A stretch of 64,000 bases of DNA from an uncultured Gammaproteobacteria bacterium (GTDB taxonomy: Bacteria > Pseudomonadota > Gammaproteobacteria > DRJJ01), in assembly GCA_947258795.1 (NCBI GenBank), contig CAMYJU010000016.1, positions 21,178-85,177 on the forward strand, written 5' to 3'. The notes under the pieces are model-generated. The model was not told where the DNA came from and searched no databases. It saw only the letters and a list, made by a program, of their open reading frames with translations. Both the position numbers and the translations under genes were made by a program. Positions 1-64,000 of this stretch are shown here, piece after piece (within the stretch, counting starts at the first letter, position 1; the number at the start of each line of letters is the position of its first letter).

Positions 1-36
1 ATGTAGACTGTGTAATCTCCAAGACCGATACGCCGA

Positions 37-486
37 TCATGGCCCTGCGTGACAAGGTCCTGGCCGTATTGCAGGCCTGACTGCCCTCCAGTCACGGTAG
101 TCGCGCAAAATAGCGGCATGATCAAATGCCAGTGCCGGTACCTCGCCTGCACTGAAAATCCCGATATTTTTAGCATCGTCCCGAGCGACAGGCTGCCCGC
201 AGGCCTGCGCAACATAGACTACGCTGACGGTGTGACCACGCGGATCACGACCCGGATCCGAATAAACACCCAGCAGGCTGACCAACTCAACCTCAAGACT
301 GGTTTCCTCCTGCGCCTCGCGTACGGCCGCCTGTTCAACGGTTTCGCCGATATCCACGAAGCCACCGGGTAGGGCCCAGCCGGGCGGCGGATTGCGTCTT
401 TCGATCAGCACGATCGGAAAGTCAGGGCGATCGATCAATTCGATCACGGTATCAACGGTCAGCGCCGGTGTCTTCGGTGCGGGCAT
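37..486 (-). CDS. NUDIX hydrolase
   Basis: 149 aa; Nudix box [24 protein letters not shown] (GX5EX7REUXEEXGU) visible in translation. Confidence 0.85.
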
Positions 487-489
487 GAC

Positions 490-891
490 TCAACCCTGCT
501 TGCGCTGGAAGCGAATAATATGCCGGCGGGCTTTTTTGTCCGGGCGGCGATGCGGCGTGGGATCACTGCCGGCCAACAGCCGGCGCTGCTCGGCCTGATG
601 CTGGCGGCGTTCGCTGCTGGCCTCGGTTTCCCGGTATAACAATATGGCTTCGCTGGCGGGTCGCCGCTGTTTGTTCAGACCACAGACCTCGATTTCCATG
701 GCTGACTTGCTCCGCGTCACACTCAACATGTCGCCGATGTGTACCGCAGTGGCCGGCTTGATACGATGGCCGTTCAGATGAACCTTGCCACCATGCACCG
801 CTTCCGCAGCCAGGCTGCGGGTTTTGAAAAAACGCGCCGCCCACAGCCATTTATCAATGCGCTGTTTGTCCGCTGTGGGTGTGTCAGGCAT
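490..891 (-). CDS. hslR: Ribosome-associated heat shock protein Hsp15 (S4 RNA-binding domain)
   Basis: 133 aa; N-terminal [19 protein letters not shown]4-like motif and basic C-tail typical of HslR. Confidence 0.8.
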
Positions 892-917
892 ATTCGTCAG
901 ATCGAATCAGGACCGTG

Positions 918-1331
918 CTAATCCGCGACCATCGGCTTGCTGCGCTGGTCATCAAAATAGGTGACATCCTGCTGCATTTGCATGCGGATCTCACCTTCAA
1001 ATATCGCACCTTCGGCAATCGCAATCGACTGACCACTGATATTGCCGCTCACATCGGCGGTATTGGTAATTTCGAGTTTGCTGCGCGCACTGACATTGCC
1101 GCTTACCTTGCCACACAGAATGATACTGTCAGCTGTGATATCCCCGATCCATTCGCCACCGTCCTGTATGATCAGTGTGCCCTCAATATCGGCTGTCCCT
1201 TCTACGCGACCAAGTATGACGTAGTCTTCCTGGCCACCGAATGTCCCGTTGATAACAGAACCCTGCCCAATGACAGTGGCAACTTTCTTGACCTGGTCTG
1301 ATAAACGACGTCTGTGTTCTGCCATGTGCAT
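918..1331 (-). CDS. Bactofilin family polymer-forming cytoskeletal protein
   Basis: 137 aa; repetitive beta-helix like G-x-V/I-x-G pattern (GKVSGNVSARSKLEITNTADVSGNISG) characteristic of DUF583/bactofilin. Confidence 0.75.
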   Translation of the reverse strand: MHMAEHRRRLSDQVKKVATVIGQGSVINGTFGGQEDYVILGRVEGTADIEGTLIIQDGGEWIGDITADSIILCGKVSGNVSARSKLEITNTADVSGNISGQSIAIAEGAIFEGEIRMQMQQDVTYFDDQRSKPMVAD

Positions 1332-1427
1332 CCCGATGATTCAGCGAACTTTCCCTGAAGACTATCGCAATCCTGTTACCGGCGCCATAGATGACGCCGA
1401 ATAATCAGCCTCCCTGGCCCGGTCAGC

Positions 1428-3359
1428 TCAGGTGCTCAGCACGGTTAACAGACTATTCAGTCGCCGCACGTAAGCGGCCGGATCAACAAGCTGACCCCCT
1501 TCGCTTAACAGTGCCTGATCAAACAGCACATGGGTCCAGTCCTCGAACAGTTTCTCGTCCTGCTGACTGTTGAGACGTTCAACCAGTGCGTGCCCTGAAT
1601 TGACCTCCAGGATCGGCTTAACACCCGGTACTGCCTGGCCGGCCTGTTTGAGCATGTGCTGAAGATTCAGGGCCATCTCGTCTTCCTCGACTACCAGGCA
1701 GGAGGGCGAATCGGTCAGACGATGTGAAATACGCACCTTTGCCACCCGCTCATCCAGAACCTTGTGCATTTTCTCGAGCAGCTCCGCATAGCTCTTGTCA
1801 GTCTCTTCCTGTTCCTTTTTCTGTTCGTCACTGTCCAACCCATCCAGGTCCAGCTCACCCTTGGCCGCAGACTGCAGTTTTTTGCCATCAAATTCGGTCA
1901 GGTGGGACACCAACCATTCATCCACGCGGTCTGACAGCAGCAGCACCTCGATATCCTTCTTGCGGAAGATTTCCAGGTGCGGGCTGTGCAGTGCCGCATT
2001 GTAATTGTCCGCGGTGATGTAGTAGATCTTGTCCTGCCCATCCTGCATGCGCGAGACATAGTCATCCAGCGAAACATTCTGGGTGTCACCCTCACCCCTG
2101 GTTGAGGCAAAGCGCAACAGTTTGGCGATCCGTTCACGGTTAGCATAGTCCTCGGCCGGCCCTTCCTTGATCACATTACCGAACTCCTTCCAGAAGCCTG
2201 CATATTGCTCAGGCTCCTTGCTGGCCATCGACTCCAGCATACCCAGTATCTTCTTGACCGAACCACCGCGGATACTGTCGATCAGACGGTTATGCTGCAG
2301 AATTTCGCGCGAGACATTCAATGGCAAATCATCCGAGTCCACTACCCCCTTGATGAAACGCAAATACTGCGGCATCAGGTGCTCGGCGTCGTCCATGATG
2401 TACACACGTTTCACATACAGCTTAACCCCTTTCTGCTTGTCCCGGTCCCACAGGTCGAACGGTGCGCGCCTGGGGATATAAAACAGCGTGGTATAGGACT
2501 GGGTGCCTTCGACCTGGTTATGTATCCAGCTCAGCGGCTCTTCAAAGTCATGCGCAATATGCTTGTAGAATTCCCTGTACTCGTCATCCTCGATATCCTT
2601 CTTGGCACGCGTCCACAGCGCCGAGGCCTGGTTGACAGTCTCCCAGACCAGTTCTGTTTTCTTTTCAGCCTCCGGCTGCTCCTCTTCCTGCGCTTCCGTT
2701 TCGACAGTCTGCTCGACCTGCATCTGGATCGGCAGGTTAATATGGTCCGAGTACTTCTTGATGATATGTTTCAGTCGGAATTCTTCCAGGAACTCGATCG
2801 ACTCGTCATTCATGTGCAGGATGATATCGGTTCCACGACCGGTCTTTTCCATGGTCTCCAGTTCATATTTGCCCTTGCCATCGGATATCCAGCGCACCCC
2901 GTGTTCACTGCCCAGCCCGGCACGACGGCTCTCGACCATGACCTGGTCGGCAACGATAAAGACTGAATAGAACCCGACGCCGAACTGGCCTATCAGCATC
3001 GAGTCCCTGGCCTTGTCACCAGTCAGCGATTCCAGAAACTGCTTGGTACCACTTTTGGCAATCGTACCCAGATGTTCAACAATCTCGTTGCGATCCATAC
3101 CGATACCATTGTCCGATACAGTGAGTGTCCGATTGTCCTTGTCAAAACGAATACTGATGGCCAGGTCGGGATCGTCTTCGTACAGCGCATCATCGACCAG
3201 CCCCTCAAAACGTAACTTGTCACAGGCATCGGAGGCATTGGAAACCAGTTCCCGCAAAAATATCTCCTTGTCTGAGTACAATGAATGGATCATCAGCTGC
3301 AATAACTGCTGGGCCTCCGCCTGAAACTCCAACGTTTCCTTATGAGCCTGAACTGTCAT
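1428..3359 (-). CDS. htpG: Molecular chaperone HtpG (Hsp90)
   Basis: 643 aa; N-terminus EFQAEAQQLLQLMIHSLYSDKEIFLRELVSNASDACDKLRF matches HtpG GHKL ATPase signature. Confidence 0.97.
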   Translation of the reverse strand: MTVQAHKETLEFQAEAQQLLQLMIHSLYSDKEIFLRELVSNASDACDKLRFEGLVDDALYEDDPDLAISIRFDKDNRTLTVSDNGIGMDRNEIVEHLGTIAKSGTKQFLESLTGDKARDSMLIGQFGVGFYSVFIVADQVMVESRRAGLGSEHGVRWISDGKGKYELETMEKTGRGTDIILHMNDESIEFLEEFRLKHIIKKYSDHINLPIQMQVEQTVETEAQEEEQPEAEKKTELVWETVNQASALWTRAKKDIEDDEYREFYKHIAHDFEEPLSWIHNQVEGTQSYTTLFYIPRRAPFDLWDRDKQKGVKLYVKRVYIMDDAEHLMPQYLRFIKGVVDSDDLPLNVSREILQHNRLIDSIRGGSVKKILGMLESMASKEPEQYAGFWKEFGNVIKEGPAEDYANRERIAKLLRFASTRGEGDTQNVSLDDYVSRMQDGQDKIYYITADNYNAALHSPHLEIFRKKDIEVLLLSDRVDEWLVSHLTEFDGKKLQSAAKGELDLDGLDSDEQKKEQEETDKSYAELLEKMHKVLDERVAKVRISHRLTDSPSCLVVEEDEMALNLQHMLKQAGQAVPGVKPILEVNSGHALVERLNSQQDEKLFEDWTHVLFDQALLSEGGQLVDPAAYVRRLNSLLTVLST

Positions 3360-3516
3360 ATCTGCCTTACTCCTATGAATTTATTACTAAATTTAAAAAG
3401 ATGTCCGCACCCGACCATGGCCGGTATGGCAAAAAAATGTTATTTGTCGCTCAAATTGGGGCGCAGCGGGTAAATATCAAGGGAAACATGCGGATTTTCA
3501 CCCCAAACACCAGCGA

Positions 3517-4218
3517 CTAGCGCTGGAAGCTGCCATGCTGCAAAAAATGGATACTCTGACGAATAGCGGTATCGCTCTTCATGATAAACGGATGGGTATG
3601 CGGCAACACCAGAAAATCGGACATGCCTTCCAGTTGTGCGCTCTGCAGCGATACCTTGCCGTCGTTTCTGCCGGGGATCAGGCAGGACAACAGCAGATTG
3701 ATACTGCGGTTACCGGTGATAATGCCGAGCTCAAAATTCGCCGGCCCCAGGGATTTTGGAATGTCGTTTTCTCCCGTACCCAACTGCAGGCCGGCCAGGC
3801 CATTGATAAACCGGAACCCTGGCAGATGGGCCAGCCTGTCGATAATTTCACTCCCCCGGTTCGGTGGACTGAGCATCACAACCCGGCCCAGTTTAGGGCA
3901 TTCATGGCGGGCCAGGTACTGACGCACCAGAATACCACCCATTGAATGGGTAATAAAATGGACCGTAGCTATCGCCCTGTCCTGTTCACAGCTGTGCAAG
4001 GCGTCCATGATGGCCAGTTCGGACAGCTCTTCCACGGTTGCCTTGCGAGACGGATAATCATAATTGATCACCTTGTAACCATGCTGCTGCAGTCGCTTTT
4101 CCAGCTTGTTCATCGACACACTGGTCCGTGCCAGACCATGCAACAGGATCACACATTCCTTACCGGCTATTTCCTGATTGATGATTGTCTGGCCTGGAAC
4201 TGACATGTTTGCCCACAA
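3517..4218 (-). CDS. Alpha/beta hydrolase fold esterase/lipase-like protein
   Basis: 233 aa; nucleophile elbow HSMGG (GXSXG) and HG oxyanion motif (ILLHGL). Confidence 0.7.
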   Translation of the reverse strand: MWANMSVPGQTIINQEIAGKECVILLHGLARTSVSMNKLEKRLQQHGYKVINYDYPSRKATVEELSELAIMDALHSCEQDRAIATVHFITHSMGGILVRQYLARHECPKLGRVVMLSPPNRGSEIIDRLAHLPGFRFINGLAGLQLGTGENDIPKSLGPANFELGIITGNRSINLLLSCLIPGRNDGKVSLQSAQLEGMSDFLVLPHTHPFIMKSDTAIRQSIHFLQHGSFQR

Positions 4219-4458
4219 ATAAATAATTCAATAGCTGCTTATAAAACATGCTACCACAGGGAAGCCACCAGATTGAGCGGTGTCCGCCAAGCCTGTCATT
4301 CGGCATCGAATAGCTTGAATAACCGGGGTACAGCCGCTCGCTGACGCTGTCAGACGGCCTGTCACAGAGATCTGGTAACTCCGGAATTAGCGTCTATAGT
4401 TATTGACAGATGAAAACATTACAGGGCCCCGAAAAGGCCCGCAACGGAGGATGCCACC

Positions 4459-4821
4459 ATGTCAGAATCCATTAACCAGCACATACATCCGGAGAGCGCC
4501 CGTAGTCGTGAAGTACTGTTTCCATATGCCCCTGAAGGCTGGACCAGTGCCGATGCAGAGGTCCAGGCCAGCAAGGAAAATATCGTCATGGAGGAAACCC
4601 ACTGGCGCACCATTATCGCCTTGCAGGAGTATTATACCAAACACCAGCACGTGCAAATGCGTGAACTGCACGATGCCCTGGATGAAAAGTTTCATATCGA
4701 CGGCGGTATGAAGTATCTGTACTCCGCCTTTCCCGGCGGACCCGTCGCCCAGGGCTGTCGCCTGGCCGGCCTGCCGGTACCCGCCGGTAGTGCAGACCCG
4801 TCCTTTGGCAGCGTTCAATAG
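4459..4821 (+). CDS. DsrC/TusE family sulfur-relay-like protein, CysB present but penultimate CysA replaced (C-terminus GLPVPAGSADPSFGSVQ)
   Basis: 120 aa; EETHW...IIALQEYY...MKYLYSAFPGGPVAQGCRLAGLP aligns with DsrC/TusE consensus E.HW..LR.YY..YLY.LFP.GPAKQAC.IAGLPKPTGCV. Confidence 0.75.
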   Translation: MSESINQHIHPESARSREVLFPYAPEGWTSADAEVQASKENIVMEETHWRTIIALQEYYTKHQHVQMRELHDALDEKFHIDGGMKYLYSAFPGGPVAQGCRLAGLPVPAGSADPSFGSVQ

Positions 4822-4897
4822 CTAACCGTCACCACCCGGAACAGGCCGTAACGAAACGTGGTTGATACAGCGTAATCGTCGCCTGCATTCCGGGTGG

Positions 4898-6247
4898 TTA
4901 CCTGCCGCCAGGCAGTTCCACGCGGAACTCGGATCCTTCACCCGGTGTACTGTCAAACGAGATCCTGCCTGCCATCATCTCAGCAAGCTGTTTAGCGATC
5001 ATCAGGCTCAGCCCGGAACCTTCGATAATCGAGTCTTTGTGACCTCGGTAGTGGTATGACTGCAGCAGCTTTCTGGCGTCTTCAACGGTAATCCCTTCAC
5101 CGGTGTCCTGCACGGCAATCATCACGCTACCCGTTTCCGTTTTGCTGCAACTCACAGTAACACTGCCGCCGGGATGATTGTAGGTACAGGCATTGGCCAG
5201 CAGTGTAAGCAATATTTGTTTCAGACGAACCAGGTCTGCCCTGACCGTAATACCAACTGGAGGGCACTGCTTATAGTCAAGCATAATATCATTGTTGACT
5301 GCCCGCGGCTCTATCAACCCGATACATTCCGCAACCAGTTCGTTGCAGTCCACATCTACAATATGCAGTTCGATCATGCGCGCCTCGATCTTGGCCAGAT
5401 CGAGCAGATTTTCAATCGAACCCAGTAGCTGTGTGCTGGCCTTGAGCACATCTTCGGTGTCCTTGCGATGGACATCCGAATAGGCCATATCCATCCTGTG
5501 TGACTGCGCGAAAGAACGAATAGCGCTCAATGGCATGCGCAGTTCATGACTCATCCTGGCCAGAAACTCGCTCTTGGCAGCGTTGGCAATTTCCGCCTCG
5601 GCCTTGGCGTCAATCAGGTCATTGGACAACATGATTGAGCTTAACAATACCCTCCGGTAGATCGCCCCGGTAGCAAAAAACGCAATGATTGCGACGCAAA
5701 GCATCATCCCCATGAACAGGTGGATCTCGCCGGGCTGTATCAGGAACCAGATGGTTATCGGCAACATGATCACCACGATATAGGTAAAGTAGACATACAG
5801 CACTGCACCGATAACCGCGGATGCGCCGGCCATCAAACCTCCCAGTGTAAAGGCCAGTAGCACCGGCACTTCAAGTCCATCATAGGGCGAAAACAGCCAG
5901 ATGGTTGCACCCCAGGTCAGGCCTGCCAGTGATGAACCGGCATAGAAGGCATAACACCACACATGCATCCTGCCATCAGGTGGCCGTAGCTGCCTGAAAC
6001 GCATCAGCGTGGCGGCACGCAGGCCGGTAAAAAACATCAAAACGACGAACCAGTACAGCAAAACCTTGTTCGGCACACGGTCCCACAGTACCCATAACAC
6101 CACCACCGCCAGTACAAGGTTAACGATCAGCCCGGTCGTGGCATTACGGAAAAGAAATCGGACCTGCTCGGCAAAGATATTGACGCGCTTCAAATATACA
6201 ATATCCGGTTCATGGGCCGCACGACTGTCCAGATCCATCTCATCCAT
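4898..6247 (-). CDS. Membrane sensor histidine kinase (multi-TM N-terminal sensor, HisKA + HATPase, no receiver)
   Basis: 449 aa; 6-7 predicted TM helices, H-box FLARMSHELRMPLSAI, G-boxes DTGEGI and GSGLSL. Confidence 0.85.
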   Translation of the reverse strand: MDEMDLDSRAAHEPDIVYLKRVNIFAEQVRFLFRNATTGLIVNLVLAVVVLWVLWDRVPNKVLLYWFVVLMFFTGLRAATLMRFRQLRPPDGRMHVWCYAFYAGSSLAGLTWGATIWLFSPYDGLEVPVLLAFTLGGLMAGASAVIGAVLYVYFTYIVVIMLPITIWFLIQPGEIHLFMGMMLCVAIIAFFATGAIYRRVLLSSIMLSNDLIDAKAEAEIANAAKSEFLARMSHELRMPLSAIRSFAQSHRMDMAYSDVHRKDTEDVLKASTQLLGSIENLLDLAKIEARMIELHIVDVDCNELVAECIGLIEPRAVNNDIMLDYKQCPPVGITVRADLVRLKQILLTLLANACTYNHPGGSVTVSCSKTETGSVMIAVQDTGEGITVEDARKLLQSYHYRGHKDSIIEGSGLSLMIAKQLAEMMAGRISFDSTPGEGSEFRVELPGGR

Positions 6248-6289
6248 TCATCAGCTACCGATCAGGGGCGCAGATATTACCGTACTGAA

Positions 6290-6577
6290 TCAATCATGCG
6301 CTATCGGTTTCTCGGTAAACAGGTAATCCTTCAGCTCATTGTCGAAACGGCTGTCCCTGCGACGTATCCACTCCAGCAACATGGATGCATGCTCCTTTTC
6401 CTCGTCCCGATTATGTGCAAGTATGGCCTTCAGTTCATTATCCTTGCAGGCATCGACACGCTGGTTATACCAGTCTACTGCCTCCAGCTCTTCCATCAGC
6501 GAGACGATGGCCCGATGCATATCACGGGTCTCATCCGACAGCTCATCCAGGGGTTCATGGTAACCTTCATTAGACAT
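6290..6577 (-). CDS. Small ferritin-like diiron protein, encapsulated-ferritin (EncFtn/Flp)-like
   Basis: 95 aa; EELEAVDWY and EEKEH (ExxH) motifs, size and composition as in EncFtn family; no encapsulin gene nearby. Confidence 0.5.
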   Translation of the reverse strand: MSNEGYHEPLDELSDETRDMHRAIVSLMEELEAVDWYNQRVDACKDNELKAILAHNRDEEKEHASMLLEWIRRRDSRFDNELKDYLFTEKPIAHD

Positions 6578-6680
6578 TATTGACTCCTTGTTAAAATGAC
6601 GGTAGCCGCGAGTAACCCGGGTACCGGTTTTTTTTACTTTGATACTGACTGAATACAGGTATGGACCTGGCGGACAGAAA

Positions 6681-7166
6681 TCAGTCTAGCCCGGCCTCAT
6701 GTGCAAGCAGCCACTTTTTGATTTTCATCCATTTACCATGCCGGGTCCCGGCAAAACCACCGGGGCCATTGACCGCAACCACGCGATGACAGGGCGTGAT
6801 GATCGGCAAGGGATTGGCCCGGCAGGCATTGCCGACTGCGCGCGGTGAGCTGTTCAGCTGTTTCGCGATCTGGCCATAGGTACGCGTTTCACCAACCGGT
6901 ATTTCACGCAAGGCCTGCCAGACACGTTTCTGAAACGCGGTACCGTGCTCCTCAGTCCTGAGCCTGAAACTGGTGTTCGGATTGCAGAAATAGCGATTGA
7001 TCTGTTCTTTCGCCTTGCTGTCACCCTGTGTGGCAGTCACACCGGATTTCTTTTTCTGAGGCAGGAATTCGATATGTTGAACTGCCCCATTGTGGATTTG
7101 CACCTCTACCTGACCGACCGGTGTATTCATCACGCAAACTAATTTTTCTGACTGTGTGGTATTCAT
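6681..7166 (-). CDS. ogt: Methylated-DNA--protein-cysteine methyltransferase
   Basis: 161 aa; active-site PCHRVV motif and HTH region; 4-bp start overlap with upstream ORF. Confidence 0.88.
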   Translation of the reverse strand: MNTTQSEKLVCVMNTPVGQVEVQIHNGAVQHIEFLPQKKKSGVTATQGDSKAKEQINRYFCNPNTSFRLRTEEHGTAFQKRVWQALREIPVGETRTYGQIAKQLNSSPRAVGNACRANPLPIITPCHRVVAVNGPGGFAGTRHGKWMKIKKWLLAHEAGLD

Positions 7167-8938
7167 GATCCCTTTTTCTCCCGACTGGCAGTTAGCAGTA
7201 ACTGTTGCATGCGATTACGAATCACCGTGCGTCGACTTTCGTCCTTGGTCACTTTCAACAGTTGTTTGTAAATGTAGCGTGCGTCGTCTATCAGCCCCGC
7301 CTTGGCCATGTTATCAGCAGCGTGATAGCGGGCGGTCTGCCCCCATGGATCCATGGTCTTTGGCCCGGGCAAGGTCGCCGATTGTAAAAACATCGCGGCA
7401 GCCGATGCATAATCCTTCTGGCTGGCATAGGATTCCGCCGTCCAGTAAGCCACTTCTCTCTGTAACTTTAGATCGCCTGCCGGAATTGGCAATCTTTTGA
7501 ACAGGGCAATCGCATCCTGATGGCGTTCCAGCGCCTGCACATCAAACAGGACCTGCATCAAACGATCCAACGACTGCCTGGGTATGGACTGGTATCTGTC
7601 GAGCAGCTCATGCAGGGCCTGAACCCCCTGATCAATCTGTCCCCCCAGCAGTAATATACGCGCCCTGCGCATATACCAGTCCAGGCTCTCCTTGCCTTCC
7701 GGCGCGGTGGTTAACTGGCCCATCAGGCGCGACGCCAGGGCCAGGTTACCCCAGGCCAGGGCCTTGTCTGCCAGTTGATGATTGACCGCTGCAGGGAGAC
7801 TGGAGGCATGCTGCGGGCTGTCCGGATTCAAATATAGGTAACGTAATACGACCGCACCCTGCTTCTGCTTCATCAGCAATTCGGCAAACTTGCCATGGGC
7901 CCGCAATTGATTGTCAGGATCCAGGGCATTCTGCGCCAGTACCGCCCATAGCGCGGCTGCCCGCAGTGGTTTCTTTGTCGTGGCATTACCGGCCGCCGCA
8001 GCCCATTGTTCATCCTGGCCGGTCAGCAGCTGTTTCCGGTTACCGATATACTGGCCATAATCCAGATAAGCATCCCACAGGTCGGCGCCACGTATCGGAA
8101 ACAGCGCGTCCAGCCCGGCATCACTGCCCGACTTGCGTGTAGTGGACAGCGCCATGGCTTTTTGCAAGGCATTGATACGTCGCACATACAGCTCGGCCTG
8201 TTCTGCAGATCTCGCTACCAGTTGCCACAGGCGCATGCTTTCATCAGCCTTCAGCCTGGTCTTGCGCACTACCCACATGATGCGTTTGCCCAGGGCCGCC
8301 GGTTGCTTCTGACCCGCTTCCAGTTGCGCGAGAAACTCCAGTGCGCGTTGCTTGTCACCCTTGCGCTCACTGAACAGTCGCGCCGCCTCCTCGTAGCGAC
8401 CGGCACGTAACAGCACTTCCGCCTGCAGACCGCTGATATCGATATCCGGATAATCCTGCCTGAAACGGATCATTGCCGTCTCGGCATCGGCCAGCTTGCC
8501 CTGGTTAAGATAAGCCCGCACGATCAGGCGGCGTAGCGGCATGGTTGCCGAACCATCCTGTCCACTAATCACCCAGAGGCTTTGCCGTGCCGCGACCAGG
8601 GCCTGCTCCGGCTTACCCTGCTCCAACAACGCCCGGCCACGTGCCGTCCCTGCCCACAGGCGAAACCCGTCATCACTTTCCGGTGGCAGAATGGCCAGTC
8701 GCTGGTCAATTTCCTGCCAGCGCCGTAGCCGGGTGGCCAGTTGGATACGCAAACGCTCCCATTCCATCCAGGCGGCAATACCACTTTCTGCCGGAGGCTG
8801 GTTGCGTTGCAGCAGTTTAAGCGCCAGGGCCGGCGCTCCGATGTCAGACATATGGCGAATATCATCCAGCATCACAGCCTGTACAGGCAATGTGACAGTT
8901 AACAGGATGATCAGCATGAATCCTTTAATGCATTCCAT
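7163..8938 (-). CDS. Hypothetical secreted alpha-helical/TPR-like repeat protein
   Basis: ORF 7163..9049; likely start at MECIKGFMLIILLTVTLPVQA (signal peptide); Ala/Leu-rich helical repeats; no recognisable catalytic motif. Confidence 0.5.
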   Translation of the reverse strand: MECIKGFMLIILLTVTLPVQAVMLDDIRHMSDIGAPALALKLLQRNQPPAESGIAAWMEWERLRIQLATRLRRWQEIDQRLAILPPESDDGFRLWAGTARGRALLEQGKPEQALVAARQSLWVISGQDGSATMPLRRLIVRAYLNQGKLADAETAMIRFRQDYPDIDISGLQAEVLLRAGRYEEAARLFSERKGDKQRALEFLAQLEAGQKQPAALGKRIMWVVRKTRLKADESMRLWQLVARSAEQAELYVRRINALQKAMALSTTRKSGSDAGLDALFPIRGADLWDAYLDYGQYIGNRKQLLTGQDEQWAAAAGNATTKKPLRAAALWAVLAQNALDPDNQLRAHGKFAELLMKQKQGAVVLRYLYLNPDSPQHASSLPAAVNHQLADKALAWGNLALASRLMGQLTTAPEGKESLDWYMRRARILLLGGQIDQGVQALHELLDRYQSIPRQSLDRLMQVLFDVQALERHQDAIALFKRLPIPAGDLKLQREVAYWTAESYASQKDYASAAAMFLQSATLPGPKTMDPWGQTARYHAADNMAKAGLIDDARYIYKQLLKVTKDESRRTVIRNRMQQLLLTASREKKGS

Positions 8939-9111
8939 GCCTCGGATTTTACAGGGCGTGATATAAAAGTCGATACGCTGGTCTTGCGGGCAGACCGCAG
9001 GGAGGATTCGGGATAGTGAGGGAATGACAATCCAGCAGCCAAAGCACAAGCGTTTGGCTACCGGACTGCCTGATATCAGCTGGCCGGCAGGTTCAGACCG
9101 GCGGGATTCAC

Positions 9112-9465
9112 TTACTTGCGTGTAAGTTTTTCCTTGATGCGTGCAGCCTTACCCTGCAGGTTACGCAGGTAGTAGAGCTTGGCGCGACGTACATCGCCAC
9201 GACGCTTGATATCAATGCTGTCGATGGAGTTACTATAGGTCTGGAATACACGCTCCACACCTTCGCCATGGGAGATTTTACGAACCGTAAACGCGGAGTT
9301 CAGACCACGGTTACGGCGTGCCAGACAGACACCTTCGAAGGCCTGCAGACGTTCGCGGTTGCCTTCCTTCACCTTAACCTTGACCACAATCGTATCACCG
9401 GGACGAAAGTCCGGGACATCACGACCCATTTGCTCTTTTTCAATTTCGTTGATCAAGTTACTCAT
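9112..9465 (-). CDS. rplS: 50S ribosomal protein L19
   Basis: 117 aa; near-identical to bacterial L19 over the full length. Confidence 0.97.
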
Positions 9466-9484
9466 TGTTCGAACCCCTGTTTGC

Positions 9485-10234
9485 TCAATCTGTCTCGTGT
9501 TCCAAAATATATTCGTTCAGCAGGTGCTGGTCTTCATCGTTCAGTTCCCTGCCCTGCAACATATCCGGTCGTCTCGACCAGGTGCGTCCCAGTGCCTGCT
9601 TGCGTCGCCAGCGGGCAATTGCCTGATGGTCGCCGCTCAGTAGTACTGCCGGTACAGCCATGCCCTGATAATCTTCAGGCCGCGTATAATGCGGACAATC
9701 CAGCAAGCCTTCTGCAAAAGAGTCCTGCTCGGCCGAATCGGCATCGCCCAGCGCTTGCGGCTGCAGACGCGTGATCGCGTCAATCATGACCAGCGCAGCC
9801 AGTTCACCACCACTGAGGACATAATCACCAATCGACCATTCCTGATCGATCTCATTCTCGATCAATCTTTCATCGATGCCTTCATAGCGTCCGGCGACCA
9901 GAACCAGCCAGGGCTGCTGTGCCAGTTCGTTCAGTGCCGCCTGGTCGAGTCGACGTCCCTGGGGACTCAGGTAGATCACCCTGGGCCGCCCAGACTGTTG
10001 TTCGCGCGCATCCTGCAATGCCGCCTGTAGTGGCTCGACCTTCATCACCATACCAGGCCCGCCACCATAGGGCCGGTCATCCACGGTACGGTGTACGTCG
10101 TGGGTATAGTCACGCGGGTTCCAGGTATCCACCCTGACCAGCTCCCTTTTGACTGCCCGGCCGACGATGCCTTCATCCACGTAATTCCGAATCATGTCCG
10201 GAAACAACGTCACTACGTCGATGCGTATACTCAT
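9485..10234 (-). CDS. trmD: tRNA (guanine37-N1)-methyltransferase
   Basis: ORF 9485..10273, probable start [26 protein letters not shown]-binding motif. Confidence 0.95.
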
Positions 10235-10250
10235 TTCCGTAGGCCTGCGG

Positions 10251-10757
10251 CTAGAAATCCGGGTCCCAGTCAACCGTGATTACCCTGTTCTGCAGATCAA
10301 CATCCAGTATGACGTCGTTACGCAGGTACGGTATCAGCCGTTCCCGTTCACCCTTGACCACCAGTACATCATTTGCGCCAGTTTCCATCAGGTAATCGAC
10401 TGTACCCAGTGACTGGCCGCTATCGGTCCGCACCTCCAGGCCTTGCAGGTCAGACCAGTAAAATTCATCTTCCAGCAATTCCGGCAGCTGCTCTCGCTGT
10501 AGCGCAATATCAGCACCAATCAGCCCGGTTGCCGCGTTACGGTCTTCATAGCCTTCCAGCCGCGCAATCACGCCTTTGCCATGCGTGCGGCCTTCGGCGA
10601 CCTCGAAACTGCGCCAGTTGCCATTCAGTTTTACCAGCCAGGGGCTGTACTGAATGATATTTTCCCGTGGCCGGGTATAGGAATACACCTTCACCCAACC
10701 ACGAACACCATACAGGCCGGTAATACGACCGGCCTGTATGGTGTCTTGATTCTTCAT
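10251..10757 (-). CDS. rimM: Ribosome maturation factor RimM
   Basis: 168 aa; [16 protein letters not shown]-terminal motif and PRC barrel C-terminus. Confidence 0.93.
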
Positions 10758-10789
10758 GACTCAATCACCGCGTCGCGGTGATGATCACA

Positions 10790-11038
10790 TCAGGCAGCCT
10801 TGCTTGCCTGCTTGATCAGCTGCGCTACCCGGTCAGAAGGCTTGGCGCCTTTTGAAATCCAGTAATCAATGCGTTCGCTTTTCAGTTCCAGTGAGGGTGC
10901 ATTACCCTTTGCTACAGGATTGAAAAACCCCAGTCGCTCTATGTAACGGCCATCACGACGGTTACGACTGTCAGTCACAACGACATGATAAAATGGTCGT
11001 TTTTTAGCTCCGCCACGTGCCAGACGTATCGTTACCAT
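10790..11038 (-). CDS. rpsP: 30S ribosomal protein S16
   Basis: 82 aa; [21 protein letters not shown]. Confidence 0.97.
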
Positions 11039-11284
11039 TACTTGAAAATCCTCTGCTGCAACCCGGGCCTGCCCATCAGGCCTTCAGGGAACCGGGAATT
11101 TTACGCTATTTTGGGCAAAAGTGAAGTACCTGGGGCAATTTTGTGGTCAAAATATCAGCTCTGACGCACGGTTGTCCCGAACACCCCGGATCGATATTGT
11201 TAACCAATTGTTTTTAAATGATTATTTGTGCTGCTTGTGATGTCGGCCCTTTACCCAGCTATAAATTTCATTAGACTAGTCCGC

Positions 11285-12013
11285 ATGCCTGTAGCCCGAC
11301 GCTTACAGTTTATCGATCTGCTACGCGGTGTCGCGATCGCCCTGATGGTGTTCTACCACGGCGCCTACGACCTGAATCTTTACCAACTTGCGCGCTTCGA
11401 TTTTTATCAGGATCCGTTCTGGCTGAACCTGCGTACCTTGATCGTAAGCCTGTTTCTGTCCCTGGTTGGCATCAGCCTGGTGCTGGCCAGTAGTGGCTCA
11501 ATTAACTGGCAACGCTACGGTAAACGCCTGGGATTGCTGCTGGCCTGTGCCGGGCTGATCAGCCTGAGCAGTTATTTCATGTTCCCGGGCCGAACCATTG
11601 TGTTCGGTATCCTGCACTTCATTGCGTTGGCCAGTCTGATCGGCCTGGTGTTTGCGTCACACCCATGGTTCAGCCTGGTGACCGGTATCGTGCTGGTGCT
11701 GGTTGGCAACCTGTTCAGTCACACGCTGTTCAATCAGTCCTGGCTGCACTGGATCGGTCTGATGACCCACAAGCCCGCGACCGAGGATTATGTGCCGCTG
11801 CTGCCGTGGCTCGGAGTAGTACTGATCGGCATCAGTATCGGGCACCTGTTGCAGCGCACCGGTATCGGGGAGGATCTGCTAAGCTCGTACCAGTCATCAG
11901 CGCCTGCGCGCATGCTGGCACTGGCCGGCCGGCACAGTTTGCTGATCTATATGCTGCACCAGCCGATATTGCTCGCGGTACTATGGCCATTGGCCGGTTT
12001 TCCCGGACTATGA
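11285..12013 (+). CDS. DUF1624 family membrane acyltransferase-like protein
   Basis: ORF 11228..12013; likely start MPVARRLQFIDLLRGVAIALMVFYH; multiple TM helices. Confidence 0.55.
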   Translation: MPVARRLQFIDLLRGVAIALMVFYHGAYDLNLYQLARFDFYQDPFWLNLRTLIVSLFLSLVGISLVLASSGSINWQRYGKRLGLLLACAGLISLSSYFMFPGRTIVFGILHFIALASLIGLVFASHPWFSLVTGIVLVLVGNLFSHTLFNQSWLHWIGLMTHKPATEDYVPLLPWLGVVLIGISIGHLLQRTGIGEDLLSSYQSSAPARMLALAGRHSLLIYMLHQPILLAVLWPLAGFPGL

Positions 12014-12026
12014 AGGAGTCAGTCGC

Positions 12027-12743
12027 ATGAATGAACAACAGGGTTTCAGCATCGATACGCTCGAGCTCGGCCCGATGGAAAACTTTGTCTACCTGATCCA
12101 GGACCACAACAGTGGACGCGCCGCGGTCGTCGACCCGGCCTGGGACGTGGACCGTATTATCGAACTGGCCAGACAGCGCGACGTCCAGATCACCGATATC
12201 CTGCTCACCCACAGTCATCATGACCACATCAATGGCATCGAGGAACTGCTCGGGCACTACGATGCGCAAATGCACCTGACCCATGCAGAGGCCAGGTTCT
12301 GGGATCGCTACCTGGACCTGCCCACGCTGCATCACGGCGGTGACGTGATTACGCTGGGTGACACCGAGATCAAGGTCTTGCACACCCCGGGACATACACC
12401 CGGCTCGGCCTGCTATCATGTCGGCGACCAGCTGATCGCCGGCGATACGCTGTTTGTATTCGGTTGCGGTCGTTGCGACCTGAACGGTGGTGACCCGGAA
12501 CAGATGTACCACACCCTGCAGCATCTCCGTAACGACCTGCCGGCCAGCACCATCCTGTTACCCGGCCATAATTACGCGGTCAAACCGACATCGACCCTGG
12601 AGGAGCAGGTGCAGGGTAATCCTTTCATGCATTTTCATGACAACCGGCGTTTTGCTGAATACCGCATGCATGTCCATGACCGCATACGTCACGACCCCTA
12701 TGGCCCGGTCAGCCAACAGGAGGTGGATGAGCTGGAGCTCTAG
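12027..12743 (+). CDS. MBL-fold metallo-hydrolase (GloB-like)
   Basis: 238 aa; THSHHDH metal-binding motif, HTPGHTPG. Confidence 0.85.
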   Translation: MNEQQGFSIDTLELGPMENFVYLIQDHNSGRAAVVDPAWDVDRIIELARQRDVQITDILLTHSHHDHINGIEELLGHYDAQMHLTHAEARFWDRYLDLPTLHHGGDVITLGDTEIKVLHTPGHTPGSACYHVGDQLIAGDTLFVFGCGRCDLNGGDPEQMYHTLQHLRNDLPASTILLPGHNYAVKPTSTLEEQVQGNPFMHFHDNRRFAEYRMHVHDRIRHDPYGPVSQQEVDELEL

Positions 12744-12752
12744 CCTGTCTGA

Positions 12753-14111
12753 TCAGAATGGCATACCCGGCGGCAGCTTGCCTTTCATGTTGCGCATCAT
12801 CTTGGCCATGCCGCCCTTGCCCATTTTTTTCATCATTTTCTGCATCTGCATAAATTGCTTGAGCATGCGATTGACATCCTGAACCTGGGTACCTGAACCG
12901 GCGGCTATCCGCTTTTTACGCGAACCCTTGATGATCGCCGGGTGACTGCGCTCTTTTGGCGTCATTGAATTAATTATGGCAATCGTGCGGCCAACCTCCT
13001 TGTCACCGACCTGGGCCTGTACCCCCTTGGGCAGGTTGGTCATGCCGGGTAGTTTTTCCATCATACTGCTGATACCGCCCATCGCGCTCATCTGTTGCAT
13101 CTGGTCCCTGAAATCGGTCAGATCGAAGCCCTTGCCTTTCTGCAGCTTCTTGGCCAGCTTGGCCGCCTGTTTGTGATCGACCTTTTGCTGCACCTCTTCG
13201 ACCAGTGACAGCACATCACCCATGCCCAGCATGCGCGAAGCCACCCGGTCCGGGTGGAACGCATCCAGCGCATCGATTTTCTCACCGACACCCATGAACT
13301 TGATCGGCTTGCCGGTAATCTGGCGTATCGACAGTGCCGCACCGCCGCGCGCATCACCGTCGGTCTTGGTCAGTATCACGCCGGTCAGGGCCAGTGCCTC
13401 ATTAAAGGCCGCCGCGGTATTGGCCGCATCCTGACCGGTCATACTGTCGACCACGAACAGGGTCTCGACCGGGCTGACTGCTTCGTGTACACGCTGGATC
13501 TCAGCCATCATCTCGTTGTCGATATGCAGGCGACCGGCGGTATCGACAATGACCACATCAATAAACTGCTTGCGCGCCTGCTCAATCGCGGCGCGGGCGA
13601 TCTTGACCGGGTCCTGTGAGGTCTTGCTCGGGAAAAACCCGACCTCGACCTCCCGCGCCAGGGTTTCGAGCTGGTCGATCGCGGCCGGGCGATAGACGTC
13701 GACACTGACCAGCATCACCGATTTTTTCTCGCGCTGTTTTAACAGGCGCGCCAGTTTCGCCGTGGTGGTGGTCTTGCCGGCACCCTGCAGACCGGCCATC
13801 AGGATCACTGCGGGGGGCTGCGCCGTCAGATCCAGCGCGTCATTACTGTCACCCATGACATGAACCAGCTCGTCATGAACGATCTTGATAAAGGCCTGCC
13901 CCGGTGACAGGCTGCTCATTACTTCCACACCAATAGCACGCGTGCGCACATGCTCGATAAATTCACGTACCACCGGTAGGGCCACGTCTGCCTCGAGCAG
14001 TGCCATACGCACTTCTCTCAGGGTGTCACTGATATTGGTCTCGGTCAGTCGCCCCTGACCGCGCAGGGACTGTACGGCATTGCTCAAACGTTCGCTGAGA
14101 TTGTCAAACAT
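12753..14111 (-). CDS. ffh: Signal recognition particle protein Ffh
   Basis: 452 aa; NG domain GLQGAGKTTT, DTAGR, M-domain Met-rich C-terminus. Confidence 0.97.
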   Translation of the reverse strand: MFDNLSERLSNAVQSLRGQGRLTETNISDTLREVRMALLEADVALPVVREFIEHVRTRAIGVEVMSSLSPGQAFIKIVHDELVHVMGDSNDALDLTAQPPAVILMAGLQGAGKTTTTAKLARLLKQREKKSVMLVSVDVYRPAAIDQLETLAREVEVGFFPSKTSQDPVKIARAAIEQARKQFIDVVIVDTAGRLHIDNEMMAEIQRVHEAVSPVETLFVVDSMTGQDAANTAAAFNEALALTGVILTKTDGDARGGAALSIRQITGKPIKFMGVGEKIDALDAFHPDRVASRMLGMGDVLSLVEEVQQKVDHKQAAKLAKKLQKGKGFDLTDFRDQMQQMSAMGGISSMMEKLPGMTNLPKGVQAQVGDKEVGRTIAIINSMTPKERSHPAIIKGSRKKRIAAGSGTQVQDVNRMLKQFMQMQKMMKKMGKGGMAKMMRNMKGKLPPGMPF

Positions 14112-14249
14112 ACTAATTCCAGATCCAGAAAGTTAATCGAGTCGCGCCTGATCAGCGTCAGGGCTGTGTTTTACGTGTAGTGTACCTGATTATATTGAAA
14201 AATAAGTCCGGGAAGCCGTGATTTAAAGCCTCCGCCATGGACAGCAGCA

Positions 14250-15014
14250 TCAAAGATCGAATTCAGCACCGCTATATAACTGGTGTAGATTCCGCTCCGA
14301 TATCGCCTCGTGACATTCGTTCATAATAACATCTTCTGAACCGGGCTTGAGATGGGTGATATAGACCTCAGGCTGATGCCTCAACTTGGCCACGTCTGCA
14401 GCCAGTAAGGACGGGCAATAGTGGTAGGCCAGCTTACAGATACTTTTGTCCACATTCGGAAAGGCCGCCTCAATGATCAGAAAGTCCAGCGAACCCAGTG
14501 AATTAAGCGCATCCCACAATACATCATTAGTGGTCGTATCGCCCGTGTACACCAATGTTTTTTCGTCACCTTTAATATGATAGCCCACGGCCGGAATAAC
14601 ATGATTGACCTGCAACATCTGGATAAAGCCACCATCAATCTCACACACCTCGCCAGGTGTCAGCCGATGGTAGTTCAGCACCCCGTCACCGGTGGTCGGT
14701 ATCGCCGTAAAATCAGGCCACAACACGTTGTTGAACATATGTTTGTCGAGTGCATCGATGGTTTCTGGCAAGGCGTGTATGGTCAACGGCGTGTCCAGCA
14801 CATCAAAGATGGTATCAACCAGTAACGGGATGCCACCGACATGATCCAGATGTGAGTGGGTGATATAGATGTCCCGGATCTGGCGTAGTTCATCGAGTTC
14901 CAGATCACACACGCCCGTACCCGCATCGACCAGCGTTTTGTCACCGACGAGTATTGAGGTGGTGCGACGTTGGCCGCCAATTCCGCCACTACATCCCAAT
15001 ATCTTTATCTTCAT
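14250..15014 (-). CDS. Class II 3',5'-cyclic-nucleotide phosphodiesterase (MBL fold)
   Basis: 254 aa; MKIKILGCSGG N-terminus and THSHLDHVGG motif as in class II cAMP PDE family. Confidence 0.8.
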   Translation of the reverse strand: MKIKILGCSGGIGGQRRTTSILVGDKTLVDAGTGVCDLELDELRQIRDIYITHSHLDHVGGIPLLVDTIFDVLDTPLTIHALPETIDALDKHMFNNVLWPDFTAIPTTGDGVLNYHRLTPGEVCEIDGGFIQMLQVNHVIPAVGYHIKGDEKTLVYTGDTTTNDVLWDALNSLGSLDFLIIEAAFPNVDKSICKLAYHYCPSLLAADVAKLRHQPEVYITHLKPGSEDVIMNECHEAISERNLHQLYSGAEFDL

Positions 15015-15282
15015 TCCGGGCCTGTTCCCACTTCCTTACTGAATCCATAGTATGCTTGCTGGCGTGTTCCCGCATATACCATTGATTGCCATGCCCGGGA
15101 GACACTTCGTTTCTATATCAGTAGTTTATAGCATGTTTACAGACGCAATGACAAAATTTGTGTCTTAAAAAACAGCCAAATAGATCTCAATGTGCACGAT
15201 CTGCCAGGAACGCTTCACAAAAATACACTGAATATGCCATCATGCACTAATTGATAGAATTATCCTGCTTACGGAAACCCCG

Positions 15283-16086
15283 ATGCTGACAGGCATATTG
15301 GCCATTATTATTTATCTGGTGACTACCTTCTTGCTGGCCCGGCGCTTGCTGCAGCCGACCAAAGAACACCCCGGCAGAAACGCGATTATTACGCTGGGTC
15401 TGGTTGCCGTTGGTTTGCACGGTGCCGACCTGTATACCATTTTGCCTACCCATGAAGGTATCAATCTTGGCTTCTTTAATGCCCTGTCACTGATCTTCTG
15501 GCTAATCTCACTGGTATTACTGCTCAGCGCCTATCGACGTCCGGTAGAAACATTGTGTGTCCCGTTTCTGCCACTGGCTGCCATTTCTATCCTGCTGGCC
15601 ATTACCTTTGCGTCGCAAAGGACCCTGCTGGTCAGTACGGCCTGGCAATTGCAGGCGCATATCATCTTTTCGATTTTCGCTTACAGCATACTGACCATCG
15701 CCATTGTGCAAGCCACCCTGCTCGCAATACAGGACCGGCGTCTGCGTACACACCGGCCCGGTGGACTGATCCGGGTGCTGCCGCCACTGCAGGACATGGA
15801 GTCCTTCCTGTTCCAGTTAATCGCAATCGGTTTCGTGCTGTTGTCCATCAGCCTGCTGACCGGCACTTTGTTCATCGAAGACATGTTTGCGCGCCACCTG
15901 GCCCATAAAACCGTACTGTCGATTATCGCCTGGGTGATCTTTCTGGTCTTGCTATGGGGTCGCTATCGACTGGGCTGGCGCGGCAAGACCGCGATCCGCT
16001 GGACACTGGGCGGCTTTCTGACTCTGATGCTGGCCTATCTCGGCAGTAAACTGGTACTGGAACTGGTGTTACAGCGCGTCAGCTAG
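15283..16086 (+). CDS. Cytochrome c assembly family inner membrane protein (YpjD-like)
   Basis: 267 aa polytopic membrane protein; position next to ffh and a CorC-family gene mirrors the ypjD-yfjD arrangement. Confidence 0.75.
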   Translation: MLTGILAIIIYLVTTFLLARRLLQPTKEHPGRNAIITLGLVAVGLHGADLYTILPTHEGINLGFFNALSLIFWLISLVLLLSAYRRPVETLCVPFLPLAAISILLAITFASQRTLLVSTAWQLQAHIIFSIFAYSILTIAIVQATLLAIQDRRLRTHRPGGLIRVLPPLQDMESFLFQLIAIGFVLLSISLLTGTLFIEDMFARHLAHKTVLSIIAWVIFLVLLWGRYRLGWRGKTAIRWTLGGFLTLMLAYLGSKLVLELVLQRVS

Positions 16087-16102
16087 GTTTAAGGAACGAA
16101 TC

Positions 16103-17398
16103 GTGGACGAAATACCACTCAGTGTGCTGTACGGTACGCTCATCTGCCTGATCGTCGGCTCTGCCTTTTTTTCCGGCTCCGAAACCGGCCTGATGATGTT
16201 GAACCGCTATCGTCTGCGCCACCTGGCCAAAAGCGGCCACCCGGGTGCACGCCGCGCATCCAATTTGCTGGACAAGCCGGACCGCCTGATCGGACTGATC
16301 CTGTTATTCAATAACGCGGTTAACCTGCTGGCCTCTTCACTGGTCACAATCATCGCCCTGCGACATGGCGGGGATGCTGCGATTGCGATCGGCACCGGCC
16401 TGCTGATTCTGGTCATACTGATTTTTGCCGAGGTCACGCCAAAGACACTCGCCGCGCGTCACCCCGAACGCATTGCCTTTCCCGCCGCCTGGCTGTATGT
16501 CCCTTTGCTCCGAATATTTTATCCGCTGGTGTGGATCGTTAACATGATTGCCAATTACTTTCTGCGCCTGCTCGGGGTCAGGCCGGAATATGGTACCAAC
16601 CTGGAACTGAGTCGCGAGGAGCTGCGTACCGTACTGGCCGAGGCCGGCAAACGCATCCCCGAGCGCCACCAGAAAATGCTGGTGGGTATCCTCGACCTGG
16701 AAAAGGTCACCGTCGAAGACATCATGGTACCGCGCAATGAGATATCAGGTGTCGATCTGGATGACAACTGGGAGACCATACGCAAACAAATCAGTGAGAG
16801 TGCATACACTAAACTACCGGTCTTTCGTGGCAGTCTCGATAATGTGCAGGGCTTTGTTCACTTGCGCCAGGTCATGCGTATGCTGGGACAGGAAGATCTG
16901 GACAAATCCGATTTTGAAAAGGTTATCCGCCCAGTTTATTTCACACCGATCACCACGGCGCTGCACACCATGATGTTGAACTTCCAGAAAAACCGGCAAC
17001 GCATTGCCCTGGTGGTCGATGAATACGGCGATATCCAGGGCCTGGTCACACTGGAAGATATCCTCGAGGAGATAGTCGGTGAGTTCACCACCGATCCAAA
17101 CCAGTTCAGCCGCGATATTCACCCACAGGAAGACGGAACCTTCCTGGTTGATGGCGGTGTCAACCTGCGCATGCTTAATCGGGTACTGACCACCCAGTTC
17201 CCGACCGATGGCCCGAAGACGCTCAATGGCCTGGTGCTGGAATACCTGGAGAGCATCCCGGAACCGGGTACCAGTGTGCTGATCGCCAATCACCCGATGG
17301 AAATCATCCAGACCAAGGAACAGGCGATCAAAACCGTGCGCATCTTACCGCGTATCGAGATCAAAGACCATTCCGAGAATGAGGAATTAAGCAGTTAA
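16103..17398 (+). CDS. HlyC/CorC family transporter (DUF21-CBS pair-CorC_HlyC)
   Basis: 431 aa; N-terminal TM DUF21, CBS pair, C-terminal transporter-associated domain. Confidence 0.9.
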   Translation: MDEIPLSVLYGTLICLIVGSAFFSGSETGLMMLNRYRLRHLAKSGHPGARRASNLLDKPDRLIGLILLFNNAVNLLASSLVTIIALRHGGDAAIAIGTGLLILVILIFAEVTPKTLAARHPERIAFPAAWLYVPLLRIFYPLVWIVNMIANYFLRLLGVRPEYGTNLELSREELRTVLAEAGKRIPERHQKMLVGILDLEKVTVEDIMVPRNEISGVDLDDNWETIRKQISESAYTKLPVFRGSLDNVQGFVHLRQVMRMLGQEDLDKSDFEKVIRPVYFTPITTALHTMMLNFQKNRQRIALVVDEYGDIQGLVTLEDILEEIVGEFTTDPNQFSRDIHPQEDGTFLVDGGVNLRMLNRVLTTQFPTDGPKTLNGLVLEYLESIPEPGTSVLIANHPMEIIQTKEQAIKTVRILPRIEIKDHSENEELSS

Positions 17399-17514
17399 TT
17401 GTCGGCATTACTGTGAATCAATTCAAGCGTTTGTGACATCTGCCGATTATAATTAATCAGAGGTCCTGAACTACACAAGTAAGTGAAACCAGACAACCAA
17501 ACAGGAAAGCCAGC

Positions 17515-18120
17515 TTGCACCAACTGACATTGTCATTCCGTGACCGTAAACAACGGGTTTACCAGCTCAAGGGTGAGCAAAGCACGGCTGGTCGAGACAG
17601 TGGCTGTGACATCGTCATCGATAGTCTTGCGATCGAACCGGTACACGCACATTTCGTGATTCAGGACGACCAGCTGACAGTCAGTCCGGCAACCCCGCAG
17701 GCCACCATCCTGCTAAACGGTAAAGAGATCCAGGAACAGCAGCTCACACACGGCGATCAGATATCGCTGGGGAAACATACACTGACCTATTCAAAAAAGG
17801 AATATGCCGAGCGGCCGCAGGAATCCGGCACTGACCAGGGACGCGTGACACATAAGGGCTGGTTACAATTCACCAATGGCCCCAAGGTCGGCCACTCCAT
17901 CCCCATCAATAAACGTCTGATGCGTATCGGCAAGTCCCGTGACTGCCTGGCCCTGATCTCGACGCGTGATGGCGGTTTCTATATCTCTCACCTGGACGGG
18001 GAACAACCGACACGGATCGACGGTGTCGACCTGGAAGACCGGAGTCACCTGCTCAACGATGGTGACAGCATACAGCTCGGAAAAATCCGGATGTTGTTCT
18101 TTACCGACAATCCTGAATAG
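17515..18120 (+). CDS. Tandem FHA domain protein
   Basis: 201 aa, apparent TTG start; two FHA signatures (AGRDSGCDIVIDSLAIEPVHAHF and RIGKSRDCLALISTRDGGFYISHL). Confidence 0.65.
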   Translation: MHQLTLSFRDRKQRVYQLKGEQSTAGRDSGCDIVIDSLAIEPVHAHFVIQDDQLTVSPATPQATILLNGKEIQEQQLTHGDQISLGKHTLTYSKKEYAERPQESGTDQGRVTHKGWLQFTNGPKVGHSIPINKRLMRIGKSRDCLALISTRDGGFYISHLDGEQPTRIDGVDLEDRSHLLNDGDSIQLGKIRMLFFTDNPE

Positions 18121-18128
18121 GAGACATC

Positions 18129-18386
18129 ATGACTACACAGGCTAATGAGGCAAACAAACGGCATTTTACCCGTATCCCTTTTGACGCATTACTGGAAGTC
18201 ATACCGGATAATGGCAAGCAGTTTAAAACCCGGTTACTGGATATTTCACTGAAAGGTGCATTGATCAAAAGACCCACTGAATGGCAGGCGCAGCCAGGCG
18301 AGTGGCATCCATCAGCCACTTGCGCCGTATTGTTGAACAAAATACCGCCGATGAAAATCTGCTGCACCGTGAACTGTCAGCACTGA
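18129..18386 (+). CDS. Single-domain PilZ c-di-GMP binding protein
   Basis: 85 aa; RHFTR (RxxxR) and DISLKG (DxSxxG) motifs. Confidence 0.7.
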   Translation: MTTQANEANKRHFTRIPFDALLEVIPDNGKQFKTRLLDISLKGALIKRPTEWQAQPGEWHPSATCAVLLNKIPPMKICCTVNCQH

Positions 18387-18387
18387 T

Positions 18388-19302
18388 TCATGACAGCGAT
18401 AGCTGACATTCATCCAGCTGTTGCCGGGTCAGGATAAATACGCCCTCACCTCCCTTGCCAAAATCCGGCCAGACAAACGGCACATCCGGCAGGCGCGCCT
18501 CCAGCGCCGGTCTGCTGAAGCCGACCTCGACCACCAGTAGACCCTGGTCATGCAGATAGCGATGCGCCTCGCGCAGGATACGTAACACGATTTCCAGACC
18601 CTGGTCCGGGGCCTCCAGCCCACCACGTGGCTCCTGATGATATTCATCCGGTAACGCACTCCACTCCTCTGTGCTGACATAAGGCGGGTTACTGATGATC
18701 AGGTCAAATCGCTGGTCTTCGATACTATTGAACACATCCGACAGAATAGTCGTCACCTGGTGCCCGAGGTCATGCCCATCGATATTGATCTCGGCAACCG
18801 CAAGTGCGTCTTCCGACACATCGGCAGCAAGCACCCGGGCCTGCGGGAACGCATAGGCACAGGCGATCGCGATACAGGCACTGCCGGTACACAGGTCCAG
18901 TATCGATGCCGGTTCCTGTTCACCCAGCCAGGGCTGGAAACGGGCTTCGATCAATTCGGAAACCGGTGAACGCGGCACCAGCACACGTTCATCCACATAG
19001 AACTCCAGACCGGCAAACCAGGCCTTGTTCAGCAAATACGGCAAGGGCTTGCGCGTATGAATACGCTGGTCGATCAGATCAACAATCTCTTCCTTCTCCT
19101 GGCTGGTCAGCCTCGCATCCAGGTAGCCCTGTGGCAGTTCGAATGACAGGCCCAGGCTTTGTATGACCAGGGCATAGGCCTCGTCCATCGCGTTGTCCGT
19201 GCCATGCCCGTAATAAAGACCGGCCTGCTCAAAACGGCTGGCCGCCCAGCGAACCCAGTCGCGCAGGGTGTACAGCTCATCCATCACCGAAATTTTTTTC
19301 AA
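18388..19302 (-). CDS. prmB: 50S ribosomal protein L3 glutamine N5-methyltransferase
   Basis: 304 aa; LDLCTGSACIAIA SAM motif and NPPY catalytic motif. Confidence 0.9.
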   Translation of the reverse strand: MKKISVMDELYTLRDWVRWAASRFEQAGLYYGHGTDNAMDEAYALVIQSLGLSFELPQGYLDARLTSQEKEEIVDLIDQRIHTRKPLPYLLNKAWFAGLEFYVDERVLVPRSPVSELIEARFQPWLGEQEPASILDLCTGSACIAIACAYAFPQARVLAADVSEDALAVAEINIDGHDLGHQVTTILSDVFNSIEDQRFDLIISNPPYVSTEEWSALPDEYHQEPRGGLEAPDQGLEIVLRILREAHRYLHDQGLLVVEVGFSRPALEARLPDVPFVWPDFGKGGEGVFILTRQQLDECQLSLS

Positions 19303-19361
19303 ACGGCGTTCTCCTTTTGTGATTCTGATATACTGCCTGCTCCCTGAATTGTAACAGTAGT

Positions 19362-20015
19362 GTGATCAAGATGTCCGAACTAAGCCCCGCGAGACGCCTG
19401 ACTATATTAATGATGATGACCGTGGTAGCCGGTCTGCTCAGCGGTATCTGGTGGATGAAAAAATCACCGCCACCGCAACCGATCAGCATTACCGGCACCG
19501 TGTTACAACCGGCACGGCCATTGGGCGCCTTCCACCTGACTGACCACAAGCTGCAGGATTTCGATCAACGGCAACTGCAGGGAAAGTGGAGCTTCATGTT
19601 TTTTGGCTATACCAACTGTCCGGATATCTGCCCGACCACACTGTTTCTGTTCAAGATGCTGGCTGCCAAATTACTAACCCAGTCCGACCTGTATAAAAGC
19701 ACACAATTTCTATTTGTATCGGTCGACCCAGAACGTGATACCGCTGAGGTACTGGCCCGCTACATGGATTACTATAATCCGGACTTCAAGGGGCTCACCG
19801 GCACGGCCGAGGAAATCAAACAGTTCACTACTATGCTTGGTGTACCTTATATCATTGGCGAGCATGAACCGGGGCAAAAAAACTACACGGTAGACCACAC
19901 TGGCGTTATTATTCTGGTTAACCCACAAGGCGGTTTTCAGGCCGTGTTCAGCCCGCCACAGAAGCTGGACGAGGTCTATACTGATTACCTGAAACTGGTT
20001 AATTACTATCAATGA
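19362..20015 (+). CDS. SCO1/SenC family copper chaperone
   Basis: 217 aa; CPDICP thioredoxin-like CxxxC and downstream His. Confidence 0.88.
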   Translation: MIKMSELSPARRLTILMMMTVVAGLLSGIWWMKKSPPPQPISITGTVLQPARPLGAFHLTDHKLQDFDQRQLQGKWSFMFFGYTNCPDICPTTLFLFKMLAAKLLTQSDLYKSTQFLFVSVDPERDTAEVLARYMDYYNPDFKGLTGTAEEIKQFTTMLGVPYIIGEHEPGQKNYTVDHTGVIILVNPQGGFQAVFSPPQKLDEVYTDYLKLVNYYQ

Positions 20016-20461
20016 AAATACAACAAAGACTCGCCACACTAATAATGATATGCCTGGCCTTACTGGTCAGCACGTCGGTCCTTGCCGAAGGGGGCCTGTC
20101 TGTTAGTGATGCCTGGGTGCGTGAAGCACCACCTGGTGCACATGTGCAGGCCGGCTTTGTCATCATTCATAACGACAGCGATCAGGAGCGTAAGATCACC
20201 GCCGTACGCAGCCCGGCCTTTGGCAGTATCGAAATTCACAACATGCACATGGAAGACGGCATGATGCGCATGCAAAAGCAGGATACCCTGATTATACCAC
20301 CTAACAGTACCCTGAAGCTGGAGCCCGGGTCTTTCCACCTGATGCTGTTTGACCCGGTCAGGTACCTGAAAGCCGGGGACAGTGTTCACTTTACCCTGTC
20401 CACCGGGATGGGCACCTGCATAGACATCAAGGCCCCGGTTAAAACCGGTATGGGCAATTGA
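20012..20461 (+). CDS. Periplasmic copper chaperone PCu(A)C (DUF461)
   Basis: 149 aa; signal peptide, HxM/Met-rich motif (IHNMHMEDGMMRM); 4-bp overlap with SCO gene. Confidence 0.78.
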   Translation: MKIQQRLATLIMICLALLVSTSVLAEGGLSVSDAWVREAPPGAHVQAGFVIIHNDSDQERKITAVRSPAFGSIEIHNMHMEDGMMRMQKQDTLIIPPNSTLKLEPGSFHLMLFDPVRYLKAGDSVHFTLSTGMGTCIDIKAPVKTGMGN

Positions 20462-21336
20462 GTATGAAAACCAAACCCCTGGTACTGCTACAAACCCTGC
20501 TGCCGTTACATGCTCTGTCACGCGTCATGCACTGGCTGATGCGCAGCTCAAAACTGCCTGGCCACAACTTTTTTTTGCGCCTGGCGATACGCAAATACAA
20601 TATTCGGCTTGACGAGGTACTGGAACCCGATGTATTCGACCGCGACATCTACCCGGATCTGAACAGCTGCTTCACACGTGCACTCAAACCGGATGCGCGA
20701 CCGATCGCAAAGGGTGCGCAGGAAATCTGTTCACCTGCCGACGGCACCATCAGTGCGATCGGTCATCTGAACGATACCCTGCTGCTACAGGCCAAGGGAC
20801 ATGAATACACCCTGGGCGAACTGCTCGCCAACGATATCGGACTGATCAACCAGTTTCGAAACGGCGCTTACGCAACCATCTATTTATCACCACGCGATTA
20901 CCACCGCGTGCATATCCCGTTGACCGGCAAACTCACCAAAATGGTACATGTGCCGGGACGGCTGTTCAGCGTATCCCCGTATAACATGCAAAACATACCT
21001 CGTCTGTTCGCACGTAACGAGCGGGTCATCTCGGTATTCAATACAGCCATCGGACCGATGGTCGTTATCATGGTCGGTGCAATATTTGTCGGCTCAATCG
21101 AAACCGTCTGGGCAGGCGAAGTCACCCCGCCGGCCGGCAAGGAAATCAGCACCTCGATCTATCCGGAATCCGCCGGAGACAGCTTGAACAAGGGTGAAGA
21201 AATGGGTCGTTTTAACATGGGCTCTACCGTTATCGTACTGTTTCCGGAAAACACGGTTAAATGGAATGCCGATCGACAGGCGGACAGTAAAGTCAGGATG
21301 GGGGAGAATTTGGGGGAGTTAACTACGGGCGGTTAA
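20458..21336 (+). CDS. psd: Phosphatidylserine decarboxylase proenzyme
   Basis: 292 aa; LSPRDYHRVHIP and self-cleavage LGST-like site (MGSTV); 4-bp overlap with upstream gene. Confidence 0.93.
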   Translation: MSMKTKPLVLLQTLLPLHALSRVMHWLMRSSKLPGHNFFLRLAIRKYNIRLDEVLEPDVFDRDIYPDLNSCFTRALKPDARPIAKGAQEICSPADGTISAIGHLNDTLLLQAKGHEYTLGELLANDIGLINQFRNGAYATIYLSPRDYHRVHIPLTGKLTKMVHVPGRLFSVSPYNMQNIPRLFARNERVISVFNTAIGPMVVIMVGAIFVGSIETVWAGEVTPPAGKEISTSIYPESAGDSLNKGEEMGRFNMGSTVIVLFPENTVKWNADRQADSKVRMGENLGELTTGG

Positions 21337-21497
21337 TATCAAGCTTAGTCCAAATCGATTTATTAATTTCCTCGTCTTCGAAAATACATTCTTATCTTAT
21401 TTCCTTCCAACACAAGATCCTTTTTTATGCGCCTTTGCTATTCGCATATCCGGAAATGATACGAAATTGATCACCTAACTGATCGACGCCTATTACT

Positions 21498-21514
21498 GAA
21501 CCCTGAAAGGGTTC
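21498..21514. terminator. Short hairpin (gaaccct-gaa-agggttc) in the convergent psd/PilZ intergenic region, possible bidirectional terminator
   Basis: 7-bp stem, 3-nt loop, no clear U-tract; sits between two convergent stop codons. Confidence 0.25.
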
Positions 21515-21556
21515 TATGGGGCTACACTTGTAAGTAATTCCTTGAGAGAGGACACT

Positions 21557-21916
21557 TCATGAAATCTGATGCACCTCGGCAGCATGGTGTTCTTCCAAAC
21601 CCCGATGGGCGCTATGGAAAATATCCTGCAGCAGGCGTAGATCCTTCACCGTGAAGTCCATGAACATGATGCCGATACCATCGCCGTGACGATGCACCAC
21701 ACGGCCTGGTATCAGGCGGCTTTCTTTCACATCAACCGGATTCTGTATGACGACTTCGATCTTGCTGTTCAGTTTCATGTCCGGGTCGGGATAAACAATG
21801 TACATGCCACCCAGCCCCAGGTCACGGGTGCGGCAACCCTCGGTGATCTGGTCCTTGTAATAGAGATTCACCGCGAGCTCGATCGGCCTTCTTTCACTCC
21901 ACCTGTATTCTTCCAT
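21557..21916 (-). CDS. Single-domain PilZ c-di-GMP binding protein
   Basis: ORF 21557..21994, likely start MEEYRW; ERRPIE (RxxxR-like) and DLGLGG (DxSxxG-like) motifs. Confidence 0.65.
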   Translation of the reverse strand: MEEYRWSERRPIELAVNLYYKDQITEGCRTRDLGLGGMYIVYPDPDMKLNSKIEVVIQNPVDVKESRLIPGRVVHRHGDGIGIMFMDFTVKDLRLLQDIFHSAHRGLEEHHAAEVHQIS

Positions 21917-22025
21917 AGTCGCTACTCCCTGTTCGCTGGACTGGCAGCCGGTACTCAATAAGCGAAATGTAGTGCATTTGGGCCTTATAAGCAAAGACCG
22001 CTTGCCGACCGGGTCACACTATCGA

Positions 22026-23009
22026 TCATGCCCGTGTGAATGAAAATGCCATTACTTCATCTATGGTTTGAGCGCCGGTCAGCGCCATCAACACACGCTC
22101 CAGTCCGAGTGCAACCCCGGCACAATCCGGCAGCCCGGCCTCCAGTGCGGCCAGCAATAACGGGTCCGGTGTGTGGGCGTCCAGACCCAGTTGTTGGCGC
22201 TGTTGCTGGTCGCGTTGCATGCGCCGGCGCTGTTCGTGAGCATCGGCCAGTTCATGGAAGCCGTTAGCCAGCTCTATCCCTCCGACATAGACCTCGAAGC
22301 GCTCAGCGACTTCGGGTTGCCCTGGCCGAACACGCGCCAGCGAGGCCTGGCTGGCCGGATAGTCATAAACAAAACAGATTTCCTGCGCATCAAGCTGCGG
22401 CTCGACCTGGTGACTCAGGATCAGGTTCAACCAGTCATCGCGATCTTGCAGCTGGTCGGCATGTTCGAGCTGTATCCCCAGTGCCGTTGCCCGCTCGCGT
22501 AGCACCTCAATATCGTCCCGATGCGGATCGATACCGGTATACTGCGCAAACAACTCCGCATAGCTCACCCGCCTGAACTTGCTAAAACCGGCCTCATCCA
22601 GACCGATAGACAATAACAATTCCTGTACCTGGTCCATCAACTGATGATGATCGAAGCCCGGTTGATACCATTCCAGCATGGTGAATTCGGGGTTGTGGTG
22701 GCGTCCACGCTCGTCACGGCGGAACACCCGGCTGACCTGATACACCGGACCACAACCCGCCGCAAGCAGGCGCTTCATATGAAATTCAGGTGATGTTTGC
22801 AGGAACAGCTGCTGCGCCCCATGATAGGTAGCAAAGCTGTGCATGTGTACCTCGGTACTGGTGCTGTGGGCCAGTACCGGGGTTTCGACTTCAAGGAATT
22901 GCCGTTCAGAGAAAAACTGCCGGATATCGGTCAGCAGTTGAGCCCGGCGCTGCAGCATCTGCAGTGACGCCCCGGGTTGCCACGCAGCTGTGTCCTTATC
23001 CGCTGGCAT
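22026..23009 (-). CDS. epmA: EF-P--(R)-beta-lysine ligase
   Basis: 327 aa class-II aaRS catalytic-core paralogue (PoxA/GenX). Confidence 0.93.
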   Translation of the reverse strand: MPADKDTAAWQPGASLQMLQRRAQLLTDIRQFFSERQFLEVETPVLAHSTSTEVHMHSFATYHGAQQLFLQTSPEFHMKRLLAAGCGPVYQVSRVFRRDERGRHHNPEFTMLEWYQPGFDHHQLMDQVQELLLSIGLDEAGFSKFRRVSYAELFAQYTGIDPHRDDIEVLRERATALGIQLEHADQLQDRDDWLNLILSHQVEPQLDAQEICFVYDYPASQASLARVRPGQPEVAERFEVYVGGIELANGFHELADAHEQRRRMQRDQQQRQQLGLDAHTPDPLLLAALEAGLPDCAGVALGLERVLMALTGAQTIDEVMAFSFTRA

Positions 23010-23043
23010 TACCGATCAACGAATGACGCATATAGATTGCTTA

Positions 23044-23612
23044 TCAGTCCTTCGCCCGCGATACGTACTCACCGGTGCGGGTGTCGACCCTGATCACTTC
23101 ACCTTCATCGATAAACAACGGCACGCGTACGACCGCTCCGGTCTCCAGTGTGGCCGGTTTACCGCCACCACCCGAGGTATCGCCACGCACACCCGGATCG
23201 GTCTCGGTGATGGTCAGATTGACGAAATTCGGCGGCACTATCGAGATCGGCTCACCGTTCCACAGGGTAACCAGACAGGTATCCTGCTCTTTTAGCCATT
23301 TGTGACTGTCACCGACGGCGGCCTCATCGGCGGATAGCTGCTCATAGCTTTCCGGATCCATGAAATGCCAGTGCGTACCGTCGTTGTACAGGTATTGCAT
23401 TTCGGTTTCCATGACATCGGCCGCCTCGACCGATTCCCCCGACTTATAGGTTCGGTCGATCACGCGCCCGGTTTTCAGATAGCGCAGCTTGACCCGGTTA
23501 AAGGCCTGCCCCTTGCCGGGTTTGACGAATTCATTTTCAACAATTGCGCACGGCTCGCCGTCGATCATCAGCTTTAGACCCGAACGAAATTCACTAGTAT
23601 TATATGTTGCCA
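23044..23612 (-). CDS. efp: Elongation factor P
   Basis: Internal start [14 protein letters not shown] within ORF 23044..23817; KPGKGQAF loop carrying the modified Lys. Confidence 0.95.
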
Positions 23613-23652
23613 TGAATAGCCTACCTACGTCAGGATTAATCTCAATCTGCCT

Positions 23653-24669
23653 ATGATAACCCGAACTGCCACCCTGAGTCAGATACCGGACTGGCAAATT
23701 CAGCTTGCCAATGCGATCCGTGATATCGATGAACTGTTTGGATTGATAGGTCTCGCCCGTGAGGCGGTCCCGGAGCTGCTGAACGCACAGTCCGACTTCC
23801 CGATCAGGATTCCGCATGCCTATGCACGCCGCATCCAGCCTGGCAAGGCCGATGATCCCTTGTTGAGACAGGTGCTACCACTGTTACAGGAGTCACTGGC
23901 AGTGCCGGGTTACAGCCCGGACCCGGTCAGAGACCGGAATCAAATGCCTGTGCCGGGCCTGCTGCATAAATATCACGGCCGTGTGCTGCTAACCCTGACC
24001 GGCGCCTGCGCGATCCACTGCCGGTACTGTTTCCGGCGGCACTTCCCTTATACAGAGGCCAATCCGTGCGGTCAGGACTGGCCGCACACACTGGAATATA
24101 TCCGTCAGCAAACAGATATCGACGAGGTGATCCTCAGCGGCGGCGACCCGTTGAGCCTGAGTGATCAGCGCCTGGCCGGCATCAGCGAGGAACTGGGCAC
24201 GATTCCGCACCTCAAACGCCTGCGCATCCATAGCCGCCTGCCGGTGGTGATCCCGGACCGGGTCACGTCCCAGGTGACTGACTGGCTGGCCAGCTGCCGC
24301 TTGCAAACCATTATCGTGTTACATGTCAATCATGCGCAGGAACTGAATGAACACACTCGCCTGGCGTTTCAATGTTTGCGCGACGCCACTGACAGCCTGC
24401 TAAATCAAACGGTGCTGTTAAAAGATATCAATGATCAGGCCGGCACCCTGGCCACACTCAGTGAGGCGCTGTTCGATCAGGGCGTCATGCCTTATTACCT
24501 GCACTGCCTGGACCCGGTCGCCGGAGCGGCCCATTTTGACCTGCCTGAAAGCCGGATCAGTGAAATCTGGCAACAATTACGCGCAATCCTGCCGGGTTAC
24601 CTGCTACCGCGCCTGGTCAGGGAGATCCCGGGCGCATCCGCTAAAATCCCTTTTGAAATCATGGATTAA
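23653..24669 (+). CDS. epmB: EF-P beta-lysylation protein, lysine 2,3-aminomutase paralogue
   Basis: 338 aa; radical [11 protein letters not shown] motif. Confidence 0.92.
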
Positions 24670-24849
24670 GAGCTGGTTATTCCAGAGTTGGCTTAAACAC
24701 TTGTATTTTCAGGTCAGATTAAGCTACTATACAAATAGTAAGGGTAATACTGTCGACTGCGTCACAGTTTGAGTATCAGTCGATTTTTGGCTCGTCGATC
24801 ACCCTGATTCCAGCACACGGATGGCTACACGACTTGAGGCAGTAGTTTA

Positions 24850-26700
24850 GTGTTACAGCAATCCAATCCATTTGGCCTGTTAGTACCCGTCAGGAAGGTT
24901 CCGACCGATCCGGGTCTGGGCCTGCGTGCGAAGGAGGTCTCGGCATGGTTGCATGGCTTGCCACTGGCCAACCCGGATATCCTTGGCAAGACGCTGTACC
25001 GCCGTATCGCGGTAGAAAACCGCACCGAACACAAACCCAAGGACAGATTGCAGTTTATCGAGCAGCTTAGGGAGCAGGTGCTTTACTGCGTTGATCATTT
25101 CAAATCCAGCCTGGTCAAATCATCGTTGCCGATGAGCTCACGCAAGCTGAAGAATGCCACCCAGGCACGCGCCCTGCTCACCGAACTAACCAATGCCTAC
25201 AAGATCGCGGTGGTCGACCTGCTGCAGGAGACCCGAATCGATGACAAGGCTGTTGCACTGGCCAGTCAACGTGCAATCCACAGTCTGACCAGACTGTTAA
25301 TGGTCAATTATGCCCATTACACCCCGGCGCCACAGCATATCTGGATGGAATTACACCGCTTGTACCACCTGGCAGAGTCACGCGAACAGCTCAATCTCAG
25401 AATCAGGGATGAAATGCAGCCCTCCAGGCGCAGTTCGGTTGAACTGGAATACAAACGCATCCTGCTGTTATCGCTGGCCAATCCATATCGCCTGCGTCGC
25501 GATGACATCGCGCCGGTCTATAACGCCCTGCAGGAATGGGCACAGCAAGTCAAAATTGAACGTAACCCGCAGTTTGCCGATAACCGGCCCTGCTTTGTCA
25601 TCGATCTGGATTCAGACCAGGCACCGAACCAGATCCAGCAAAACCGGGTCACCGACCAGGTTTATAACCGCTATATAAACCTGGACCGGCTCAACAAACT
25701 GCTCAGGAAAAACCTGGATTCAGTAAAAAAGAAAAACAAAATATCAGGCAGCTTGAGCCACAACACCTTATACAAGCTGCTGATGACCTGGGATATCAGT
25801 AGCAAACGGGTATTCAGCCGCACAAGCAAACTGGGCAAACTGGATATCACCGTGGGCATCAATAATACCCATGATGAAATCGACCACGATATCGTGGAAA
25901 GCAGTCTGCTCGAGACAGCCGTTCTGACACCGGCAACGACAGACACCGGGAAACACGAACAATTACCACCGCCACTGGAACTGATCGATATCCAGACCGG
26001 GTTCACGGTAGAAAAGGTGCAGCCCACAGAAAAGCAGCTCGATGACCCATGGGACAAACAGCTACTGTACAAACAGGACACTCACAATGATGAGCAGAAC
26101 CACAAACCGGCCGGTCACAAGACCACCGAGCGTTTCGGTCCGGCCAAACAGACCTGGCGTATGCTGAATATCAGCGCGGGTGGTTATTGCATCATGTGGG
26201 ACAAGGACACACCGTGCCCGACACAGGTTGGTGAGATCGTCGGCATACAAGAGACCAGTCCGGGTGGCAAACAGATCTGGAGTATCGGCATCGTACGCTG
26301 GATGGAATACCGGCCCTCGAACGGTCTGAAAATGGGTATACAGCTGATTGCGCCCAATGCAATGGCCGTTACCACCTATCCCTATGGCCTCAAGCAGCCT
26401 GACGTGGAGAAAACACTGCAGCTACCGGATCTTCCTGTGATCGACCAGCCGGCCAGCCTGGTTACCTCTACCAGTCACTACGAGGTCGGGGATCGGCTGA
26501 TCGTCGACCATCATGGCCACACCACTGTGGTACAGCTGAGCGAAGTTCTGGAACAAACCGGAAACATAACCCGTTTCCAGTACCATGAATTGAATAACAA
26601 GGCCGTCACCGGCAACCTGCCCAGGACTGATACCGGCGACACCCAGGAAATCAGACTGAGCGATTTCCCGGATGATTACTGGAACTGGCCGGAATCCTGA
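24850..26700 (+). CDS. Hypothetical protein with C-terminal PilZ-like region
   Basis: 616 aa; no recognisable N-terminal domain; residues ~435-520 contain R...WRMLNISAGG (NxSxxG) followed by beta-rich segment. Confidence 0.5.
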   Translation: MLQQSNPFGLLVPVRKVPTDPGLGLRAKEVSAWLHGLPLANPDILGKTLYRRIAVENRTEHKPKDRLQFIEQLREQVLYCVDHFKSSLVKSSLPMSSRKLKNATQARALLTELTNAYKIAVVDLLQETRIDDKAVALASQRAIHSLTRLLMVNYAHYTPAPQHIWMELHRLYHLAESREQLNLRIRDEMQPSRRSSVELEYKRILLLSLANPYRLRRDDIAPVYNALQEWAQQVKIERNPQFADNRPCFVIDLDSDQAPNQIQQNRVTDQVYNRYINLDRLNKLLRKNLDSVKKKNKISGSLSHNTLYKLLMTWDISSKRVFSRTSKLGKLDITVGINNTHDEIDHDIVESSLLETAVLTPATTDTGKHEQLPPPLELIDIQTGFTVEKVQPTEKQLDDPWDKQLLYKQDTHNDEQNHKPAGHKTTERFGPAKQTWRMLNISAGGYCIMWDKDTPCPTQVGEIVGIQETSPGGKQIWSIGIVRWMEYRPSNGLKMGIQLIAPNAMAVTTYPYGLKQPDVEKTLQLPDLPVIDQPASLVTSTSHYEVGDRLIVDHHGHTTVVQLSEVLEQTGNITRFQYHELNNKAVTGNLPRTDTGDTQEIRLSDFPDDYWNWPES

Positions 26701-26716
26701 GCTTGTCTGCCCTGGA

Positions 26717-27238
26717 CTAATATACCTGGGTAAAAATAGACGGGTAAATAATATTACTGCCCTTCCCCAGGGTGTTATCTGTCAATTCCATCGCACTGAA
26801 CAGATCGAGCGAGATCGGCAGGCTGCAATGCAGATCCCAGTCTGATGCGGGTTTGAAGCCCAGCCGATGATAGTAATCCGGGTGCCCGGCCACAACAACG
26901 GCGCCATAACCCAGTTCTTTTGCCTTGTTGATTGCGTGTTCGACCAGCTCGGTCCCGATACCACGATGGGACTGTGACGGAACCACCGCCATCGGTGCCA
27001 GCGCGAGTATATCCACCCCGTCACGTTCATTTTGCAAACGCACCCGGGTGAGCAATATGTGCCCAACGATACGTTTGTTAAATTCGGCTACCAGTGACAG
27101 TTCGGGAATATAATTACTCGATTGCCTGAGCTGCTCTATCAGTCCTACTTCGTCATCACCCTCGAAGGCACTCAGATGTACGACATCGATAGCCTTGATA
27201 TCATCAGCATGCTCTGACCTGACAGTAATCTGATCCAT
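26717..27238 (-). CDS. GNAT family N-acetyltransferase
   Basis: 173 aa; acetyl-CoA motif A region RGIGTELVEHAINKAKELGY. Confidence 0.85.
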   Translation of the reverse strand: MDQITVRSEHADDIKAIDVVHLSAFEGDDEVGLIEQLRQSSNYIPELSLVAEFNKRIVGHILLTRVRLQNERDGVDILALAPMAVVPSQSHRGIGTELVEHAINKAKELGYGAVVVAGHPDYYHRLGFKPASDWDLHCSLPISLDLFSAMELTDNTLGKGSNIIYPSIFTQVY

Positions 27239-27664
27239 TCTGGTCTCCCAATTATTTCTCTATCTGCTATGGGTTTCATGAACACCTGGCACCACGCCGG
27301 GTTCTTTTATACAGTATAACGCCAGCCAGCTTGTAGCGCGACGGATTTGAGTTCTAGTCAGACCGGCAGCACGAAAATGAGACCATTCCAGCAAGTAACA
27401 ACAAGACAGGACATCAGTCCTGTATAATCTGTCAGGGTATATGGCCAGCCTGTACAATCATCCATGCATACCAGATGGATAATAATCGGTTGCTCTGAAT
27501 CCCGATAGCCAGCAGCGCATCATGATCTTGTCAATTCAGGCAGCGCAGATGGCAAACTGCTTTAATCCGGACGGGATTTCCGATAAAGTTAGCATTTAGA
27601 TGACAGCCAGATTTTACGGCTCATTACAAAATACCCAGAATTATCACTATAGTTACAGGCAGGA

Positions 27665-29806
27665 TTGGCTGATTACAGTCTTATATCCCGGGCTTTGGAG
27701 GCTGGTGTGGCAAAAGACAGAACTTTGCGGGTCATTATTGCCGAGGACTCGCAAAATACTGCTGAGAACCTGATTAGCATACTACGTAATGCAGGTCATG
27801 CCGTGCGTCAGCATTTGCTCAATGACGAAGCCACTCTGCTTGAGACCCTGAAGGAACAGCCGATCGATGTCATCTTCCTCGGTCTGAAAACCGAGGAACC
27901 CACCCTGGACCAGACCACCCGGCACCTTAAGCAACTGAAACTTGACCTGCCGATACTGGCGCTAGCCGATGAATATGATATCGAACTTGCCACAGATATC
28001 ATTCGCCAGGGCGCATCCGACCTGGTGGCCAGGGATCATCCCGAACATCTGCAACTGGTGGTCAAGCGTGAAATCTCACACCTGAAACAGCACCGCGAAC
28101 TGGCTGGTGCCAAACGCGTCGCGCTTGAATCCAGCAAACGTGCTGACGCCCTGCTGGACACCTCGGCAGATGCAATTACCTACGTACATGACGGCATGCA
28201 CGTCTATGCGAACCCGGTTTACCTGCGCATGTTCGGTTTCAAGAGCCTGGAGGATATCGAAGGTACACCGATCATGGACATGGTGGCGCCCGCAGATCAC
28301 AACAAGTTGAAAGATTTCCTGCGCTCCCGGCAGTCTGATGAAAGCAAGATGTCCAGTGAGCTGGATATTACCGGGCTAAAAACCGGTGGCGAGGAGTTCA
28401 ATGCCTCAATGGAATTCACGCCCGCCACCTTTGAGGGTGAACCCTGTACACAGATTATTATCCGCGCACGCCTGGGTGATAGCGAGGAACTGGAAAAACA
28501 ACTGAAGAGCCTGACCCGCAAGGACATGCTGACCGGGCTGGACAATCGTCAGCATTTCATGGATATGATTGACCGGGATCTGACACAGTTCCAGAACCAC
28601 GATAAGACCGGGGCGGTACTGTTCATCACCCCGGACAAGTTCAAGGAGATAAAAGAGAATATCGGCATGAGCGGCGCCGACCAGGTAACCCAGGAAATCG
28701 CCACGATCATGAAAGACTCGTTGCCCGATGCCTTGCGCACGGCGCGTTTCAGTGATTATTGCCTGACCGCCTTCCTGTCTGGTGAAAACAACAACGATAT
28801 CCTGCAAGCCGCCGAGATATTCCGGAAGAGTGCCGCGGATCATATCTATACAGTCGACGACAAGTCCATTTCGATTACCTGCAGTATCGGTGTCAGTATC
28901 GTTGGACCACTGGACAAGGCCGCGCAGGACGTTGTTTCCTATGCCGACCTGGCCTGCGAAATGGCCATGAAAGAAGGGGGCAACCGGGTACATTTACATA
29001 ACCCGATCGCGGACCGGGATGCTGAAAACCAGCGCGATGAACGCTGGCTAAATCTGGTACAACATGCCCTCAAAGATGACCTGTTCCAGTTAGTTTATCA
29101 ACCGGTAGCCAGTCTGCACGGTGAGCCCGGTGAACAGTATGAAGTACTGATCCGGATATCCGATCCGGGTGGTGAGGACGTGCTGCCCAGCCAGTTCCTG
29201 TCGGTTGCGAGCAAACACAACCTGATGACGCATATCGACCGCTGGGTCGTCAGTCATGCCCTGGTGGCACTGGAGGAACATCGAAAACAGGCGCATGACA
29301 CCCTGTTTTTAATCAAGATCTCGACCGATAGCCTGATCGAGGCCGAGTTCACCAGCTGGCTTCAGGAACAGATCAAGAAAAGCAAGTTACCCGGGGAATG
29401 CCTGGTGTTTGAAATATCTGCAGCCAGTATACACCTGCATATGAATACAGCCGCCGAGTTCGGCACCATGCTGTCCAAGCATGAGTGCCAGCTGGCAATT
29501 GAGCATTTCAAGGCCGATCATGATGCCTATCAGATGCTCAAATACGTCAAGCCTAACTTTATCAAAATTGACGGGCAGCTGATCCGCGAACTCTCGGCAA
29601 ATCCCGATAATCAGGAAACGGTCAAGAAGCTCGCTGGCAAGGCCTCGTCCATGGGTATCTCAACCATTGCACACTTTGTCGAGGACGCCAGTAGCCTGGC
29701 CGTGTTGTGGCAATGCGGCATCAACTACATTCAGGGTAACTTCCTGCAGGCACCGTCAGCGAAGATGGACTACGATTTCGAAGGCGAGGCCGAAGACGAG
29801 GCCTGA
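27665..29806 (+). CDS. FimX-like degenerate REC-PAS-GGDEF-EAL c-di-GMP receptor protein
   Basis: 713 aa, TTG/GTG start; receiver-like N-terminus lacking phospho-Asp (IDVIFLGLK); GGDEF site is SDYC; EAL is EVL; DDFGTG replaced by EHFKAD. Confidence 0.7.
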   Translation: MADYSLISRALEAGVAKDRTLRVIIAEDSQNTAENLISILRNAGHAVRQHLLNDEATLLETLKEQPIDVIFLGLKTEEPTLDQTTRHLKQLKLDLPILALADEYDIELATDIIRQGASDLVARDHPEHLQLVVKREISHLKQHRELAGAKRVALESSKRADALLDTSADAITYVHDGMHVYANPVYLRMFGFKSLEDIEGTPIMDMVAPADHNKLKDFLRSRQSDESKMSSELDITGLKTGGEEFNASMEFTPATFEGEPCTQIIIRARLGDSEELEKQLKSLTRKDMLTGLDNRQHFMDMIDRDLTQFQNHDKTGAVLFITPDKFKEIKENIGMSGADQVTQEIATIMKDSLPDALRTARFSDYCLTAFLSGENNNDILQAAEIFRKSAADHIYTVDDKSISITCSIGVSIVGPLDKAAQDVVSYADLACEMAMKEGGNRVHLHNPIADRDAENQRDERWLNLVQHALKDDLFQLVYQPVASLHGEPGEQYEVLIRISDPGGEDVLPSQFLSVASKHNLMTHIDRWVVSHALVALEEHRKQAHDTLFLIKISTDSLIEAEFTSWLQEQIKKSKLPGECLVFEISAASIHLHMNTAAEFGTMLSKHECQLAIEHFKADHDAYQMLKYVKPNFIKIDGQLIRELSANPDNQETVKKLAGKASSMGISTIAHFVEDASSLAVLWQCGINYIQGNFLQAPSAKMDYDFEGEAEDEA

Positions 29807-29815
29807 CCCGGCACC

Positions 29816-31057
29816 CTAATCCAGCACGTGTGATACAAGGCCATCCGCAAGCTTGGGCTCGAACCAGGTGGATTTGGGTGGCATCACCTCATTCGCATCA
29901 GCAACGGCCATCAGGTCTTCCAGCCTGGTTGGATACAGCGAAAAGGCCACAGCCATCTCGCCGCTGTCGACGCGCCTCTCCAGTTCAGTCAGGCCACGTA
30001 TCCCACCGACAAAATCGATACGCTTGTCACGACGTGGGTCACTGATACCCAGGATGGGCTCGATCAGTTCATTCGCAAGCAGGCTGACATCCAGACGACC
30101 CACCGGGTCATCGGTCGGTATCCTGTCAGTAGACAGTTGCAGCTTATACCATTGACCATCCAGGTACATACCAAACTCGGATGGTGCAGCGGGTTTAACC
30201 GGCTGACCTGAAGAAGTCACGCTAAAGCGTTCCTTTACCCTGGACAGGAAATCCTCTCCACTCAGTCCGTTCAGATCAGAGATCATCCGGTTGTAATCGA
30301 GTATTTGCATCTGGTTATCCGGAAAAATCACCGACAGGAAATAGTCACTGGATTCGTCACCTGAATGATCAAGGTTCGACTCCTTGCGCATCGCTCCCAC
30401 ACGCGAACCGGCAGCCGAACGATGATGACCGTCAGCAATATAAAGACAGTCCATGGCATCAAAATACCGACTGATCTGATCAATCGCATCCTGGTCATCG
30501 AGCACCCAGAAAGTATGCTGGACATTATCTGCCGCAGTCAGATCGTACAGGGGGTCCTGCTGCATGGCTTTGCCAACCAGCTCGTCTACCCCGGCATGAT
30601 GGCGGTAGGTCAGGAATACCGGACCGGTTTGCGCATTCAGTGCATCAATCTGTCTGACACGATCATTCTCCTTGTCCGGCCGCGTAAACTCGTGCTTGCG
30701 GATACGATTGCTGTCGTAATCCTTGACCGACGCAACCGCAACCAGGCCTGTCTGACTATGACCGTTCATAATCAGGCGGTAGACATAATAAACCGCCTGC
30801 TGCTCACGAATCAGAACTCCCTTGCTGACCATGTTGTTCAGGTTTTCCGCCCCTTTCGCATATACAGCGGCATCATATGGATCCGTCCCTTCCGGCAGAT
30901 CTATTTCAGGCTTGGATATATGCAGGAAGCTCCACGGCCGTCCAACAGCCATTTCCCGGGCCTCGGCGGTATTCAGTACATCATAGGGCGGTGCAACGAC
31001 ATCTTGTTCATGTCCGCTTGCTGGCCGCAGTCCGCGAAAGGGTTTTATCAACGACAT
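29816..31057 (-). CDS. DUF1015 family protein
   Basis: 413 aa; MSLIKPFRGLRPA...VVAPPYDV N-terminus typical of DUF1015. Confidence 0.8.
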   Translation of the reverse strand: MSLIKPFRGLRPASGHEQDVVAPPYDVLNTAEAREMAVGRPWSFLHISKPEIDLPEGTDPYDAAVYAKGAENLNNMVSKGVLIREQQAVYYVYRLIMNGHSQTGLVAVASVKDYDSNRIRKHEFTRPDKENDRVRQIDALNAQTGPVFLTYRHHAGVDELVGKAMQQDPLYDLTAADNVQHTFWVLDDQDAIDQISRYFDAMDCLYIADGHHRSAAGSRVGAMRKESNLDHSGDESSDYFLSVIFPDNQMQILDYNRMISDLNGLSGEDFLSRVKERFSVTSSGQPVKPAAPSEFGMYLDGQWYKLQLSTDRIPTDDPVGRLDVSLLANELIEPILGISDPRRDKRIDFVGGIRGLTELERRVDSGEMAVAFSLYPTRLEDLMAVADANEVMPPKSTWFEPKLADGLVSHVLD

Positions 31058-31353
31058 CTTTTCGATTCCTTATTCAGAACAGGGCTACTCATAACAACAA
31101 CACACTATTGTACCGGCTTGGATGCAGCTGTGCACCCGGACCGGGACAGCCATCAGCATATACCGCTCGATTGAACGATCTGGAAACTACCTGTCTAAAT
31201 AATGGAATGTTATTAAGCCTTACTCACAAGTTTATGGCCTATCTATCGATTAAACATGGTAATATTAATTAATATAGGCTATAAACCATATGTACTGTAC
31301 TAGATTTACACAGATGCAATCAGGCAATCGCGGTGCTTGTCAGATATTTCAAT

Positions 31354-31407
31354 ATGAAACAGGCTATTACAACACCTGTTTCATAAACAACATCTGACTC
31401 GTATAAT
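31354..31407 (+). promoter_or_regulatory. Perfect 10-bp inverted repeat (atgaaacagg N11 cctgtttcat) followed by a TATAAT hexamer upstream of the cyclase gene
   Basis: Read directly from sequence; lies in a 440-bp AT-rich non-coding stretch. Confidence 0.35.
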
Positions 31408-31499
31408 AAACAGGTAGCGCCAATAACAATAACAATTCGTGTCTGATTGAAGAACCTAGTTGTGATATATGCTAAGACTACCCTTGGGGGAAGCGGGAC

Positions 31500-33068
31500 G
31501 TGTTTCTGTCGAATAAAAAACGAGCTGGGCAAAACGGCAATATTCGTCAAGGTATAAGGGATAGCAAATCAATTAATAAGGATGCTGTCTACCGACACGT
31601 CTGGCGCTTCTGGCCACGCTATATTCCAATCGCATTAAAGTTGTCACTGGCCATAGGGGTGATGTTGAGTCTGGTCATGTTTTTACTTGGCGCGATCATT
31701 ATCCATAATCAGACCGAATTGTTGAACCACCAGATACTGAGTAACGGCCGCATCGTCGTCAAACAAATGGCCGAATCAGCCAAGGAACCCATACTGGCGA
31801 ATGATGTACTGCAACTGGATGTACTGACCAATAGCCTGGCCAGTTCCGATGATATTATTGGCACCTCTATCTACTCGGCGGAAGGCAAGTCCCTGTCCAG
31901 CGCCGGCCCCCAGCCCTTTGAACCCTATGCCCCACTGGCCGGCCATGACATGACCTACCTGAAAAGATCGCCGATTACCGTACCATGGACCTGGCAGGAT
32001 TCAGCCTATGGCGACCTGGATGCGATATCCTACATCAGCCCGATCAGCTACAAGAACATTACCGCCGGCTATGTACTGACTACCTTCAGCCGCAAGAAAA
32101 TGACCAGTAGTATCCGCGATTCGATCCATTCCATCGTGCTGGCCACCCTGTTCCTGATACCGTTGGGTATCGCACTTTCCTATTTCATTTCCAAGAACTT
32201 TGCCCGTCCGCTGCAGGAACTGATGGATGCCAGCCGCGCGATAGACCAGGGCGAATACCGCTATCGCCTGACTGAAAAACGCAATGATGAAATCGGTTAT
32301 CTGATGTCGGCTTTTAATAGCATGGCCCACGGTATGCTACAGAAAAAACAGGTGGAAGAGGCCTTCGCCAAACACGTGCCTGCCAGTGTGGTCAAAAATG
32401 TCCTGGCCAATCTGAATGGCATACAGCTTGGTGGCACCCATACCCAGGCCAGTGTCATGTTTCTGGATATCGAAGGATTCACATCCAAATCCGAAAGCCT
32501 CTCACCGACCGAGGTAGGTGAATTGCTGAACGAATTCTTTACCTATATATCGGATACCGTACACCTCTATAAAGGTACCATCGACAAGTATATGGGTGAT
32601 TGTGCCATGCTGGTGTTCGGGGTACCTGAACCGGATGACGACCATATATTCCACTCGATTTCCTATGCGGTTTTCTTCCAGAAACTGCTGGTCAGAATAA
32701 ATAATATACGCTTGTCCCGCAGTAAGCTCCCGGTCAAATTCCGCATTGGCCTGAATACCGGTGAAGTACTGGCCGGTAATATGGGCTCAATCGATCGTGT
32801 ACAGTTCACCGTCGTCGGCGATACCGTTAACCTGGCGTCACGCCTGTGCTCCTTGTCCAACCCTGAACAGGTTCTGATTACCGAAGAAACCTACAATATC
32901 CCTATGGTACGTAAACGTATCGTCGCTACACGGTTTGACACCATACATGTCCGGGGTAAAGCAAGTCCGGTAAGCCTGTATCAGGTACATGATGTGGTTG
33001 AACCATACCGGACTGACATGGAACAGGAAATCCGCAGAATCTTACTTAAAACCCAACAGACACAATGA
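31500..33068 (+). CDS. Membrane-bound class III adenylate/guanylate cyclase with periplasmic sensor and HAMP domain
   Basis: 522 aa, GTG start (true start uncertain); TM1-periplasmic region-TM2-HAMP; cyclase motifs VMFLDIEGFT, KYMGDCAMLVFG, FTVVGDTVNLASRL. Confidence 0.85.
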   Translation: MFLSNKKRAGQNGNIRQGIRDSKSINKDAVYRHVWRFWPRYIPIALKLSLAIGVMLSLVMFLLGAIIIHNQTELLNHQILSNGRIVVKQMAESAKEPILANDVLQLDVLTNSLASSDDIIGTSIYSAEGKSLSSAGPQPFEPYAPLAGHDMTYLKRSPITVPWTWQDSAYGDLDAISYISPISYKNITAGYVLTTFSRKKMTSSIRDSIHSIVLATLFLIPLGIALSYFISKNFARPLQELMDASRAIDQGEYRYRLTEKRNDEIGYLMSAFNSMAHGMLQKKQVEEAFAKHVPASVVKNVLANLNGIQLGGTHTQASVMFLDIEGFTSKSESLSPTEVGELLNEFFTYISDTVHLYKGTIDKYMGDCAMLVFGVPEPDDDHIFHSISYAVFFQKLLVRINNIRLSRSKLPVKFRIGLNTGEVLAGNMGSIDRVQFTVVGDTVNLASRLCSLSNPEQVLITEETYNIPMVRKRIVATRFDTIHVRGKASPVSLYQVHDVVEPYRTDMEQEIRRILLKTQQTQ

Positions 33069-34162
33069 ACCGTTTTACTATCCTGCTGCTCATGTTGTTC
33101 GCAGTTATCAGTGGCTGCCAGATACTGCCGGCAAAAAACGAGCATCGACAGATAGATGAACTGGATGCACTACGCAGTCTCAATGAATATGACAAGGCAC
33201 TGGCACGCGCGCGCCAGCTGAAAAATTACTTCAATACACCCACCCATAAAAAACTGCTACAGGATGTACGCAGCGAAGCGGACGCCTATGACGAACAACA
33301 GGCAAGCAAGGTACAGGCCAAAATCATCGAACAGGACTGGGGTGGCGCATATAAATTACTCAATGAATCGTTACGCAAGTATTCCGGCGGCGAAAAAATA
33401 CAGGCCGCCGAACGCGAGTTCATCAACCGTAATGCAGTAAGCCTGCGTGAGCTTTATGCACGCATGTTACTGGCCAAGGCCGAATGGCTGCTGCAATCAG
33501 AAAAAATCCAGCAGGCAATCAACGCCACCCAGGTCCGTGAAAAACCGGAGAGTTCAAACATCCTGCCGTCACCCGAGCGCAAGGCCATAGCACAACAGCT
33601 GTTTGACTTCGGCAAGGCTGCCTATAACGAAGGAAACCTCAATCTGGCCAATGACCTGTACACCATGTCAGACAGGCTTGACCCGACCCTGGATATCGGA
33701 CGCGCCCGGGCGCAGCTGGACCAGTTACGTTATCAGCGCATCCAGGAACAACAGCAGGTTCAGCAGGCCCAGCAACAGAAAACCAGGCTGCAAACTCAGC
33801 GCCGGATTAAAAAGCTCAGTAATGAAACAGAAGAATATCTGCGTACCGGCGACCTGGTTGCTGCACGCGTATGGTTGTCCAAGTTACGCGCCACTGACAG
33901 GCACAGCAAGGAATACGAAAAGCTGCGCAAGAAGCTGACAGAGAAAATGAGTTCGCGTATCGACACCATGATCCAGCGCGGCAATACCCTGTACAGCAAC
34001 AATCGCTATGAAGAGGCGATTCTGGTGTGGAAAAACGCACTGGAACTGGACCCAAACAACAGCAAGATCCAGGCGAATATCGCACGCGCCGAACGCATAC
34101 TCAAACGCCTGAACGAACTGGAGCGGCGCGAGAGCAATTCAGACGCGGCCCAGCAAAGGTAA
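33065..34162 (+). CDS. TPR/coiled-coil lipoprotein
   Basis: 365 aa; lipobox LFAVISGC; Gln/Arg-rich helices and TPR-like C-terminus; 4-bp overlap with cyclase gene. Confidence 0.6.
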   Translation: MNRFTILLLMLFAVISGCQILPAKNEHRQIDELDALRSLNEYDKALARARQLKNYFNTPTHKKLLQDVRSEADAYDEQQASKVQAKIIEQDWGGAYKLLNESLRKYSGGEKIQAAEREFINRNAVSLRELYARMLLAKAEWLLQSEKIQQAINATQVREKPESSNILPSPERKAIAQQLFDFGKAAYNEGNLNLANDLYTMSDRLDPTLDIGRARAQLDQLRYQRIQEQQQVQQAQQQKTRLQTQRRIKKLSNETEEYLRTGDLVAARVWLSKLRATDRHSKEYEKLRKKLTEKMSSRIDTMIQRGNTLYSNNRYEEAILVWKNALELDPNNSKIQANIARAERILKRLNELERRESNSDAAQQR

Positions 34163-34181
34163 ACGCGCTCGCGAAACCGGG

Positions 34182-36434
34182 TCACGACTCAACCAGCAGC
34201 GCATCCACCTTACGGAATCCCCGGGCCAGCTTGCTGCCCCGCCTTCCCCGCTCGCCGGCATATTCATCCACTTCATCCGCCTTCATGGTCTTGTGGCGCT
34301 GGCCTGACAGCAGGGTCAGTTTCTCACCATCCTGTATCGTGCAAATTGCACTGACATATTCCTCTCGGGCGGCGGCTCGCCTGGATGGAATGCCAATAAT
34401 CTTGTTGCCCTTGCCCTTGGGTAAAACTGGCAACTCGGAACTATCAACCACCAGCATGTTGCCCTCGGTAGTCACCACAACCACCCAGTCCTTTTCCAGA
34501 TCACGTACCATGACCGGCGGTAACAGGCGACATCCTTTTGGTACCGAAACAACTTTCTTGCCAGTCTTGTTACGGGTAAGCATCTCTTCCAGTTTGATAA
34601 AGAACCCGTACCCGGCATCAGATGCCAGCAGGACATGGTCATCCGGTTCACCCATGATCACACCGACAAACTCCGCACCCGGTGGAGTCTTGAAACGCCC
34701 GGTCAGTGGCTCCCCCTGTCCACGCGCCGATGGCAGGCTGTGCGCCATCAGGGCGTAGCTACGCCCACTGCTGTCCAGAAACACAGCTAACTGGTTCGAA
34801 CGGCCCTGTGCCGATGCCTGGTAGGCATCACCTGACTTGTATGCCAGGCTGCGCCCGTCGACATCATGTCCCTTTGCTGCCCTCGCCCAGCCACGCTGTG
34901 ACAGTACCACGGTCTGGTTTTCGCTGGGCACCAGGTCGGTTTCATCCAGTGCCTGCGCAGCCTCACGGGATACGATCGGTGAACGTCGGTCATCACCATA
35001 GTCCCCGGCATCGGCCTTGATCTCTTTCTTGAGCAGGGTCTGCATACGCTGCTTTGAACCCAGCGTCTTTTTCAGTTGATCACGTTCCTCGACCAGCGCC
35101 TGCTGTTCTTCACGTATTTTCATTTCTTCCAGACGGGCCAGTTGACGCAGTCGCGTATCCAGGATGTAGTCGGCCTGCTCTTCTGACAGTTTGAAGCGTT
35201 TGATCAGGACCGGCTTGGGCTTGTCCTCCTTGCGGATAATCGCGATAACCTCGTCAAGGTTTAGGAAAACAATTAACGCGGCATCAAGCAGGTGCAGTCG
35301 TTTATTGACCTTGTCCAGACGAAACTCCAGGCGGCGTCTGACGGTTTCCAGGCGGAACTTTAACCATTGCTTGAGCAGACTGCGCAGATCGAACACCTGT
35401 GGACGACCTTCCAGGCCGATCATGTTCATATTGACACGATAGCTGCGCTCCAGATCGGTGGTTGCAAACAGGTGCGCCATCAAACGTTTGGTGTCCACCC
35501 GGTTGGAACGAGTTACGACAACCAGGCGTACCGGGTTTTCATGGTCTGACTCGTCACGCAGGTCCTCCACCAGCGGCAGTTTTTTCGCCTGCATCTGCGC
35601 TGCAATCTGCTCCAGTATACGTGCACCCGAGACCTGGTAGGGCAGCGCGGTGATAATGATGTCACTGCCTTCCTTTTCAAACACCGCACGGCTACGTATC
35701 GAGCCATGACCGGTCAGGTACGTATTAAGAATTTCACTACGCGGGGTAATGATCTCGGCCTCGGTCGGATAATCCGGGCCCTTGATATGCTCACACAGTT
35801 GTTCAACCGTCGACTTGGGCTGGTCCAGCAGCCTAATACAGGCACTGGCCACCTCACGTAGATTGTGCGGCGGGATATCCGTCGCCATACCGACAGCGAT
35901 TCCACTACCGCCATTCAACAGTACATTGGGCAGACGTGCCGGTAATAATTCCGGCTCTTGCAGGGTACCATCGAAATTCGGGCCCCAGTCCACGGTACCC
36001 TGGCCGAGCTCCGCCAGCAGCAACTGCGCATAGCCGGCCATACGCGATTCGGTATAGCGCATTGCCGCAAAGGACTTAGGGTCGTCCTGCGACCCCCAGT
36101 TCCCCTGACCATCGACCAGTGGGTAACGGTACGAGAACGGCTGCGCCATCAATACCATGGCCTCATAGCAGGCGCTATCGCCATGCGGGTGGAACTTACC
36201 CAGTACATCCCCGACCGTACGTGCCGATTTCTTGTACTTGGATGTCGCATTCAAACCCAATTCAGACATCGCGTAGATAATGCGCCGCTGCACCGGTTTC
36301 AGACCATCGGCCAGGTTAGGCAACGCACGATCAAGAATCACATACATGGAGTAGTCCAGGTAGGCCTTCTCGGTATACTGTTTCAATGGCATTTTTTCGA
36401 GGCCATCGAAATCAAGCGGCATGTTATCGGACAT
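34182..36434 (-). CDS. parC: DNA topoisomerase IV subunit A
   Basis: 750 aa; [13 protein letters not shown] and active-site Tyr region; length fits ParC rather than GyrA. Confidence 0.93.
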
Positions 36435-36480
36435 GCGTTTCTATCCTCATAAAGTTATCTTGGAGCGCTAGCTTCCTGAT

Positions 36481-36570
36481 CGCTATGTTCTTTACTGACC
36501 GTCGGCCGCATGGACGCGGCCGTCGAGCCTACATGGATGTATTTACGGCGTGTCAGCAAAGAACATAGCG
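36481..36570. repeat. 90-bp nested imperfect palindrome in the parE-parC intergenic spacer
   Basis: Outer arms cgctatgttctttactgac / gtcagcaaagaacatagcg (1 mismatch); inner hairpin cggccgc-atggac-gcggccg. Confidence 0.7.
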
Positions 36571-36592
36571 GACAGGGAGCGAAATATTTACA

Positions 36593-38479
36593 CTACACAA
36601 CCGCAAGATCGCCCTTCTTCTCCAGCCATGCCTTGCGGTCTGATGAACGTTTTTTGGACAACAACATATCCATCAGCTGATCTGTTTTATCGGCTGAGCC
36701 CAGCGTCAGTTGCACCAGTCTGCGCGTATCCGGGTCCATGGTAGTTTCACGCAGTTGCATCGGATTCATCTCACCCAGCCCCTTGAAGCGCTGTACATCC
36801 ACCTTGCCCTTGAGCTTCTCGGCTTCGATACGGTCCAGTACGCCCTGTTTCTCGCTGTCATCCAGTGCATAGTAAACATCCTTGCCCACATCGACACGGT
36901 ACAATGGCGGCATGGCTACATAGACATGCCCTTCCTCGACCAGCGCGCGGAAATGGCGCAGGAACAGCGCGCATAACAACGTCGCGATATGAGCACCGTC
37001 AGAATCGGCGTCCGCCAGTATGCAGATACGATTGTAGCGCAAACCTGACAGGTTCGGATTACCCGGGTCCACACCGATGGCCTGGGCGATGTCGTGTACT
37101 TCCTGTGATCCCAGTACCGAGGCCGAGTCAACTTCCCAGGTATTGAGTATCTTGCCACGCAATGGCATCACTGCCTGGTATTCACGATTGCGCGCCTGCT
37201 TCGCAGAACCGCCGGCCGAATCGCCTTCCACCAGAAACAGTTCGGTACGACCGGCGTCCTGGGAACTGCAGTCGGCCAGCTTGCCGGGCAAGGCCGGACC
37301 ACTGGTTACCTTCTTGCGCACCACTTTTTTACCAGCACGCAGACGCTGCTGGGCATTCTGTATCGCCAGCATGGCTATTTTCTCGCCGGTCTCGCTATGC
37401 TGATTCAACCACAGCCCAAACGCATCCTTGACCACACCGGACACAAATGCCGCACATTCACGCGATGACAGCCGTTCCTTGGTTTGTCCGGAAAATTGCG
37501 GATCAGACAGCTTGACCGATAGCACATAACTTACGCGATCCCAGACATCCTCGGGTGCAATGCGCACACCTCGTGGTACCAGGTTCCTGAATTCGCAGAA
37601 TTCGCGTACCGCCTCGGTCAGGCCGGTACGCAGACCATTCACGTGTGTGCCGCCCTGCGCGGTCGGGATCAGGTTAACATAGCTCTCCATCACCCCTTCG
37701 CCACCATCCGGTAACCAGACGACTGCCCAGTCCGCCATTTCAGAACGACCCTGCATATGACCGGAAAAAGGCTCTTCCGGCAGGCAGCTGGCGCCTGACT
37801 GCTCATCCTTCAGGTACTGGGTCAGGCCATCCTGGTATTGCCATTCCTGCTCTTCCCCGGAGGCCTCGTCACTGAATTTAACCAGCAAACCCGGGCACAG
37901 GACCGCCTTGGCCCGCAGCAGATGTTTGAGTTTAAGGACAGAGATACGGGGCGAATCAAAATACTTCGGATCAGGCCAGAAACGCACGGTGGTCCCGGTA
38001 TTGCGCTTGCCGACCGTACCCACCACCTCCAGAGGAGTCTTGCGCTGACCATGCGCAAACGAGATATTGTATTCTTTGCCTCCCCGGCGTACCCAAACCT
38101 CCATATGTTTGGACAAAGCGTTGACGACCGAAACACCGACACCGTGCAAACCACCCGAGTAGGTATAATTCTTGTCAGAAAATTTACCGCCGGCATGCAG
38201 GCGGGTCAGGATCACCTCGACACCCGGGAGCTTCAGCTGCGGGTGCTTGTCCACGGGCATACCACGGCCGTCGTCACGCACCTCAACCGAACCGTCCTTG
38301 TACAGCGAGACGTCTATGGTCCTGGCATAACCGCTGATCGCCTCATCGACACTGTTGTCGACTACCTCCTGCGCCAGATGGTTGGGACGTGTCGTATCGG
38401 TATACATCCCGGGGCGTTTGCGCACCGGTTCCAGGCCGGTGAGCACCTCTATCGAGGCCGCATCATAATCGGTCGTCAT
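36593..38479 (-). CDS. parE: DNA topoisomerase IV subunit B
   Basis: 628 aa; GHKL ATPase, Toprim EGDSAGG; adjacent to parC. Confidence 0.93.
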   Translation of the reverse strand: MTTDYDAASIEVLTGLEPVRKRPGMYTDTTRPNHLAQEVVDNSVDEAISGYARTIDVSLYKDGSVEVRDDGRGMPVDKHPQLKLPGVEVILTRLHAGGKFSDKNYTYSGGLHGVGVSVVNALSKHMEVWVRRGGKEYNISFAHGQRKTPLEVVGTVGKRNTGTTVRFWPDPKYFDSPRISVLKLKHLLRAKAVLCPGLLVKFSDEASGEEQEWQYQDGLTQYLKDEQSGASCLPEEPFSGHMQGRSEMADWAVVWLPDGGEGVMESYVNLIPTAQGGTHVNGLRTGLTEAVREFCEFRNLVPRGVRIAPEDVWDRVSYVLSVKLSDPQFSGQTKERLSSRECAAFVSGVVKDAFGLWLNQHSETGEKIAMLAIQNAQQRLRAGKKVVRKKVTSGPALPGKLADCSSQDAGRTELFLVEGDSAGGSAKQARNREYQAVMPLRGKILNTWEVDSASVLGSQEVHDIAQAIGVDPGNPNLSGLRYNRICILADADSDGAHIATLLCALFLRHFRALVEEGHVYVAMPPLYRVDVGKDVYYALDDSEKQGVLDRIEAEKLKGKVDVQRFKGLGEMNPMQLRETTMDPDTRRLVQLTLGSADKTDQLMDMLLSKKRSSDRKAWLEKKGDLAVV

Positions 38480-39087
38480 TCAAACACCCCGATACTTTGT
38501 TCTGGTGGGTAACGGAGATTACGGATAATCTCTGACACATTGGTACTGGTTTCATAGTGAACACAAAAATATTCTTCAAACAGATCGTAGCGGTAACGGC
38601 CACTGCCTTCCTTCTCAATAGCACGCCATTTCGCTGTTTTTTGCAGTCTGAAATCACCGTCACCCACCGCATAGGCATAGGTCTTGTACTCGCCGGTCTC
38701 GCAGCGAATTCCTTCATGGCGCAAATTACGAACACCACTGGAGGACTGGATGACGACAGTAAAACGCCTGACCCCGTCATGTTCACCGATACTCAGTGAA
38801 GCGGAGTCAATCGCATAACGATAGTTGTCATAACCGCGGCTTACGACCTGTAACGGGATCAGGTTATGCGGCTTGGGTAGTTCAGGCAGGGTCTCGTTCT
38901 GTTCCTGCCATTGATGCTCTTCGATATGCTCGGGCAATTCCACCATCTCGGAAATGTCGGCACGCAACGGAACGGCCATCATCAGCAGTACACTGATTGC
39001 CATCAATCGGGAACAGGTCAGTTTTATCATCAATCTGCACTTGTTATTAACATAACAGCCCGGCGCAGGCCAGGCTGACCGGATCAT
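38476..39087 (-). CDS. Hypothetical periplasmic protein, possibly CNP1-like lipoprotein family
   Basis: 203 aa with signal peptide; 4-bp overlap with parE; family assignment from memory only. Confidence 0.4.
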   Translation of the reverse strand: MIRSAWPAPGCYVNNKCRLMIKLTCSRLMAISVLLMMAVPLRADISEMVELPEHIEEHQWQEQNETLPELPKPHNLIPLQVVSRGYDNYRYAIDSASLSIGEHDGVRRFTVVIQSSSGVRNLRHEGIRCETGEYKTYAYAVGDGDFRLQKTAKWRAIEKEGSGRYRYDLFEEYFCVHYETSTNVSEIIRNLRYPPEQSIGVFE

Positions 39088-39143
39088 TATAACAAGCCTG
39101 GACTGATAGTGGCAGACAGGATGCCGCTGATGAGACCCTGATT

Positions 39144-39746
39144 TCAGGCCAGATCTTCCACCAGTGATTGTCGCAGGACCTCAGTGACCGGGGAGGCCTG
39201 CTCACGCAGGTAGTCATGGTCAATACCGACACTGATAGAGCCCCCCGACCTGGCGCTGGCAATCATTTCCGGTGTCAGTTCAAAGCGGAGAAAGTGGACC
39301 GATGAGGTCTTGGTCTCGTTGGCCCTTTCCAGGTCTTCGTCGGCGATAGCGAACACCCTGTCGTGACCCTCTACGCTGACCCAGACGCGATCTTCCACAC
39401 CCAGCAGCTTTTCCAGCGCTATTTTACGTTCATTCTCATCTACATATTCGATCATAAACGTGACTTTCCAGTTGCTACCATCCGGGATCATCGGGTTATA
39501 GGTATCCAGTTCCTCCTGGATTGCCTCGGCCTCGAAGATGCGTTCTATACGCAACATCTCCTGGATCTGGTACTGCATGATCATCCTGTTCTCGAAGTGC
39601 AGACTGGCATGTTCACCCAGCTTCAAAACCCGGGTTTTCTTCTGCTCCATCACCTCACTGCGGAAGTCCTGACGGACCTCTGCATATTTCTCGAGACTGT
39701 ACAAATCATCTCTGGTCAGTTTCTGTTCGCTCATATCAAATTCCAT
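39144..39746 (-). CDS. DUF3501 family protein
   Basis: 200 aa; sits downstream of the CCG-domain Fe-S protein as in the conserved Rbr/Fe-S/DUF3501 arrangement. Confidence 0.65.
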   Translation of the reverse strand: MEFDMSEQKLTRDDLYSLEKYAEVRQDFRSEVMEQKKTRVLKLGEHASLHFENRMIMQYQIQEMLRIERIFEAEAIQEELDTYNPMIPDGSNWKVTFMIEYVDENERKIALEKLLGVEDRVWVSVEGHDRVFAIADEDLERANETKTSSVHFLRFELTPEMIASARSGGSISVGIDHDYLREQASPVTEVLRQSLVEDLA

Positions 39747-41073
39747 ACGCCTTGCGCAGCAGGCTGATCGGATGTACCAGCGTGCTGTTGTCTTTCATAC
39801 CATTGGCAATCTGATGCCCTGCCATCGGACAATCACTGGTGTAATAATCCGGCTCGAATTGCTTGACCCGGTTTACGACAGGACGGGCAATCTTCATCGA
39901 TATCTCGTGAAATTCCTTTTTAACGGCATAGGTGCCGTCATGTCCCGAACAACGTTCGATCGCCTCGATCTTTGTTTCCGGTATAAGCTGGAGTATATCG
40001 CGCGTCTTCATGCCGATACGCTGAACACGCTGGTGACAGGCCACATGGTAACTGACCTTGCCCAGCGGATGTTTGAAATCGGTATTCAGCCGGCCGTCCT
40101 TGTTGCGTAGCATTAGGTATTCGAACGGGTCAAACATGGCATCCCTGACCTTTGCCACCTGGGCATCATTCGGGAACATCAAGGGCAATTCCTGCTTGAA
40201 CATCAGTACGCAGGAAGGCACCGGTGCAATCAGATCCCAGCCCTGATCCACCAGCTCGGCCAGCATCGGAATATTGACTTCCTTTGCCTTTTGTACGGAT
40301 TCGAGGTCACCGAGTTCCAGCTTGGGCATACCACAGCATTGCTCACGGTTTGCAAAACCCACCTGCAAACCATTATGTTCCAGCACCTTGACCAGGTCAT
40401 CACCAATCTGTGGCTCGTTGTAATTGGCGTAACAGGTTGTGAAAATCGCAACCTTACCGCTGGTCTGGTCAGTCGCAACCGGCTCGATACCCTGGCTGGT
40501 ATAGCCCTGGTATTGCTTGCGCAGGGTCTTGCTATGGTATTTCGGTACCACGGCGTCCTTGTGTACCCCCAGTTGCGACTCGATAATATTGCGCATACCG
40601 CTGTTTCGATTGGCCGCGTTCACGATATTCACCACAACCGGGATACCGGCCAGACTACCCACCTTGTCGGTTGATGACAGCAACTCATCACGCTTGCTGG
40701 CGCCCTGCTTGCGGTATCGTACCGCCTTGGCACGTAGCATCAGATGCGGGAAATCGATATTCCATTCATGTGGCGGGATGTACGGGCATTTGGTCAGATA
40801 ACACAGATCACACAGGAAACAGTGATCGACTACTTTCCAGTAGTCTTCTTTTTTGACACCATCGACTTCCATGGTGTCGGACTCATCGACCAGGTCGAAC
40901 AGGGTTGGGAACGAGTTACACAGACTTACACAACGTCGGCAACCGTGACACAGGTCGTAGACCCGCTCCAGTTCCGCAAACAGATTGTCCTCGTCCCAGA
41001 ACGAATCACTGTGCCAGTCCAGCGAATGGCGGGTCGGTGCCTCCAGACTGCCTTCCTGTATACCAGTTGCCAT
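39736..41073 (-). CDS. (Fe-S)-binding oxidoreductase with two 4Fe-4S motifs and two CCG domains (HdrD/GlcF-like)
   Basis: 445 aa; CHGCRRCVSLC and CFLCDLCYLTKCP ferredoxin motifs; CCG-type cysteine clusters (TTCYANY...CCGMP; VACHQ...DCPMAG). Confidence 0.82.
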   Translation of the reverse strand: MATGIQEGSLEAPTRHSLDWHSDSFWDEDNLFAELERVYDLCHGCRRCVSLCNSFPTLFDLVDESDTMEVDGVKKEDYWKVVDHCFLCDLCYLTKCPYIPPHEWNIDFPHLMLRAKAVRYRKQGASKRDELLSSTDKVGSLAGIPVVVNIVNAANRNSGMRNIIESQLGVHKDAVVPKYHSKTLRKQYQGYTSQGIEPVATDQTSGKVAIFTTCYANYNEPQIGDDLVKVLEHNGLQVGFANREQCCGMPKLELGDLESVQKAKEVNIPMLAELVDQGWDLIAPVPSCVLMFKQELPLMFPNDAQVAKVRDAMFDPFEYLMLRNKDGRLNTDFKHPLGKVSYHVACHQRVQRIGMKTRDILQLIPETKIEAIERCSGHDGTYAVKKEFHEISMKIARPVVNRVKQFEPDYYTSDCPMAGHQIANGMKDNSTLVHPISLLRKAYGI

Positions 41074-41153
41074 ACAATGAACCCTCTAATGCAATCGCAA
41101 AGCAAACAGGCCGACATGCGCCGGCCTGTCTGTACTGAAAAACACCTGATTGA

Positions 41154-41573
41154 TTAGCCTTCCAGTGAATCCAGGGCCTTCTGGAAGCGGTTGGCGTGGG
41201 AGCGCTCCGCCTTGGCCAGGGTTTCAAACCAGTCAGCAATCTCGTCAAAGCCTTCATCGCGTGCAGACTTGGCCATACCCGGATACATGTCAGTGTACTC
41301 GTGGGTTTCGCCAGCAATGGCCGCCTTCAGGTTATCGGAAGTACCACCGATCGGCAGGCCGGTAGCCGGATCACCAACGGCTTCCAGGTACTCGAGGTGA
41401 CCATGGGCGTGGCCGGTTTCACCTTCGGCAGTTGAGCGGAACACGGCGGACACATCATTGTAGCCTTCTACGTCAGCCTTGGCCGCGAAGTACAGATACC
41501 GGCGGTTAGCCTGAGATTCACCTGCGAATGCGTCTTTCAGATTTTGTTCGGTTTTGCTTCCTTTAAGATCCAT
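41154..41573 (-). CDS. Rubrerythrin family diiron protein (no rubredoxin domain)
   Basis: 139 aa; two E...ExxH half-sites ([23 protein letters not shown]...ERSHANRF). Confidence 0.85.
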
Positions 41574-41871
41574 TGTAGTCTCCTCCTGCTGTCGGATAGG
41601 TTGAAAAACTGTTTTTAGACTTAGTCTAAGACTGGCGACAATTTAGCCCAATTGCTACGGCCTGTCAACACGTGCTGGGAATCTGTTGCTCCTTCAATGT
41701 CCTGAAAATACACCGTCTCCCTGTTGTTGATCGGTCAAGCTGGATCCACGCTGCTACGGTCACGACAAGCAGCTCATCACCACACTGCCCCATTCTCGGG
41801 ATCATCTGTGACAGCATAAATCTTATTGTCGATACAAGCAAAACTCCCGATCCGCCCGACATACTGGTAAG

Positions 41872-42150
41872 ATGCGCTTTTCAGATACGACCAGACAGGT
41901 GACCAGCTTGCCAACCAAAGCCAAAAAAGACAATGTCCAGCTTGAGAAATCGCTGAACGAGCTCGAGAAACTGGTGGATAAAATGGAACAGGGTGATATG
42001 TCTCTGGAAAAATCACTCGATTACTTCGAAAAAGGGATCAAACTGACACGCCAGTGCCAGCAGGCCCTGCAACAGGCCGAGCAACGGGTGCAAATCCTGC
42101 TGCAACAGGCTGATAGCGACAAACTGGAAGATTTCGACGACAATGTCTGA
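41872..42150 (+). CDS. xseB: Exodeoxyribonuclease VII small subunit
   Basis: 92 aa; QQAEQRVQILL matches XseB. Confidence 0.9.
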   Translation: MRFSDTTRQVTSLPTKAKKDNVQLEKSLNELEKLVDKMEQGDMSLEKSLDYFEKGIKLTRQCQQALQQAEQRVQILLQQADSDKLEDFDDNV

Positions 42151-43042
42151 GCAGCTCATGCATAGCCGGCTGGAGAATTACCAGCAACGAGTCCGTGCGG
42201 CCATGGAACACTGGTTGCCGGCCGCCGAAACCCACCCAACCGTATTACATGAAAGCATGCGCTATTCAACGCTGTCAGGTGGCAAATATTTCCGCCCGGT
42301 GCTGGTCTACGCCACCGGTGATGCGCTCGACATCGATCTTGCCCAGCTGGATGGAATCGCCAGTGCGGTCGAGATTATCCACTCTTACTCGCTGATCCAT
42401 GACGACCTGCCGGCCATGGATGACGACGACCTCAGGCGGGGGAAACCAACCTGCCACAAGGTGTTTGGCGAAGCCATGGCGATCCTGGCCGGTGACGCAC
42501 TACAGGCCCTGGCGTTTCATATCATTGCCCACGACCCGAAAATGCCAGTCACCGATAGTGTACGTATCCGCATTTTTGAAGCACTCACCCGTGCCTGTGG
42601 TTCGCTGGGCATGGCCGGTGGTCAGGCGATAGACCTGGTCTCCACGGGCCAACAACTGGGTATCGCCCAGCTGGAAAACATGCATATCCGCAAAACCGGC
42701 GCGCTGATACGCGCCAGTGTGCGCATGAGTGCGCTGTGCAAGCCCGACCTGGACACGGCTATCCTGCAGCAACTGGAACATTATGCAAAATGCATCGGTC
42801 TGGCATTCCAGATTCATGATGACATCCTGGATGTCGAGGGCGACGCCAAGGTAATGGGTAAAGCACAGGGTGCCGATAAGGCACTGGAAAAACCCACCTA
42901 CCCGGCCTTGCTGGGGCTGGAAGAGGCCCGTGAAAAGGCCAGAGAACTAATCGACGAGGCTGTCGACAGCCTGTCGTCGCTGGGTGACGTGGCGGATATG
43001 CTACGCTGGCTGGCCCGCTATATTATCACTCGATCAAACTAA
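42143..43042 (+). CDS. ispA: (2E,6E)-farnesyl diphosphate synthase
   Basis: 299 aa; FARM LIHDDLPAMDDDDLRRGKPT and SARM FQIHDDILD. Confidence 0.93.
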   Translation: MSEQLMHSRLENYQQRVRAAMEHWLPAAETHPTVLHESMRYSTLSGGKYFRPVLVYATGDALDIDLAQLDGIASAVEIIHSYSLIHDDLPAMDDDDLRRGKPTCHKVFGEAMAILAGDALQALAFHIIAHDPKMPVTDSVRIRIFEALTRACGSLGMAGGQAIDLVSTGQQLGIAQLENMHIRKTGALIRASVRMSALCKPDLDTAILQQLEHYAKCIGLAFQIHDDILDVEGDAKVMGKAQGADKALEKPTYPALLGLEEAREKARELIDEAVDSLSSLGDVADMLRWLARYIITRSN

Positions 43043-43150
43043 GTCTTTGAATTATAAAGAGCATGAGGCACTAACCCCGGTCCCGGCTTGCATGCTAACT
43101 CGTCGTTGCGGATAATAGCAGGCTTTCCTTATAGACACGAAGTTCCTGGA

Positions 43151-45058
43151 ATGCCGGATCTGAAGCGTTATCCATTACTGGCGCAAATCGAGACACCTGC
43201 CGATTTACGCGAGCTGTCACGTGACCAGTTACCTGATCTGGCCCGCGAACTGCGTGATTTCATGATTCACTCGGTGGCCAGCACCGGTGGACACCTGGCT
43301 GCCAGCCTGGGTACGGTGGAACTGACCATCGCCCTGCACTACGTGTTTAACACTCCAGAAGATGACCTGGTCTGGGATGTCGGTCACCAAACCTATCCGC
43401 ACAAGATACTGACCGGACGCCGCGACCGCATGGCCAGCCTGCGCCAGCAAAACGGACTGTCAGGCTTTCCAAAACGTGGTGAAAGTCCCTATGACAGCTT
43501 TGGTGTCGGTCATTCCAGTACCTCGATCAGTGCCGCACTGGGCATGGCCCTGGCCAATCAACGTATGGATAATGACAAACAGGTTATCGCCGTGATCGGC
43601 GACGGCGCAATGACTGCCGGAATGGCCTTTGAGGCATTGAATCATGCCGGTGACCTGGATAGCAATATGCTGGTCATCCTGAATGATAATGACATGTCGA
43701 TCGGTGAAAATGTTGGTGGCCTGTCTCGCTATACCGGACGCATTCTGGCGAGCAAGCTTTACACCAATATCCGTGAAGGCGGCAAAAAGGTACTCAACAG
43801 CCTGCCGCCACCCATAAAGGAATGGTCGCGCCGCGCTGAAGAGCACATGAAAGGCATGGTCGTTCCAGGCACCCTGTTTGAGGAACTGGGCTTTAACTAC
43901 ATTGGCCCGATCGATGGCCATGACCTGCCTGACCTGGTGCGCACCCTGGAAACCATCAAGACTCTGGATGGCCCGCGTTTTCTGCATATCATCACCACCA
44001 AGGGCAAGGGCTATGCCCCCGCTGAGGCCGACCCATGCGCCTACCATGGCGTTAGCCGTTTCAATACCCACACCGGCCAGGCTGAACAGAAAAGCGAATC
44101 AGACAACAAACTCACCTATACCCAGGTGTTTGGCCAATGGCTGTGCCGGATGGCTGAAACGGAATCCAGGCTGATCGCCATTACCCCGGCCATGCGCGAA
44201 GGCTCGGGCATGGTCGAATACTCCAGGAAATTTCCTGACCGCTACTATGACGTGGGTATTGCCGAACAACACGCGTTGACCCTGGCTGCCGGACTGGCCA
44301 GCAAGGGCATGAAACCGGTGGTAGCGATATATTCCACCTTCCTGCAACGCGCCTATGACCAGCTGGTCCATGATATCGCGCTGCAGAATCTACCTGTGGT
44401 ATTCGCGATCGACCGCGCCGGCATGGTCGGACCGGATGGCCCGACCCACGCCGGCAGTTTTGACCTCAGTTTCATGCGCTGCATACCCAATATGACCATT
44501 ATGGCGCCGGCCAATGAAGCCGAGTGTTATCGCATGCTGACCACGGCATTCAGGCACAACGCACCTGCTGCGGTAAGATATCCGCGAGGATGCGGACCAG
44601 GCAGCGACCTGCCTGCCGGGCTCGAAGATCTGCCGATCGGCAAGGCCGAAATCGTACGTCATGGTGAGCATGTCGCGCTACTGGTATTTGGCAGCCCGCT
44701 GGAACCCGCTATGGCAGTTGCCGACAAGCTGAACGCGACCGTTGTAAATATGCGCTTTATCAAGCCGCTGGATACCGGGCTGATCCAGAGATTGGCCGAA
44801 CAGCATGAGCTGCTGGTCACGCTGGAAGAAAACGTGATCGCCGGTGGTGCCGGATCGGCAGTCAGCGAATATCTGTCAGAACAGAACATCGTGACCAACT
44901 GCATCCATGTAGGCCTGCCGGACAGCTTCATTGAGCACGGTACCCGCGAGGAATGCCTGGATGCATGCGGCCTCAGCGAAAAACAGATACTTGAGCGCAT
45001 CAGGTCTGTTCTGCAGCCTCGGGATTGCAATCCCGGATCATCTCAATTAATATCCTAG
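43151..45058 (+). CDS. dxs: 1-deoxy-D-xylulose-5-phosphate synthase
   Basis: ORF 43088..45058, start likely [19 protein letters not shown]-binding [18 protein letters not shown]. Confidence 0.95.
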
Positions 45059-45079
45059 CCCTTTGCTCAGGTATTACCC

Positions 45080-45466
45080 ATGACCGCTACCTACACGCTC
45101 AAGATCGTGACCGACTTTGCCTCGGCGCACACCCTGCGTGACTATCCGGGGGCCTGCCAGCGCATGCATGGACATAACTGGAAGGTAGAGGTGGAAGCGC
45201 GGGCCAGTCAACTGGACAAGTTGGGCATGGGTATTGATTTCAAGGAGATCAAACAGGCTACCCGGACCGTGGCAGACCGACTGGATCACCGTTATCTGAA
45301 TGACCTGGAGCCATTCATCGAGATCAATCCCACAGCGGAAAACATAGCCGCCTATTTTTTTACTGAATTGTCAGGATTGCTGAACAATCAAGATGTGTGT
45401 GTCCATGCAGTTACACTCTGGGAAACCGAGCGCGCCTGTGTACGATACTCAGAGGAACCGAAATGA
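45080..45466 (+). CDS. queD: 6-carboxy-5,6,7,8-tetrahydropterin synthase
   Basis: 128 aa; CxxxHGH zinc motif (CQRMHGHNW). Confidence 0.9.
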
Positions 45467-46302
45467 CTAACCAGACCAAACCCGCGGCCAGACCCGCGTG
45501 CGAAATCGAAGACGTACAGAACCGCGCCGACACTCGCAACATACCGATCAACAAGGTTGGGATCAAGGATATACGCCACCCGGTACGTATTAGCGACCGT
45601 ACAGGTGGCGAACAGCATACCATCGCGACATTCAATATGTATGTCAACCTGCCACATAATTTCAAGGGTACTCACATGTCCCGCTTTGTGGAAATCCTGA
45701 ACCAGCATGAGCGCGAAATCACCGTCGAGTCATTCAAGGAAATGCTGCAGGAGATGACTGTAAAACTGGAAGCGTCTTCCGGTCATATCGAAATGTCATT
45801 CGATTACTTTATAAACAAGACCGCGCCGGTTTCAGGCGTGCAGAGCCTGATGGATTACCAGGTCAGCCTGATTGGTGAAGTACACGACAATACGCCATGC
45901 ATGCAAATCAAGGTTGTTGTGCCGGTAACCAGCCTGTGCCCTTGCTCAAAGAAAATTTCCGACTACGGTGCACATAACCAGCGCTCTCATGTCACAGTCA
46001 GCGTACGCACGAAAGGTTTTGTCTGGATCGAAGAAGTGATTGAGATGGTGGAAAGCGAGGCATCCTGCGAGTTGTTTGGACTGCTCAAACGCCCGGACGA
46101 AAAACACGTGACCGAACGCGCCTATAACAATCCGAAATTCGTTGAAGACATCGTGCGTGATATTGCGGTACATCTGAATAATGATGATCGTATCGAGGCA
46201 TTTACAGTGGAATCGGAAAACTTCGAATCCATCCATAACCACTCTGCCTATGCACTGATCGAGCACGACAAGCGCACAGACCAGGAACTGATACGGAACT
46301 AG
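45463..46302 (+). CDS. folE2: GTP cyclohydrolase FolE2 (type IB)
   Basis: ATGA start/stop overlap with queD; 280 aa; [11 protein letters not shown] and C-x-C region typical of FolE2/MptA. Confidence 0.85.
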
Positions 46303-46324
46303 GCCTCCCGATCAAATAGACCTA

Positions 46325-49300
46325 TTATTTCAGGACAAAGGCCATTTTTTCCCTGGTCGCTGAATCATCAACATAGGCCGACAGCTGTTCCAGCGTCAGG
46401 GGATCACTGAAATATTCGCCCTGGTACAGGGTGCAGCCCTTGTTATGCAGGAAGCGCAATTGTTCTGCCGTTTCCACTCCTTCGGCGATCACATCCAGTG
46501 ACAAATGCTCGGACATCGCAATAATGGTCTGCACGATCGCGGCATCTTCTGTGTCGACCAGCAGGTCGATCACAAACGCCTTGTCAATCTTGAGTATATC
46601 CAGGGGCATACGTTTCAGGTAGGCCAGTGACGAGTAGCCGGTACCAAAGTCGTCGATGGCCAGCTCCACACCAAGCGCCTTCAGTGCATGCATTTTTTCA
46701 ATGGTGCTCTCTATGTTGGATACAACGATGCCCTCTGTCAGTTCCAGGGTCAACGCAGCCGGATCCACTCCGCTATCGTCGATACAGACTGCAACCTGGT
46801 GCACGAAATCCGGTTGCATAAATTGTCGTGGACTGACATTGACAGACATGTGCCGGATATTGCCAAAACGCTCATCTCCACTCCAGGTCTTCATTTGCCT
46901 GCATGCCTGTTCTATAACCCAGGCACCCACTTCCATGATCAAGCCCATTTCCTCAAGGATATGAATAAACTGGGTGGGCGGTATCAGACCCATTTCCGGG
47001 TGCTGCCAGCGTAGCAAGGCCTCCACACCCACCATACGCCCCGACTCGTTGACCTGTGGCTGATAGAGCAGAAACATCTCGTTAAATTCGATCGCATGCC
47101 TCAGATAACCTTCCAACATCAGTCTTTCGCTGGCCTCTGCCGCCATCGCCGGTAAATAAAACTGTACCGCGTTACGGCCTGCCGCCTTGGCGCGATACAT
47201 GGCCGTGTCGGCATGACGCAACACATCGTCCGGGGTATCCGCATCCACCGGGAACAACACTACACCAATGCTCGGACTGACATGTAACTCACGACCTTCC
47301 ACCTTGAAAGGCTCATTCAGCAGACCACGTATACTGTCAGCCAGTTGCTTGATTTTCTTGCCTGCCGCATGCCGTTCGTAACCCACATCCGGTATTAGCA
47401 TGACAAACTCGTCACCACCGAGCCTGGACACGGTCATGTTTTTCCCTGCGGCCGATATCAGGCGATTTGCGACCCCCTTGAGCAAGTGATCGCCCAGCGC
47501 ATGCCCGAGTGAATCATTGATATTCTTGAAATGATCGAGATCCAGATATAACAGGCCACCGAGTACCTCGTGGCGTTTGGCCATCATGATGGCCATATAC
47601 AGATGATCCAGCAGCAGGTTCCGGTTGGGTAAATCGGTCAGTGGGTCATGATTGGCCATATGGTGGACATGTGCCTCGATATTGCGGCGGTTGACCGCGA
47701 TTCCGGCCATACGCGTAGCGGTTTCCAGTATGCGCTTCTGGTAACTGTCCGGCCTGGCGGGTTTGAAATGAATCACGGACAGGGTGCCCAGCATGCTACC
47801 CTTGTCTGACTTGACCGGTATTGCCCAGCAAGCATGAATCTTGAATTCATCCACAACATCACGCGCCTGCGCCCAGCGTGGGTCCTCACTGGTATCATCC
47901 ACATAGACCGGCTCATCCAGACAGAATGCCGTCGCAGTGGAACCCGTTCCCATCTCGGGTAACATAAACTTCATCTCGTTGCCAAATTCCAGCGGGATAT
48001 TGGGGGCTGCCTTGAGCTCCAGGAAACCGCTCTCTTCATTGAAAAGGTGCAGCACACACACCACACCGGGCACCATTTTTTCCACTTCGTAGCACAAGGC
48101 GTTCAGTACCGACTGCAGGTCACCGCCGGTGGCAATCAGTTCCAGTATGCGCCGCTGGAAATTCAGTAACAGCCCGGCCTGTTTACGCTCATTGACATCA
48201 CGCACCTGTGCCAGCAGATAACGTCTTTTGCCAGGCAAGGCCACACGGCTCAGCGTAACCTCGACATCAATCACATGACCCATATCAGAAACGGTCGACC
48301 ATTCAAAACGGTATTCCCCTCCCTTCAGGGCCTGCTGCAGATAGACCGACATCGCACTGGAAGAAGTCTGGGTATTCGTACGCATGGAGATGGCCGAGAA
48401 GTCCTCCAGGCGCTTTCCGGTCATTTCTCCTTTACGGGTCGAAAAGAACAGCTCGGCGCGTTGGTTCACATCGAAGATCTGGCCATCCTCATTCAACAGG
48501 ATGACCGGGTCTATATTCTGCTCAAACAGATTTCGATAGCGCGCCTCGCTGTTGCGTAACGCCTCATCGATACGTTTTCTGTAGATCAGCAAGGCGTACA
48601 GGGAAAACACCATAACCAGCAGCAACACCAGCACAACCGCGACTATCCATACCTCGGACTTGTACTTCCAGTAAAGACTCTGCGGCAGATATTCGACCGT
48701 ACTGGCCGGCGGCAGCCGGTCCATTGGGATATCGAAGGCCAGCAGTTCGCGGTAGTCAAACATATAGGCATTCGGGCTTTCCTGAACAATCGGCACTTTA
48801 TCCACCGACACCCCTTTCAGCAATTGCAGTGCCAGGGACACGGCCACCTCACCCTGCAACACGCTGCTAGTCAGTTTTCCGCCGACCGCACCGCTACCGA
48901 GAAAAGAATCCCAGGTACCATACACAGGGGCATCGGTATATTTCTTGATAAACGCGACCCCTTCATTCAGCGTGAAACTGCGCCCATCCCTGGTCTTGAA
49001 CAGGGACAGGTTAAGAATGATTGCTTGCTCATCCAGTGCAGCCAGCTCCCTGGCCAGTACATGACTATCCAGGTTTTCGAGCTCCAGCACTTCCAGACCG
49101 GAAGGTAACTGGTGTTTGATCTGCCGGAGCTTCTCGAGTATAGCTGCGCCGGTTGTGGTTGCGTCGCTCACAACCGCCAGCCTGTTGCGTTCGGGATGCA
49201 GGCGGTATGCGACGTTAACCGTACCCAGCAGATCGTTGTCTTCAATCACACCGGTAACCGGATCCAGCCCGCTGATCAAATCATAGCCGAAATTATTAAT

Positions 49301-49696
49301 ACCACAGAAAACCACCGCTACTCCCGGAAACAAACTGTCCCGGTACTGACGCAGGAATTCCAGCGCATTGTTATCAGCCGCAATAATCAGTGCGGGCTTT
49401 TGATCCCGGTATTTTTGCCGGTAGAGACTGACCAGGGTGGGGAAAACAATGTTGGTCGCATGCTGTTTGCTGTCCATGTATTCGATCAGTAGCCGAATCT
49501 CCTGATCACCTTCCTGCAAGGCCTTTTTTACACCACGTGTTATTCCGTCAGTCCACGGATAACCCTGGTGATAGGAGTGTAGCAGCAGTACGGTAGGGGC
49601 CTGTTCAACAGCAGTCACCGCCGGACAGGTAAAGGGAAACAGCAGAAAGAGCGGCAACAGCCATTGATAAAGTCTGAAGTTTAAATGATGGCGCAT
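46325..49696 (-). CDS. Multidomain c-di-GMP turnover protein: periplasmic substrate-binding-like sensor, TM, PAS, GAF, GGDEF, EAL
   Basis: ORF 46325..49741 (start uncertain, possibly MRHHLNF signal peptide); intact RLGGDEF; EALLRW and DDFGTGYSSLAYLKRMP EAL motifs. Confidence 0.88.
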   Translation of the reverse strand: MRHHLNFRLYQWLLPLFLLFPFTCPAVTAVEQAPTVLLLHSYHQGYPWTDGITRGVKKALQEGDQEIRLLIEYMDSKQHATNIVFPTLVSLYRQKYRDQKPALIIAADNNALEFLRQYRDSLFPGVAVVFCGINNFGYDLISGLDPVTGVIEDNDLLGTVNVAYRLHPERNRLAVVSDATTTGAAILEKLRQIKHQLPSGLEVLELENLDSHVLARELAALDEQAIILNLSLFKTRDGRSFTLNEGVAFIKKYTDAPVYGTWDSFLGSGAVGGKLTSSVLQGEVAVSLALQLLKGVSVDKVPIVQESPNAYMFDYRELLAFDIPMDRLPPASTVEYLPQSLYWKYKSEVWIVAVVLVLLLVMVFSLYALLIYRKRIDEALRNSEARYRNLFEQNIDPVILLNEDGQIFDVNQRAELFFSTRKGEMTGKRLEDFSAISMRTNTQTSSSAMSVYLQQALKGGEYRFEWSTVSDMGHVIDVEVTLSRVALPGKRRYLLAQVRDVNERKQAGLLLNFQRRILELIATGGDLQSVLNALCYEVEKMVPGVVCVLHLFNEESGFLELKAAPNIPLEFGNEMKFMLPEMGTGSTATAFCLDEPVYVDDTSEDPRWAQARDVVDEFKIHACWAIPVKSDKGSMLGTLSVIHFKPARPDSYQKRILETATRMAGIAVNRRNIEAHVHHMANHDPLTDLPNRNLLLDHLYMAIMMAKRHEVLGGLLYLDLDHFKNINDSLGHALGDHLLKGVANRLISAAGKNMTVSRLGGDEFVMLIPDVGYERHAAGKKIKQLADSIRGLLNEPFKVEGRELHVSPSIGVVLFPVDADTPDDVLRHADTAMYRAKAAGRNAVQFYLPAMAAEASERLMLEGYLRHAIEFNEMFLLYQPQVNESGRMVGVEALLRWQHPEMGLIPPTQFIHILEEMGLIMEVGAWVIEQACRQMKTWSGDERFGNIRHMSVNVSPRQFMQPDFVHQVAVCIDDSGVDPAALTLELTEGIVVSNIESTIEKMHALKALGVELAIDDFGTGYSSLAYLKRMPLDILKIDKAFVIDLLVDTEDAAIVQTIIAMSEHLSLDVIAEGVETAEQLRFLHNKGCTLYQGEYFSDPLTLEQLSAYVDDSATREKMAFVLK

Positions 49697-49811
49697 ATCA
49701 GCATTCCTGGCTTGCCTGCCTTGTCCAGAAGCCGTATGCAAAACCCGGTGTCAGACCGCTCCTGTGTCTTTTTGCACCTTGATTGTATTAATAACAGGCC
49801 GGAAACACAAT

Positions 49812-50477
49812 CTATTGAGTCTGCACCAGCTTCATGGCAGCGCCTTCCTGTTCGATCTTGAGTCGCCCGAGAAAACTCATCCCCAGCAATACCTGGCTGG
49901 GCTGTGGCCCGTCAATAACAGTCGCCTGTACATTTTTCAGCACTATTCCGCCAACGCGTACGCTTTTCAGTCGTACGAAAAAAGCCGGCACGACATTCGA
50001 GGCCGTGGTGACACTGCCGCGCTTGCCGCTGTAACGGAATTCAACCCCCAGGCGCCTCGCCTCACTGGAGTTCATCGCAATCGATTGCGCGCCGGTATCG
50101 ATCAGGAAGCTGACCGGCAAGCCATTGATACTGCCTATGGCAGTATACATACCTCGATCATCCGGCCAGATACGTTCGACTTTTTTCTCGGGCGGGGTGA
50201 AACGCGTATGCACTTTGCTACCCAGTGCATAGGTCTTCCGCTTGCCATTGATTTCCAGTATTGCGCTGCGACTGTCTGCACGGATCAGTGTGACGCCTTC
50301 CGGGCTGGTTTGTCCGCGTTTCAGGACACGACGTCGCCCATCCAGTTGCAGCACTGCCGTATCCTTGAACAGGCCCTGCACCACCACCTCATCGACAGCA
50401 TAGGCAGCCGACAACACCAGGCTGCCGCCGCATAACATTAGTATCTGTAACAAGATGGTTGGTATAAAAAATCTCAT
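49812..50477 (-). CDS. Retropepsin-like clan AA aspartic protease, membrane-anchored (TIGR02281-like)
   Basis: 221 aa; N-terminal TM helix; FLIDTGAQSIAMN active-site DTGA motif. Confidence 0.75.
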   Translation of the reverse strand: MRFFIPTILLQILMLCGGSLVLSAAYAVDEVVVQGLFKDTAVLQLDGRRRVLKRGQTSPEGVTLIRADSRSAILEINGKRKTYALGSKVHTRFTPPEKKVERIWPDDRGMYTAIGSINGLPVSFLIDTGAQSIAMNSSEARRLGVEFRYSGKRGSVTTASNVVPAFFVRLKSVRVGGIVLKNVQATVIDGPQPSQVLLGMSFLGRLKIEQEGAAMKLVQTQ

Positions 50478-50923
50478 CGATTTATCCGGTACCTTTTGCC
50501 TTTATCCTGACCCAGCTTGATCTGCACCTTGTCCGGGCTCCAGCCATGCACCTTGTCATGCGCCTCGACCACGATCGTCTTGATATCGGCCGGTATGCTG
50601 ATATCGCTTAACTGCCGGGTAAAAGGCTGCTCATGCTCATGCGGATGCCACAGGGTTCGATGACCCAGAACCTTGCCATCAACAGTCACCAGTCGCCAGC
50701 CATCTGCATAGTGATTCCAGCCGGTGTCGCCATGCGCCAGCGTGACCGAGGCGCGCCAGCTACCTGCAGTCTGCGTGAGCTCGACAAAACGGATTTCCAC
50801 CTGCCCTGCTGATACCGGCATGCCGGCCAAACCGAGTAGCAACCATGTAACAAGCCTGATCATTGGCCATTTGACTGCAGGAACACCGGCTAGTTTCATA
50901 ACATCCTCCTTATGTCTGAACAT
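50474..50923 (-). CDS. Hypothetical secreted protein
   Basis: 149 aa; signal peptide (MIRLVTWLLLGLAGMPVSAG); His-rich (HPHEHE); 4-bp overlap with downstream protease gene; start uncertain. Confidence 0.45.
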   Translation of the reverse strand: MFRHKEDVMKLAGVPAVKWPMIRLVTWLLLGLAGMPVSAGQVEIRFVELTQTAGSWRASVTLAHGDTGWNHYADGWRLVTVDGKVLGHRTLWHPHEHEQPFTRQLSDISIPADIKTIVVEAHDKVHGWSPDKVQIKLGQDKGKRYRINR

Positions 50924-50931
50924 GCAAATAT

Positions 50932-51441
50932 TCAGAAATAATATGACTGAATTATCAGTAGCACGGCCAGCCCGGCTACACCGGCCAGTACGTCGTCCAG
51001 CATGACCCCGAGGCCCCCGCCTATATGGCGATCCAGCCAGCTGATCGGCCAGGGTTTGAGAATATCAAACAAACGAAACGCGATAAATCCGGCTATCACC
51101 CAAATCCAGCCAGGCGGCATCAGGCTCATGGTAATCAGGTAACCGACAATCTCGTCCCAGACGATGGCGGCATGATCGTGTTGCCCCAGTATCGAGGCCG
51201 CGCGATGACACAAATAGATACCGAGCAGGAACATCAGGCCAACAACTATCATATACCAGATCATAGCCAGTTGACTCAGACCCAGATAGACCGGTATCGC
51301 AACCAGGGTCCCTGCCGTACCCGGTGCCCAGGGTGACGCACCACTACCAAAACCACAGGCCAGAAATACCACCGGGTGACGACACTGTTGCAGGATTTGC
51401 ATGCTCATAGTCTGGTTAGCCCGGTTGTGCAAAATGATCAA
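50932..51441 (-). CDS. pgpA: Phosphatidylglycerophosphatase A
   Basis: 169 aa; GFGSGASPWAPGTAGTL motif. Confidence 0.9.
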   Translation of the reverse strand: MIILHNRANQTMSMQILQQCRHPVVFLACGFGSGASPWAPGTAGTLVAIPVYLGLSQLAMIWYMIVVGLMFLLGIYLCHRAASILGQHDHAAIVWDEIVGYLITMSLMPPGWIWVIAGFIAFRLFDILKPWPISWLDRHIGGGLGVMLDDVLAGVAGLAVLLIIQSYYF

Positions 51442-52327
51442 AGCCCCTGACCGTTTTCGTCACCGGCCTGCCCTGTTCATCCAGTAACTGCACGCCTTCG
51501 CCCCGGACTACTGTACCAATACGCGTAACCGGCGGGGCAGCTTGCGGCAAACACCGGCCCAGCCGCTCCTCCAGCGCAATCGGCATGGTGAAACACAGCT
51601 CATAGTCATCACCGGCGGTCAGGGCGAGTTCTAACGCGAGCTCAGTCCCGACACAGTGTAACAGGTTTTCGGACAGTGGCAGCCGTCGCTGTTCTACCTG
51701 TATCGATACATGACTGGCGCTGGCGATATGACCGAGATCTGCCAGCAGGCCATCCGAGATATCAATCAGTGCATGCGCCAGTCCACGCAGACAGATACCG
51801 GTTTCGATGCGCGGCGTTGGGCGATCAAGCCGCTGTAACAGATAGGCATCCCTATCCGGGAACTGCAAACCACCGCCAGCATCACCCAGCTGGCCGGTCA
51901 CGTAAACCCCATCATCAAGCTGTGCGGCACTGCGCAACAGGGCCTGGCCGGCCGGCACGATCCCGTGCGCCTCGATAGAAACGGCGAGGTCACCTCTGTG
52001 TACCACTACAGCAGCTAGCTGCACCTGGTATGGCACCAACAGTTCCTGCAATCCCGTTCTGAACGCATCCAGCCATTCGGTACTCCACCCGGGTATACTC
52101 AGGGTCAGATAAATCCAGCGTGGTTCAGCACCCATTGCCGCCAGATCACTGAAATTGACTGCAACGGACTTGTACGCAATATCCTGTGCTGTGGCCCGGT
52201 CCGGGAAATGCACCCCGGCCACCAAGGTATCCAGCGTCATGACACGCTCATATCCGGCGGCTACCCGGGTGTTTGCTTCGCAATCACCAAAAACAGCCCG
52301 TACATCACTTTCAGGATACTCACTCAT
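51416..52327 (-). CDS. thiL: Thiamine-monophosphate kinase
   Basis: 303 aa; AIR synthase-related fold; conserved nusB-thiL-pgpA order. Confidence 0.88.
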   Translation of the reverse strand: MSEYPESDVRAVFGDCEANTRVAAGYERVMTLDTLVAGVHFPDRATAQDIAYKSVAVNFSDLAAMGAEPRWIYLTLSIPGWSTEWLDAFRTGLQELLVPYQVQLAAVVVHRGDLAVSIEAHGIVPAGQALLRSAAQLDDGVYVTGQLGDAGGGLQFPDRDAYLLQRLDRPTPRIETGICLRGLAHALIDISDGLLADLGHIASASHVSIQVEQRRLPLSENLLHCVGTELALELALTAGDDYELCFTMPIALEERLGRCLPQAAPPVTRIGTVVRGEGVQLLDEQGRPVTKTVRGFDHFAQPG

Positions 52328-52399
52328 GAAGCCGCACGCAGGTTATGGTCTCACGGAAACGAAATGCTCTATAGCACTGGCCTGAACCGGCGCCGGGAA

Positions 52400-52858
52400 T
52401 CATTTCGCGGCATCAATTTCAATTTTACGCAGCTGCTGCGCCGCCTTGTCCATGACGCCATTGATATAACGATAGCTATCGGCCGCACCAAAGGTCTTGC
52501 CCAGTTGCACCGCTTCGTTAATCACCACCCGGTACGGCACATCCAGGCGATGTATCAGTTCATACGAACCAATACGCAATATGGCGCGCTCAACCGGGTC
52601 CACCGCCTCCATTTCACGGTCCAGGTAAGCATCCAGCGCCTGGTCCAGCTCGTCGACGCACGCCGGGATACGATGCAACAGCTCATGAAAATACTCACGA
52701 TCGACCTGCTGTATCTCGTCCTTCTGCTGAAACTGCTTTTCAATTTCATTCAGGTCGCCGCCGGACATGGACCATTGATACAGGGCCTGCATGGCCAGTC
52801 GTCGCGATTTTTTACGCGCGTGGGCCGGGTTGGTAGACTTGCGCGCCGCCTTGCTCAT
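52400..52858 (-). CDS. nusB: Transcription antitermination factor NusB
   Basis: 152 aa; ARRLAMQALYQW. Confidence 0.95.
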   Translation of the reverse strand: MSKAARKSTNPAHARKKSRRLAMQALYQWSMSGGDLNEIEKQFQQKDEIQQVDREYFHELLHRIPACVDELDQALDAYLDREMEAVDPVERAILRIGSYELIHRLDVPYRVVINEAVQLGKTFGAADSYRYINGVMDKAAQQLRKIEIDAAK

Positions 52859-52859
52859 A

Positions 52860-53336
52860 TCAGATGTCCAGTCCTCGCAGCAGGTTCACCATTTCAATAG
52901 CCGACAGGGCTGCCTCAGCACCCTTGTTACCCGCCTTGGTGCCGGCGCGCTCAATCGCCTGTTCTATCGTATCAACCGTCAGTACACCGAAGCTGACAGG
53001 AATATCGTATTCCAGTGAAACCGACGAAAGCCCCTTGGTACATTCACCGGCAACGTATTCAAAATGCGGTGTGCCGCCACGTATAACGGCACCTATGGCG
53101 ATAATCGCATCATACTGTTTACCGGCCGCCAGACGCTTGGTTGCCAGCGGCATTTCGAAGGCACCGGGGACACGCACAATATCCACATTCTGTTCCGCCA
53201 GGCCATGCCGCTTCAAGGTATCCAGTGCACCACTTAACAGACTCTCTACAACAAAGCTGTTAAACCGCGCGACAACAATCGCAATACGTCCTTCGCGTAT
53301 GGTCATATCCCCTTCATAAGTCTTGTACTGTTGCAT
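52860..53336 (-). CDS. ribH: 6,7-dimethyl-8-ribityllumazine synthase
   Basis: 158 aa; IAIVVARFN...GAFE motifs. Confidence 0.95.
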
Positions 53337-53364
53337 TATTTCATCCTGTATTTAAGTCATAAAC

Positions 53365-54486
53365 TCAGTCGGTTTCACCCTGGATATGCTCCACCACTTC
53401 CAGGTCAAACCCGGACAGTCCGTGCATAATCACCGGTGAACTCATCACACGCATACGATGCACTCCCAGGTCTGATAAAATTTGCGCCCCCACACCAAAA
53501 GTACGCAGCTCCGGTATCTGGTCGGACTCTGTGGCCCTGGTCGTCTTTTGCTGTTCCTTGCCAATATTCTGTATACGATCAATCAGGTATTGCTGGTTTT
53601 CCGGCGTGCGCAGCACGACGATCACGCCATTGCCATGCTCGGCGATATAGCGCATCGCCTGACGTAATGGCCAACTACCCCCATGGACGTGCAGATCCAA
53701 CAGATCCACCATACCGTCGCGCATGTGCACGCGCACCAGCGTATCTGTGTCGCCTGCTATCTCTCCACGCACCAGTGCGAAATGCAGCATCTGGTCAATA
53801 TGATCATGATAGGCAATCAAGCTGAATTCACCAAAGTCCGTATTAACCGTATTCTCGGCCACCCGCTCGACCGTGGTCTCGTTGCGCAGCCGGTAATGAA
53901 TCAGGTCGGCTATCGTACCGATCTTCAGATTGTGCTTTTTGGCAAACTTTTCCAGGTCGGGCCGGCGCGCCATACTGCCATCTTCATTGAGTATTTCCAC
54001 AATCACAGCAGCCGACTCCATGCCGGCCAGCCGCGCCAGGTCACAACCCGCCTCGGTATGTCCGGCCCGGGTCAACACACCGCCCGGCTGGGCCATTAGC
54101 GGAAAGATATGTCCCGGTTGCACAATATCTGCTGCAACGGCGTCTTCCGCAACAGCGGCCTGTACCGTCACTGCGCGGTCTGCTGCCGAGATCCCGGTGG
54201 TCACCCCCTGGGCGGCCTCGATCGACACCGTGAAATTGGTTGAATACTGGGTCTTGTTGCGCGATACCATCAGTGGCAAATCCAGTTGTTCGCAACGCTG
54301 CTGGGTCAGGGTCAGGCAGATCAGGCCACGGCCATAACGGGCCATGAAATTAACCGCCTCAGGCGTGACCGCAGAGGCCGCCATCAACAGGTCGCCTTCA
54401 TTTTCACGGTCCTCGTCGTCCATGATAATAACCATGCGGCCCTGCCGCATGTCTTCAATGATTTCTTCAATAGAATTTAATAACAT
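53365..54486 (-). CDS. ribBA: Bifunctional 3,4-dihydroxy-2-butanone-4-phosphate synthase / GTP cyclohydrolase II
   Basis: 373 aa; DHBP synthase N-half (RENEGDL) and GTP cyclohydrolase II C-half. Confidence 0.93.
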
Positions 54487-54499
54487 CTGAAAACCTTAT

Positions 54500-55165
54500 T
54501 TACTCTTGACGACCGAGAAACCCGTGCTCAGCCAGGAATTCCTCACTCAGTCCCGATGCAGAATCTGCCGCGGCCTCACCTAGCAGCAGTCTTTCCAGGT
54601 AACGCGCGATGATATCGACCTCCAGATTAACCCGGGTACCGGCACCATAACCGTCCATAATCGTTTCCTGCAGGGTATGTGGCACGATAGTCAGTTCAAA
54701 CTCGGCGCCACTGACAGCATTCACGGTCAGGCTGGTGCCATCTACACAGATCGAACCCTTTTCAGCAATATACTTCGCCAGTTCACCCGGTGCACGCAGC
54801 CGAAATCGCTCGGCCCGACCACAGGTCTCACGGCTAATCACTTCGCCTATGCCGTCGACATGACCACTGACCAGATGACCACCCAGCCGGGTCTCGGGCG
54901 TCAGCGCTTTTTCCAGGTTGACCGGATCACCATCCTGCAGTTTACCGATACCGGTGCGCTTCAGGGTCTCGTGCGACACATCGGCCCAGAAACCATCACC
55001 AGGCAACTCAACCGCGGTCAGACAAACTCCATTCACGGCAATACTGTCGCCCAATTTGACGTCGGCCAGATCCAGCTTGCCGGTATGGATACGCAAACGC
55101 ATATCCTCACCCCGGCGCTGCCGTTCTGCCACACTGCCTGTTGCCTCGATAATTCCGGTAAACAT
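54500..55165 (-). CDS. ribE: Riboflavin synthase alpha subunit
   Basis: 221 aa; MFTGIIE N-terminus, internal duplication. Confidence 0.93.
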   Translation of the reverse strand: MFTGIIEATGSVAERQRRGEDMRLRIHTGKLDLADVKLGDSIAVNGVCLTAVELPGDGFWADVSHETLKRTGIGKLQDGDPVNLEKALTPETRLGGHLVSGHVDGIGEVISRETCGRAERFRLRAPGELAKYIAEKGSICVDGTSLTVNAVSGAEFELTIVPHTLQETIMDGYGAGTRVNLEVDIIARYLERLLLGEAAADSASGLSEEFLAEHGFLGRQE

Positions 55166-55171
55166 CTTCTC

Positions 55172-56290
55172 TCAATCACCTGCTTCGTTGCTGGCCGGGC
55201 GCGCATGAATACACAGGTCGCCACCCAGTTCACGCACTTCGGTTATATTCAGGGCCACGCGATCCGCCATATGTACCAGGCCAGGCAGATGAAAGGCACC
55301 ACGTGCCAGGTCACCCATGATATGCGGCGCGACATACAGAATCAGTTCATCCACCAGGCCCTGCTCGAGCAGACTACCATTTAGCGTAGCACCTGCCTCG
55401 ACCAGTACCTCGTTGATTTCCAGCCTGCACAATTCCTGCATCAGTGCGTGTAAATCAATCTGGCCGCCTTTTACCGGTAACACGCTGACCTGGGCCCCGG
55501 CTTTCTCCAATAACTCGATCTTCTCTGCCGATTCGGTCACAGTCATGATGCGCGTCTGCCCCGGTAGACCCAGCATGTGCGCGTTAATCGGCATGCGCAG
55601 CTGGCTATCCAATACTATCCTGAGCGGTTGTCGCCAACCCCCTTCCGGTACAGACCCGCTCAGACGAACATTCATCGAGGGGTCATCGGCCAGTATGGTA
55701 TCAATGCCTGTTAATATCGCAGAACTGCGTGCCCGCCAGTGCTGGACCTCCAGTCGGGACTGCTCACTGCTAATCCATTTACTTTCACCGCAGGCCATCG
55801 CAGTCCTGCCATCCAGGCTGATCGCCGTTTTGACCCGGATCAGCGGCCTGCCTTCACGCATACGCTTGATAAAACCCGGGTTCAGGTCGGCTGCCTGGTC
55901 TGTCAGCACACCGGTCTTTACTTCTATCCCGGCCGCTTCCAGCTGCGCGATACCCTGACCCGCGACCAGCGGATTCGGGTCCTGCATCGCCAGTACGGCT
56001 CGCTTGATACCGGCATCGACCAGCGCATCCGCACAGGGAGGTGTACGACCATGATGGCTGCATGGCTCCAGTGTAATATAGGCAGTCGCACCCCTGGCCT
56101 GGTCACCGGCATCTTGCAGCGCATTGATTTCGGCATGCGCCTGACCGGCCCGTTCATGCCAGCCTTCACCAACAACGCTGCCATCACGCACCAGTACACA
56201 TCCGACACGCGGATTCGGGTCGGTTGTGGTCAGACCCTTTTCGGCCAGCTGCAATGCAAGCCGCATGTGTTCATGATCGCCAGTCAGCAT
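55172..56290 (-). CDS. ribD: Bifunctional diaminohydroxyphosphoribosylaminopyrimidine deaminase / 5-amino-6-(5-phosphoribosylamino)uracil reductase
   Basis: 372 aa; HAEINAL and PCSHHGRTPPC deaminase zinc motifs, reductase C-half. Confidence 0.93.
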   Translation of the reverse strand: MLTGDHEHMRLALQLAEKGLTTTDPNPRVGCVLVRDGSVVGEGWHERAGQAHAEINALQDAGDQARGATAYITLEPCSHHGRTPPCADALVDAGIKRAVLAMQDPNPLVAGQGIAQLEAAGIEVKTGVLTDQAADLNPGFIKRMREGRPLIRVKTAISLDGRTAMACGESKWISSEQSRLEVQHWRARSSAILTGIDTILADDPSMNVRLSGSVPEGGWRQPLRIVLDSQLRMPINAHMLGLPGQTRIMTVTESAEKIELLEKAGAQVSVLPVKGGQIDLHALMQELCRLEINEVLVEAGATLNGSLLEQGLVDELILYVAPHIMGDLARGAFHLPGLVHMADRVALNITEVRELGGDLCIHARPASNEAGD

Positions 56291-56303
56291 TTGCCTTCAC
56301 AAT

Positions 56304-56828
56304 CTACTTGGAAACATCTTTCTGCTGGCCATTGGCCGGCAGTAATGATAGCTGGCTTTTACGCATTTCAGACGTCGGCTGTTGCTCCAGTCGCTCAATC
56401 TCTTCCCGGAAGGCATTCACATCCTCGAAGCTGCGGTATACCGACGCAAAGCGCACATAGGCCACCTGGTCCAGTTCACGCAGTTCGTTGATAACCCATT
56501 CACCCAACTGGCTTGATGCGATTTCCCGTTCACCGGTCGAACGTATCTGGTGCAGAATACGGTTAATAGCCGACTCGATGGCCTCACTCTCAACCGGCCG
56601 TTTCTCCAGCGCACGCAGAATACCGGTACGCAGTTTTTCTTCATTGAAGTCTTCGCGCACACCATCACTCTTGACCACACGCGGCATACGCAATTCAGCT
56701 GTTTCGAAAGTCGTAAATCGCTCTTCACAGGACTCACAACGCCGGCGCCGTCGCACCTGATCGCTGTTGGCAGACAGCCGAGAATCAATAACCTTGGTGT
56801 CCTGTGCACCACAGAAAGGACAACGCAC
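56304..56828 (-). CDS. nrdR: Transcriptional repressor NrdR
   Basis: 174 aa; MRCPFCG zinc ribbon, ATP-cone. Confidence 0.95.
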
Positions 56829-56865
56829 GATTCACCTGCCTGAACTGGTCATGAGCTTTACCTGG

Positions 56866-58122
56866 TTAATCCTGGTACACCGGAAAACGCTTGCACACAT
56901 CAAGGACCTGCTGTTTAACGCGTTCGATGACCGCTTCATCCTTGATGTTGTCCATGATGTCACACATCCAGTTGGCCAGGTCGGATACTTCCTGCTTGCC
57001 AAATCCACGCGTGGTCACCGCCGGGGTACCGACGCGTATACCGCTGGTGACAAACGGTGATTGCGGGTCATTCGGGACGGCGTTCTTGTTGACCGTAATA
57101 TTCGCGGCCCCCAGCGCAGCATCCGCCTCCTTGCCGGTCAAGCCCTTGTCGATCAGGTCGACCAGGAACAAGTGGTCATCAGTACCGCCGGACACGACCT
57201 TGTAACCGCGTTGCAAAAACACATCCGCCATCGTTCTGGCGTTATCCAGTACCTGCTGTTGATATTCCCTGAACGATGGTTCCAGGGCCTCCTTGAACGC
57301 TACCGCCTTGGCGGCAATCACATGCTCCAGTGGCCCACCCTGGATACCCGGAAATACCACTGAGTTCAGTTTCTTTTCAATCTCCTCATTGGCACGCGCC
57401 AGGATCAGCCCACCACGAGGACCACGCAGGGTCTTGTGGGTGGTGGTCGTGGTCACATCGGCAATCTTGATCGGGCTCGGATACAGCCCGGCCGCGATCA
57501 GGCCGGCCACATGGGCCATATCGACCATCAGGAACGCGCCGACGCTGTCGGCAATGTCACGGAAACGCTGCCAGTCCACAACCCGCGAATAGGCGCTGAA
57601 CCCGGCCACGATCATTTTCGGTTTATGTTCTTCGGCCAGGGCGGCGACCTGCTCATAGTCAATCTCACCGGTCTCCTCATTCAGACCATACTGGACCGCA
57701 TGGTAGATCTTGCCCGAAAAATTAACCTTCGAGCCATGGGTCAGATGACCGCCGTGCGCCAGGCTCATGCCCAGCACCGTATCACCGGGCTGTAACAGGG
57801 CCATGTACACGGCGGCATTGGCCTGTGATCCCGAATGCGGCTGGACATTGGCATAATCAGCATCAAACAGCTGCCTGGCACGGTCAATTGCGAGCTGCTC
57901 GGAAATATCGACATTCTCGCAACCGCCGTAATAACGCTTGCCCGGATAGCCCTCGGCGTATTTGTTGGTCAGTACCGAGCCCTGCGCCTGCATCACGCGT
58001 GGACTGGTATAGTTTTCCGATGCGATCAGCTCGATATGTTCCTCCTGACGCAGCTTCTCGTTCTCCATCGCCTGCCACAGCTCAGGGTCGTATCCCGCAA
58101 TCGTCATATCTTTCGTAAACAT
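56866..58122 (-). CDS. glyA: Serine hydroxymethyltransferase
   Basis: 418 aa; PLP site [14 protein letters not shown]. Confidence 0.97.
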
Positions 58123-58296
58123 CGGATTTTCCTCAAAAACTGCCTGTTTCTAGTCAGCCCGGCCTGAATCGGTGCAAACCGGGTCAATCAAACAGGGAAA
58201 GGATACCTGATTTACCGGAAAACTGCACCGAAATCCGGTATTTGGCGGGGTTATTAGCGCAACAAATGCAAGCTGCCCTGACTGCCTCGCTCCGGC

Positions 58297-59232
58297 TCAG
58301 ACCAGTGCCGAGACCACGGCTACCCAGGCCGCGGCCAGATTTTCGCGGTTATAGCCACCACCGCCCAAGGCCAGCAAGCGGCCGGCACAGTAGTGTCCGG
58401 CCAGTTCCTGTAAACGCCGCGCTGTGTGCCGGTGTGCGGCCGGGCTATAGCGCATATGGGTGATCGGATCACCAGCAATGCTGTCGGCACCGCACTGCAG
58501 CAGGATAAAATTCGGCGGATGCTGCTCCAGATGCCGCTCGACCCGCTCCCAGGCCATATAGAATGCCTGGTCATCCGCACCGGGCGCCATCGGGATATTC
58601 AGCTTGGTCCCTCGCGCCTCACCACACCCGCTTTCATCGGCCATACCGGTACCCGGGTACAGGTAACGGCCATCTTCATGCAAATCTGCAAACACCAGCC
58701 GCGGATCATCCTCAAATCCGTAAAAAACCCCGTCACCATGATGCGCATCGATATCGATATAGGCGACACGTTGCAACCCGTACTGACCCAGCAGTGTTTC
58801 AATCACCACGCCACAATCGTTAAAAACGCAAAAACCGGCCGCACCGTCGCGGCGCGCATGATGCAGGCCGGCAATCGGTACAAAGGCCTGATCGCAGTGA
58901 CCATTGATAATATCTTCCGCTGCCTTCAACACCGTGCCGACCACCGTGGCCGCAGCTTCGTAGACCCCGGGAAAGGCAGGCGTGTCGTAACCATCTAGCA
59001 TACCGACCCCGGTTTTGGACTGCTGGATGACCCGCTTGACATAGCCAGGGGTATGAAAGCGCTCTATCTCCTCGGCTGTCGCGATCACCGGCTCACTAAA
59101 ACTGACCTTGCTGCCCGCCAGGTCTTTTTGCAACGCACGCACAAATACATCATGCCGGTCCGGACCGAACGGATGATCGTCACCAAATCCATAGCGCGCC
59201 AGCGCTTCACCTGTGTAGACGCATACTGTCAT
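58297..59232 (-). CDS. Histone deacetylase family protein (AcuC/acetoin-utilisation-like)
   Basis: ORF 58297..59346, likely start MTVCVYTGE; DIDAHHGDG metal-binding motif. Confidence 0.85.
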   Translation of the reverse strand: MTVCVYTGEALARYGFGDDHPFGPDRHDVFVRALQKDLAGSKVSFSEPVIATAEEIERFHTPGYVKRVIQQSKTGVGMLDGYDTPAFPGVYEAAATVVGTVLKAAEDIINGHCDQAFVPIAGLHHARRDGAAGFCVFNDCGVVIETLLGQYGLQRVAYIDIDAHHGDGVFYGFEDDPRLVFADLHEDGRYLYPGTGMADESGCGEARGTKLNIPMAPGADDQAFYMAWERVERHLEQHPPNFILLQCGADSIAGDPITHMRYSPAAHRHTARRLQELAGHYCAGRLLALGGGGYNRENLAAAWVAVVSALV

Positions 59233-59506
59233 TGGTCTGCATGCTGCCGTTACCTGTCCGGTATGTAGTTTACAGACACGCTGTAAATACATACATGTAA
59301 GCTCGACGGCAGCATCCCTGCTGCCGACGGTCTGTACACAACACACCAGACAATTAATGTAAAAGTGAATGGTACAAGTATATGATGCGATTTATATCCC
59401 TGCATAAGAAGACCAGGCACATCTCAAACTATAACTATACACTCGCCACCCCCGACGCTTTCCAATATACTTGCCCGAATCGCGTAACCCGCTTACTGGA
59501 ATATAC

Positions 59507-61171
59507 ATGGCACAGTACATTTACACTATGAACCAGGTCGGCAAGGTCGTCCCGCCGAACCGTGAAATCCTGAAAGACATTTCCCTGTCGTTTTTCCCGG
59601 GCGCCAAAATCGGTGTTCTGGGTCTGAACGGGTCCGGTAAATCCACACTGCTGCGCATCATGGCCGGCATCGATACCGACATCATTGGCGAGGCCCGCCC
59701 GCAGCCGGGTATCAATATTGGTTACCTGCCACAGGAACCGCAACTGGATCCGGACAAGGATGTGCGCGGCAATGTCGAGGAGGCCCTGTCCCATATCAAG
59801 GACGCACAGGCACGGCTGGATGAGATCTATGCCGCCTATGCCGAGCCGGATGCAGACTTTGACGCACTGGCCAGCGAACAGGCCAAGCTCGAAAACCTGT
59901 TACAGTCCAGCGATGGCCATAACCTGGAACGCACACTGGAAATTGCCGCGGACGCCCTGCGCCTGCCGCCATGGGACGCGGATGTAACCAGGCTGTCCGG
60001 CGGCGAACGACGCCGTGTGGCCCTGTGCCGATTACTGTTGTCCAGGCCCGATATGCTGTTACTGGACGAACCGACCAACCACCTGGATGCCGAATCCGTG
60101 GCCTGGCTGGAGCATTTCTTGAAAGACTACACCGGCACCGTGGTGGCGATCACGCATGACCGCTATTTCCTCGATAACGTCGCCGGCTGGATACTGGAAC
60201 TGGATCGCGGCCATGGCATACCGTGGGAAGGGAATTATTCCTCATGGCTGGAACAGAAGGAAAAACGCCTTGAACAGGAGGAGAAAAAGGAAAGCTCACG
60301 TATCAAGGCAATGAAGGCCGAACTGGAATGGGTGCGCAGCAATCCCAAGGGCCGTCATGCCAAGAGCAAGGCGCGCCTGGCCCGCTTCGATGAACTCAAT
60401 AAACAGAACTATCAACAACGTAACGAAACCAACGAGCTGTTTATCCCGCCCGGCCCGCGTCTGGGTGACAAGGTGATCGAGGCCGACCATATCCGCAAGG
60501 GTTTCGATGATCGCCTGCTGGTCGACGACCTGAGCTTCAAGCTGCCCCCCGGTGGCATCGTTGGCATCATCGGCCCGAATGGTGCCGGCAAGACCACGCT
60601 GTTCCGCATGTTGACCGGTACCGAGCAACCCGACAGTGGCGACCTGCGCATCGGTGAAACTGTACAGCTGGCCTATGTCGACCAGAGCCGTGACGCACTG
60701 GACGACGGCAAGACCGTCTGGGAAGAAATCTCCGGTGGCCATGACATCCTGCAGGTCGGCAAACTGGAGCTGAATTCCCGCGCCTATGCCGGCAAATTCA
60801 ACTTCCGTGGTTCAGACCAGCAAAAACAGGTCGGCAATCTGTCCGGTGGTGAACGCAACCGTGTACACCTGGCCAAGTTGTTGCAAAGTGGCGGCAACCT
60901 GTTACTGCTGGATGAACCGACCAACGATCTGGATGTAGAAACCCTGCGTGCACTGGAAGAGGCCTTGCTGGAATTTCCGGGCTGTGCCGTGGTGATCTCG
61001 CATGACCGCTGGTTCCTGGACCGCATTGCGACCCATATTCTTGCCTTTGAAGGTGACAGCAAGACCGTTTGGTTTGAGGGTAACTATGCGGATTACGAGG
61101 CTGACCGCAAACGCCGACTCGGTGATAACGCCGACCAACCGCACCGGATACGATACAAAAAACTTGGCTAA
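59507..61171 (+). CDS. ettA: Energy-dependent translational throttle protein EttA (ABC-F ATPase)
   Basis: Start [17 protein letters not shown] within ORF 59471..61171; two ABC cassettes ([18 protein letters not shown]) and LSGGERRR signatures. Confidence 0.95.
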
Positions 61172-61182
61172 TTCAGATGTAT

Positions 61183-61788
61183 TCAGACTAACAGTATGCC
61201 TCTGCTCTCAAGGTAGGCAGTGATTTGCTGTACACACTCTTCCAGCGGTTGCTCGCCGGTATTGAGTGTCAGCTCCGGACTCTCGGGCGTTTCATAGGGT
61301 GAGGAAATACCGGTAAAATTGGGTATTTCGCCATCACGGGCTTTTTTATAAAGCCCCTTCACGTCTCGTGATTCGCACACATCCAGTGAACAGTCGCAGA
61401 AAACCTCGATAAAATCACCACCGGCCAGATCACGGACCTTGCGACGATCTGCTCGAAACGGAGAGATAAACGCGGTCAATGCGAGGATGCCGGCATCGCA
61501 AAACAGCTTGGCCATCTCGCCGATACGGCGAATATTCTCCACCCGGTCATCTTCGGAAAAACCCAGGTCACCGCACAGGCCATGACGAACATTATCACCA
61601 TCAAACACATAAGTTGAACAACCGCGCTGGTGTAAATGTTCTTCCAGCGCATGAGCGAGTGTTGATTTTCCGGCACCGGACAAACCGGTAAACCACAGTA
61701 TGGCACTTTTGTGATTATGTAATTTTTCCCGGCGCTCCCGTGTCACCGTAGCACAATGCCAGACAACATTACTGCTCTTGTTTTCCAT
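61183..61788 (-). CDS. cysC: Adenylyl-sulfate kinase
   Basis: 201 aa; P-loop [15 protein letters not shown] motif. Confidence 0.92.
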
Positions 61789-61834
61789 GTTCTCTCCAAA
61801 TCATCAATCAGCTAGCTTGTTCCGGCATCAGACA

Positions 61835-63223
61835 CTAATGCATGCCCTTACCCATTAATATTGCCTGTGCTGTCTGCATCATTATCACAACATCAAACGA
61901 TACGCTGTATTTTTTCATGTAATACAGGTCATATTCCAGTTTGGCTATCGCATCCTTCAGCGATGAACCATATGGATAAGAAATCTGTGCCCAGCCGGTG
62001 ATACCTGGATTGACCTTGTGTCGCAGATTGTAGAACGGGATCTCACTCGAAAGTTTTTCTACAAATTGTGGCGTCTCGGGCCTGGGGCCGACAAAACTCA
62101 TCTCCCCACTGAGCACATTGATCAGCTGTGGCAGCTCATCAAGATGCACCCTGCGAATCAGCTTTCCGAGCCTGGTCACACGCTCATCATCAACCTGGGT
62201 CCAGTTTGGCTCTTCACTGGATGCCTTATTGTAATACATACTGCGAAATTTCAGTACCTTGAAAATCCTGCCGTTTTTCCCGACCCGCTCCTGCCGGTAC
62301 AACAGGGGCATCCCGGTCTCCAGCGCTATCGCCAGGGCGGTTAACAGCATCAGTGGCCAGACCAGTAACAACATCAGCAGGCTCACTATGATATCAAACA
62401 GGCGTTTACTGTATTTTTTTACCACCGCCTGACTATATCCCTCGGAAAAAATCATGCTGCTCGGATGCAGGGTTTCCAGCTTGATCCTGCGTGTCTGGCG
62501 TTCGAGGAAGTCAGACAGGTCCACTACGTATACGCCGGACATTTTGCATTCCAGCATCTCGTCTACAGGAAAGGATTTACGCCTGTCATCAATAGCAACA
62601 ACTATCTCGTCAATGTCATGCTCTTGCACGAGCTCTACCAGTGGCTTGTCCGAGTACAGTATCTTTTCATCTGGTAACAGATCGCGCTGCCCACTGACAT
62701 GAACAAAACCAACCAGCGTATAGCCTGCCTGGTCAGCCTTGCGCCGCAAACGATCAATCTCACCGGCCTTTTTTCCAGTGCCTAGCACCAGCACCCGCTG
62801 ATGCAATGCCTTGTGATCCGCAAAAAAGTAATGCAGGGTACGGAACAGCCATAGCATCAGGAATGACATGATCACGGCATAACCAAAAACCCTGCGCTCC
62901 AGTGCCAGACCCGGCAGAGCGTAAAACAGGATTGACGTTATGGTCACCGCAACCAGGGTGCTTGCCGCCAGGCGGAACACGATCCCCCAGTAATCCTCGC
63001 GCAATCCACGCCAGTACATTCCCATGACGGTCAAGGACAAATACATAACCAGAGCAAACAGCATGCCGGCAGGCAGATATGTCCAAACGTGATCAAAACG
63101 ATTGGCATCCCTGATCCCATATTTGAAAACAGGTGCGACGATAACAGCGAAAAGGATCGAGACTGACTCAAGCAGCCCGAGCAGAAAATAGGTTCCAGGT
63201 ATAAAGTGAAAAATCCTAATCAT
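61835..63223 (-). CDS. Polyprenyl-phosphate glycosyl-1-phosphate transferase (WbaP/EpsB-like bacterial sugar transferase)
   Basis: 462 aa; N-terminal TM helices, C-terminal sugar transferase domain (FKVLKFRSM...DELPQLINVLSGEMSFVGPRPE). Confidence 0.88.
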   Translation of the reverse strand: MIRIFHFIPGTYFLLGLLESVSILFAVIVAPVFKYGIRDANRFDHVWTYLPAGMLFALVMYLSLTVMGMYWRGLREDYWGIVFRLAASTLVAVTITSILFYALPGLALERRVFGYAVIMSFLMLWLFRTLHYFFADHKALHQRVLVLGTGKKAGEIDRLRRKADQAGYTLVGFVHVSGQRDLLPDEKILYSDKPLVELVQEHDIDEIVVAIDDRRKSFPVDEMLECKMSGVYVVDLSDFLERQTRRIKLETLHPSSMIFSEGYSQAVVKKYSKRLFDIIVSLLMLLLVWPLMLLTALAIALETGMPLLYRQERVGKNGRIFKVLKFRSMYYNKASSEEPNWTQVDDERVTRLGKLIRRVHLDELPQLINVLSGEMSFVGPRPETPQFVEKLSSEIPFYNLRHKVNPGITGWAQISYPYGSSLKDAIAKLEYDLYYMKKYSVSFDVVIMMQTAQAILMGKGMH

Positions 63224-63281
63224 CTAGGAACAAATCTGCCCATTTATTTGGATACCCCTGCCCACATTACTATGCCTTATG

Positions 63282-64000
63282 TCATGGCATGACAACGTTA
63301 AACGAATGCCGCCTGCCCTGGCGCATCACATCGAGCTTCATCTGGTTAGATGAGGCCAGCACCTGCATGACTTTAGTAAAGTTATTCTGATTCAGTAGCG
63401 AGATGCCGTTAATCGCGACCACCAGGTCAGATGGACGGAACCCCATACGATTATAGGTTGCACGATCCTTTACCGGGAGAATACGATAACCGGTCAACTG
63501 TCCACGCTTGTTGACCGGGACGATCTTGACCAGTTTCAACAACTCCGTACGTTGTTGACCGACAGCGGCAGGTCCCGGAGCGGGTGTGCTTCTGGCACCG
63601 CTCCTGACATCCAGCCCGCCTTGCTTGAGCTTCGGAAAACGCAAGGTCTCAAACTGACCATTGCGCATCAGGATAACATGATCCGGTAACACCTGTTGCA
63701 GGGTGGCACCCGATACCTTCTCACCAACATGGTAGAGCTTCTGGGTCCCTTTATCGCCCTCTCTGATTATCGCGTAGCCATCCTCCTTCTTGTCACCCGC
63801 GAACACACCGTTCAAGGTAAGACGCAGACTGGTGGTAGGTGCATTGACCGGCACCTTGCGCACGCTAGTGGTCGCCACCTCCGCTTTGCCAAACAGGTGA
63901 CGGCTGACAATCTGGTTGACCAATTGCCGATTATTGTTCCGGTTACCACCTTGTGCCACCGGCGCTGCCTGTTGTTGACGATCTGCCTCAGGCACCCATT
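63282..64000 (-). CDS. GspC-like protein with HR-type and PDZ domains, N-terminus lies outside the window
   Basis: Frame stays open to the window edge (the M in the ORF track is a GTG); central beta-rich HR-like segment, C-terminal PDZ (GYRILPVKDRATYNRMGFRPSDLVVAINGISL). Confidence 0.4.
   Translation of the reverse strand, partial: WVPEADRQQQAAPVAQGGNRNNNRQLVNQIVSRHLFGKAEVATTSVRKVPVNAPTTSLRLTLNGVFAGDKKEDGYAIIREGDKGTQKLYHVGEKVSGATLQQVLPDHVILMRNGQFETLRFPKLKQGGLDVRSGARSTPAPGPAAVGQQRTELLKLVKIVPVNKRGQLTGYRILPVKDRATYNRMGFRPSDLVVAINGISLLNQNNFTKVMQVLASSNQMKLDVMRQGRRHSFNVVMP

What the first reader, a model, noticed from the sequence alone, without database searches (positions are those of the whole stretch)
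24850..26700. 616-aa protein of unknown function with C-terminal PilZ-like motif next to FimX-like gene
I recognise no domain in the first ~430 residues. Near the C-terminus there is R...WRMLNISAGGYCI followed by a beta-rich stretch, resembling the NxSxxG half of a PilZ c-di-GMP site but with an atypical arginine spacing. Only a small convergent GNAT gene separates it from the FimX-like receptor. This suggests a c-di-GMP effector pair of undescribed function.
Basis: inference. Interest (0 to 1): 0.55.

Follow-up and report, generated by a model that had tools for sequence, protein, structure and literature searches.

The report
FimW–FimX c-di-GMP pilus regulator pair
The 616-residue protein is an ortholog of FimW, a known cyclic-di-GMP receptor that promotes type IV pilus assembly in Pseudomonas aeruginosa, and it sits next to its usual partner gene fimX, so the finding is real but already described.

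Summary
The ORF at 24850-26700 (+, 616 aa) is real and conserved. A protein identical to it carries the precomputed Pfam families PF27104 (FimW_N) and PF27125 (FimW_C). My local Pfam and NCBIfam copies lack these newer families, which is why no domain was recognised. FimW (PA4958) is a published c-di-GMP effector of type IV pili in P. aeruginosa, encoded beside FimX (PA4959) and psd (PA4957). The window shows psd, fimW and fimX in the same order, with other genes between them.

The neighbour has the FimX hallmarks: a REC domain without the acceptor Asp, a degenerate GGDEF motif, and EVLxR in the EAL domain. The GNAT gene between the two occurs only in this clade.

"c-di-GMP effector pair" is right and "undescribed" is wrong. 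I could not obtain the PA4958 sequence for a direct comparison. Interest is low.

The parts
24850..26700 (+). fimW ortholog, 616 aa, GTG start. Architecture is FimW_N plus FimW_C.
   Evidence: ORF and translation. An identical protein, P0001, carries PF27104 and PF27125. Those accessions are named FimW_N and FimW_C. Family size.
24850..25749 (+). N-terminal all-helical domain (about residues 1-300), corresponding to FimW_N. Its function is not known.
25807..25821 (+). R320-V-F-S-R324, the RxxxR half of the PilZ c-di-GMP site. It is preceded by K319 and by the conserved W314.
   Evidence: R320 and R324 are invariant in 23 sequences. R324 is invariant and R320 is >=90% conserved in 34 diverse sequences. 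Strand β1 (residues 329-335) follows directly in the model.
25924..26136 (+). Insertion between PilZ strands β1 and β2 (residues 359-429). It is predicted disordered and varies in length and sequence across the family. It contains a 'DDPWD' Trp motif and a PPP run.
   Evidence: pLDDT is below 50 for residues 359-429. The spacing between the two motif halves ranges from 42 to 159 residues, median about 105, in 286 relatives. Alignment.
26167..26184 (+). N440-I-S-A-G-G445, the [D/N]xSxxG half of the PilZ c-di-GMP site.
   Evidence: S442 and G445 are invariant. The first position is N in 240, D in 39 and S in 7 of 286 relatives.
26137..26595 (+). β-rich C-terminal region (residues 430-582). It holds the rest of the PilZ barrel plus further strands at residues 520-580.
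26596..26697 (+). Disordered C-terminal tail ending in 'DDYWNWPES'. This is the family's conserved [DE]xxW end motif.
   Evidence: pLDDT is below 50 for residues 583-616. 202 of 286 relatives have [DE]xxW within the last 12 residues. Alignment.
26717..27238 (-). GNAT acetyltransferase gene, convergent with fimW. It is a clade-specific insertion between fimW and fimX and is probably not part of the system.
   Evidence: Pfam Acetyltransf_1 at E 5e-10. It is present only in the window and in the closest relative L023 (88% identity). It is absent between fimW and fimX in L001, L002, L027, L030, L033 and L034.
27665..29806 (+). fimX ortholog, 713 aa, with REC-PAS-GGDEF-EAL architecture and degenerate motifs.
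   Evidence: Pfam domains. The REC acceptor position is Gly, the GGDEF position reads SDYCL, and the EAL motif reads EVLIR. The same degeneracies occur in all 7 FimW-linked homologs. For P. aeruginosa FimX, the missing Asp and the GDSIF motif are, and EVL/R479 binding c-di-GMP is.
20458..21336 (+). psd (phosphatidylserine decarboxylase), a synteny marker. In PAO1 psd is PA4957, directly before fimW (PA4958).
   Evidence: Pfam PS_Dcarbxylase at E 1.5e-63. psd lies upstream of fimW in L001, L002 and L005. PA4957 = Psd. PA4958 = FimW and PA4959 = FimX.
21557..21994 (-). Stand-alone canonical PilZ-domain gene (145 aa) in the same neighbourhood.
   Evidence: Pfam PilZ at E 9e-11 and 42.5 bits, above the cut-off. 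L002 has a PilZ gene in the same position.

Best explanation
The gene encodes an ortholog of FimW, the c-di-GMP effector described in Pseudomonas aeruginosa (PA4958). It lies next to an ortholog of FimX (PA4959).

Anatomy shown here:
- An N-terminal helical domain of about 300 residues (FimW_N).
- A C-terminal 'split' PilZ domain (FimW_C). KRxxxR (residues 319-324) and strand β1 are separated from NxSxxG (440-445) and the rest of the β-barrel by one helix plus a disordered insertion of about 70 residues.
- Extra β-strands after the barrel, then a disordered tail.

Mechanism inferred from the P. aeruginosa literature and from the intact binding motifs: when cellular c-di-GMP rises, for example on surface contact, the dinucleotide is bound between the RxxxR arm and the NxSxxG face of the barrel. 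FimW then changes state (dimerisation is reported), accumulates at the cell pole, and promotes type IV pilus extension. FimX acts in parallel, binding c-di-GMP through its EVL-type EAL domain and engaging the PilB ATPase.

How FimW acts on the pilus machine is unknown even in P. aeruginosa. The GNAT gene between the two genes is a lineage-specific insertion. Because it runs convergent to fimW, fimW and fimX are separate transcription units here.
For: - Family assignment: protein P0001, identical to the window ORF, carries PF27125 and PF27104. These are named FimW_C and FimW_N.
- Binding motifs: R320/R324 and S442/G445 are invariant. 286 of 291 full-length relatives keep both halves. With the insertion removed, Pfam PilZ is the only sub-threshold match in 5 of 10 family members, beginning at the RxxxR.
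- Gene neighbourhood: fimW is followed directly by a REC-PAS-GGDEF-EAL gene in L001, L002, L027, L030, L033 and L034, and in L023 with the same GNAT between them. All of these neighbours share the FimX degeneracies.
- PAO1 gene order: psd PA4957, fimW PA4958, fimX PA4959. The review says 'FimX is encoded with FimW'.
- Published function of FimW.
Against: - I could not obtain the PA4958 sequence, so homology to the characterised protein rests on the Pfam family names, the gene neighbourhood and the motifs, not on a direct alignment.
- No type IV pilus gene was seen among the window ORFs I scanned, so a pilus role in this organism is inferred only.
- fimW and fimX are not co-transcribed here, because the GNAT gene is convergent.
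- The Pfam PilZ model does not reach its threshold. hhalign against the window's own PilZ protein is not significant.
- A more distant subgroup of FimW-like proteins (21-25% identity) is not linked to fimX, so family membership alone does not guarantee the pilus function.
- Reported fimW mutant phenotypes in P. aeruginosa are inconsistent between studies.
Confidence: 0.8

Rival explanations
1. It is a FimW-family c-di-GMP receptor, but in this organism it controls something other than type IV pili, such as another polar or envelope process. The FimX linkage would then be a conserved signalling module with a different output.
For: No pilus genes were found among the scanned window ORFs. The family is large and diverse, with 6510 representatives. 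A second syntenic subgroup sits beside Phosphonate-bd and DUF255 genes instead of fimX. FimX homologs act differently in different species.
Against: The window protein belongs to the fimX-linked, psd-proximal group, the same arrangement as in P. aeruginosa. In all studied species FimX is a pilus regulator. Pilus genes are usually scattered in gammaproteobacterial genomes, so their absence from 64 kb says little; this last point is from general knowledge.
Confidence: 0.12
2. It is a previously undescribed PilZ-like effector forming a novel pair with a FimX-like receptor.
For: The local Pfam and NCBIfam copies give no hit. No solved structure matches by sequence. Source annotations are almost all 'hypothetical protein'.
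Against: Newer Pfam families named FimW_N and FimW_C cover the identical protein. The FimW-FimX pair and its function have been published since 2019.
Confidence: 0.03
3. The PilZ-like domain is a degenerate pseudo-receptor that no longer binds c-di-GMP, like P. aeruginosa PilZ or XCC6012, and the protein acts only as an adaptor.
For: The two motif halves are 116 residues apart instead of 20-30. The Pfam PilZ score is below threshold. Loss of binding is common in PilZ relatives.
Against: Both motif halves are under strong conservation across hundreds of relatives. That is not expected for a non-binding domain. tPilZ PA2989 binds c-di-GMP despite a separation of more than 90 residues at the same insertion site. 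FimW itself is reported to bind c-di-GMP.
Confidence: 0.05

Closest known systems
FimW (PA4958) of Pseudomonas aeruginosa; Pfam FimW_N (PF27104) + FimW_C (PF27125)
   Same: It has the same Pfam architecture. The size is about 600 aa. The intact c-di-GMP motifs agree with FimW's reported binding. It is encoded beside fimX and downstream of psd.
   Different: A convergent GNAT gene separates fimW from fimX. The epmA-efp-epmB genes and a PilZ gene lie between psd and fimW. The organism is an uncultured gammaproteobacterium whose closest relatives are MAGs. No direct alignment to PA4958 was possible.
Canonical PilZ domain (PF07238), e.g. PA0012, Alg44, YcgR, MotI, PlzD
   Different: The motif halves are 116 residues apart instead of 20-30. 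The sequence is below the Pfam threshold even after the insertion is deleted (14.2 bits against 22.5). The domain is fused to a helical domain of about 300 residues that is not seen in other PilZ architectures.
Tetramer-forming tPilZ (PF16823; XCC6012, PA2989, PlzB)
   Same: The insertion is at the same place, between β1 and β2, giving more than 90 residues between the motif halves.
   Different: The tPilZ insertion is two long helices that build a tetramer, and those proteins are small and stand-alone. Here the insertion is one helix plus about 70 disordered residues of variable length. The domain is fused to FimW_N. There is no PF16823 hit.
FimX (PA4959), for the neighbouring gene
   Same: The architecture is REC-PAS-GGDEF-EAL at about 700 aa. 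The REC domain lacks the acceptor Asp, the GGDEF motif is degenerate, and the EAL motif is EVLxR.
   Different: The GGDEF position reads SDYCL rather than GDSIF. c-di-GMP binding and PilB interaction were not tested.

Membership tests
FimW (Pfam FimW_N PF27104 + FimW_C PF27125) | Matches to both Pfam family models | tested here: met
   Precomputed annotation of P0001, which is 100% identical to the window ORF, lists PF27125.1 and PF27104.1. The names are given. The local Pfam copy lacks these models.
FimW (Pfam FimW_N PF27104 + FimW_C PF27125) | Encoded next to fimX, as PA4958 is to PA4959, and near psd (PA4957) | tested here: met
   fimX lies 965 bp downstream, with only a GNAT gene between. 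The two genes are directly adjacent in 6 relatives, and adjacent with the same GNAT in L023. psd is upstream. PAO1 gene order.
FimW (Pfam FimW_N PF27104 + FimW_C PF27125) | Direct sequence similarity to the characterised protein PA4958 | not tested
   The PA4958 sequence could not be reached.
FimW (Pfam FimW_N PF27104 + FimW_C PF27125) | Binds c-di-GMP | not testable with these tools
   The RxxxR and NxSxxG motifs are intact and conserved, and the model has a PilZ fold. Binding itself needs biochemistry.
FimW (Pfam FimW_N PF27104 + FimW_C PF27125) | c-di-GMP-dependent polar localisation and promotion of type IV pilus assembly | not testable with these tools
   This is known only from P. aeruginosa experiments. 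No pilus genes were seen in the scanned part of the window.
Canonical PilZ domain (PF07238) | [quoted passage not shown] | tested here: met
   R320xxxR324 and N440xS442xxG445 are invariant or nearly invariant.
Canonical PilZ domain (PF07238) | About 20-30 residues between the two motifs | tested here: not met
   The spacing is 116 residues here and has a median of about 105 across the family. The canonical spacing is quoted.
Canonical PilZ domain (PF07238) | Score above the Pfam gathering threshold | tested here: not met
   The full-length protein gives no hit. With the insertion deleted it scores 14.2 bits against a cut-off of 22.5. The best family member scores 20.8 bits.
Canonical PilZ domain (PF07238) | Six-stranded β-barrel PilZ fold | tested here: met
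tPilZ (PF16823, XCC6012/PA2989 type) | Insertion between β1 and β2 | tested here: met
   The model places β1 at 329-335, the insertion at 337-429 and β2 at 433-442. The tPilZ insertion site is described.
tPilZ (PF16823, XCC6012/PA2989 type) | The insertion forms two helices that build a tetramer, and the protein is a stand-alone domain | tested here: not met
   The insertion is one helix (337-358) followed by a disordered segment. The domain is fused to a helical domain of about 300 residues. There is no PF16823 match.
FimX (for the neighbouring gene 27665-29806) | REC lacking the acceptor Asp, PAS, degenerate GGDEF, and an EAL domain with EVL | tested here: met
   Domains. Motif columns. Reference features.

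The most novel reading that the evidence does not exclude
FimW's PilZ domain may be a 'split clamp'. In this reading, c-di-GMP staples the RxxxR arm to the barrel and so closes the 40-160-residue disordered β1-β2 insertion into a loop. That closure would control access to two conserved Trp short motifs: D[VIL]W[DEN] inside the insertion and [DE]xxW at the extreme C-terminus. These motifs would be the docking sites for the still-unknown polar or pilus partner.

This would supply the missing mechanism for FimW. It is only a hypothesis built from conservation patterns. I found no statement of it in the papers I could read, but I could not read the primary paper (Laventie 2019).
Probability: 0.15. 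Interest if true: 0.45.

Novelty: already known. Interest (0 to 1): 0.15.

Why it matters
It matters little as a discovery. The gene pair is the known FimW-FimX module, and current Pfam annotates it automatically.

There are two modest points of value. First, the fimW-fimX module, usually near psd, extends well beyond Pseudomonas into uncultured sulfur-oxidiser-like gammaproteobacteria, and the family is large (6510 representatives at 50% identity). Second, the anatomy worked out here gives concrete handles on a protein whose mode of action is still described as unknown in a 2024 review. That anatomy is a split PilZ with a variable disordered insertion and two conserved Trp motifs.

Tried and rejected
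**Attempts to get the P. aeruginosa FimW sequence for a direct alignment, all unsuccessful**
- A degenerate YKRxLLLSLAxPxxL scan of genome contigs gave 36 loci, none from Pseudomonas.
- A profile search returned only the original hits.
- A consensus-sequence search gave 1171 hits, but none of the 120 listed carried a Pseudomonas name.
- Cluster look-ups of high-GC-like representatives found no Pseudomonas.
- tblastn against plasmids found nothing.
- The afdb50 fold library was unavailable.
- The primary paper, Laventie et al. 2019, is not held.

**Sequence-level links to PilZ**
- The local Pfam and NCBIfam copies gave no hit.
- A profile search against PDB sequences gave nothing.
- hhalign of the family profile against the window's own PilZ protein was not significant (probability 0.2%).
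- Only the insertion-deleted constructs gave weak PilZ matches.

**Ideas considered and rejected**
- Membership of the tPilZ family. The insertion site is the same, but the insertion differs, the protein is a fusion, and there is no PF16823 hit.
- The GNAT gene as part of the system. It is present only in the window and its closest relative.
- The Pfam name referring to the Salmonella type-1-fimbria regulator FimW. That protein is a small regulator of chaperone-usher fimbriae (as I recall it; searches show only paper titles on it). This does not fit a family of about 600-aa, PilZ-containing, fimX-linked proteins that some sources call 'cyclic-di-GMP-binding protein'.

Full report
**1. The observation**

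The ORF 24850..26700 (+, GTG start, 616 aa) exists as described. A GAGG lies about 10 nt upstream of the start. The ORF is clearly a gene. It has full-length homologs at 62-66% identity and many at 20-31%. A profile built from 23 homologs finds 6510 representatives of 50%-identity clusters at E<=1e-3, of which 3220 have E<=1e-30, nearly all 530-650 aa long.

The local Pfam and NCBIfam copies return nothing for it.

A convergent 173-aa GNAT gene lies at 26717..27238 (-). A 713-aa REC-PAS-GGDEF-EAL gene lies at 27665..29806 (+).

**2. What it is**

The homology search showed that a protein identical to the window ORF (P0001), and almost all its relatives, carry two precomputed Pfam families, PF27125 and PF27104. 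These are newer than my local Pfam copy. The gene tables of related contigs give their names: FimW_N (PF27104) and FimW_C (PF27125).

FimW is PA4958 of Pseudomonas aeruginosa. It is a c-di-GMP-binding protein that moves to the cell poles when c-di-GMP rises after surface contact, and it promotes type IV pilus assembly. A 2024 review states that 'FimX is encoded with FimW' and that FimW's exact function is still unknown. In PAO1, psd is PA4957, fimW is PA4958 and fimX is PA4959.

**3. Gene neighbourhood**

The window order is:
- SCO1, PCuAC, then psd (20458-21336)
- a PilZ gene (21557-21994, -)
- epmA, efp, epmB
- fimW, GNAT, fimX
- DUF1015, a HAMP-cyclase gene, a TPR gene, parC

A 30%-identity homolog (L001) shows nearly the same order but without the PilZ gene and the GNAT. 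L002 shares the core psd, PilZ, epmA, efp, epmB, fimW, fimX.

By tblastn, fimW is followed directly by a fimX-like gene in L001, L002, L027, L030, L033 and L034. In the closest relative, L023, the same GNAT (88% identity) lies between them. So the GNAT is a clade-specific insertion and the fimW-fimX pairing is conserved.

A more distant subgroup behaves differently. It has 21-25% identity and includes Thiohalophilus and other MAGs. Its members sit beside a Phosphonate-bd family gene and a DUF255/thioredoxin gene, not beside fimX. One of them is followed by a PAS-GGDEF cyclase. The most distant homologs also lack fimX.

**4. Anatomy of the protein**

The alignments show these residues invariant: R66, Y117, Y201, W314, R320, R324, S442, G445 and G496. 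In a set of 34 sequences that are at most about 33% identical to each other, R324 and G445 stay invariant, and R320, S442 and W314 are at least 90% conserved.

R320 and R324 lie in 'SKRVFSR', a KRxxxR motif. N440-I-S-A-G-G445 is a [D/N]xSxxG motif. The arginines it paired with that motif (R428, R437) are not conserved. The true first half lies 116 residues upstream.

Across 291 full-length relatives, 286 keep both halves. The spacing ranges from 42 to 159 residues, with a median of about 105.

The AlphaFold2 model (mean pLDDT 77, pTM 0.76) contains, in order:
- a helical domain up to about residue 300
- strand β1 at 329-335, directly after RxxxR
- a helix at 337-358
- a disordered segment at 359-429
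- β-strands from 433 to 580
- a disordered tail at 583-616

**5. Test of the PilZ fold**

- BcsA, PlzA and MapZ lower down

The remaining hits are generic helical repeats that match the N-terminal domain.

Foldseek gives PlzD, MotI, MrkH, Alg44 and PP4397 as its best hits. It aligns about 185-198 columns to the two-domain proteins, which suggests that the strands after the barrel (residues 520-580) form a second small β-domain.

At the sequence level the link is weak. I made constructs with the insertion removed. Pfam PilZ was then the only match in 5 of 10 family members (E 5e-4 to 0.07, 14-21 bits, cut-off 22.5), and the match began at the RxxxR. hhalign against the window's own PilZ protein was not significant. 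No PDB chain matched the profile by sequence.

That criterion is not met. The fold is PilZ, and the matching family, FimW, is listed among PilZ-domain effectors.

**6. The neighbour is FimX-like in detail**

The following hold in the window protein and in all seven FimW-linked homologs:
- The REC phospho-acceptor position is not Asp (Gly in the window).
- The GGDEF position is degenerate (SDYCL in the window).
- The EAL motif reads EVL or EIL followed by xR (EVLIR in the window).

P. aeruginosa FimX has a REC domain without the Asp and a degenerate GDSIF motif. [quoted passage not shown]

**7. Comparison with known kinds**

The protein is a member of the FimW family by Pfam architecture and by gene neighbourhood. 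It works like a PilZ receptor but fails two formal PilZ criteria, namely motif spacing and the Pfam threshold.

Its β1-β2 insertion is at the same site as in tetramer-forming tPilZ proteins (XCC6012, PA2989). PA2989 binds c-di-GMP despite a gap of more than 90 residues at that site. The FimW insertion, however, is one helix plus a variable disordered stretch, the domain is fused to FimW_N, and PF16823 does not match. It is therefore not a tPilZ.

**8. Mechanism and its status**

Shown here:
- family assignment
- a predicted PilZ fold
- conserved binding motifs
- conserved pairing with a FimX-type gene

Inferred from the literature:
- c-di-GMP binding
- polar recruitment
- stimulation of pilus extension

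Unknown everywhere:
- the partner and the mode of action

Mutant phenotypes also differ between studies.

Main caveats:
- I could not retrieve PA4958 for a direct alignment. The attempts are.
- The primary paper is not held.
- No pilus genes lie in the parts of the window I scanned.

**9. Verdict**

It is wrong on novelty, because this is the described FimW-FimX pair and the family is already in Pfam. Interest is low (0.15).

The only forward-looking element is structural. The split PilZ and two conserved Trp motifs in disordered regions could help explain how FimW works. I give that reading a low probability.

Noticed in passing
window 21557-21994 (-): A stand-alone canonical PilZ-domain protein (145 aa; Pfam PilZ E 9e-11, above threshold) lies between psd and epmA, about 3 kb upstream of fimW. 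L002 has a PilZ gene in the same slot (L002:4343-4714). This makes a third c-di-GMP-related gene in the neighbourhood.
   Followed up: partly
window 26050-26070 (about residues 402-407, 'DDPWDK') and 26671-26697 (residues 608-616, 'DDYWNWPES'): The FimW family has two conserved Trp-containing short motifs in predicted-disordered segments. D[VIL]W[DEN] lies inside the PilZ β1-β2 insertion in 136 of 286 relatives. [DE]xxW lies at the extreme C-terminus, typically as 'DFDSIWSSL', in 202 of 286 relatives. They could be docking motifs.
   Followed up: partly
L007, L009, L010, L037, L041 (and other 21-25% identity hits): A second syntenic subgroup of FimW-like proteins is not next to fimX. It is flanked by a divergent Phosphonate-bd (PF12974) gene and a convergent DUF255/thioredoxin gene. 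In L009 a PAS-GGDEF cyclase follows directly. The distant homolog in L004 also has a Phosphonate-bd gene nearby.
   Followed up: partly
window 22026-24669 (epmA -, efp -, epmB +), directly upstream of fimW: The EF-P β-lysylation set epmA-efp-epmB is kept next to fimW in L001, L002, L027, L033 and L034. The window FimW and its 62-66% identity relatives have a PPP run ('LPPPLELID') in the insertion, which other relatives lack. The linkage is probably just conserved gene order. The 257-aa efp ORF is over-extended, since the Pfam and tblastn matches start near residue 67-74.
   Followed up: no
window 29816-34162: DUF1015 (-), a HAMP plus class III nucleotidyl cyclase gene (+) and a TPR gene (+) follow fimX. 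The same DUF1015 and HAMP-cyclase genes follow fimX in L001, and DUF1015 follows it in L023 and L033. A cAMP/cGMP-type cyclase is therefore kept near the c-di-GMP receptors.
   Followed up: no
window 46325-49741 (-): A large PAS-GAF-GGDEF-EAL protein (1138 aa) has strong matches to both catalytic domains. It is a likely c-di-GMP turnover enzyme about 17 kb from fimX.
   Followed up: no
window 26717-27238 (-): The GNAT gene is more conserved between the window and L023 (88%) than FimX (78%) or FimW (65%). It is absent from the fimW-fimX junction in the other relatives.
   Followed up: partly

Follow-up and report, generated by a model that had tools for sequence, protein, structure and literature searches.

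The 64,000-nucleotide stretch analysed here (the window) contains a gene, on the plus strand at 27707-29806, which is likely to be the ortholog of fimX by both chromosomal position and sequence. Its product is predicted to be a catalytically dead c-di-GMP sensor for the type IV pilus extension machinery. The FimX identity is based on the ranking of matches in the PDB, an end-to-end alignment and a shared chromosomal position. The gene is a routine addition to the already known FimX family and does not represent a new type of system; its annotation can be improved beyond 'EAL domain-containing protein'. FimX proteins typically bind c-di-GMP with an affinity of about 0.1-0.2 uM and show negligible hydrolysis; they are needed for pilus assembly or twitching and contact PilB either directly or by way of PilZ. 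The function of FimX has been described in several studies (PMC8389850, PMC5595344, PMC11656802).

The open reading frame called in the window extends from a TTG at 27665 to 29806 on the plus strand and encodes 713 aa. The true start is probably the GTG at 27707, which gives a protein of 699 aa; this is supported by a GGAGG ribosome-binding site read 5 nt upstream (27697-27701, plus strand), by an identical database protein of 699 aa (P0001) and by homologs beginning MAKDRTLRV. Residue numbers given here follow the 713-aa numbering (from TTG 27665). Full-length homologs number in the hundreds, and the match to P. aeruginosa FimX is far above chance. An antisense open reading frame within the gene (28406-28993, 195 aa) is taken as spurious; an Rfam search of the window gave no matches.

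Among all PDB chains, the best phmmer matches are the FimX proteins of P. aeruginosa (4j40, 269 bits, 1.1e-78) and X. citri (7lkq, 252 bits, 1.3e-73). The next match is PA0861/RbdA at 166 bits, and the remainder score 105 bits or less. BLASTP against full-length P. aeruginosa FimX (PA4959; PDB 3HV8, 4J40, 4AFY) gives 36% identity (E 4e-154), with residues 19-705 aligned to residues 6-686 and 6 gaps. The two proteins share the REC-PAS-GGDEF-EAL order and are close in length (691 aa in P. aeruginosa, 699 aa here). The AF2 model of the window protein has a mean pLDDT of 84 and four folded domains connected by a long helix. When its EAL domain is fitted to crystal structures of FimX EAL domains, TM is 0.93-0.94, rmsd is 1.4-1.5 A and identity is 39-40%; for other EAL domains, TM is 0.83-0.90 and rmsd is 2.0-2.6 A. 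The full-length Foldseek ranking is headed by the multi-domain proteins PA0861 and DosP through alignment length, so that TM and rmsd are informative only when taken domain by domain. FimX and FimW are not represented among the NCBIfam models, and all equivalog matches of the protein are far under their cutoffs.

Chromosomal position was compared with P. aeruginosa and with 47 related loci. The P. aeruginosa order is psd, fimW and fimX, followed at intervals by an SMP_2 protein gene, parC and parE. In the window, psd (phosphatidylserine decarboxylase; 20458-21336, plus strand) is followed by a PilZ-domain gene, epmA, efp and epmB, then by a fimW-like gene, a GNAT acetyltransferase gene, the fimX-like gene, a DUF1015 gene, an SMP_2/HAMP/cyclase gene, a TPR gene, and parC and parE (topoisomerase IV; 34182-38479, minus strand). 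The two loci therefore have fimW upstream of fimX, with psd and parC/parE nearby as common anchors. They differ in that the window has the GNAT gene (26717-27238, minus strand; Pfam Acetyltransf_1/7/9/10) between fimW and fimX, and has DUF1015 rather than a serB-like gene downstream. Both genes recur at these positions among the relatives. The GNAT gene separates fimW from fimX in 28 of 36 related loci, and fimW is directly upstream of fimX in 29 of the 36 loci with sufficient upstream sequence. The DUF1015 gene (29816-31057, minus strand and convergent; Pfam DUF1015 369 bits) immediately follows fimX in 24 of 38 related loci and is a synteny marker of the clade. The 64-kb window contains no type IV pilus genes; there are no pil genes in the 22-kb P. 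aeruginosa fimX locus either.

The fimW homolog (24850-26700, plus strand) encodes 616 aa. BLASTP aligns it over its full length, at 27% identity (E 1e-53), with the product of the gene that immediately precedes fimX in P. aeruginosa, a protein with the Pfam domains FimW_N and FimW_C. An identical protein, P0241, carries PF27104/PF27125 (FimW_N/FimW_C); the Pfam assignment of the window protein rests on this precomputed annotation. The protein contains one RxxxR motif (RVFSR, 25807-25821) and one NxSxxG motif (NISAGG, 26167-26184), both conserved in 32 homologs. It thus combines FimW_N and FimW_C, RxxxR, (D/N)xSxxG and a position before fimX. Full-length homology, the two motifs and placement are shared with P. 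aeruginosa FimW (PA4958); the differences are the low identity and the opposite-strand GNAT gene which separates fimW from fimX in the window. In P. aeruginosa, FimW is a second c-di-GMP-binding pilus regulator.

The initial annotation placed two PilZ-type genes near the fimX-like gene and suggested a PilZ route to the pilus. One Pfam PilZ gene is indeed present (21557-21994, minus strand), while the other is probably the fimW homolog, which has no Pfam PilZ match; no second Pfam PilZ gene was found among all window open reading frames of at least 80 aa. The PilZ-domain gene stands alone and probably encodes 119 aa from an ATG at 21916. The 145-aa open reading frame scores 42.5 bits with Pfam PilZ and the 119-aa form scores 43.2 bits; the binding motifs (ERRPIE, DLGLGG) are degenerate. 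A comparison with Xanthomonas PilZ structures gave no match at E<=10. As it is unlike pilus PilZ proteins of known structure, it is ruled out as the pilus PilZ. The suggested PilZ route is also unsupported by the fimX-like protein itself, as only one of four Xanthomonas PilZ-contact residues is kept.

Pfam places the domains of the fimX-like protein in the order REC (Response_reg, residues 23-124), PAS (161-267), GGDEF (287-441) and EAL (465-697). Response_reg is barely above its cutoff (31.0 bits against 30.2), while GGDEF and EAL score 80 bits and 178 bits. Degenerate motifs were placed using E. coli CheY/CheB, DosC, DosP and an intact GGDEF-EAL protein encoded in the window as references; the motifs were confirmed to sit at the phospho-Asp, GGDEF, EAL and DDFGTG sites. 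Translation agrees at exact coordinates for IDVIFLGLK (27863-27889), SDYCL (28751-28765), EVLIR (29141-29155) and EHFKAD (29501-29518). The initial annotation had described a 713-aa protein of FimX architecture with Gly at the receiver phospho-Asp, SDYC as the GGDEF signature, EVL as the EAL motif, EHFKAD in place of DDFGTG and two inactive-looking catalytic domains. These readings hold, with the length probably reduced to 699 aa, and the FimX-type identity that it proposed agrees with the PDB matches, alignment and position described above.

The receiver domain (27731-28036, plus strand) is a pseudo-receiver. In the alignment with CheY, CheB and FimX, G73 (27881-27883) occupies the position of CheY D57; E27 and D28 are at D12 and D13, Ala is at T87 and Arg is at K109. 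This alignment places no Asp at the end of receiver strand 3. Among 237 family members, the D57-equivalent is Ala, Ser, Thr or Gly, and Asp is never among the tallied residues. From its sequence, the receiver is not phosphorylatable on the canonical Asp; P. aeruginosa FimX also has no receiver Asp. The PAS domain (28145-28465, plus strand; Pfam PAS/PAS_9) shows the strongest conservation of any domain in the family, with a DAITYVHDGMHVYAN core, and has 48% identity to the P. aeruginosa FimX PAS domain compared with 36% overall.

The GGDEF domain (28523-28987, plus strand) was aligned with DosC, the intact window protein and P. aeruginosa FimX. Active diguanylate cyclases have GG(D/E)EF; here the A-site reads SDYCL, and the first metal-binding Asp is replaced by Thr. 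The RxxD I-site is absent, with PDAL at that position. The domain accordingly reads as one without the catalytic signature. P. aeruginosa FimX is similarly degenerate (GDSIF).

The EAL domain (29057-29755, plus strand), analysed by Pfam, alignments, family tallies and AF2 superposition, lacks metal-binding and general-base residues while keeping the ExLxR motif and most of the c-di-GMP contacts of FimX. It retains Q479, E493-V-L495-I-R497, D525, E583, K634, E673 and Q690. Glu is replaced by S516, Asn by K551, Asp by H614 and Glu by H670, and a further Asp is changed to E613. Hence, five of the ten essential catalytic residues remain (E493, R497, E583, K634, Q690); of the other five, the one at position 6 has become Glu, and those at positions 3, 4, 7 and 9 are gone. 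In the same alignment, DosP and the 1138-aa window protein have all ten. The c-di-GMP contacts of P. aeruginosa FimX (Q461, L477, R479, D507, E654, Y673) were taken from PMC3527489, and the alignment recovers the published P. aeruginosa numbering (Q461/E475/L477/R479/D507/K616/E654/Q671/Y673; PMC3527489). Five of these six contacts are identical in the window protein (Q479, L495, R497, D525, E673). The sixth, Tyr673, corresponds to Asn692; Asn is also found at this position in 78 of 119 clade members.

Residue conservation across the family follows the same division. All 237 family members share the EAL Q, E and R, D525 and K634, and 233 have L495, but the residues at catalytic positions differ; a domain that binds its ligand without catalysis would be expected to look like this. 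Conservation in this way separates the residues for sensing from those for catalysis: the binding residues and the PAS core do not vary, the decay of the catalytic residues differs from lineage to lineage, and the Asn metal-ligand position is always basic. It is Lys in the window protein (and in all 119 clade relatives), His in Pseudomonas FimX and Arg in Xanthomonas FimX. Compared with P. aeruginosa FimX, both proteins have EVLxR, both have lost the EAL Asn, second Asp and general-base Glu, and the contacts Q, L, R, D and E are common to both. In P. aeruginosa, however, Gln is found instead of Glu583, the DD position is SQ instead of EH, the general base is replaced by Pro instead of His, and Tyr673 and the conserved loop Gly are found instead of Asn692 and Lys616.

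The loop Gly corresponds to the Gly of DDFGTG. It is otherwise invariant in the family, and among 237 homologs only the window protein replaces it (K616). This substitution could affect c-di-GMP binding or dimerisation.

LapD-type receptors offer a parallel, as their c-di-GMP sensor is an EAL domain that has lost catalysis and carries a motif of the ExLxR type. In contrast to the window protein, LapD is a membrane protein with periplasmic and HAMP domains, and its match is far weaker (62 bits; 123 bits with NCBIfam, where the cutoff is 1020).

Binding of c-di-GMP has been lost altogether in one FimX homolog, that of Acinetobacter baylyi, which binds neither c-di-GMP nor GTP (PMC12139848). The window protein could likewise have become a scaffold or localisation factor only, like A. 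baylyi FimX, which acts independently of c-di-GMP via ChpA of the Pil-Chp system. The two share architecture and a degenerate receiver, and the window protein deviates at the loop Gly (K616) and at the Tyr673 position (N692); it departs from the consensus at 5 of the 98 positions that are nearly invariant in the family. Nevertheless, loss of binding is unlikely. A. baylyi FimX has EVT and is just 21% identical to its P. aeruginosa counterpart (PMC12139848), while the window protein has E-V-L-x-R and 36% identity, and keeps Q479, D525, K634, E673 and Q690. Most members of the clade have Asn in place of Tyr673, although all other binding residues are conserved in this clade. In addition, the linked FimW keeps RxxxR and NxSxxG, which suggests that c-di-GMP signalling is maintained at the locus.

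P. aeruginosa FimX was originally described as a phosphodiesterase, and weak residual activity has been found in some reports, with a kcat of 6.4e-4 s-1 on a model substrate (PMC3527489). In line with the first proposal for P. aeruginosa FimX, the window protein might be a slow but working c-di-GMP phosphodiesterase, acting as a 'trigger' enzyme with a turnover that matters. It does keep the EAL Glu and Arg, K634, Q690 and E583, the last of which Pseudomonas has lost, and the first Asp of DDFGTG is replaced by Glu. This explanation is very unlikely, as the Asn ligand is Lys, the second Asp and the proposed general-base Glu are both His, and position 3 is Ser. Typical clade members keep seven of the ten catalytic residues, so that the sublineage of the window protein is the more degenerate one. 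Moreover, the intact GGDEF-EAL enzyme in the same window (46325-49741; 1138 aa, all motifs present) shows that EAL and GGDEF decay is specific to the fimX-like gene.

It is scarcely credible that the protein is one of many REC-PAS-GGDEF-EAL paralogs which share domain architecture alone and are functionally unrelated to FimX: GGDEF-EAL proteins are abundant, no FimX model or adequate equivalog match is available from NCBIfam and pilus genes are absent nearby, but FimX scores more than 85 bits above every other solved GGDEF-EAL protein, the end-to-end alignment includes REC and PAS, and the gene order of P. aeruginosa, with a FimW family gene upstream, is conserved.

As a FimX ortholog, the protein would bind c-di-GMP tightly through its EAL domain with no meaningful turnover, like its counterparts in P. 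aeruginosa and Xanthomonas. The basic residue that replaces the Asn metal ligand may substitute for metal in holding the phosphate. The c-di-GMP-bound form would then act at the cell pole on the extension ATPase PilB and promote pilus assembly. FimX of Xanthomonas citri/campestris (PDB 7LKQ, 4FOU, 4F48) acts in a PilB-PilZ-FimX complex. Its GGDEF-EAL region matches the window protein (E 1.3e-73), and it shares the degenerate EAL domain, the basic residue at Asn and E-x at the DD position (EQFGSG in Xanthomonas, EHFKAD here), but it has QAFLR in place of EVLIR. Of the Xanthomonas PilZ contacts W445, M487, M488 and A493 (PMC11656802), only the Trp is kept here; Met-Met is Asp-Val and Ala is Gln. 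The PilZ-bridged mode of Xanthomonas can therefore not be assumed, and the window protein may contact PilB directly, in the manner of P. aeruginosa FimX.

FimX probably shares a pathway with the neighbouring c-di-GMP receptor FimW. The pairing of the two genes, seen in P. aeruginosa and, among uncultured Thiohalobacter-, Thiogranum- and Chromatiales-like Gammaproteobacteria, in 29 of 36 informative loci, suggests joint action; linkage across such distant Gammaproteobacteria argues for one pathway for both receptors. According to a 2024 review, there is as yet no experimental evidence that FimW and FimX act together on the pilus motor. It is tentatively suggested that fimW and fimX are an old, co-inherited receptor pair acting together on the pilus extension motor and, relatedly, that the basic residue at the Asn position might permit metal-free, hydrolysis-proof c-di-GMP binding.

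The nearest relatives of the fimX-like gene are found in metagenome-assembled genomes labelled Gammaproteobacteria HyVt-414, Thiohalobacter, Thiogranum and Chromatiales. The host is probably a sulfur-oxidising member of an uncultured gammaproteobacterial lineage. The FimX and FimW families are thus extended to this lineage, which carries little weight alone.

FimX of P. aeruginosa and Xanthomonas binds c-di-GMP at about 0.1-0.2 µM via a degenerate EAL domain and has no meaningful cyclase or phosphodiesterase activity. It localises to the pole and promotes PilB-driven pilus extension; contact with PilB is direct for P. aeruginosa FimX and through PilZ for Xanthomonas FimX. Another activator of pilus assembly, FimW, likewise depends on c-di-GMP and localises to the pole, and its gene adjoins fimX (PMC8389850, PMC5595344, PMC11656802, PMC10212136, PMC12564702).

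The open reading frame at 27665..29806 (+ strand; 713 aa from a TTG) was read as FimX-like in the initial annotation. Three independent lines support this identity and make the gene an ordinary, hitherto unnamed member of the FimX family. Firstly, when the sequence is searched against all solved structures, the two best matches are P. aeruginosa FimX (4j40; 269 bits, E 1.1e-78) and X. citri FimX (7lkq; 252 bits), with PA0861/RbdA next (166 bits); MorA, PA0575, DosP, LapD and RocR score at most 105 bits. Secondly, full-length P. aeruginosa FimX (P0122, 691 aa) aligns with residues 19-705 (36% identity, six gaps; E 4e-154). Thirdly, an AlphaFold2 model (57 homologs; mean pLDDT 84) has four folded domains, with FimX EAL crystal structures giving the closest superposition for its EAL domain (TM 0.93-0.94, rmsd 1.4-1.5 Å, 39-40% identity) versus TM 0.83-0.90 and rmsd 2.0-2.6 Å for other EAL domains.

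Pfam places a receiver (23-124; 31 bits, just over the cutoff), PAS (161-267), GGDEF (287-441; 80 bits) and EAL domain (465-697; 178 bits) in that order. The true start is most likely the GTG at 27707, since a GGAGG (27697-27701, + strand) lies five bases 5' of it, its identical counterpart in the database has 699 aa and homologs start MAKDRTLRV; residue numbers here count from the TTG. The PAS domain (28145-28465) is the best conserved in the FimX family, with 48% identity to P. aeruginosa compared with 36% overall and a near-invariant core, DAITYVHDGMH-YAN.

Translation places the degenerate motifs of the initial annotation exactly: IDVIFLGLK at 27863-27889, SDYCL at 28751-28765, EVLIR at 29141-29155 and EHFKAD at 29501-29518. 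The sequence was aligned with E. coli K-12 CheY, CheB, DosC (a cyclase) and DosP (a phosphodiesterase), the 1138-aa GGDEF-EAL protein of the same window, P. aeruginosa FimX, the X. citri FimX EAL region and three relatives. In the receiver, E27 and D28 align with CheY D12 and D13, the phospho-Asp strand terminates in Gly73 (aligned to CheY and CheB), and Thr87 and Lys109 are replaced by Ala and Arg. SDYCL lies opposite GGDEF of DosC and GDSIF of P. aeruginosa FimX; the alignment reveals no RxxD inhibitory site in the GGDEF domain.

The EAL domain was scored in a 240-sequence alignment, which is validated because the P. aeruginosa residues fall at their published numbers: Q461, E475, L477, R479, D507, K616, E654, Q671 and Y673 (PMC3527489). 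Five of the ten residues considered essential for hydrolysis remain (E493, R497, E583, K634 and Q690) and one is changed conservatively (Asp to E613). The other four are lost: position 3 is S516, the metal-ligand Asn is K551, the second Asp is H614 and the proposed general-base Glu is H670. This alignment shows no such losses in DosP or the 1138-aa protein, which retain all ten, so the degeneracy is genuine and particular to the fimX-like gene.

Unlike the binding residues, the catalytic positions vary from lineage to lineage in the FimX family. All 237 members examined share Q479, E493, R497, D525 and K634, while L495 and Q690 are each conserved in 233. At the metal-ligand Asn position, all 119 members of the window protein's clade have Lys, 112 of 118 Pseudomonas-clade proteins have His and X. 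citri has Arg; a basic residue here may stand in for the metal ion. In place of the Asp-Asp pair, the fimX-like protein has Glu-His, X. citri has Glu-Gln and the Pseudomonas clade mostly has Ser-Gln. Taken together, these positions are consistent with selection on the EAL domain for binding instead of catalysis.

By analogy, the fimX-like protein is predicted to be a c-di-GMP sensor whose signal would feed pilus extension together with FimW. It is possible that it is instead a scaffold blind to c-di-GMP, like A. baylyi FimX, whose motif is EVT and which acts via ChpA with no c-di-GMP binding (PMC12139848). Consistent with a scaffold, Lys616 in the DDFGTG-equivalent loop (29501-29518) replaces a Gly found in 232/237 relatives (the four nearest have Thr instead), Asn occupies the position of P. 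aeruginosa Tyr673, and five of 98 near-invariant family positions differ; however, EVL-x-R and the other contacts are retained. Slow hydrolysis by the protein is unlikely, as metal ligands are missing and its sublineage has decayed further than the typical clade member, in which seven of the ten residues persist.

The predicted sensor may contact PilB directly. Only one of four Xanthomonas PilZ-contact residues (PMC11656802) is conserved, as in P. aeruginosa FimX, and putative direct binding is thus a better guess than the PilZ route.

The gene order common to P. aeruginosa, the window and related loci makes the fimX-like gene a positional ortholog of fimX. The P. aeruginosa contig reads rhodanese, psd, a 607-aa protein (Pfam FimW_N/FimW_C), fimX, serB-like, SMP_2 protein and, with other genes in between each time, parC and parE. 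In the window, the order is SCO1, PCuAC, psd, PilZ-domain gene, epmA, efp, epmB, a 616-aa gene, GNAT (opposite strand), fimX-like gene, DUF1015 (opposite strand), SMP_2/HAMP/cyclase, TPR, parC and parE. This order recurs in 47 species-representative genomes, all of uncultured Gammaproteobacteria labelled Thiohalobacter, Thiogranum, Thiohalobacteraceae, Chromatiales or unclassified; the nearest is HyVt-414 (78% identity). In P. aeruginosa, psd directly adjoins fimW, whereas the window and most related loci have epmA, efp and epmB (elongation factor P and its lysylation enzymes; 22026-24669) in between. Another difference is the GNAT acetyltransferase gene (26717-27238, - strand), which separates fimW and fimX in 28/36 related loci and has no counterpart at that spot in P. 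aeruginosa. An unrelated GGDEF-EAL paralog is ruled out by structure-match ranking, end-to-end alignment and synteny.

The adjoining FimW homolog, and fimW-fimX linkage conserved outside Pseudomonas, go beyond the initial annotation. The 616-aa protein (24850-26700, + strand) has no match among the Pfam and NCBIfam models searched, which include none for FimW; identity to P. aeruginosa FimW is 27% across its whole length (E 1e-53), and the identical database entry is annotated PF27104 and PF27125, the FimW_N and FimW_C families. One RxxxR (RVFSR) and one NxSxxG (NISAGG), 115 residues apart, are conserved in 32 homologs. Among the 36 related loci whose sequence reaches far enough upstream, 29 have fimW immediately 5' of fimX.

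P. aeruginosa FimW is classed as a PilZ-domain c-di-GMP effector (PMC12564702). Of the two PilZ-type genes proposed nearby, one carries a Pfam PilZ domain (21557-21994, - strand; 119 aa from its ATG); the second, without a Pfam PilZ match, most plausibly corresponds to the FimW homolog. The small protein has degenerate RxxxR/DxSxxG motifs (ERRPIE, DLGLGG) and, at E up to 10, resembles none of the PDB structures of the Xanthomonas pilus PilZ. Its gene lies between psd and epmA in the five related loci with a match (L001, L003, L006, L014 and L033). No pilus structural or motor genes occur among window ORFs of at least 80 aa; the 22-kb fimX locus of P. aeruginosa is likewise devoid of them, so this absence is not evidence against a pilus role.

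Second-messenger genes are abundant in the window. The 1138-aa protein used as internal control (46325-49741, - strand) combines a periplasmic-binding-like domain with PAS, GAF, GGDEF and EAL; its intact catalytic motifs (GGDEF, EALLR, DDFGTG, EGVE) suggest that it is probably a genuine c-di-GMP-turnover enzyme. An SMP_2-HAMP-class III nucleotide cyclase gene lies downstream of the fimX-like locus (31500-33068, + strand), its product's N-terminus weakly matching (E 7e-6) the P. aeruginosa SMP_2 protein at the equivalent place; a class-II cAMP-phosphodiesterase-like gene lies farther upstream (14250-15014, - strand). Within parC, the tRNA-Gly (ACC) called by ARAGORN (34780-34854, - strand) has no Rfam counterpart and is probably spurious. 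The protein C gene at the window edge (63282-63995, - strand) belongs to type II secretion, not the type IV pilus. A DsrC-like gene (4459-4821, + strand) is consistent with a sulfur-oxidising lifestyle.

Follow-up and report, generated by a model that had tools for sequence, protein, structure and literature searches.

The stimuli of the membrane-bound class III adenylate cyclases of bacteria are largely obscure. Accessory lipoproteins are established inputs of histidine kinases (QseG, NlpE, RcsF) and of one diguanylate cyclase system (YfiBNR); to our knowledge, and in the literature searched, none has been described for an enzyme that produces cAMP. The YfiBNR (TpbB) system of Pseudomonas and E. 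coli contains a cyclase with two transmembrane helices (2TM), a periplasmic sensor and a HAMP domain, which is set by periplasmic and outer-membrane partners from the same operon: YfiN makes c-di-GMP by its GGDEF domain, and the soluble repressor YfiR is sequestered by the Pal-like lipoprotein YfiB. The mycobacterial enzymes Rv3645 and Rv1319c show a HAMP-cyclase arrangement resembling the one described below; we know of neither a PDC periplasmic domain nor a coupled lipoprotein in mycobacterial HAMP-cyclases. NlpE and RcsF have non-helical folds; they are encoded by genes that are unlinked or organised in another way, and they signal into phosphorelays. QseG and QseE belong to the QseEGF three-component system of Enterobacteriaceae and other Pseudomonadota. 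QseG is an outer-membrane lipoprotein encoded beside the 2TM-HAMP kinase QseE; its C-terminal helices bind the dimer of QseE periplasmic domains, in a complex that can reach across the periplasm from the outer membrane (PMC12691602; PMC6075780). In the NlpE-CpxA and RcsF-IgaA pairs, too, outer-membrane lipoproteins signal the state of the envelope to inner-membrane proteins (PMC12691602).

Here we analysed a window, that is, the whole stretch of 64,000 nt of DNA under study, from an uncultured gammaproteobacterium. It holds a conserved pair of genes for a membrane cyclase and a lipoprotein (Table 1), which points to an undescribed sensor leading from the envelope to cAMP.

Table 1. Features of the cyclase-lipoprotein locus (positions in the window)
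Feature	Position	Strand	Basis or remark
DUF1015 protein gene, 413 aa, divergent neighbour, syntenic	29816..31057	-	PF06245, 368.6 bits
AT-rich divergent intergenic region, 442 bp, between DUF1015 gene (-) and cyclase gene (+)	31058..31499	.	39.8% GC
Promoter-like site for DUF1015 gene, TGCACA-16-TACAAT	31107..31134	-	TACAAT invariant in 6 sequences (alignment A50-C60)
Best-conserved intergenic block	31213..31299	.	holds invariant ACATGGTAATATT (31255-31267), with TGnTAATAT extended -10-like sequence
Perfect inverted repeat, 11-bp arms, 11-nt loop	31353..31385	.	lineage-specific
TATAAT hexamer	31402..31407	+	homologous to left arm of relatives' palindrome ATTCGTATA-N6-9-TATACGAAT
Third AAACAGGT copy; could pair with 31374-31388, alternative to hairpin	31408..31415	+	
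Predicted class IIIb adenylate cyclase gene, inner-membrane, 522 aa	31500..33068	+	GTG start; ORF list, Pfam
TM1, residues 41-72	31620..31715	+	Kyte-Doolittle, window of 19, peak 2.84
Periplasmic sensor domain, residues about 73-206, predicted PDC / extracytoplasmic PAS (sCache-like) fold	31716..32117	+	
TM2, residues 207-232	32118..32195	+	hydropathy
HAMP domain, residues 229-278	32184..32333	+	PF00672, 45.7 bits, cutoff 25
Class III cyclase catalytic domain, residues 314-496	32439..32987	+	PF00211 Guanylate_cyc, 105.7 bits, cutoff 21.9
ATGA stop/start overlap, translational coupling	33065..33068	+	ORF coordinates
All-helical lipoprotein gene, C-terminal TPR, 365 aa	33065..34162	+	ATG start
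Lipoprotein signal peptide and lipobox MNRFTILLLMLFAVISG, then C18; +2 = Gln	33065..33118	+	direct sequence reading
Best-conserved partner portion, residues about 300-355, TPR and terminal helix; candidate contact surface	33962..34129	+	alignment A2

The first gene product (identical 522-aa record: P0150) consists, from N to C, of a cytoplasmic N-terminus, TM1, a periplasmic PDC-like sensor, TM2, the HAMP domain and the cyclase domain. Its N-terminal 42 residues contain ten K/R and two D/E, from which, by the positive-inside rule, the cytoplasmic location of the N-terminus follows. The HAMP domain comes directly after TM2, as in HAMP-linked two-TM membrane sensors. Pfam and hydropathy thus agree with a preliminary description of this DNA as coding for a two-TM HAMP class III cyclase; only the periplasmic segment, given there as ~150 aa, comes to about 135 aa by hydropathy. 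The GTG start and an SD-like GGGGGAAG (31486-31493) lie inside a block that is conserved across six aligned sequences. Among PDB entries the cyclase domain matches Cya2 (2W01, E = 7e-31) and P. aeruginosa CyaB (3R5G, E = 6e-29), and in the alignment to both structures the metal-binding D323 and D367 and the transition-state residues N444 and R448 are all intact. K363 aligns with Lys in CyaB and Glu in Cya2, T437 with Thr in CyaB and Gly in Cya2; conservation of all these residues is at least 90% among 72 members of the cyclase family. Going by established knowledge of the cyclase family, we take K363/T437 to be the substrate-specifying pair. Lys and Thr are adenine-specifying (IIIb); guanylate cyclases have Glu/Gly or Glu/Cys. 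An inspection of these residues for ATP versus GTP, proposed in the preliminary description, thus predicts ATP as the substrate and a subclass IIIb adenylate cyclase.

The periplasmic segment is the sole extracytoplasmic portion of the cyclase. It is modelled confidently as a PDC/sCache-like sensor fold, in which a long helix at the N-terminal end and then a five-stranded PAS-like sheet are predicted between the two TM helices. The best structural matches of this domain are the ligand-binding sensors CitA, Mlp24, DctB and PctA; LuxQ and LapD, whose PDC-like domains bind protein partners, are also among the matches. Cache and CHASE models find no match in the cyclase, and the sole match among these curated families is SMP_2 (PF10144) with 21.8 bits, under its cutoff of 28.9; a precomputed SMP_2 match is present in some relatives. 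With NCBIfam, the N-terminal half matches the models for DgcN/YfiN and for a 'YfiR-like-associated' kinase, but weakly and far below threshold. The usual ligands of PDC domains are small molecules, and a partner protein may be dispensable for sensing, which speaks against gating by one.

The second protein begins MNRFTILLLMLFAVISGC, a standard lipobox. Its N-terminus, MNR-FTILLLMLFAV-ISGC, has the basic n-region, the hydrophobic h-region and the lipobox of the pattern [LVI][ASTVI][GAS]C, and Cys18 is invariant in all 48 partners of alignment A2; the lipoprotein reading once made from LFAVISGC is therefore sound. Asp at position +2 is absent throughout the family. Sorting to the outer membrane by the +2 residue is a rule from E. 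coli and is not universal; the partner is a candidate outer-membrane lipoprotein. The AF2 model is all-helical, with a pTM of only 0.54, hence the overall shape and reach of the protein are uncertain. One TPR is found over threshold at residues 302-340 (TPR_11 39.6 bits, cutoff 26.8; TPR_2 35.7 bits, cutoff 27; also TPR_1), and TPR_2 is matched by 33 of the 48 family members. A contiguous multi-repeat TPR superhelix is not seen in the partner, so that the previously suggested coiled-coil/TPR helices hold in the form of an all-helical prediction with one canonical C-terminal TPR. Conservation is highest at the C-terminus, where Y310, W322 and R341 are invariant and G306, A318, P330 and A342 nearly invariant in A2; the coiled-coil middle is poorly conserved and variable in length. 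Structural matches of the partner were generic TPR sub-domains only, and a full-length analogue was not found.

The partner family comprises about 490 clusters at 50% identity. Sizing it needed an exhaustive search of representatives; a profile search of a word-indexed database gave only 20 homologues. Neither Pfam nor NCBIfam has a dedicated model, current database labels read just 'TPR repeat protein' or 'hypothetical', and for the window's lipoprotein as well as its homologue in Microbulbifer mangrovi (P0143) no genomic context is on record. The pair flags a sizeable unnamed family of lipoproteins.

The stop codon of the cyclase gene and the start codon of the lipoprotein gene share ATGA, exactly the 4-bp overlap that had been claimed. 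The 22 nt before the partner start (TACTTAAAACCCAACAGACACA) contain no SD. A core SD at -18..-4 is present in only 13 of 133 partner genes, compared to a coding background of 6.8%, which is no enrichment, and obligatory co-translation is therefore implied. This geometry is widespread: the two genes overlap by 4 nt in 104 and by 1 nt in 28 cases, together 132 of 141 (about 94%) distinct loci.

A partner gene is located downstream of the cyclase in every related locus that has sequence there. The 141 distinct partners have a median length of 358 aa, and 140 of them possess a signal peptide and the Cys, the exception being one truncated contig. The pair is retained across cyclase identities from 87% down to 30% and spans two phyla of sulfur-cycling bacteria, Gammaproteobacteria and Desulfobacterota, with carriers in Thiohalophilus, Thiohalomonas, Thioalkalispiraceae, Ectothiorhodospiraceae, Chromatiales, Desulfobulbaceae and Dissulfurirhabdus. 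At least two of these are cultured species, Thiohalophilus thiocyanatoxydans DSM 16326 (L025) and Dissulfurirhabdus thermomarina (L006). Even when the search was begun from the partner side, distant homologues (27% identity) still adjoin a cyclase. As the pair is found in differing neighbourhoods, it moves as a unit. Thus the proposed role of the lipoprotein as the cyclase's functional partner in the periplasm receives strong comparative support from 141 loci, the overlap, the signal peptide and the lipobox Cys, and physical gating would be a further step. Mirror-tree correlations of the partner are r = 0.80 with the periplasmic and r = 0.79 with the catalytic domain (partial correlations 0.32 and 0.25), which does not discriminate a special co-evolution with the periplasmic domain. 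The organisms carrying the pair are little studied, and our literature search found no paper describing it.

With respect to flanking genes, the DUF1015 gene is found upstream on the minus strand in 96 out of 150 unique loci. Where the window has its 442-bp gap, a divergent M48 peptidase gene is present in most other lineages; a pseudogene remnant of it was found by tblastn neither in the gap nor elsewhere in the window. A cAMP phosphodiesterase gene adjoining parE, as in E. coli, is absent here, the downstream genes coding for a CNP1-like, a DUF3501 and a CCG-domain protein. FimX-like and FimW-like genes are frequently syntenic with the pair. We did not count this as a functional link, because parC and parE show just as much synteny and the pair is also found where the context is unrelated.

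Since the DUF1015 gene lies on the minus strand, the intergenic region is a divergent promoter region and not a demonstrated leader. Of the preliminary description, the AT-rich non-coding stretch of about 440 bp stands (the 400-nt bin 31201-31600 has a GC of 0.372, the lowest in the whole window), the word leader is unproven for a region shared with a divergent gene, and the impression of unusual length was mistaken: the window contains several other gaps of equal or greater length between ORFs of at least 150 aa. In five close relatives the region has a similar length of 424-448 bp. Its five sigma-70-like promoter matches compare to 4.7 in shuffled sequences, i.e., chance level. All six aligned sequences keep open a small ORF of 13-18 codons (31256..31303 in the window, MVILINIGYKPYVLY). 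By our own reading of alignment A1 its variable sites fall 4/5/5 on codon positions 1/2/3, which gives no coding signature, and this block is better read as conserved DNA. The best Rfam match in the region has E = 0.52, and no family was identified.

Upstream of the cyclase gene the preliminary description had seen a perfect 10-bp inverted repeat with an 11-nt loop, followed by TATAAT, as a candidate operator. Repeat and hexamer are both real, with arms that are one base longer (TATGAAACAGG, 31353-31363; CCTGTTTCATA, 31375-31385). When the intergenic region is dinucleotide-shuffled, only 0.3% of the shuffles contain a perfect repeat of at least 11 bp (p about 0.003), and the window has three against 0.18 expected. 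The stem is stable as RNA (-13.2 kcal/mol, z = -6.9), it abuts a 10/12 sigma-70-like match TTCATA-16-TATAAT, and the third AAACAGGT copy permits an alternative pairing. These properties would suit a regulatory element of the cyclase operon, either a repressor operator over the -35 of the TATAAT (31402) promoter or a stem-loop in the 5'-UTR of the RNA. However, the hairpin fails the conservation check: its sequence and pairing potential are lacking at the aligned position in five out of five close relatives (cyclase 87-92% identical), including L174 (92%), and a motif search detected it in 0 of 174 loci. The heptamer AAACAGG is over-represented genome-wide (28 copies, 6.5 expected) and a repeat of the same type occurs also within a coding region (29285-29308); chance-level promoter matches and the lack of an Rfam family likewise argue against a regulatory role. 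An intrinsic terminator or attenuator was rejected, as the stem is followed by CATAAACAACATC without a T-run and the terminator scan is negative here. A different palindrome, ATTCGTATA-N6-9-TATACGAAT, is conserved in four close relatives; it lies about 45 nt downstream of the hairpin's place and overlaps the position of the window's TATAAT. A hairpin of some kind may therefore matter here. Judged from the aligned sequences, the hairpin described here is a feature of the window's lineage only and not a conserved operator of the module; we find its regulatory role rather improbable.

With moderate confidence, we favour the interpretation that the locus encodes a conserved two-gene signalling module, an adenylate cyclase gated by an accessory lipoprotein and working like QseG-QseE. 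It builds on the domain architectures, the ATP-type residues and the predicted PDC fold, and further on the lipobox, the geometry of the coupling and a co-occurrence of the two genes that is near-universal. The product of gene 1 would be a homodimeric inner-membrane class IIIb cyclase, in which a signal would run from the PDC sensor through TM2 and HAMP to the catalytic domain. Gene 2 would be translated by termination-reinitiation at the ATGA overlap, and its ~350-aa all-helical product exported and lipidated on Cys18. As an accessory co-sensor, this lipoprotein would touch the PDC domain of the cyclase with its conserved C-terminal TPR-plus-helix end, the coiled-coil middle of variable length possibly being a spacer across the periplasm. 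Making or breaking of the contact, for example by a change in the outer membrane, in periplasmic width or in lipoprotein trafficking, would be passed on by HAMP and turn cAMP synthesis up or down. We infer here the physical contact, the outer-membrane localisation, the stimulus and the direction, be it activation or inhibition.

The lipoprotein might also be functionally linked to the cyclase in a different way, as a factor for its assembly, stability or localisation (e.g. polar or envelope tethering), or by acting on an envelope component that is matched in amount to the cyclase. We regard this as unlikely, though it deserves consideration. If the partner were a mere scaffold, its constant association with a single sensor family, through phyla and contexts alike, would be left unexplained, and it contains no peptidoglycan-binding or other recognisable anchoring domain. 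Still less probable appears to us that the PDC domain senses a small periplasmic ligand alone and that the lipoprotein is merely co-transcribed, with an unrelated function in the envelope. The small-ligand sensors among the best structural matches are in agreement with this possibility, and so is the mirror-tree result; yet unrelated genes would not be expected to retain a 1- or 4-nt overlap without SD at such frequency, in two phyla and several neighbourhoods. More tentatively than gating itself, and as a possibility that we would not call probable, the pair may represent the first adenylate cyclase controlled by an accessory outer-membrane lipoprotein. Its long helical lipoprotein would then reach from the outer membrane to the PDC domain and turn envelope geometry or the state of the outer membrane into cAMP, and in sulfur-cycling Gammaproteobacteria and Desulfobacterota this would be the dedicated role of the ~490-cluster family. 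As a compact two-gene system with more than 130 natural sequence variants, the pair is directly testable in an E. coli cya mutant.

CyaB of P. aeruginosa and the mycobacterial HAMP-cyclases are class IIIb/IIIa bacterial membrane adenylate cyclases. With CyaB the cyclase shares the catalytic domain, the K/T substrate residues and the full metal and transition-state set, but the membrane anchor of CyaB is of the MASE2 type and its regulation comes from the cytoplasmic side. Two TM helices, a periplasmic sensor and HAMP in a membrane cyclase for a nucleotide second messenger are also found in YfiN; a YfiR-like or OmpA/Pal-like protein, however, is absent at the window's pair. From NlpE-CpxA and RcsF-IgaA the pair differs by its overlapping genes, its helical partner and its cyclase output, and LuxP-LuxQ and LapG-LapD employ a soluble binding protein and a protease in place of a lipoprotein, with different outputs. 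Against QseG-QseE there are differences as well. The output is a predicted class III adenylate cyclase and not a histidine kinase, the sensor is PDC-like and not a four-helix bundle, and the genes overlap, whereas QseEGF consists of separate cistrons followed by a response regulator. Moreover, the partner is about 130 aa longer than QseG (YfhG), ends in a TPR and shows neither sequence nor fold similarity to it, and thus does not belong to that family. What the two systems have in common is the gene of an all-helical lipoprotein beside that of a 2TM-HAMP inner-membrane sensor, and the use of the C-terminal end: QseG binds by its C-terminal helices, and it is at the C-terminus that the partner described here is best conserved.

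The cyclase gene and the lipoprotein gene 3' of it very probably constitute a functionally coupled two-gene module. Among 174 related loci, a member of the partner family lies 3' of the cyclase at every locus having downstream sequence, and distant partner homologues, taken as starting points, also lead to an adjoining cyclase. The 4-bp overlap of cyclase stop and lipoprotein start (ATGA) is seen in the window as it had been described; for the 141 distinct partners, of median length 358 aa, the overlap is 4 nt in 104 and 1 nt in 28. A Shine-Dalgarno core is rare before partner genes (13/133, coding background 6.8%) and there is none upstream of the window's lipoprotein gene, so lipoprotein translation most likely requires ribosomes to terminate on the cyclase gene. 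Hosts of the pair include Thiohalophilus, Thiohalomonas, Thioalkalispiraceae, Ectothiorhodospiraceae, Chromatiales, Desulfobulbaceae and Dissulfurirhabdus thermomarina; the cultured ones are Thiohalophilus thiocyanatoxydans DSM 16326 and D. thermomarina. Compared with the window protein, the cyclases run from 87% identity (87–92% in five close relatives) down to 30%, and the partner falls to about 20–28%. Mean pairwise distance is greatest for the partner (0.73), followed by the periplasmic domain (0.59) and the catalytic domain (0.41). At the D. thermomarina locus (L006:6518-8667) the partner gene in turn overlaps by 4 nt the gene that follows it, a member of the lipid A biosynthesis acyltransferase family (PF03279), which may link the pair to the envelope in this lineage.

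The lipobox and the helical, TPR-containing make-up first read from the sequence were both recovered. The N-terminus MNRFTILLLMLFAVISGC is a textbook lipobox, Pfam gives a single above-threshold TPR at residues 302–340, and the AlphaFold2 model (17 sequences; pLDDT 88, pTM 0.54) is predicted wholly helical, consisting of TPR-like helix pairs with very long helices, 110–156 and 212–261, between them. All partners but one, on a truncated contig, have a signal peptide ending in Cys. Of the 118 partners fitting the strict lipobox pattern, 111 have A, S or T as residue +2 and none has Asp; the window and one other locus, L090, have Q. An alignment of 48 sequences shows no variation at the lipobox Cys, Y310, W322 and R341; conservation is highest at the C-terminal TPR and the last helix, and the Q/K/R/E-rich middle is variable in length. 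No Pfam models other than TPR were found across these 48 partners, and NCBIfam gave one match only, far sub-threshold, for the window's own partner. The partner lipoproteins are a sizeable family without a name; when 1.84 billion representatives were searched exhaustively with its profile, 493 clusters reached E <= 1e-30, almost all of them 345–390 aa long and aligned over their full length. The profile is also matched, with E = 1e-52, by P0143 (WP_078084236.1), a 'hypothetical protein' of 343 aa from cultured Microbulbifer mangrovi.

The cyclase holds a HAMP domain (residues 229–278) and a class III cyclase domain (314–496) according to Pfam, and two membrane segments (41–72 and 207–232) according to hydropathy, as the preliminary description had it. 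Together with the basic N-terminus these segments place about 135 residues in the periplasm, instead of the ~150 originally estimated. The best alignments of the catalytic domain are to Cya2 (2W01, engineered derivative 6FHT) and P. aeruginosa CyaB (3R5G). All six canonical catalytic residues are present, each with a conservation of 90% or more among 72 homologues. The substrate-specifying residues, named earlier as a check for ATP versus GTP, are of the adenylate type: K363 lies opposite a Lys and T437 opposite a Thr of CyaB, whereas the guanylate cyclase Cya2 has Glu and Gly there. By established class III cyclase rules, this match makes the protein a predicted class IIIb adenylate cyclase.

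Features of the window and of related loci (L008, L010, L170–L172)
Feature	Position	Strand	Remarks
616-aa ORF, FimW-like	24850..26700	+	no match in Pfam copy used
GNAT acetyltransferase gene	26717..27238	-	upstream of pair
REC-PAS-GGDEF-EAL protein gene	27665..29806	+	FimX-like architecture; upstream of pair
Second inverted repeat of hairpin type, AAAACAGG-N8-CCTGTTTT	29285..29308		inside FimX-like coding region
DUF1015 gene	29816..31057	-	directly upstream of cyclase
15-codon ORF (MVILINIGYKPYVLY)	31256..31303	+	in most conserved intergenic block
Inverted repeat (hairpin) TATGAAACAGG-N11-CCTGTTTCATA	31353..31385		intergenic
TATAAT	31402..31407		upstream of cyclase
Cyclase ORF	31500..33068	+	GTG start, 522 aa
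D323, D367	cyclase residues		metal binding
N444, R448	cyclase residues		transition state
K363, T437	cyclase residues		substrate
Lipoprotein ORF	33065..34162	+	365 aa
CNP1-like, DUF3501, CCG/4Fe-4S (heterodisulfide-reductase-like) protein genes	38476..41073	-	downstream of parE
HtpX-like M48 metallopeptidase	L008:3816-4745	-	309 aa, HEISH motif
Palindrome ATTCGTATA-N6-9-TATACGAAT	L010:3911-3934; L170:2346-2373; L172:2350-2376; L171 about 2349-2373		close relatives

The usual gammaproteobacterial gene order is FimX-like, DUF1015, (M48 peptidase), cyclase, lipoprotein, parC, parE, and the pair is also found in quite different neighbourhoods. In most gammaproteobacterial loci the pair is accompanied by a syntenic neighbourhood of c-di-GMP/type IV pilus type, and positional counterparts of the 616-aa ORF in relatives carry FimW_N and FimW_C domains. 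Inside this ORF lies a perfect 11-bp inverted repeat, CCAGGTTTATA-N7-TATAAACCTGG (25656..25684). A divergent gene for an HtpX-like M48 membrane metallopeptidase adjoins the cyclase upstream in 109/174 loci; the window's clade is without it, and a search for a remnant detected none. The genes yqiA-cpdA, which follow parE in E. coli, are absent downstream of parE in the window.

The gap between DUF1015 and the cyclase was initially taken for a long AT-rich leader. It measures 442 bp, is AT-rich (39.8% GC) and holds the window's most AT-rich 400-nt bin; since the upstream DUF1015 gene is on the minus strand, it is a divergent promoter region. Five close relatives (cyclase 87–92% identical) keep an AT-rich gap of 424–448 bp. 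In the alignment with them the SD and GTG start of the cyclase gene are conserved, as is a TACAAT near the DUF1015 start, probably the promoter of that gene. A central block, 31213-31299, with the invariant ACATGGTAATATT, is strongly conserved and found in the window's clade only. The short ORF in this region is open at 13–18 codons in 6/6 aligned sequences; their substitutions have no third-position bias, which argues that it is probably non-coding.

The perfect inverted repeat reported before the TATAAT was found. Dinucleotide shuffling of the intergenic region yields a perfect repeat of at least 11 bp in 0.3% of cases, and the hairpin folds with -13.2 kcal/mol (z = -6.9). As an operator it had been proposed with conservation in relatives as the yardstick; however, neither its sequence nor its pairing potential is present at the aligned position in the five close relatives, and AAACAGG-N(5-20)-CCTGTTT occurs in 0/174 loci. 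Therefore, the hairpin is real and statistically unusual but lineage-specific, and by that yardstick an operator role is not supported. The palindrome that four close relatives have in common, about 65–90 nt before the start of the cyclase gene, is a better candidate for an operator or stem-loop than the hairpin. The window's CGTATAAT is the homologue of its left arm; in the window and in the close relative L174 this arm is retained and the right one has been lost. The heptamer AAACAGG has 28 copies in the window versus 6.5 expected. The longest perfect inverted repeat of the window, 17 bp with a 6-nt loop (ACACCATACAGGCCGGT-AATACG-ACCGGCCTGTATGGTGT, 10705..10745), falls within the minus-strand ORF 10251..10757, right by its 5' end.

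The periplasmic PDC domain is the sole part of the cyclase within reach of the lipoprotein, which makes gating by an accessory lipoprotein the best-supported reading: the lipoprotein would bind the PDC domain, and this binding, relayed via TM2 and HAMP, would set cAMP synthesis. We cautiously favour such direct periplasmic gating. Of the earlier suggestion that the lipoprotein is a partner which gates the sensor, the pairing of the two genes holds wherever downstream sequence exists; contact, sign and stimulus we infer. In a mirror-tree analysis co-evolution of the partner with the periplasmic and with the catalytic domain was indistinguishable. The comparative signal for the pair is very strong and the system lends itself readily to testing; the mechanism is a proposal.

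Full-text literature yielded work on QseG, NlpE, RcsF and solute-binding proteins; no adenylate cyclase coupled to a lipoprotein turned up in it. Among characterised systems, QseG-QseE comes closest. In this system a helical lipoprotein of the outer membrane, QseG, is encoded beside the 2TM-HAMP kinase QseE; the C-terminal helices of QseG clamp the QseE sensor dimer, and the complex, with a height of 169 A, can bridge the periplasm (PMC12691602). The present partner, most conserved at its C-terminus and variable in its helical middle, agrees with a QseG-like design. Accessory-lipoprotein sensing is known; here it would feed a class III adenylate cyclase via a PDC domain, and the lipoprotein family is new.

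Follow-up and report, generated by a model that had tools for sequence, protein, structure and literature searches.

Rubrerythrins without a rubredoxin domain raise a question in aerobes: what supplies them with electrons? The operon described here is the obvious place to look, and working out its biochemistry would establish a new route of peroxide scavenging. It lies in a 64,000-nucleotide stretch of DNA (the window) from an uncultured gammaproteobacterium, and the closest relatives of the locus are uncultured Gammaproteobacteria MAGs of ∼ 80% identity. As the original prediction had it, three genes share one strand; all three ORFs and their domains were found on the minus strand. They are rbr (41154–41573), which has a strong AGGAGG ribosome-binding site and encodes a rubrerythrin of 139 amino acids (Rbr); RFO (39736–41073), encoding a GlpC-like Fe-S/CCG protein of 445 amino acids; and a DUF3501 gene (39144–39734), whose product has 196 amino acids when read from its probable start. 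The trio is indeed divergent from xseB (41872–42150, plus strand), and the operon is flanked by xseB-ispA-dxs on one side and by CNP1-parE-parC on the other. The tight packing that had been claimed does not apply to rbr and RFO, which are 80 nt apart. An 11-bp overlap between the Fe-S and DUF3501 genes, also claimed, is true only of the longest ORF, with its start at ATG 39746. A database protein (P0001, 196 amino acids) that is 100% identical to the window DUF3501 starts with MSEQ/MxxKL, corresponding to ATG 39734, as do 19 aligned homologues. The start is therefore most likely 39734, which leaves no overlap; stop and start read TGAtATG, with a 1-nt spacer.

The comparison set comprised 80 loci, 67 of which could be evaluated for gene order, while 64 were scanned for the regulatory box described below. 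The proposed check on whether the genes stay together gave a clear result: the order rbr>RFO>DUF3501, with all three co-oriented, is kept in 64 of the 67 evaluable loci, which come from distinct species. L051 and L056 have RFO and DUF3501 without rbr, and L013 has DUF3501 alone. What did not survive is the view of the trio as new to the literature. The name aerobic-type rubrerythrin system, for RBR-RFO-DUF3501, dates from its publication in 2016 (Cardenas, Quatrini & Holmes 2016, PMC5114695), and a paper of 2020 described the system once more (PMC7050145). The accessible text of the 2016 paper reports near-exclusive co-occurrence of the system's genes across 4461 genomes, DUF3501-RFO fusions, and pairs of RBR and DUF3501 without RFO (PMC5114695); that of the 2020 paper describes the system in bacteria and archaea and reports it in protist mitochondria (PMC7050145). 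We found no DUF3501-RFO fusion among the 150 best representatives of the DUF3501 family, so the argument from fusions rests on the 2016 paper. In the window, a COG0247-type Fe-S oxidoreductase with CCG domains, nearest to GlpC, and a same-strand DUF3501 (PF12007) gene 1 nt 3′ of it are co-localised with a rubrerythrin that consists of the four-helix-bundle domain only. Because domain content, conserved gene order and the published definitions all fit, the locus is by its sequence a typical copy of the aerobic-type system, and the triad is already known. Because of the 1-nt spacer and the reported fusions (PMC5114695, accessible text), we further read DUF3501 as translationally coupled to RFO. 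The operator, the promoter architecture and the hairpin behind rbr, all discussed below, are not mentioned in the accessible parts of these two papers or of a 2025 preprint on BpRbr (PMC12154734), which treats the operon partners as electron donors as a hypothesis only.

Rbr has PF02915 as its sole domain (residues 11–133, E = 1.9e-29), with no rubredoxin domain and no cysteine. Its PDB matches are the B. pseudomallei Rbr (9onm/4di0, E = 1e-75) and sulerythrin (1j30, E = 3e-52). All seven ligands of the classical diiron site (E, ExxH, ExxE, ExxH) are present, as E19, E52, H55, E89, E92, E123 and H126, and all are invariant in 62 orthologues (mean identity 90%). Since the ligands are invariant and the protein is close to BpRbr and to sulerythrin, for which the accessible text of the preprint cites peroxidase activity (PMC12154734), the predicted assignment as a diiron peroxidase-type rubrerythrin is supported as probable.

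RFO contains two ferredoxin motifs (C42x2C45x2C48x3C52 and C85x2C88x2C91x4C96P) and, in Pfam, a Fer4 dicluster and two CCG domains (PF02754). Two motifs of each kind had been predicted, and this is correct except that the second CCG stretch reads C-S-G, not C-C-G. Domain 1 has four cysteines (C214, C246-C247-G and C288) and domain 2 has three (C346, C375-S-G and C415); the terminal CXXC is absent from both, and all 15 cysteines of RFO are invariant in 71 orthologues. The label HdrD/GlcF-like must give way to GlpC, the closest sequence family and best NCBIfam match (NF008369, 246.9 bits, under the cut-off of 278); with 174.7 bits against TIGR03379 (cut-off 279.9), the GlpC equivalog score is not reached. 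Foldseek matched an AF2 model of RFO to LutA (TM 0.81 on target), EtfD and HdrB (5odc_B and 8rwn_B, E ∼ 1e-6, TM 0.6 on target), consistent with an HdrB-like fold. Searches of PDB sequences, with the single sequence and with a profile, returned only chance matches to ferredoxin motifs; with this outcome, no residue-level alignment of the CCG cysteines of RFO to HdrB or EtfD was possible. No transmembrane segment was seen in RFO. No HdrA/C or HdrE partner was recognised in the window or among the annotated recurrent neighbours, and neither the window region nor the recurrent neighbours showed an evident glpA or glpB homologue.

The reference for Hdr-type CCG domains is a five-cysteine motif. 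In full it reads C...CCG...CXXC and binds a catalytic noncubane [4Fe-4S] cluster (PMC13083937). An identity of RFO as HdrB or HdrD was rejected: its cysteines are 4 + 3 instead of 5 + 5, with no CXXC, and invariantly so in the 71 orthologues. The CCG domains had been taken as the hallmark of Hdr-type thiol/disulfide chemistry, which this count and the CSG of domain 2 contradict. In the EtfD structure, CCG sites with fewer cysteines hold clusters that are non-catalytic and suited to aerobic conditions; where the same cysteine is lost, the cluster is shielded and has no catalytic role (PMC13083937). By analogy, the CCG domains of RFO resemble these electron-transfer clusters.

The DUF3501 protein (PF12007, E = 3.5e-70) matches 3FJV, the structure of the B. 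pseudomallei DUF3501 protein, with E = 1e-52. It has no cysteine and no recognisable cofactor fold, and its fold gave no functional clue; the family comprises 3,290 clusters at 50% identity. When the ORFs of the 80 neighbourhoods were clustered, parE, parC, ispA, xseB, dxs and CNP1 were recognised as recurrent neighbours; the clustering revealed no recurrent reductase, flavoprotein or rubredoxin partner, nor a rubredoxin or NROR gene beside the operon.

Upstream of rbr lies a sigma-70-type promoter (41640–41668, minus strand) with a −35 hexamer TTGACA (41668–41663), a 17-nt spacer and a −10 hexamer TAAATT (41645–41640), together 10 of 12 consensus matches. Both hexamers are conserved islands when compared with an 80%-related locus (L081), the intergenic region being otherwise diverged. 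A perfect 15-bp palindrome of the ICE-like/Fur-family 7-1-7 type, TTAGACT-A-AGTCTAA (TTAGACTAAGTCTAA in minus-strand reading, 41615–41629), begins 10 nt after the −10 hexamer and thus covers the expected transcription start; it is identical in L081 and L082. The original prediction had noticed part of it, the 11-mer CTTAGTCTAAG, and placed this at 41618–41628, where 41620–41630 is correct. A second small palindrome, AAAAACAGTTTTT (41604–41616, minus strand), lies in the 5′ leader, where it directly abuts the operator; L081 keeps just part of it (AAAATTAGGTTTTT), and it is weak evidence for anything.

In the window alone, the degenerate core TTAGA-N5-TCTAA is expected 0.73 times and is not significant. 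The comparison between loci is what supports the suggestion that the palindrome is an operator. With at most one mismatch, 53 of the 64 loci have TTAGA-N5-TCTAA in the 300 bp ahead of rbr. Over the 80 loci (798 kb), the 19 kb upstream of rbr hold 57 sites and the other ∼ 780 kb only 5. The best TTGACA-17-TAnAnT match ends 8–13 nt 5′ of the box in ∼ 42 of 52 box-bearing loci. The family consensus is tTTAGAcTnAgTCTAAA, in which C and G are preferred at positions 6 and 10. For Irr, the published ICE box reads TTTAGAA-N3-TTCTAAA (PMC1698941); the window site, cTTAGAC-TAA-GTCTAAA, overlaps the promoter and agrees at 11 of the 14 specified positions and at 10 of 10 in the core TTAGA/TCTAA. The box and its match to ICE are new with this analysis, as are the adjacent Irr-like genes and the conserved hairpin behind rbr described below. 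The palindrome is a widely conserved repressor site, predicted to be of the Irr/PerR type. Other assignments were rejected for the window box: classical Fur, whose consensus differs; OxyR, since TTAG-N7-CTAA resembles half an OxyR site but forms a single dyad downstream of the −10; and a MerR-type regulator, the box lying outside the promoter spacer.

A redox-responsive repressor had been proposed to bind here. The repressor site stands; an operator of the Fur-family 7-1-7/Irr-ICE type makes an Irr/PerR-like repressor that senses iron, haem or peroxide a more likely candidate than a generic redox repressor. The 64-kb window contains no Fur-family gene. In L053 and in 6/6 further contigs sampled, an Irr-like Fur-family gene lies directly beside the operon (7/7; the synteny is shared and may represent one lineage), and at the rbr promoter of five of these seven loci the box is perfect. 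The Irr-like protein is devoid of cysteine, carries an HHH/HxH motif and retains PerR-like metal-site residues. IrrA/Irr remain the best NCBIfam match of the gammaproteobacterial proteins, at 92–116 bits, which does not reach the cut-offs of 150 (IrrA) and 170 (Irr) (for example 107 versus 150 and 103 versus 170); PerRA is behind at 77–87 bits. Given these sub-cut-off scores and the PerR-like metal residues, the sensed signal may be iron, haem or peroxide. The alphaproteobacterial Irr-ICE regulon includes blr7895 and bfr of B. japonicum (Rudolph 2006; Rodionov 2006, PMC1698941), and the rubrerythrin-like blr7895 is a proven Irr-repressed target. In Gamma- and Betaproteobacteria, Rodionov 2006 found no Irr or ICE. 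In Pelagibacter, rbr transcripts rise slightly under iron limitation, a poor fit with simple Irr repression at low iron. Box-less loci have ATAG-N7-CTAT boxes, some with oxyR beside rbr, and katG in L041 carries two tandem boxes; both observations link the operon to peroxide.

Two hairpins were found. The first, located by arm search and RNA folding in the rbr-RFO spacer, is a 13-bp GC-rich stem-loop (41103–41132, minus strand; −29.7 kcal/mol, z −2.55) followed by TTTGCTTTGCGATT, and most rbr-RFO spacers contain a comparable structure (n = 66, median z −2.8, 76% below −2). A T-run follows it in some loci (L012, L015, L023, L064); in the window the U-tail is poor. Because the structure is conserved, we regard it as probably a partial terminator, an attenuator or an mRNA-stabilising element. 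The second hairpin (39056–39077, minus strand; 9 pairs, 7 of them G-C, tail TTATGTTAAT) is terminator-like, separates the DUF3501 stop from the probable CNP1 start, and probably marks the 3′ end of the three-gene unit. Rfam gave no match in the operon region or in the whole window. A promoter-like site with a TG-extended −10 for the next gene was seen at 39115–39086.

We favour, with moderate confidence, a structural and regulatory model in which rbr-RFO-DUF3501 is one unit encoding a repressor-controlled peroxide reductase, with Rbr as catalyst, RFO as electron wire and DUF3501 as adaptor. One strong sigma-70 promoter would drive the three genes, and a Fur-family repressor of the Irr/PerR type, bound to the 15-bp palindrome over the transcription start, would shut the unit off until iron or haem sufficiency, or peroxide, releases it; this part draws on the box frequency at the promoter, the ICE match, the blr7895 precedent and the adjacent Irr-like genes. 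The hairpin behind rbr would cause Rbr to be made in excess over RFO or DUF3501. Rbr would reduce H2O2 to water at its diiron site and, as it has no rubredoxin domain, would receive electrons through RFO. The 15 invariant cysteines, the LutA/EtfD/HdrB fold and the non-catalytic CCG clusters of EtfD suggest that RFO is soluble and conducts electrons through two cubane [4Fe-4S] clusters and two cysteine-poor CCG-domain clusters. DUF3501 probably serves as an adaptor by which RFO and Rbr dock or assemble. GlpC works with quinones. Menaquinone is reduced by EtfD (PMC13083937). As primary donor, a quinol or a general cytoplasmic reductant seems likelier than Hdr-type thiol chemistry. The original prediction of a peroxide- or disulfide-reducing electron-transfer module thus keeps its peroxide half, which literature and regulation favour, while its Hdr-type half becomes unlikely.

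That chemistry is the core of a rival model, a thiol peroxidase or disulfide-forming module in which the CCG domains of RFO run Hdr-like chemistry in reverse, oxidizing a dithiol (of low molecular weight or in a protein) and passing the electrons to Rbr for peroxide reduction. The homology of the domains to HdrB and their HdrB-like fold speak for it, and in one clade a gene for a class-I flavoprotein disulfide reductase (GTTCARVGCMPSK motif), divergent from rbr, could regenerate the dithiol donor. However, this neighbour is confined to that single clade and is absent from the window and the other 79 loci, the canonical 5 + 5 cysteines are lacking (4 + 3, CSG in domain 2, no CXXC), and the nearest relatives, GlpC in sequence and EtfD among the closest folds, point elsewhere: EtfD reduces menaquinone and, having lost the same cysteine, holds a shielded non-catalytic cluster (PMC13083937). 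We consider the thiol model unlikely. Iron handling appears to us about as improbable. Rbr would then be a ferroxidase or iron buffer, with RFO and DUF3501 reducing or delivering iron, under bacterioferritin-like control as in the Irr regulon; bfr and blr7895 do share ICE/Irr control and are both induced in iron-replete medium. Moreover, the Pelagibacter rbr is annotated as a putative ferroxidase, and an EncFtn-like ferroxidase gene lies within the operon in ∼ 14 loci, about one fifth of operons, a hint of an iron-handling role that counts against the peroxidase reading. Against this, a domain-swapped dimer of 139-residue subunits is not known to have a mineral-storage cavity. BpRbr has a pre-formed site that binds several metals, according to the accessible text of the preprint (PMC12154734), which would suit an iron protein, yet Rbr retains the complete peroxidase-type ligand set. 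Repression by Irr at low iron is to be expected of any iron-rich enzyme, whatever its function, and the peroxide genes katG and oxyR go with this operator or with OxyR boxes at other loci.

The trio might also not be a single unit at all: the hairpin behind rbr would then be a full terminator, and RFO-DUF3501 a separate operon merely syntenic with rbr. Strong hairpins follow rbr in most loci, several with T-runs like those of intrinsic terminators, and L051, L056 and L013 show that RFO-DUF3501 or DUF3501 can stand without rbr. We nevertheless think this quite improbable, more so than either of the models above: the window hairpin has a poor U-tail, a scan of the 80-nt spacer found no promoter-like site, order and strand hold in 64/67 loci, and co-occurrence is near-exclusive in 4461 genomes (PMC5114695, accessible text).

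Retaining the repressor-controlled peroxide reductase as the working model, we speculate that an Irr-like repressor, an ICE-like operator and an aerobic rubrerythrin operon form an ancient module that extends well beyond Alphaproteobacteria, with OxyR replacing the repressor in some lineages. RFO and DUF3501 might then be an uncharacterised electron feed to a diiron peroxidase working in air. One example would be a soluble peroxide reductase, quinol- or ETF-like-linked, with cysteine-reduced, oxygen-tolerant CCG clusters. This wider proposal is tentative, and we would sooner expect it to fail than to hold. Already published and named, the triad is ordinary as a discovery, a widespread “known unknown”. 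The practical gain concerns regulation: the operator is precise and conserved, and together with the candidate Irr/PerR-like repressor it offers handles on the timing of expression, and the conserved hairpin behind rbr predicts unequal subunit stoichiometry.

Compared with the classical chain of anaerobes, NAD(P)H:rubredoxin oxidoreductase → rubredoxin → Rbr (D. vulgaris, P. furiosus), the window protein has the same four-helix-bundle diiron site with the same seven ligand positions, and reduction of H2O2 is the presumed reaction in both. It differs in having no rubredoxin domain, electron input presumably passing through the CCG/Fe-S protein and DUF3501. RFO, in which two CCG domains come after two ferredoxin-type [4Fe-4S] motifs, compares with the CCG-domain electron-transfer proteins GlpC, LutA, mycobacterial EtfD, HdrB and HdrD. 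Unlike EtfD it has no membrane domain and no haem; it stays under the GlpC equivalog cut-off, with no glpA/glpB evident among the recurrent neighbours of the operon; and its CCG cysteines number 4 + 3 versus 5 + 5 in Hdr. The alphaproteobacterial Irr-ICE regulon is matched in the TTAGA...TCTAA core, its spacing, its overlap with the promoter or transcription start and its position 5′ of a rubrerythrin gene, as well as in a cysteine-less Fur-family candidate regulator with an HHH/HxH motif. The hosts here, however, are Gamma- and Betaproteobacteria, box positions 6/10 favour C/G instead of A/T, and the regulator scores under the Irr equivalog cut-offs and keeps PerR-like metal ligands. The closest counterpart is the aerobic-type system, including the operon of B. 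pseudomallei, which has structures for Rbr (4DI0, 9ONM) and DUF3501 (3FJV); its three families, their order and their shared strand are those of the window operon. With a rubredoxin-less Rbr and an RFO nearest to GlpC, the window operon differs from the aerobic-type system in nothing essential and adds to it a further member from an uncultured gammaproteobacterium.

The window encodes a rubrerythrin, an Fe-S protein and a DUF3501 protein in three head-to-tail ORFs on the minus strand. The 139-residue rubrerythrin (Rbr; gene rbr, 41154–41573) matches PF02915 only, with neither a rubredoxin domain nor a cysteine. The 445-residue Fe-S protein (RFO, 39736–41073) combines two ferredoxin-type motifs (C42x2C45x2C48x3C52 and C85x2C88x2C91x4C96P) with two PF02754 CCG stretches. 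Pfam and NCBIfam thus uphold the domains originally assigned to the three genes. The longest DUF3501 ORF spans 39144–39746, and its probable start is a second ATG (MSEQ) at 39734, where the identical database protein P0001 (196 residues) and 19 aligned homologues begin. RFO and DUF3501 therefore join as TGAtATG, 1 nt apart rather than overlapping by the predicted 11 bp; coupling is equally tight. rbr and RFO had also been described as tightly packed, but they are separated by 80 nt containing a 13-bp GC-rich hairpin (41103–41132; −29.7 kcal/mol, z −2.55). Upstream, xseB-ispA-dxs is divergent from rbr, as predicted; downstream lie a CNP1-family gene, parE and parC. The CNP1 gene (PF08750; 38476–39087, minus strand), just downstream of DUF3501, encodes a hydrophobic, signal-peptide-like N-terminal segment, has a promoter-like site of its own (39115–39086) and overlaps the parE start with its stop codon by 4 nt; about 17 of 80 loci have a homologue after DUF3501. 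ARAGORN also called a tRNA-Gly (anticodon ACC) inside parC (34780–34854, minus strand), almost certainly a false positive because Rfam shows no tRNA there.

Scanning one genome per species yielded 599 DUF3501 loci; the best 80 were retained (L001–L080). Among these, the order rbr, RFO, DUF3501 on one strand is kept in 64 of the 67 loci with sufficient upstream sequence. Three loci deviate: L013 has DUF3501 alone, while L051 and L056 have RFO-DUF3501 but lack rbr. The two outcomes proposed as refuting the unit, genes that part in related genomes or an independent DUF3501, are therefore not borne out. Identity to the window proteins is 84–95% for Rbr, 59–74% for RFO and 57–66% for DUF3501; the DUF3501 family comprises 3,290 clusters at 50% identity. 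In about half of the same 80 loci xseB is transcribed away from rbr; CNP1 and parE/parC often lie downstream, and no recurrent reductase, flavoprotein or rubredoxin lies beside the trio. Full synteny from dxs to parC (window 34182–45058) is shared with L081, a contig of an 80%-related MAG.

The triad had been regarded as uncharacterised. Cardenas, Quatrini and Holmes (2016; PMC5114695) already named it and reported near-exclusive co-occurrence of RBR, RFO and DUF3501: among 4461 genomes, all three occur in 185, RBR and DUF3501 only in 25, and Nitrosomonas has DUF3501-RFO fusions. The authors also proposed that RFO makes up for the missing rubredoxin domain. Gray et al. (2020; PMC7050145) described the trio in Andalucia and further protists, where its products are predicted to be targeted to mitochondria. 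The biochemistry of the system is still uncharacterised; a preprint of 2025 on Rbr from B. pseudomallei (PMC12154734) still treats the operon partners as hypothetical electron donors. The window triad adds a further copy to a system that has been published and named, and is real but ordinary as a discovery.

Upstream of rbr lies a perfect 15-bp palindrome of 7-1-7 architecture (TTAGACT-A-AGTCTAA, 41615–41629). The 11-bp palindrome of the original prediction exists as part of it, at different coordinates (41620–41630). A degenerate core is not significant in the window alone (0.73 expected). Across species, 53 of 64 loci carry TTAGA-N5-TCTAA, with at most one mismatch, in the 300 bp before rbr (consensus tTTAGAcTnAgTCTAAA), and the 80 loci hold 57 sites in the 19 kb upstream of rbr versus 5 in the remaining ∼780 kb. 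Judged by this distribution the palindrome is a real operator of a recognisable kind, as had been suggested. The best TTGACA-17-TAnAnT match ends 8–13 nt before the box in about 42 of 52 box-bearing loci, which places the box over the expected transcription start; in the window a consensus scan puts the promoter at 41668–41640 (minus strand). The left half-site doubles as the −10 element (TTGACA-17-TAGAAT) in about seven loci, and in three a second box lies inside the spacer. Between the window and L081, intergenic conservation is limited to four islands: −35, −10, box and ribosome-binding site.

No Fur-family gene is present within the 64-kb window. In L053, however, a 144-residue Fur-family protein is encoded directly downstream of DUF3501. 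IrrA (107 bits) and Irr (103) are its best NCBIfam matches, short of the cut-offs of 150 and 170 but ahead of PerRA (85). As in Irr, the Cys4 zinc site is missing and an HHHH/HxH motif is present; set against reference Irr, PerR and Fur sequences, the protein retains the PerR regulatory metal-ligand positions. Its homologues number more than 3,600 and are labelled by JGI as 'Fur family iron response transcriptional regulator'. Six of these (mutual identity 56–85%) were sampled solely for long contigs, and in all six the irr-like gene is convergent to an rbr-RFO-(EncFtn)-DUF3501 operon. Including L053, the rbr promoter carries one perfect box in five of the seven Irr-adjacent loci; the box is degenerate in L053 and absent from L091. 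In all seven, DUF1853 adjoins the irr-like gene and a gene for a flavoprotein disulfide reductase points away from rbr; given this shared synteny, the loci may stem from one lineage. The reductase (464 residues, class I, GTTCARVGCMPSK motif, Pyr_redox_2 and Pyr_redox_dim; L088 7416–8429, also L053, L086/L087 and L089–L091) is absent from the window and the remaining 79 loci; in its own clade it may serve as an NAD(P)H-linked donor. L084 has a Pyr_redox gene of similar size.

Two lines of evidence connect the regulon with peroxide. In L041 (1368–1399), a tandem pair of perfect ICE-like boxes (TTAGATTCATTCTAA and TTAGAAAAATTCTAA) precedes by 46 nt a katG-type catalase-peroxidase gene (ORF 1445–3706) adjoining rbr, which suggests that this katG is under the same repressor as rbr. 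Among the 11 loci without a box, OxyR-type ATAG-N7-CTAT sites precede rbr in L003, L034, L052 and L071. An oxyR gene is adjacent to rbr in L034 (3155–4024) and L076 (3166–4035), with a partial OxyR match in L052 (3537–3779). Predicted OxyR-type control is thus an alternative regulatory solution, two different peroxide- or iron-sensing regulators having apparently been recruited to one operon.

On balance, we lean towards a picture in which Rbr would reduce peroxide, RFO would carry electrons to it via cubane clusters and cysteine-reduced CCG clusters, DUF3501 would dock or assemble the two, and an Irr/PerR-like protein would repress at the box. E19, E52/H55, E89/E92 and E123/H126 of Rbr do not vary in 62 orthologues and correspond to the complete rubrerythrin diiron ligand set. 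The B. pseudomallei Rbr structures 4DI0 and 9ONM match window Rbr (E 1e-75), and 3FJV matches DUF3501 (E 1e-52); PDB searches found no RFO structure. Mean column identity of Rbr is 90% across the Gamma- and Betaproteobacteria of L001–L080; this constraint is unusually strong for a 139-residue enzyme and may reflect several interaction surfaces. DUF3501 contains no cysteine and is modelled confidently (pLDDT 90) as N-terminal helices and a β-sandwich. Its best-conserved stretch, ADEDLER...KTSSVHFLRF, includes the sole low-confidence loop, a feature typical of a partner-binding segment. All three proteins lack transmembrane segments. For RFO, a thiol-based, Hdr-like electron donor would fit the original view of CCG domains as a hallmark of thiol/disulfide chemistry, but we consider it unlikely. 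All 15 cysteines are invariant in 71 orthologues; domain 1 (C214...C246-C247-G...C288) and domain 2 (C346...C375-S-G...C415) have 4 + 3 cysteines and no CXXC, versus 5 + 5 in HdrB. In EtfD, replacement of the second cysteine of 'CC', a change of the kind seen in the C-S-G of RFO domain 2, leaves a shielded, non-catalytic linear [3Fe-4S] cluster, interpreted by the authors of the structure as an adaptation to air (PMC13083937). These features argue for a pure electron-transfer role. The nearest family is not the HdrD/GlcF of the original label: GlpC is the top curated family (246.9 bits, cut-off 278), GlcF reaches just 37 bits and no match to an Hdr model was obtained (NCBIfam/Pfam). The AF2 model, with a pLDDT of 76.5 and low confidence where the ferredoxin part binds its clusters, has structural matches in LutA (E 4e-10), EtfD of M. 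smegmatis (2e-7) and HdrB (about 1e-6).

An iron-handling role for the triad seems similarly improbable. About 14 of 64 operons contain an extra ∼95-residue EncFtn-like half-ferritin gene between RFO and DUF3501 (PF22277, E 3e-45; nearest PDB entry 3k6c, Nitrosomonas NE0167, E 3e-47), for example L068 (∼5640–6000), L084 (5142–5447), L006, L017, L029, L045, L054 and L072. It is absent from the window, and no encapsulin gene was seen in L084, where neighbours carry Pfam labels. Least likely, in our view, is separate transcription of rbr and RFO-DUF3501. A GC-rich hairpin directly follows rbr across 66 spacers (median z −2.8, 76% below −2), conserved in structure and not in sequence, with a T-run after some. 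It probably attenuates read-through or stabilizes the rbr message, so that Rbr would be made in excess of RFO and DUF3501.

Our analysis adds a corrected anatomy, an argument against Hdr-type chemistry, and a conserved ICE-like operator with a candidate Irr-like repressor. No description of such an operator for the triad was found in the accessible literature; an Irr-type regulator was predicted earlier in Acidithiobacillus (PMC2631029). The box matches the iron control element (ICE) bound by alphaproteobacterial Irr, TTTAGAA-N3-TTCTAAA (PMC1698941), and among Irr-repressed promoters the one studied best drives the rubrerythrin-like blr7895 of B. japonicum (PMC3413700). Rodionov et al. (2006; PMC1698941) reported finding no Irr or ICE outside Alphaproteobacteria, whereas the hosts of the boxed rbr loci are Gamma- and Betaproteobacteria.
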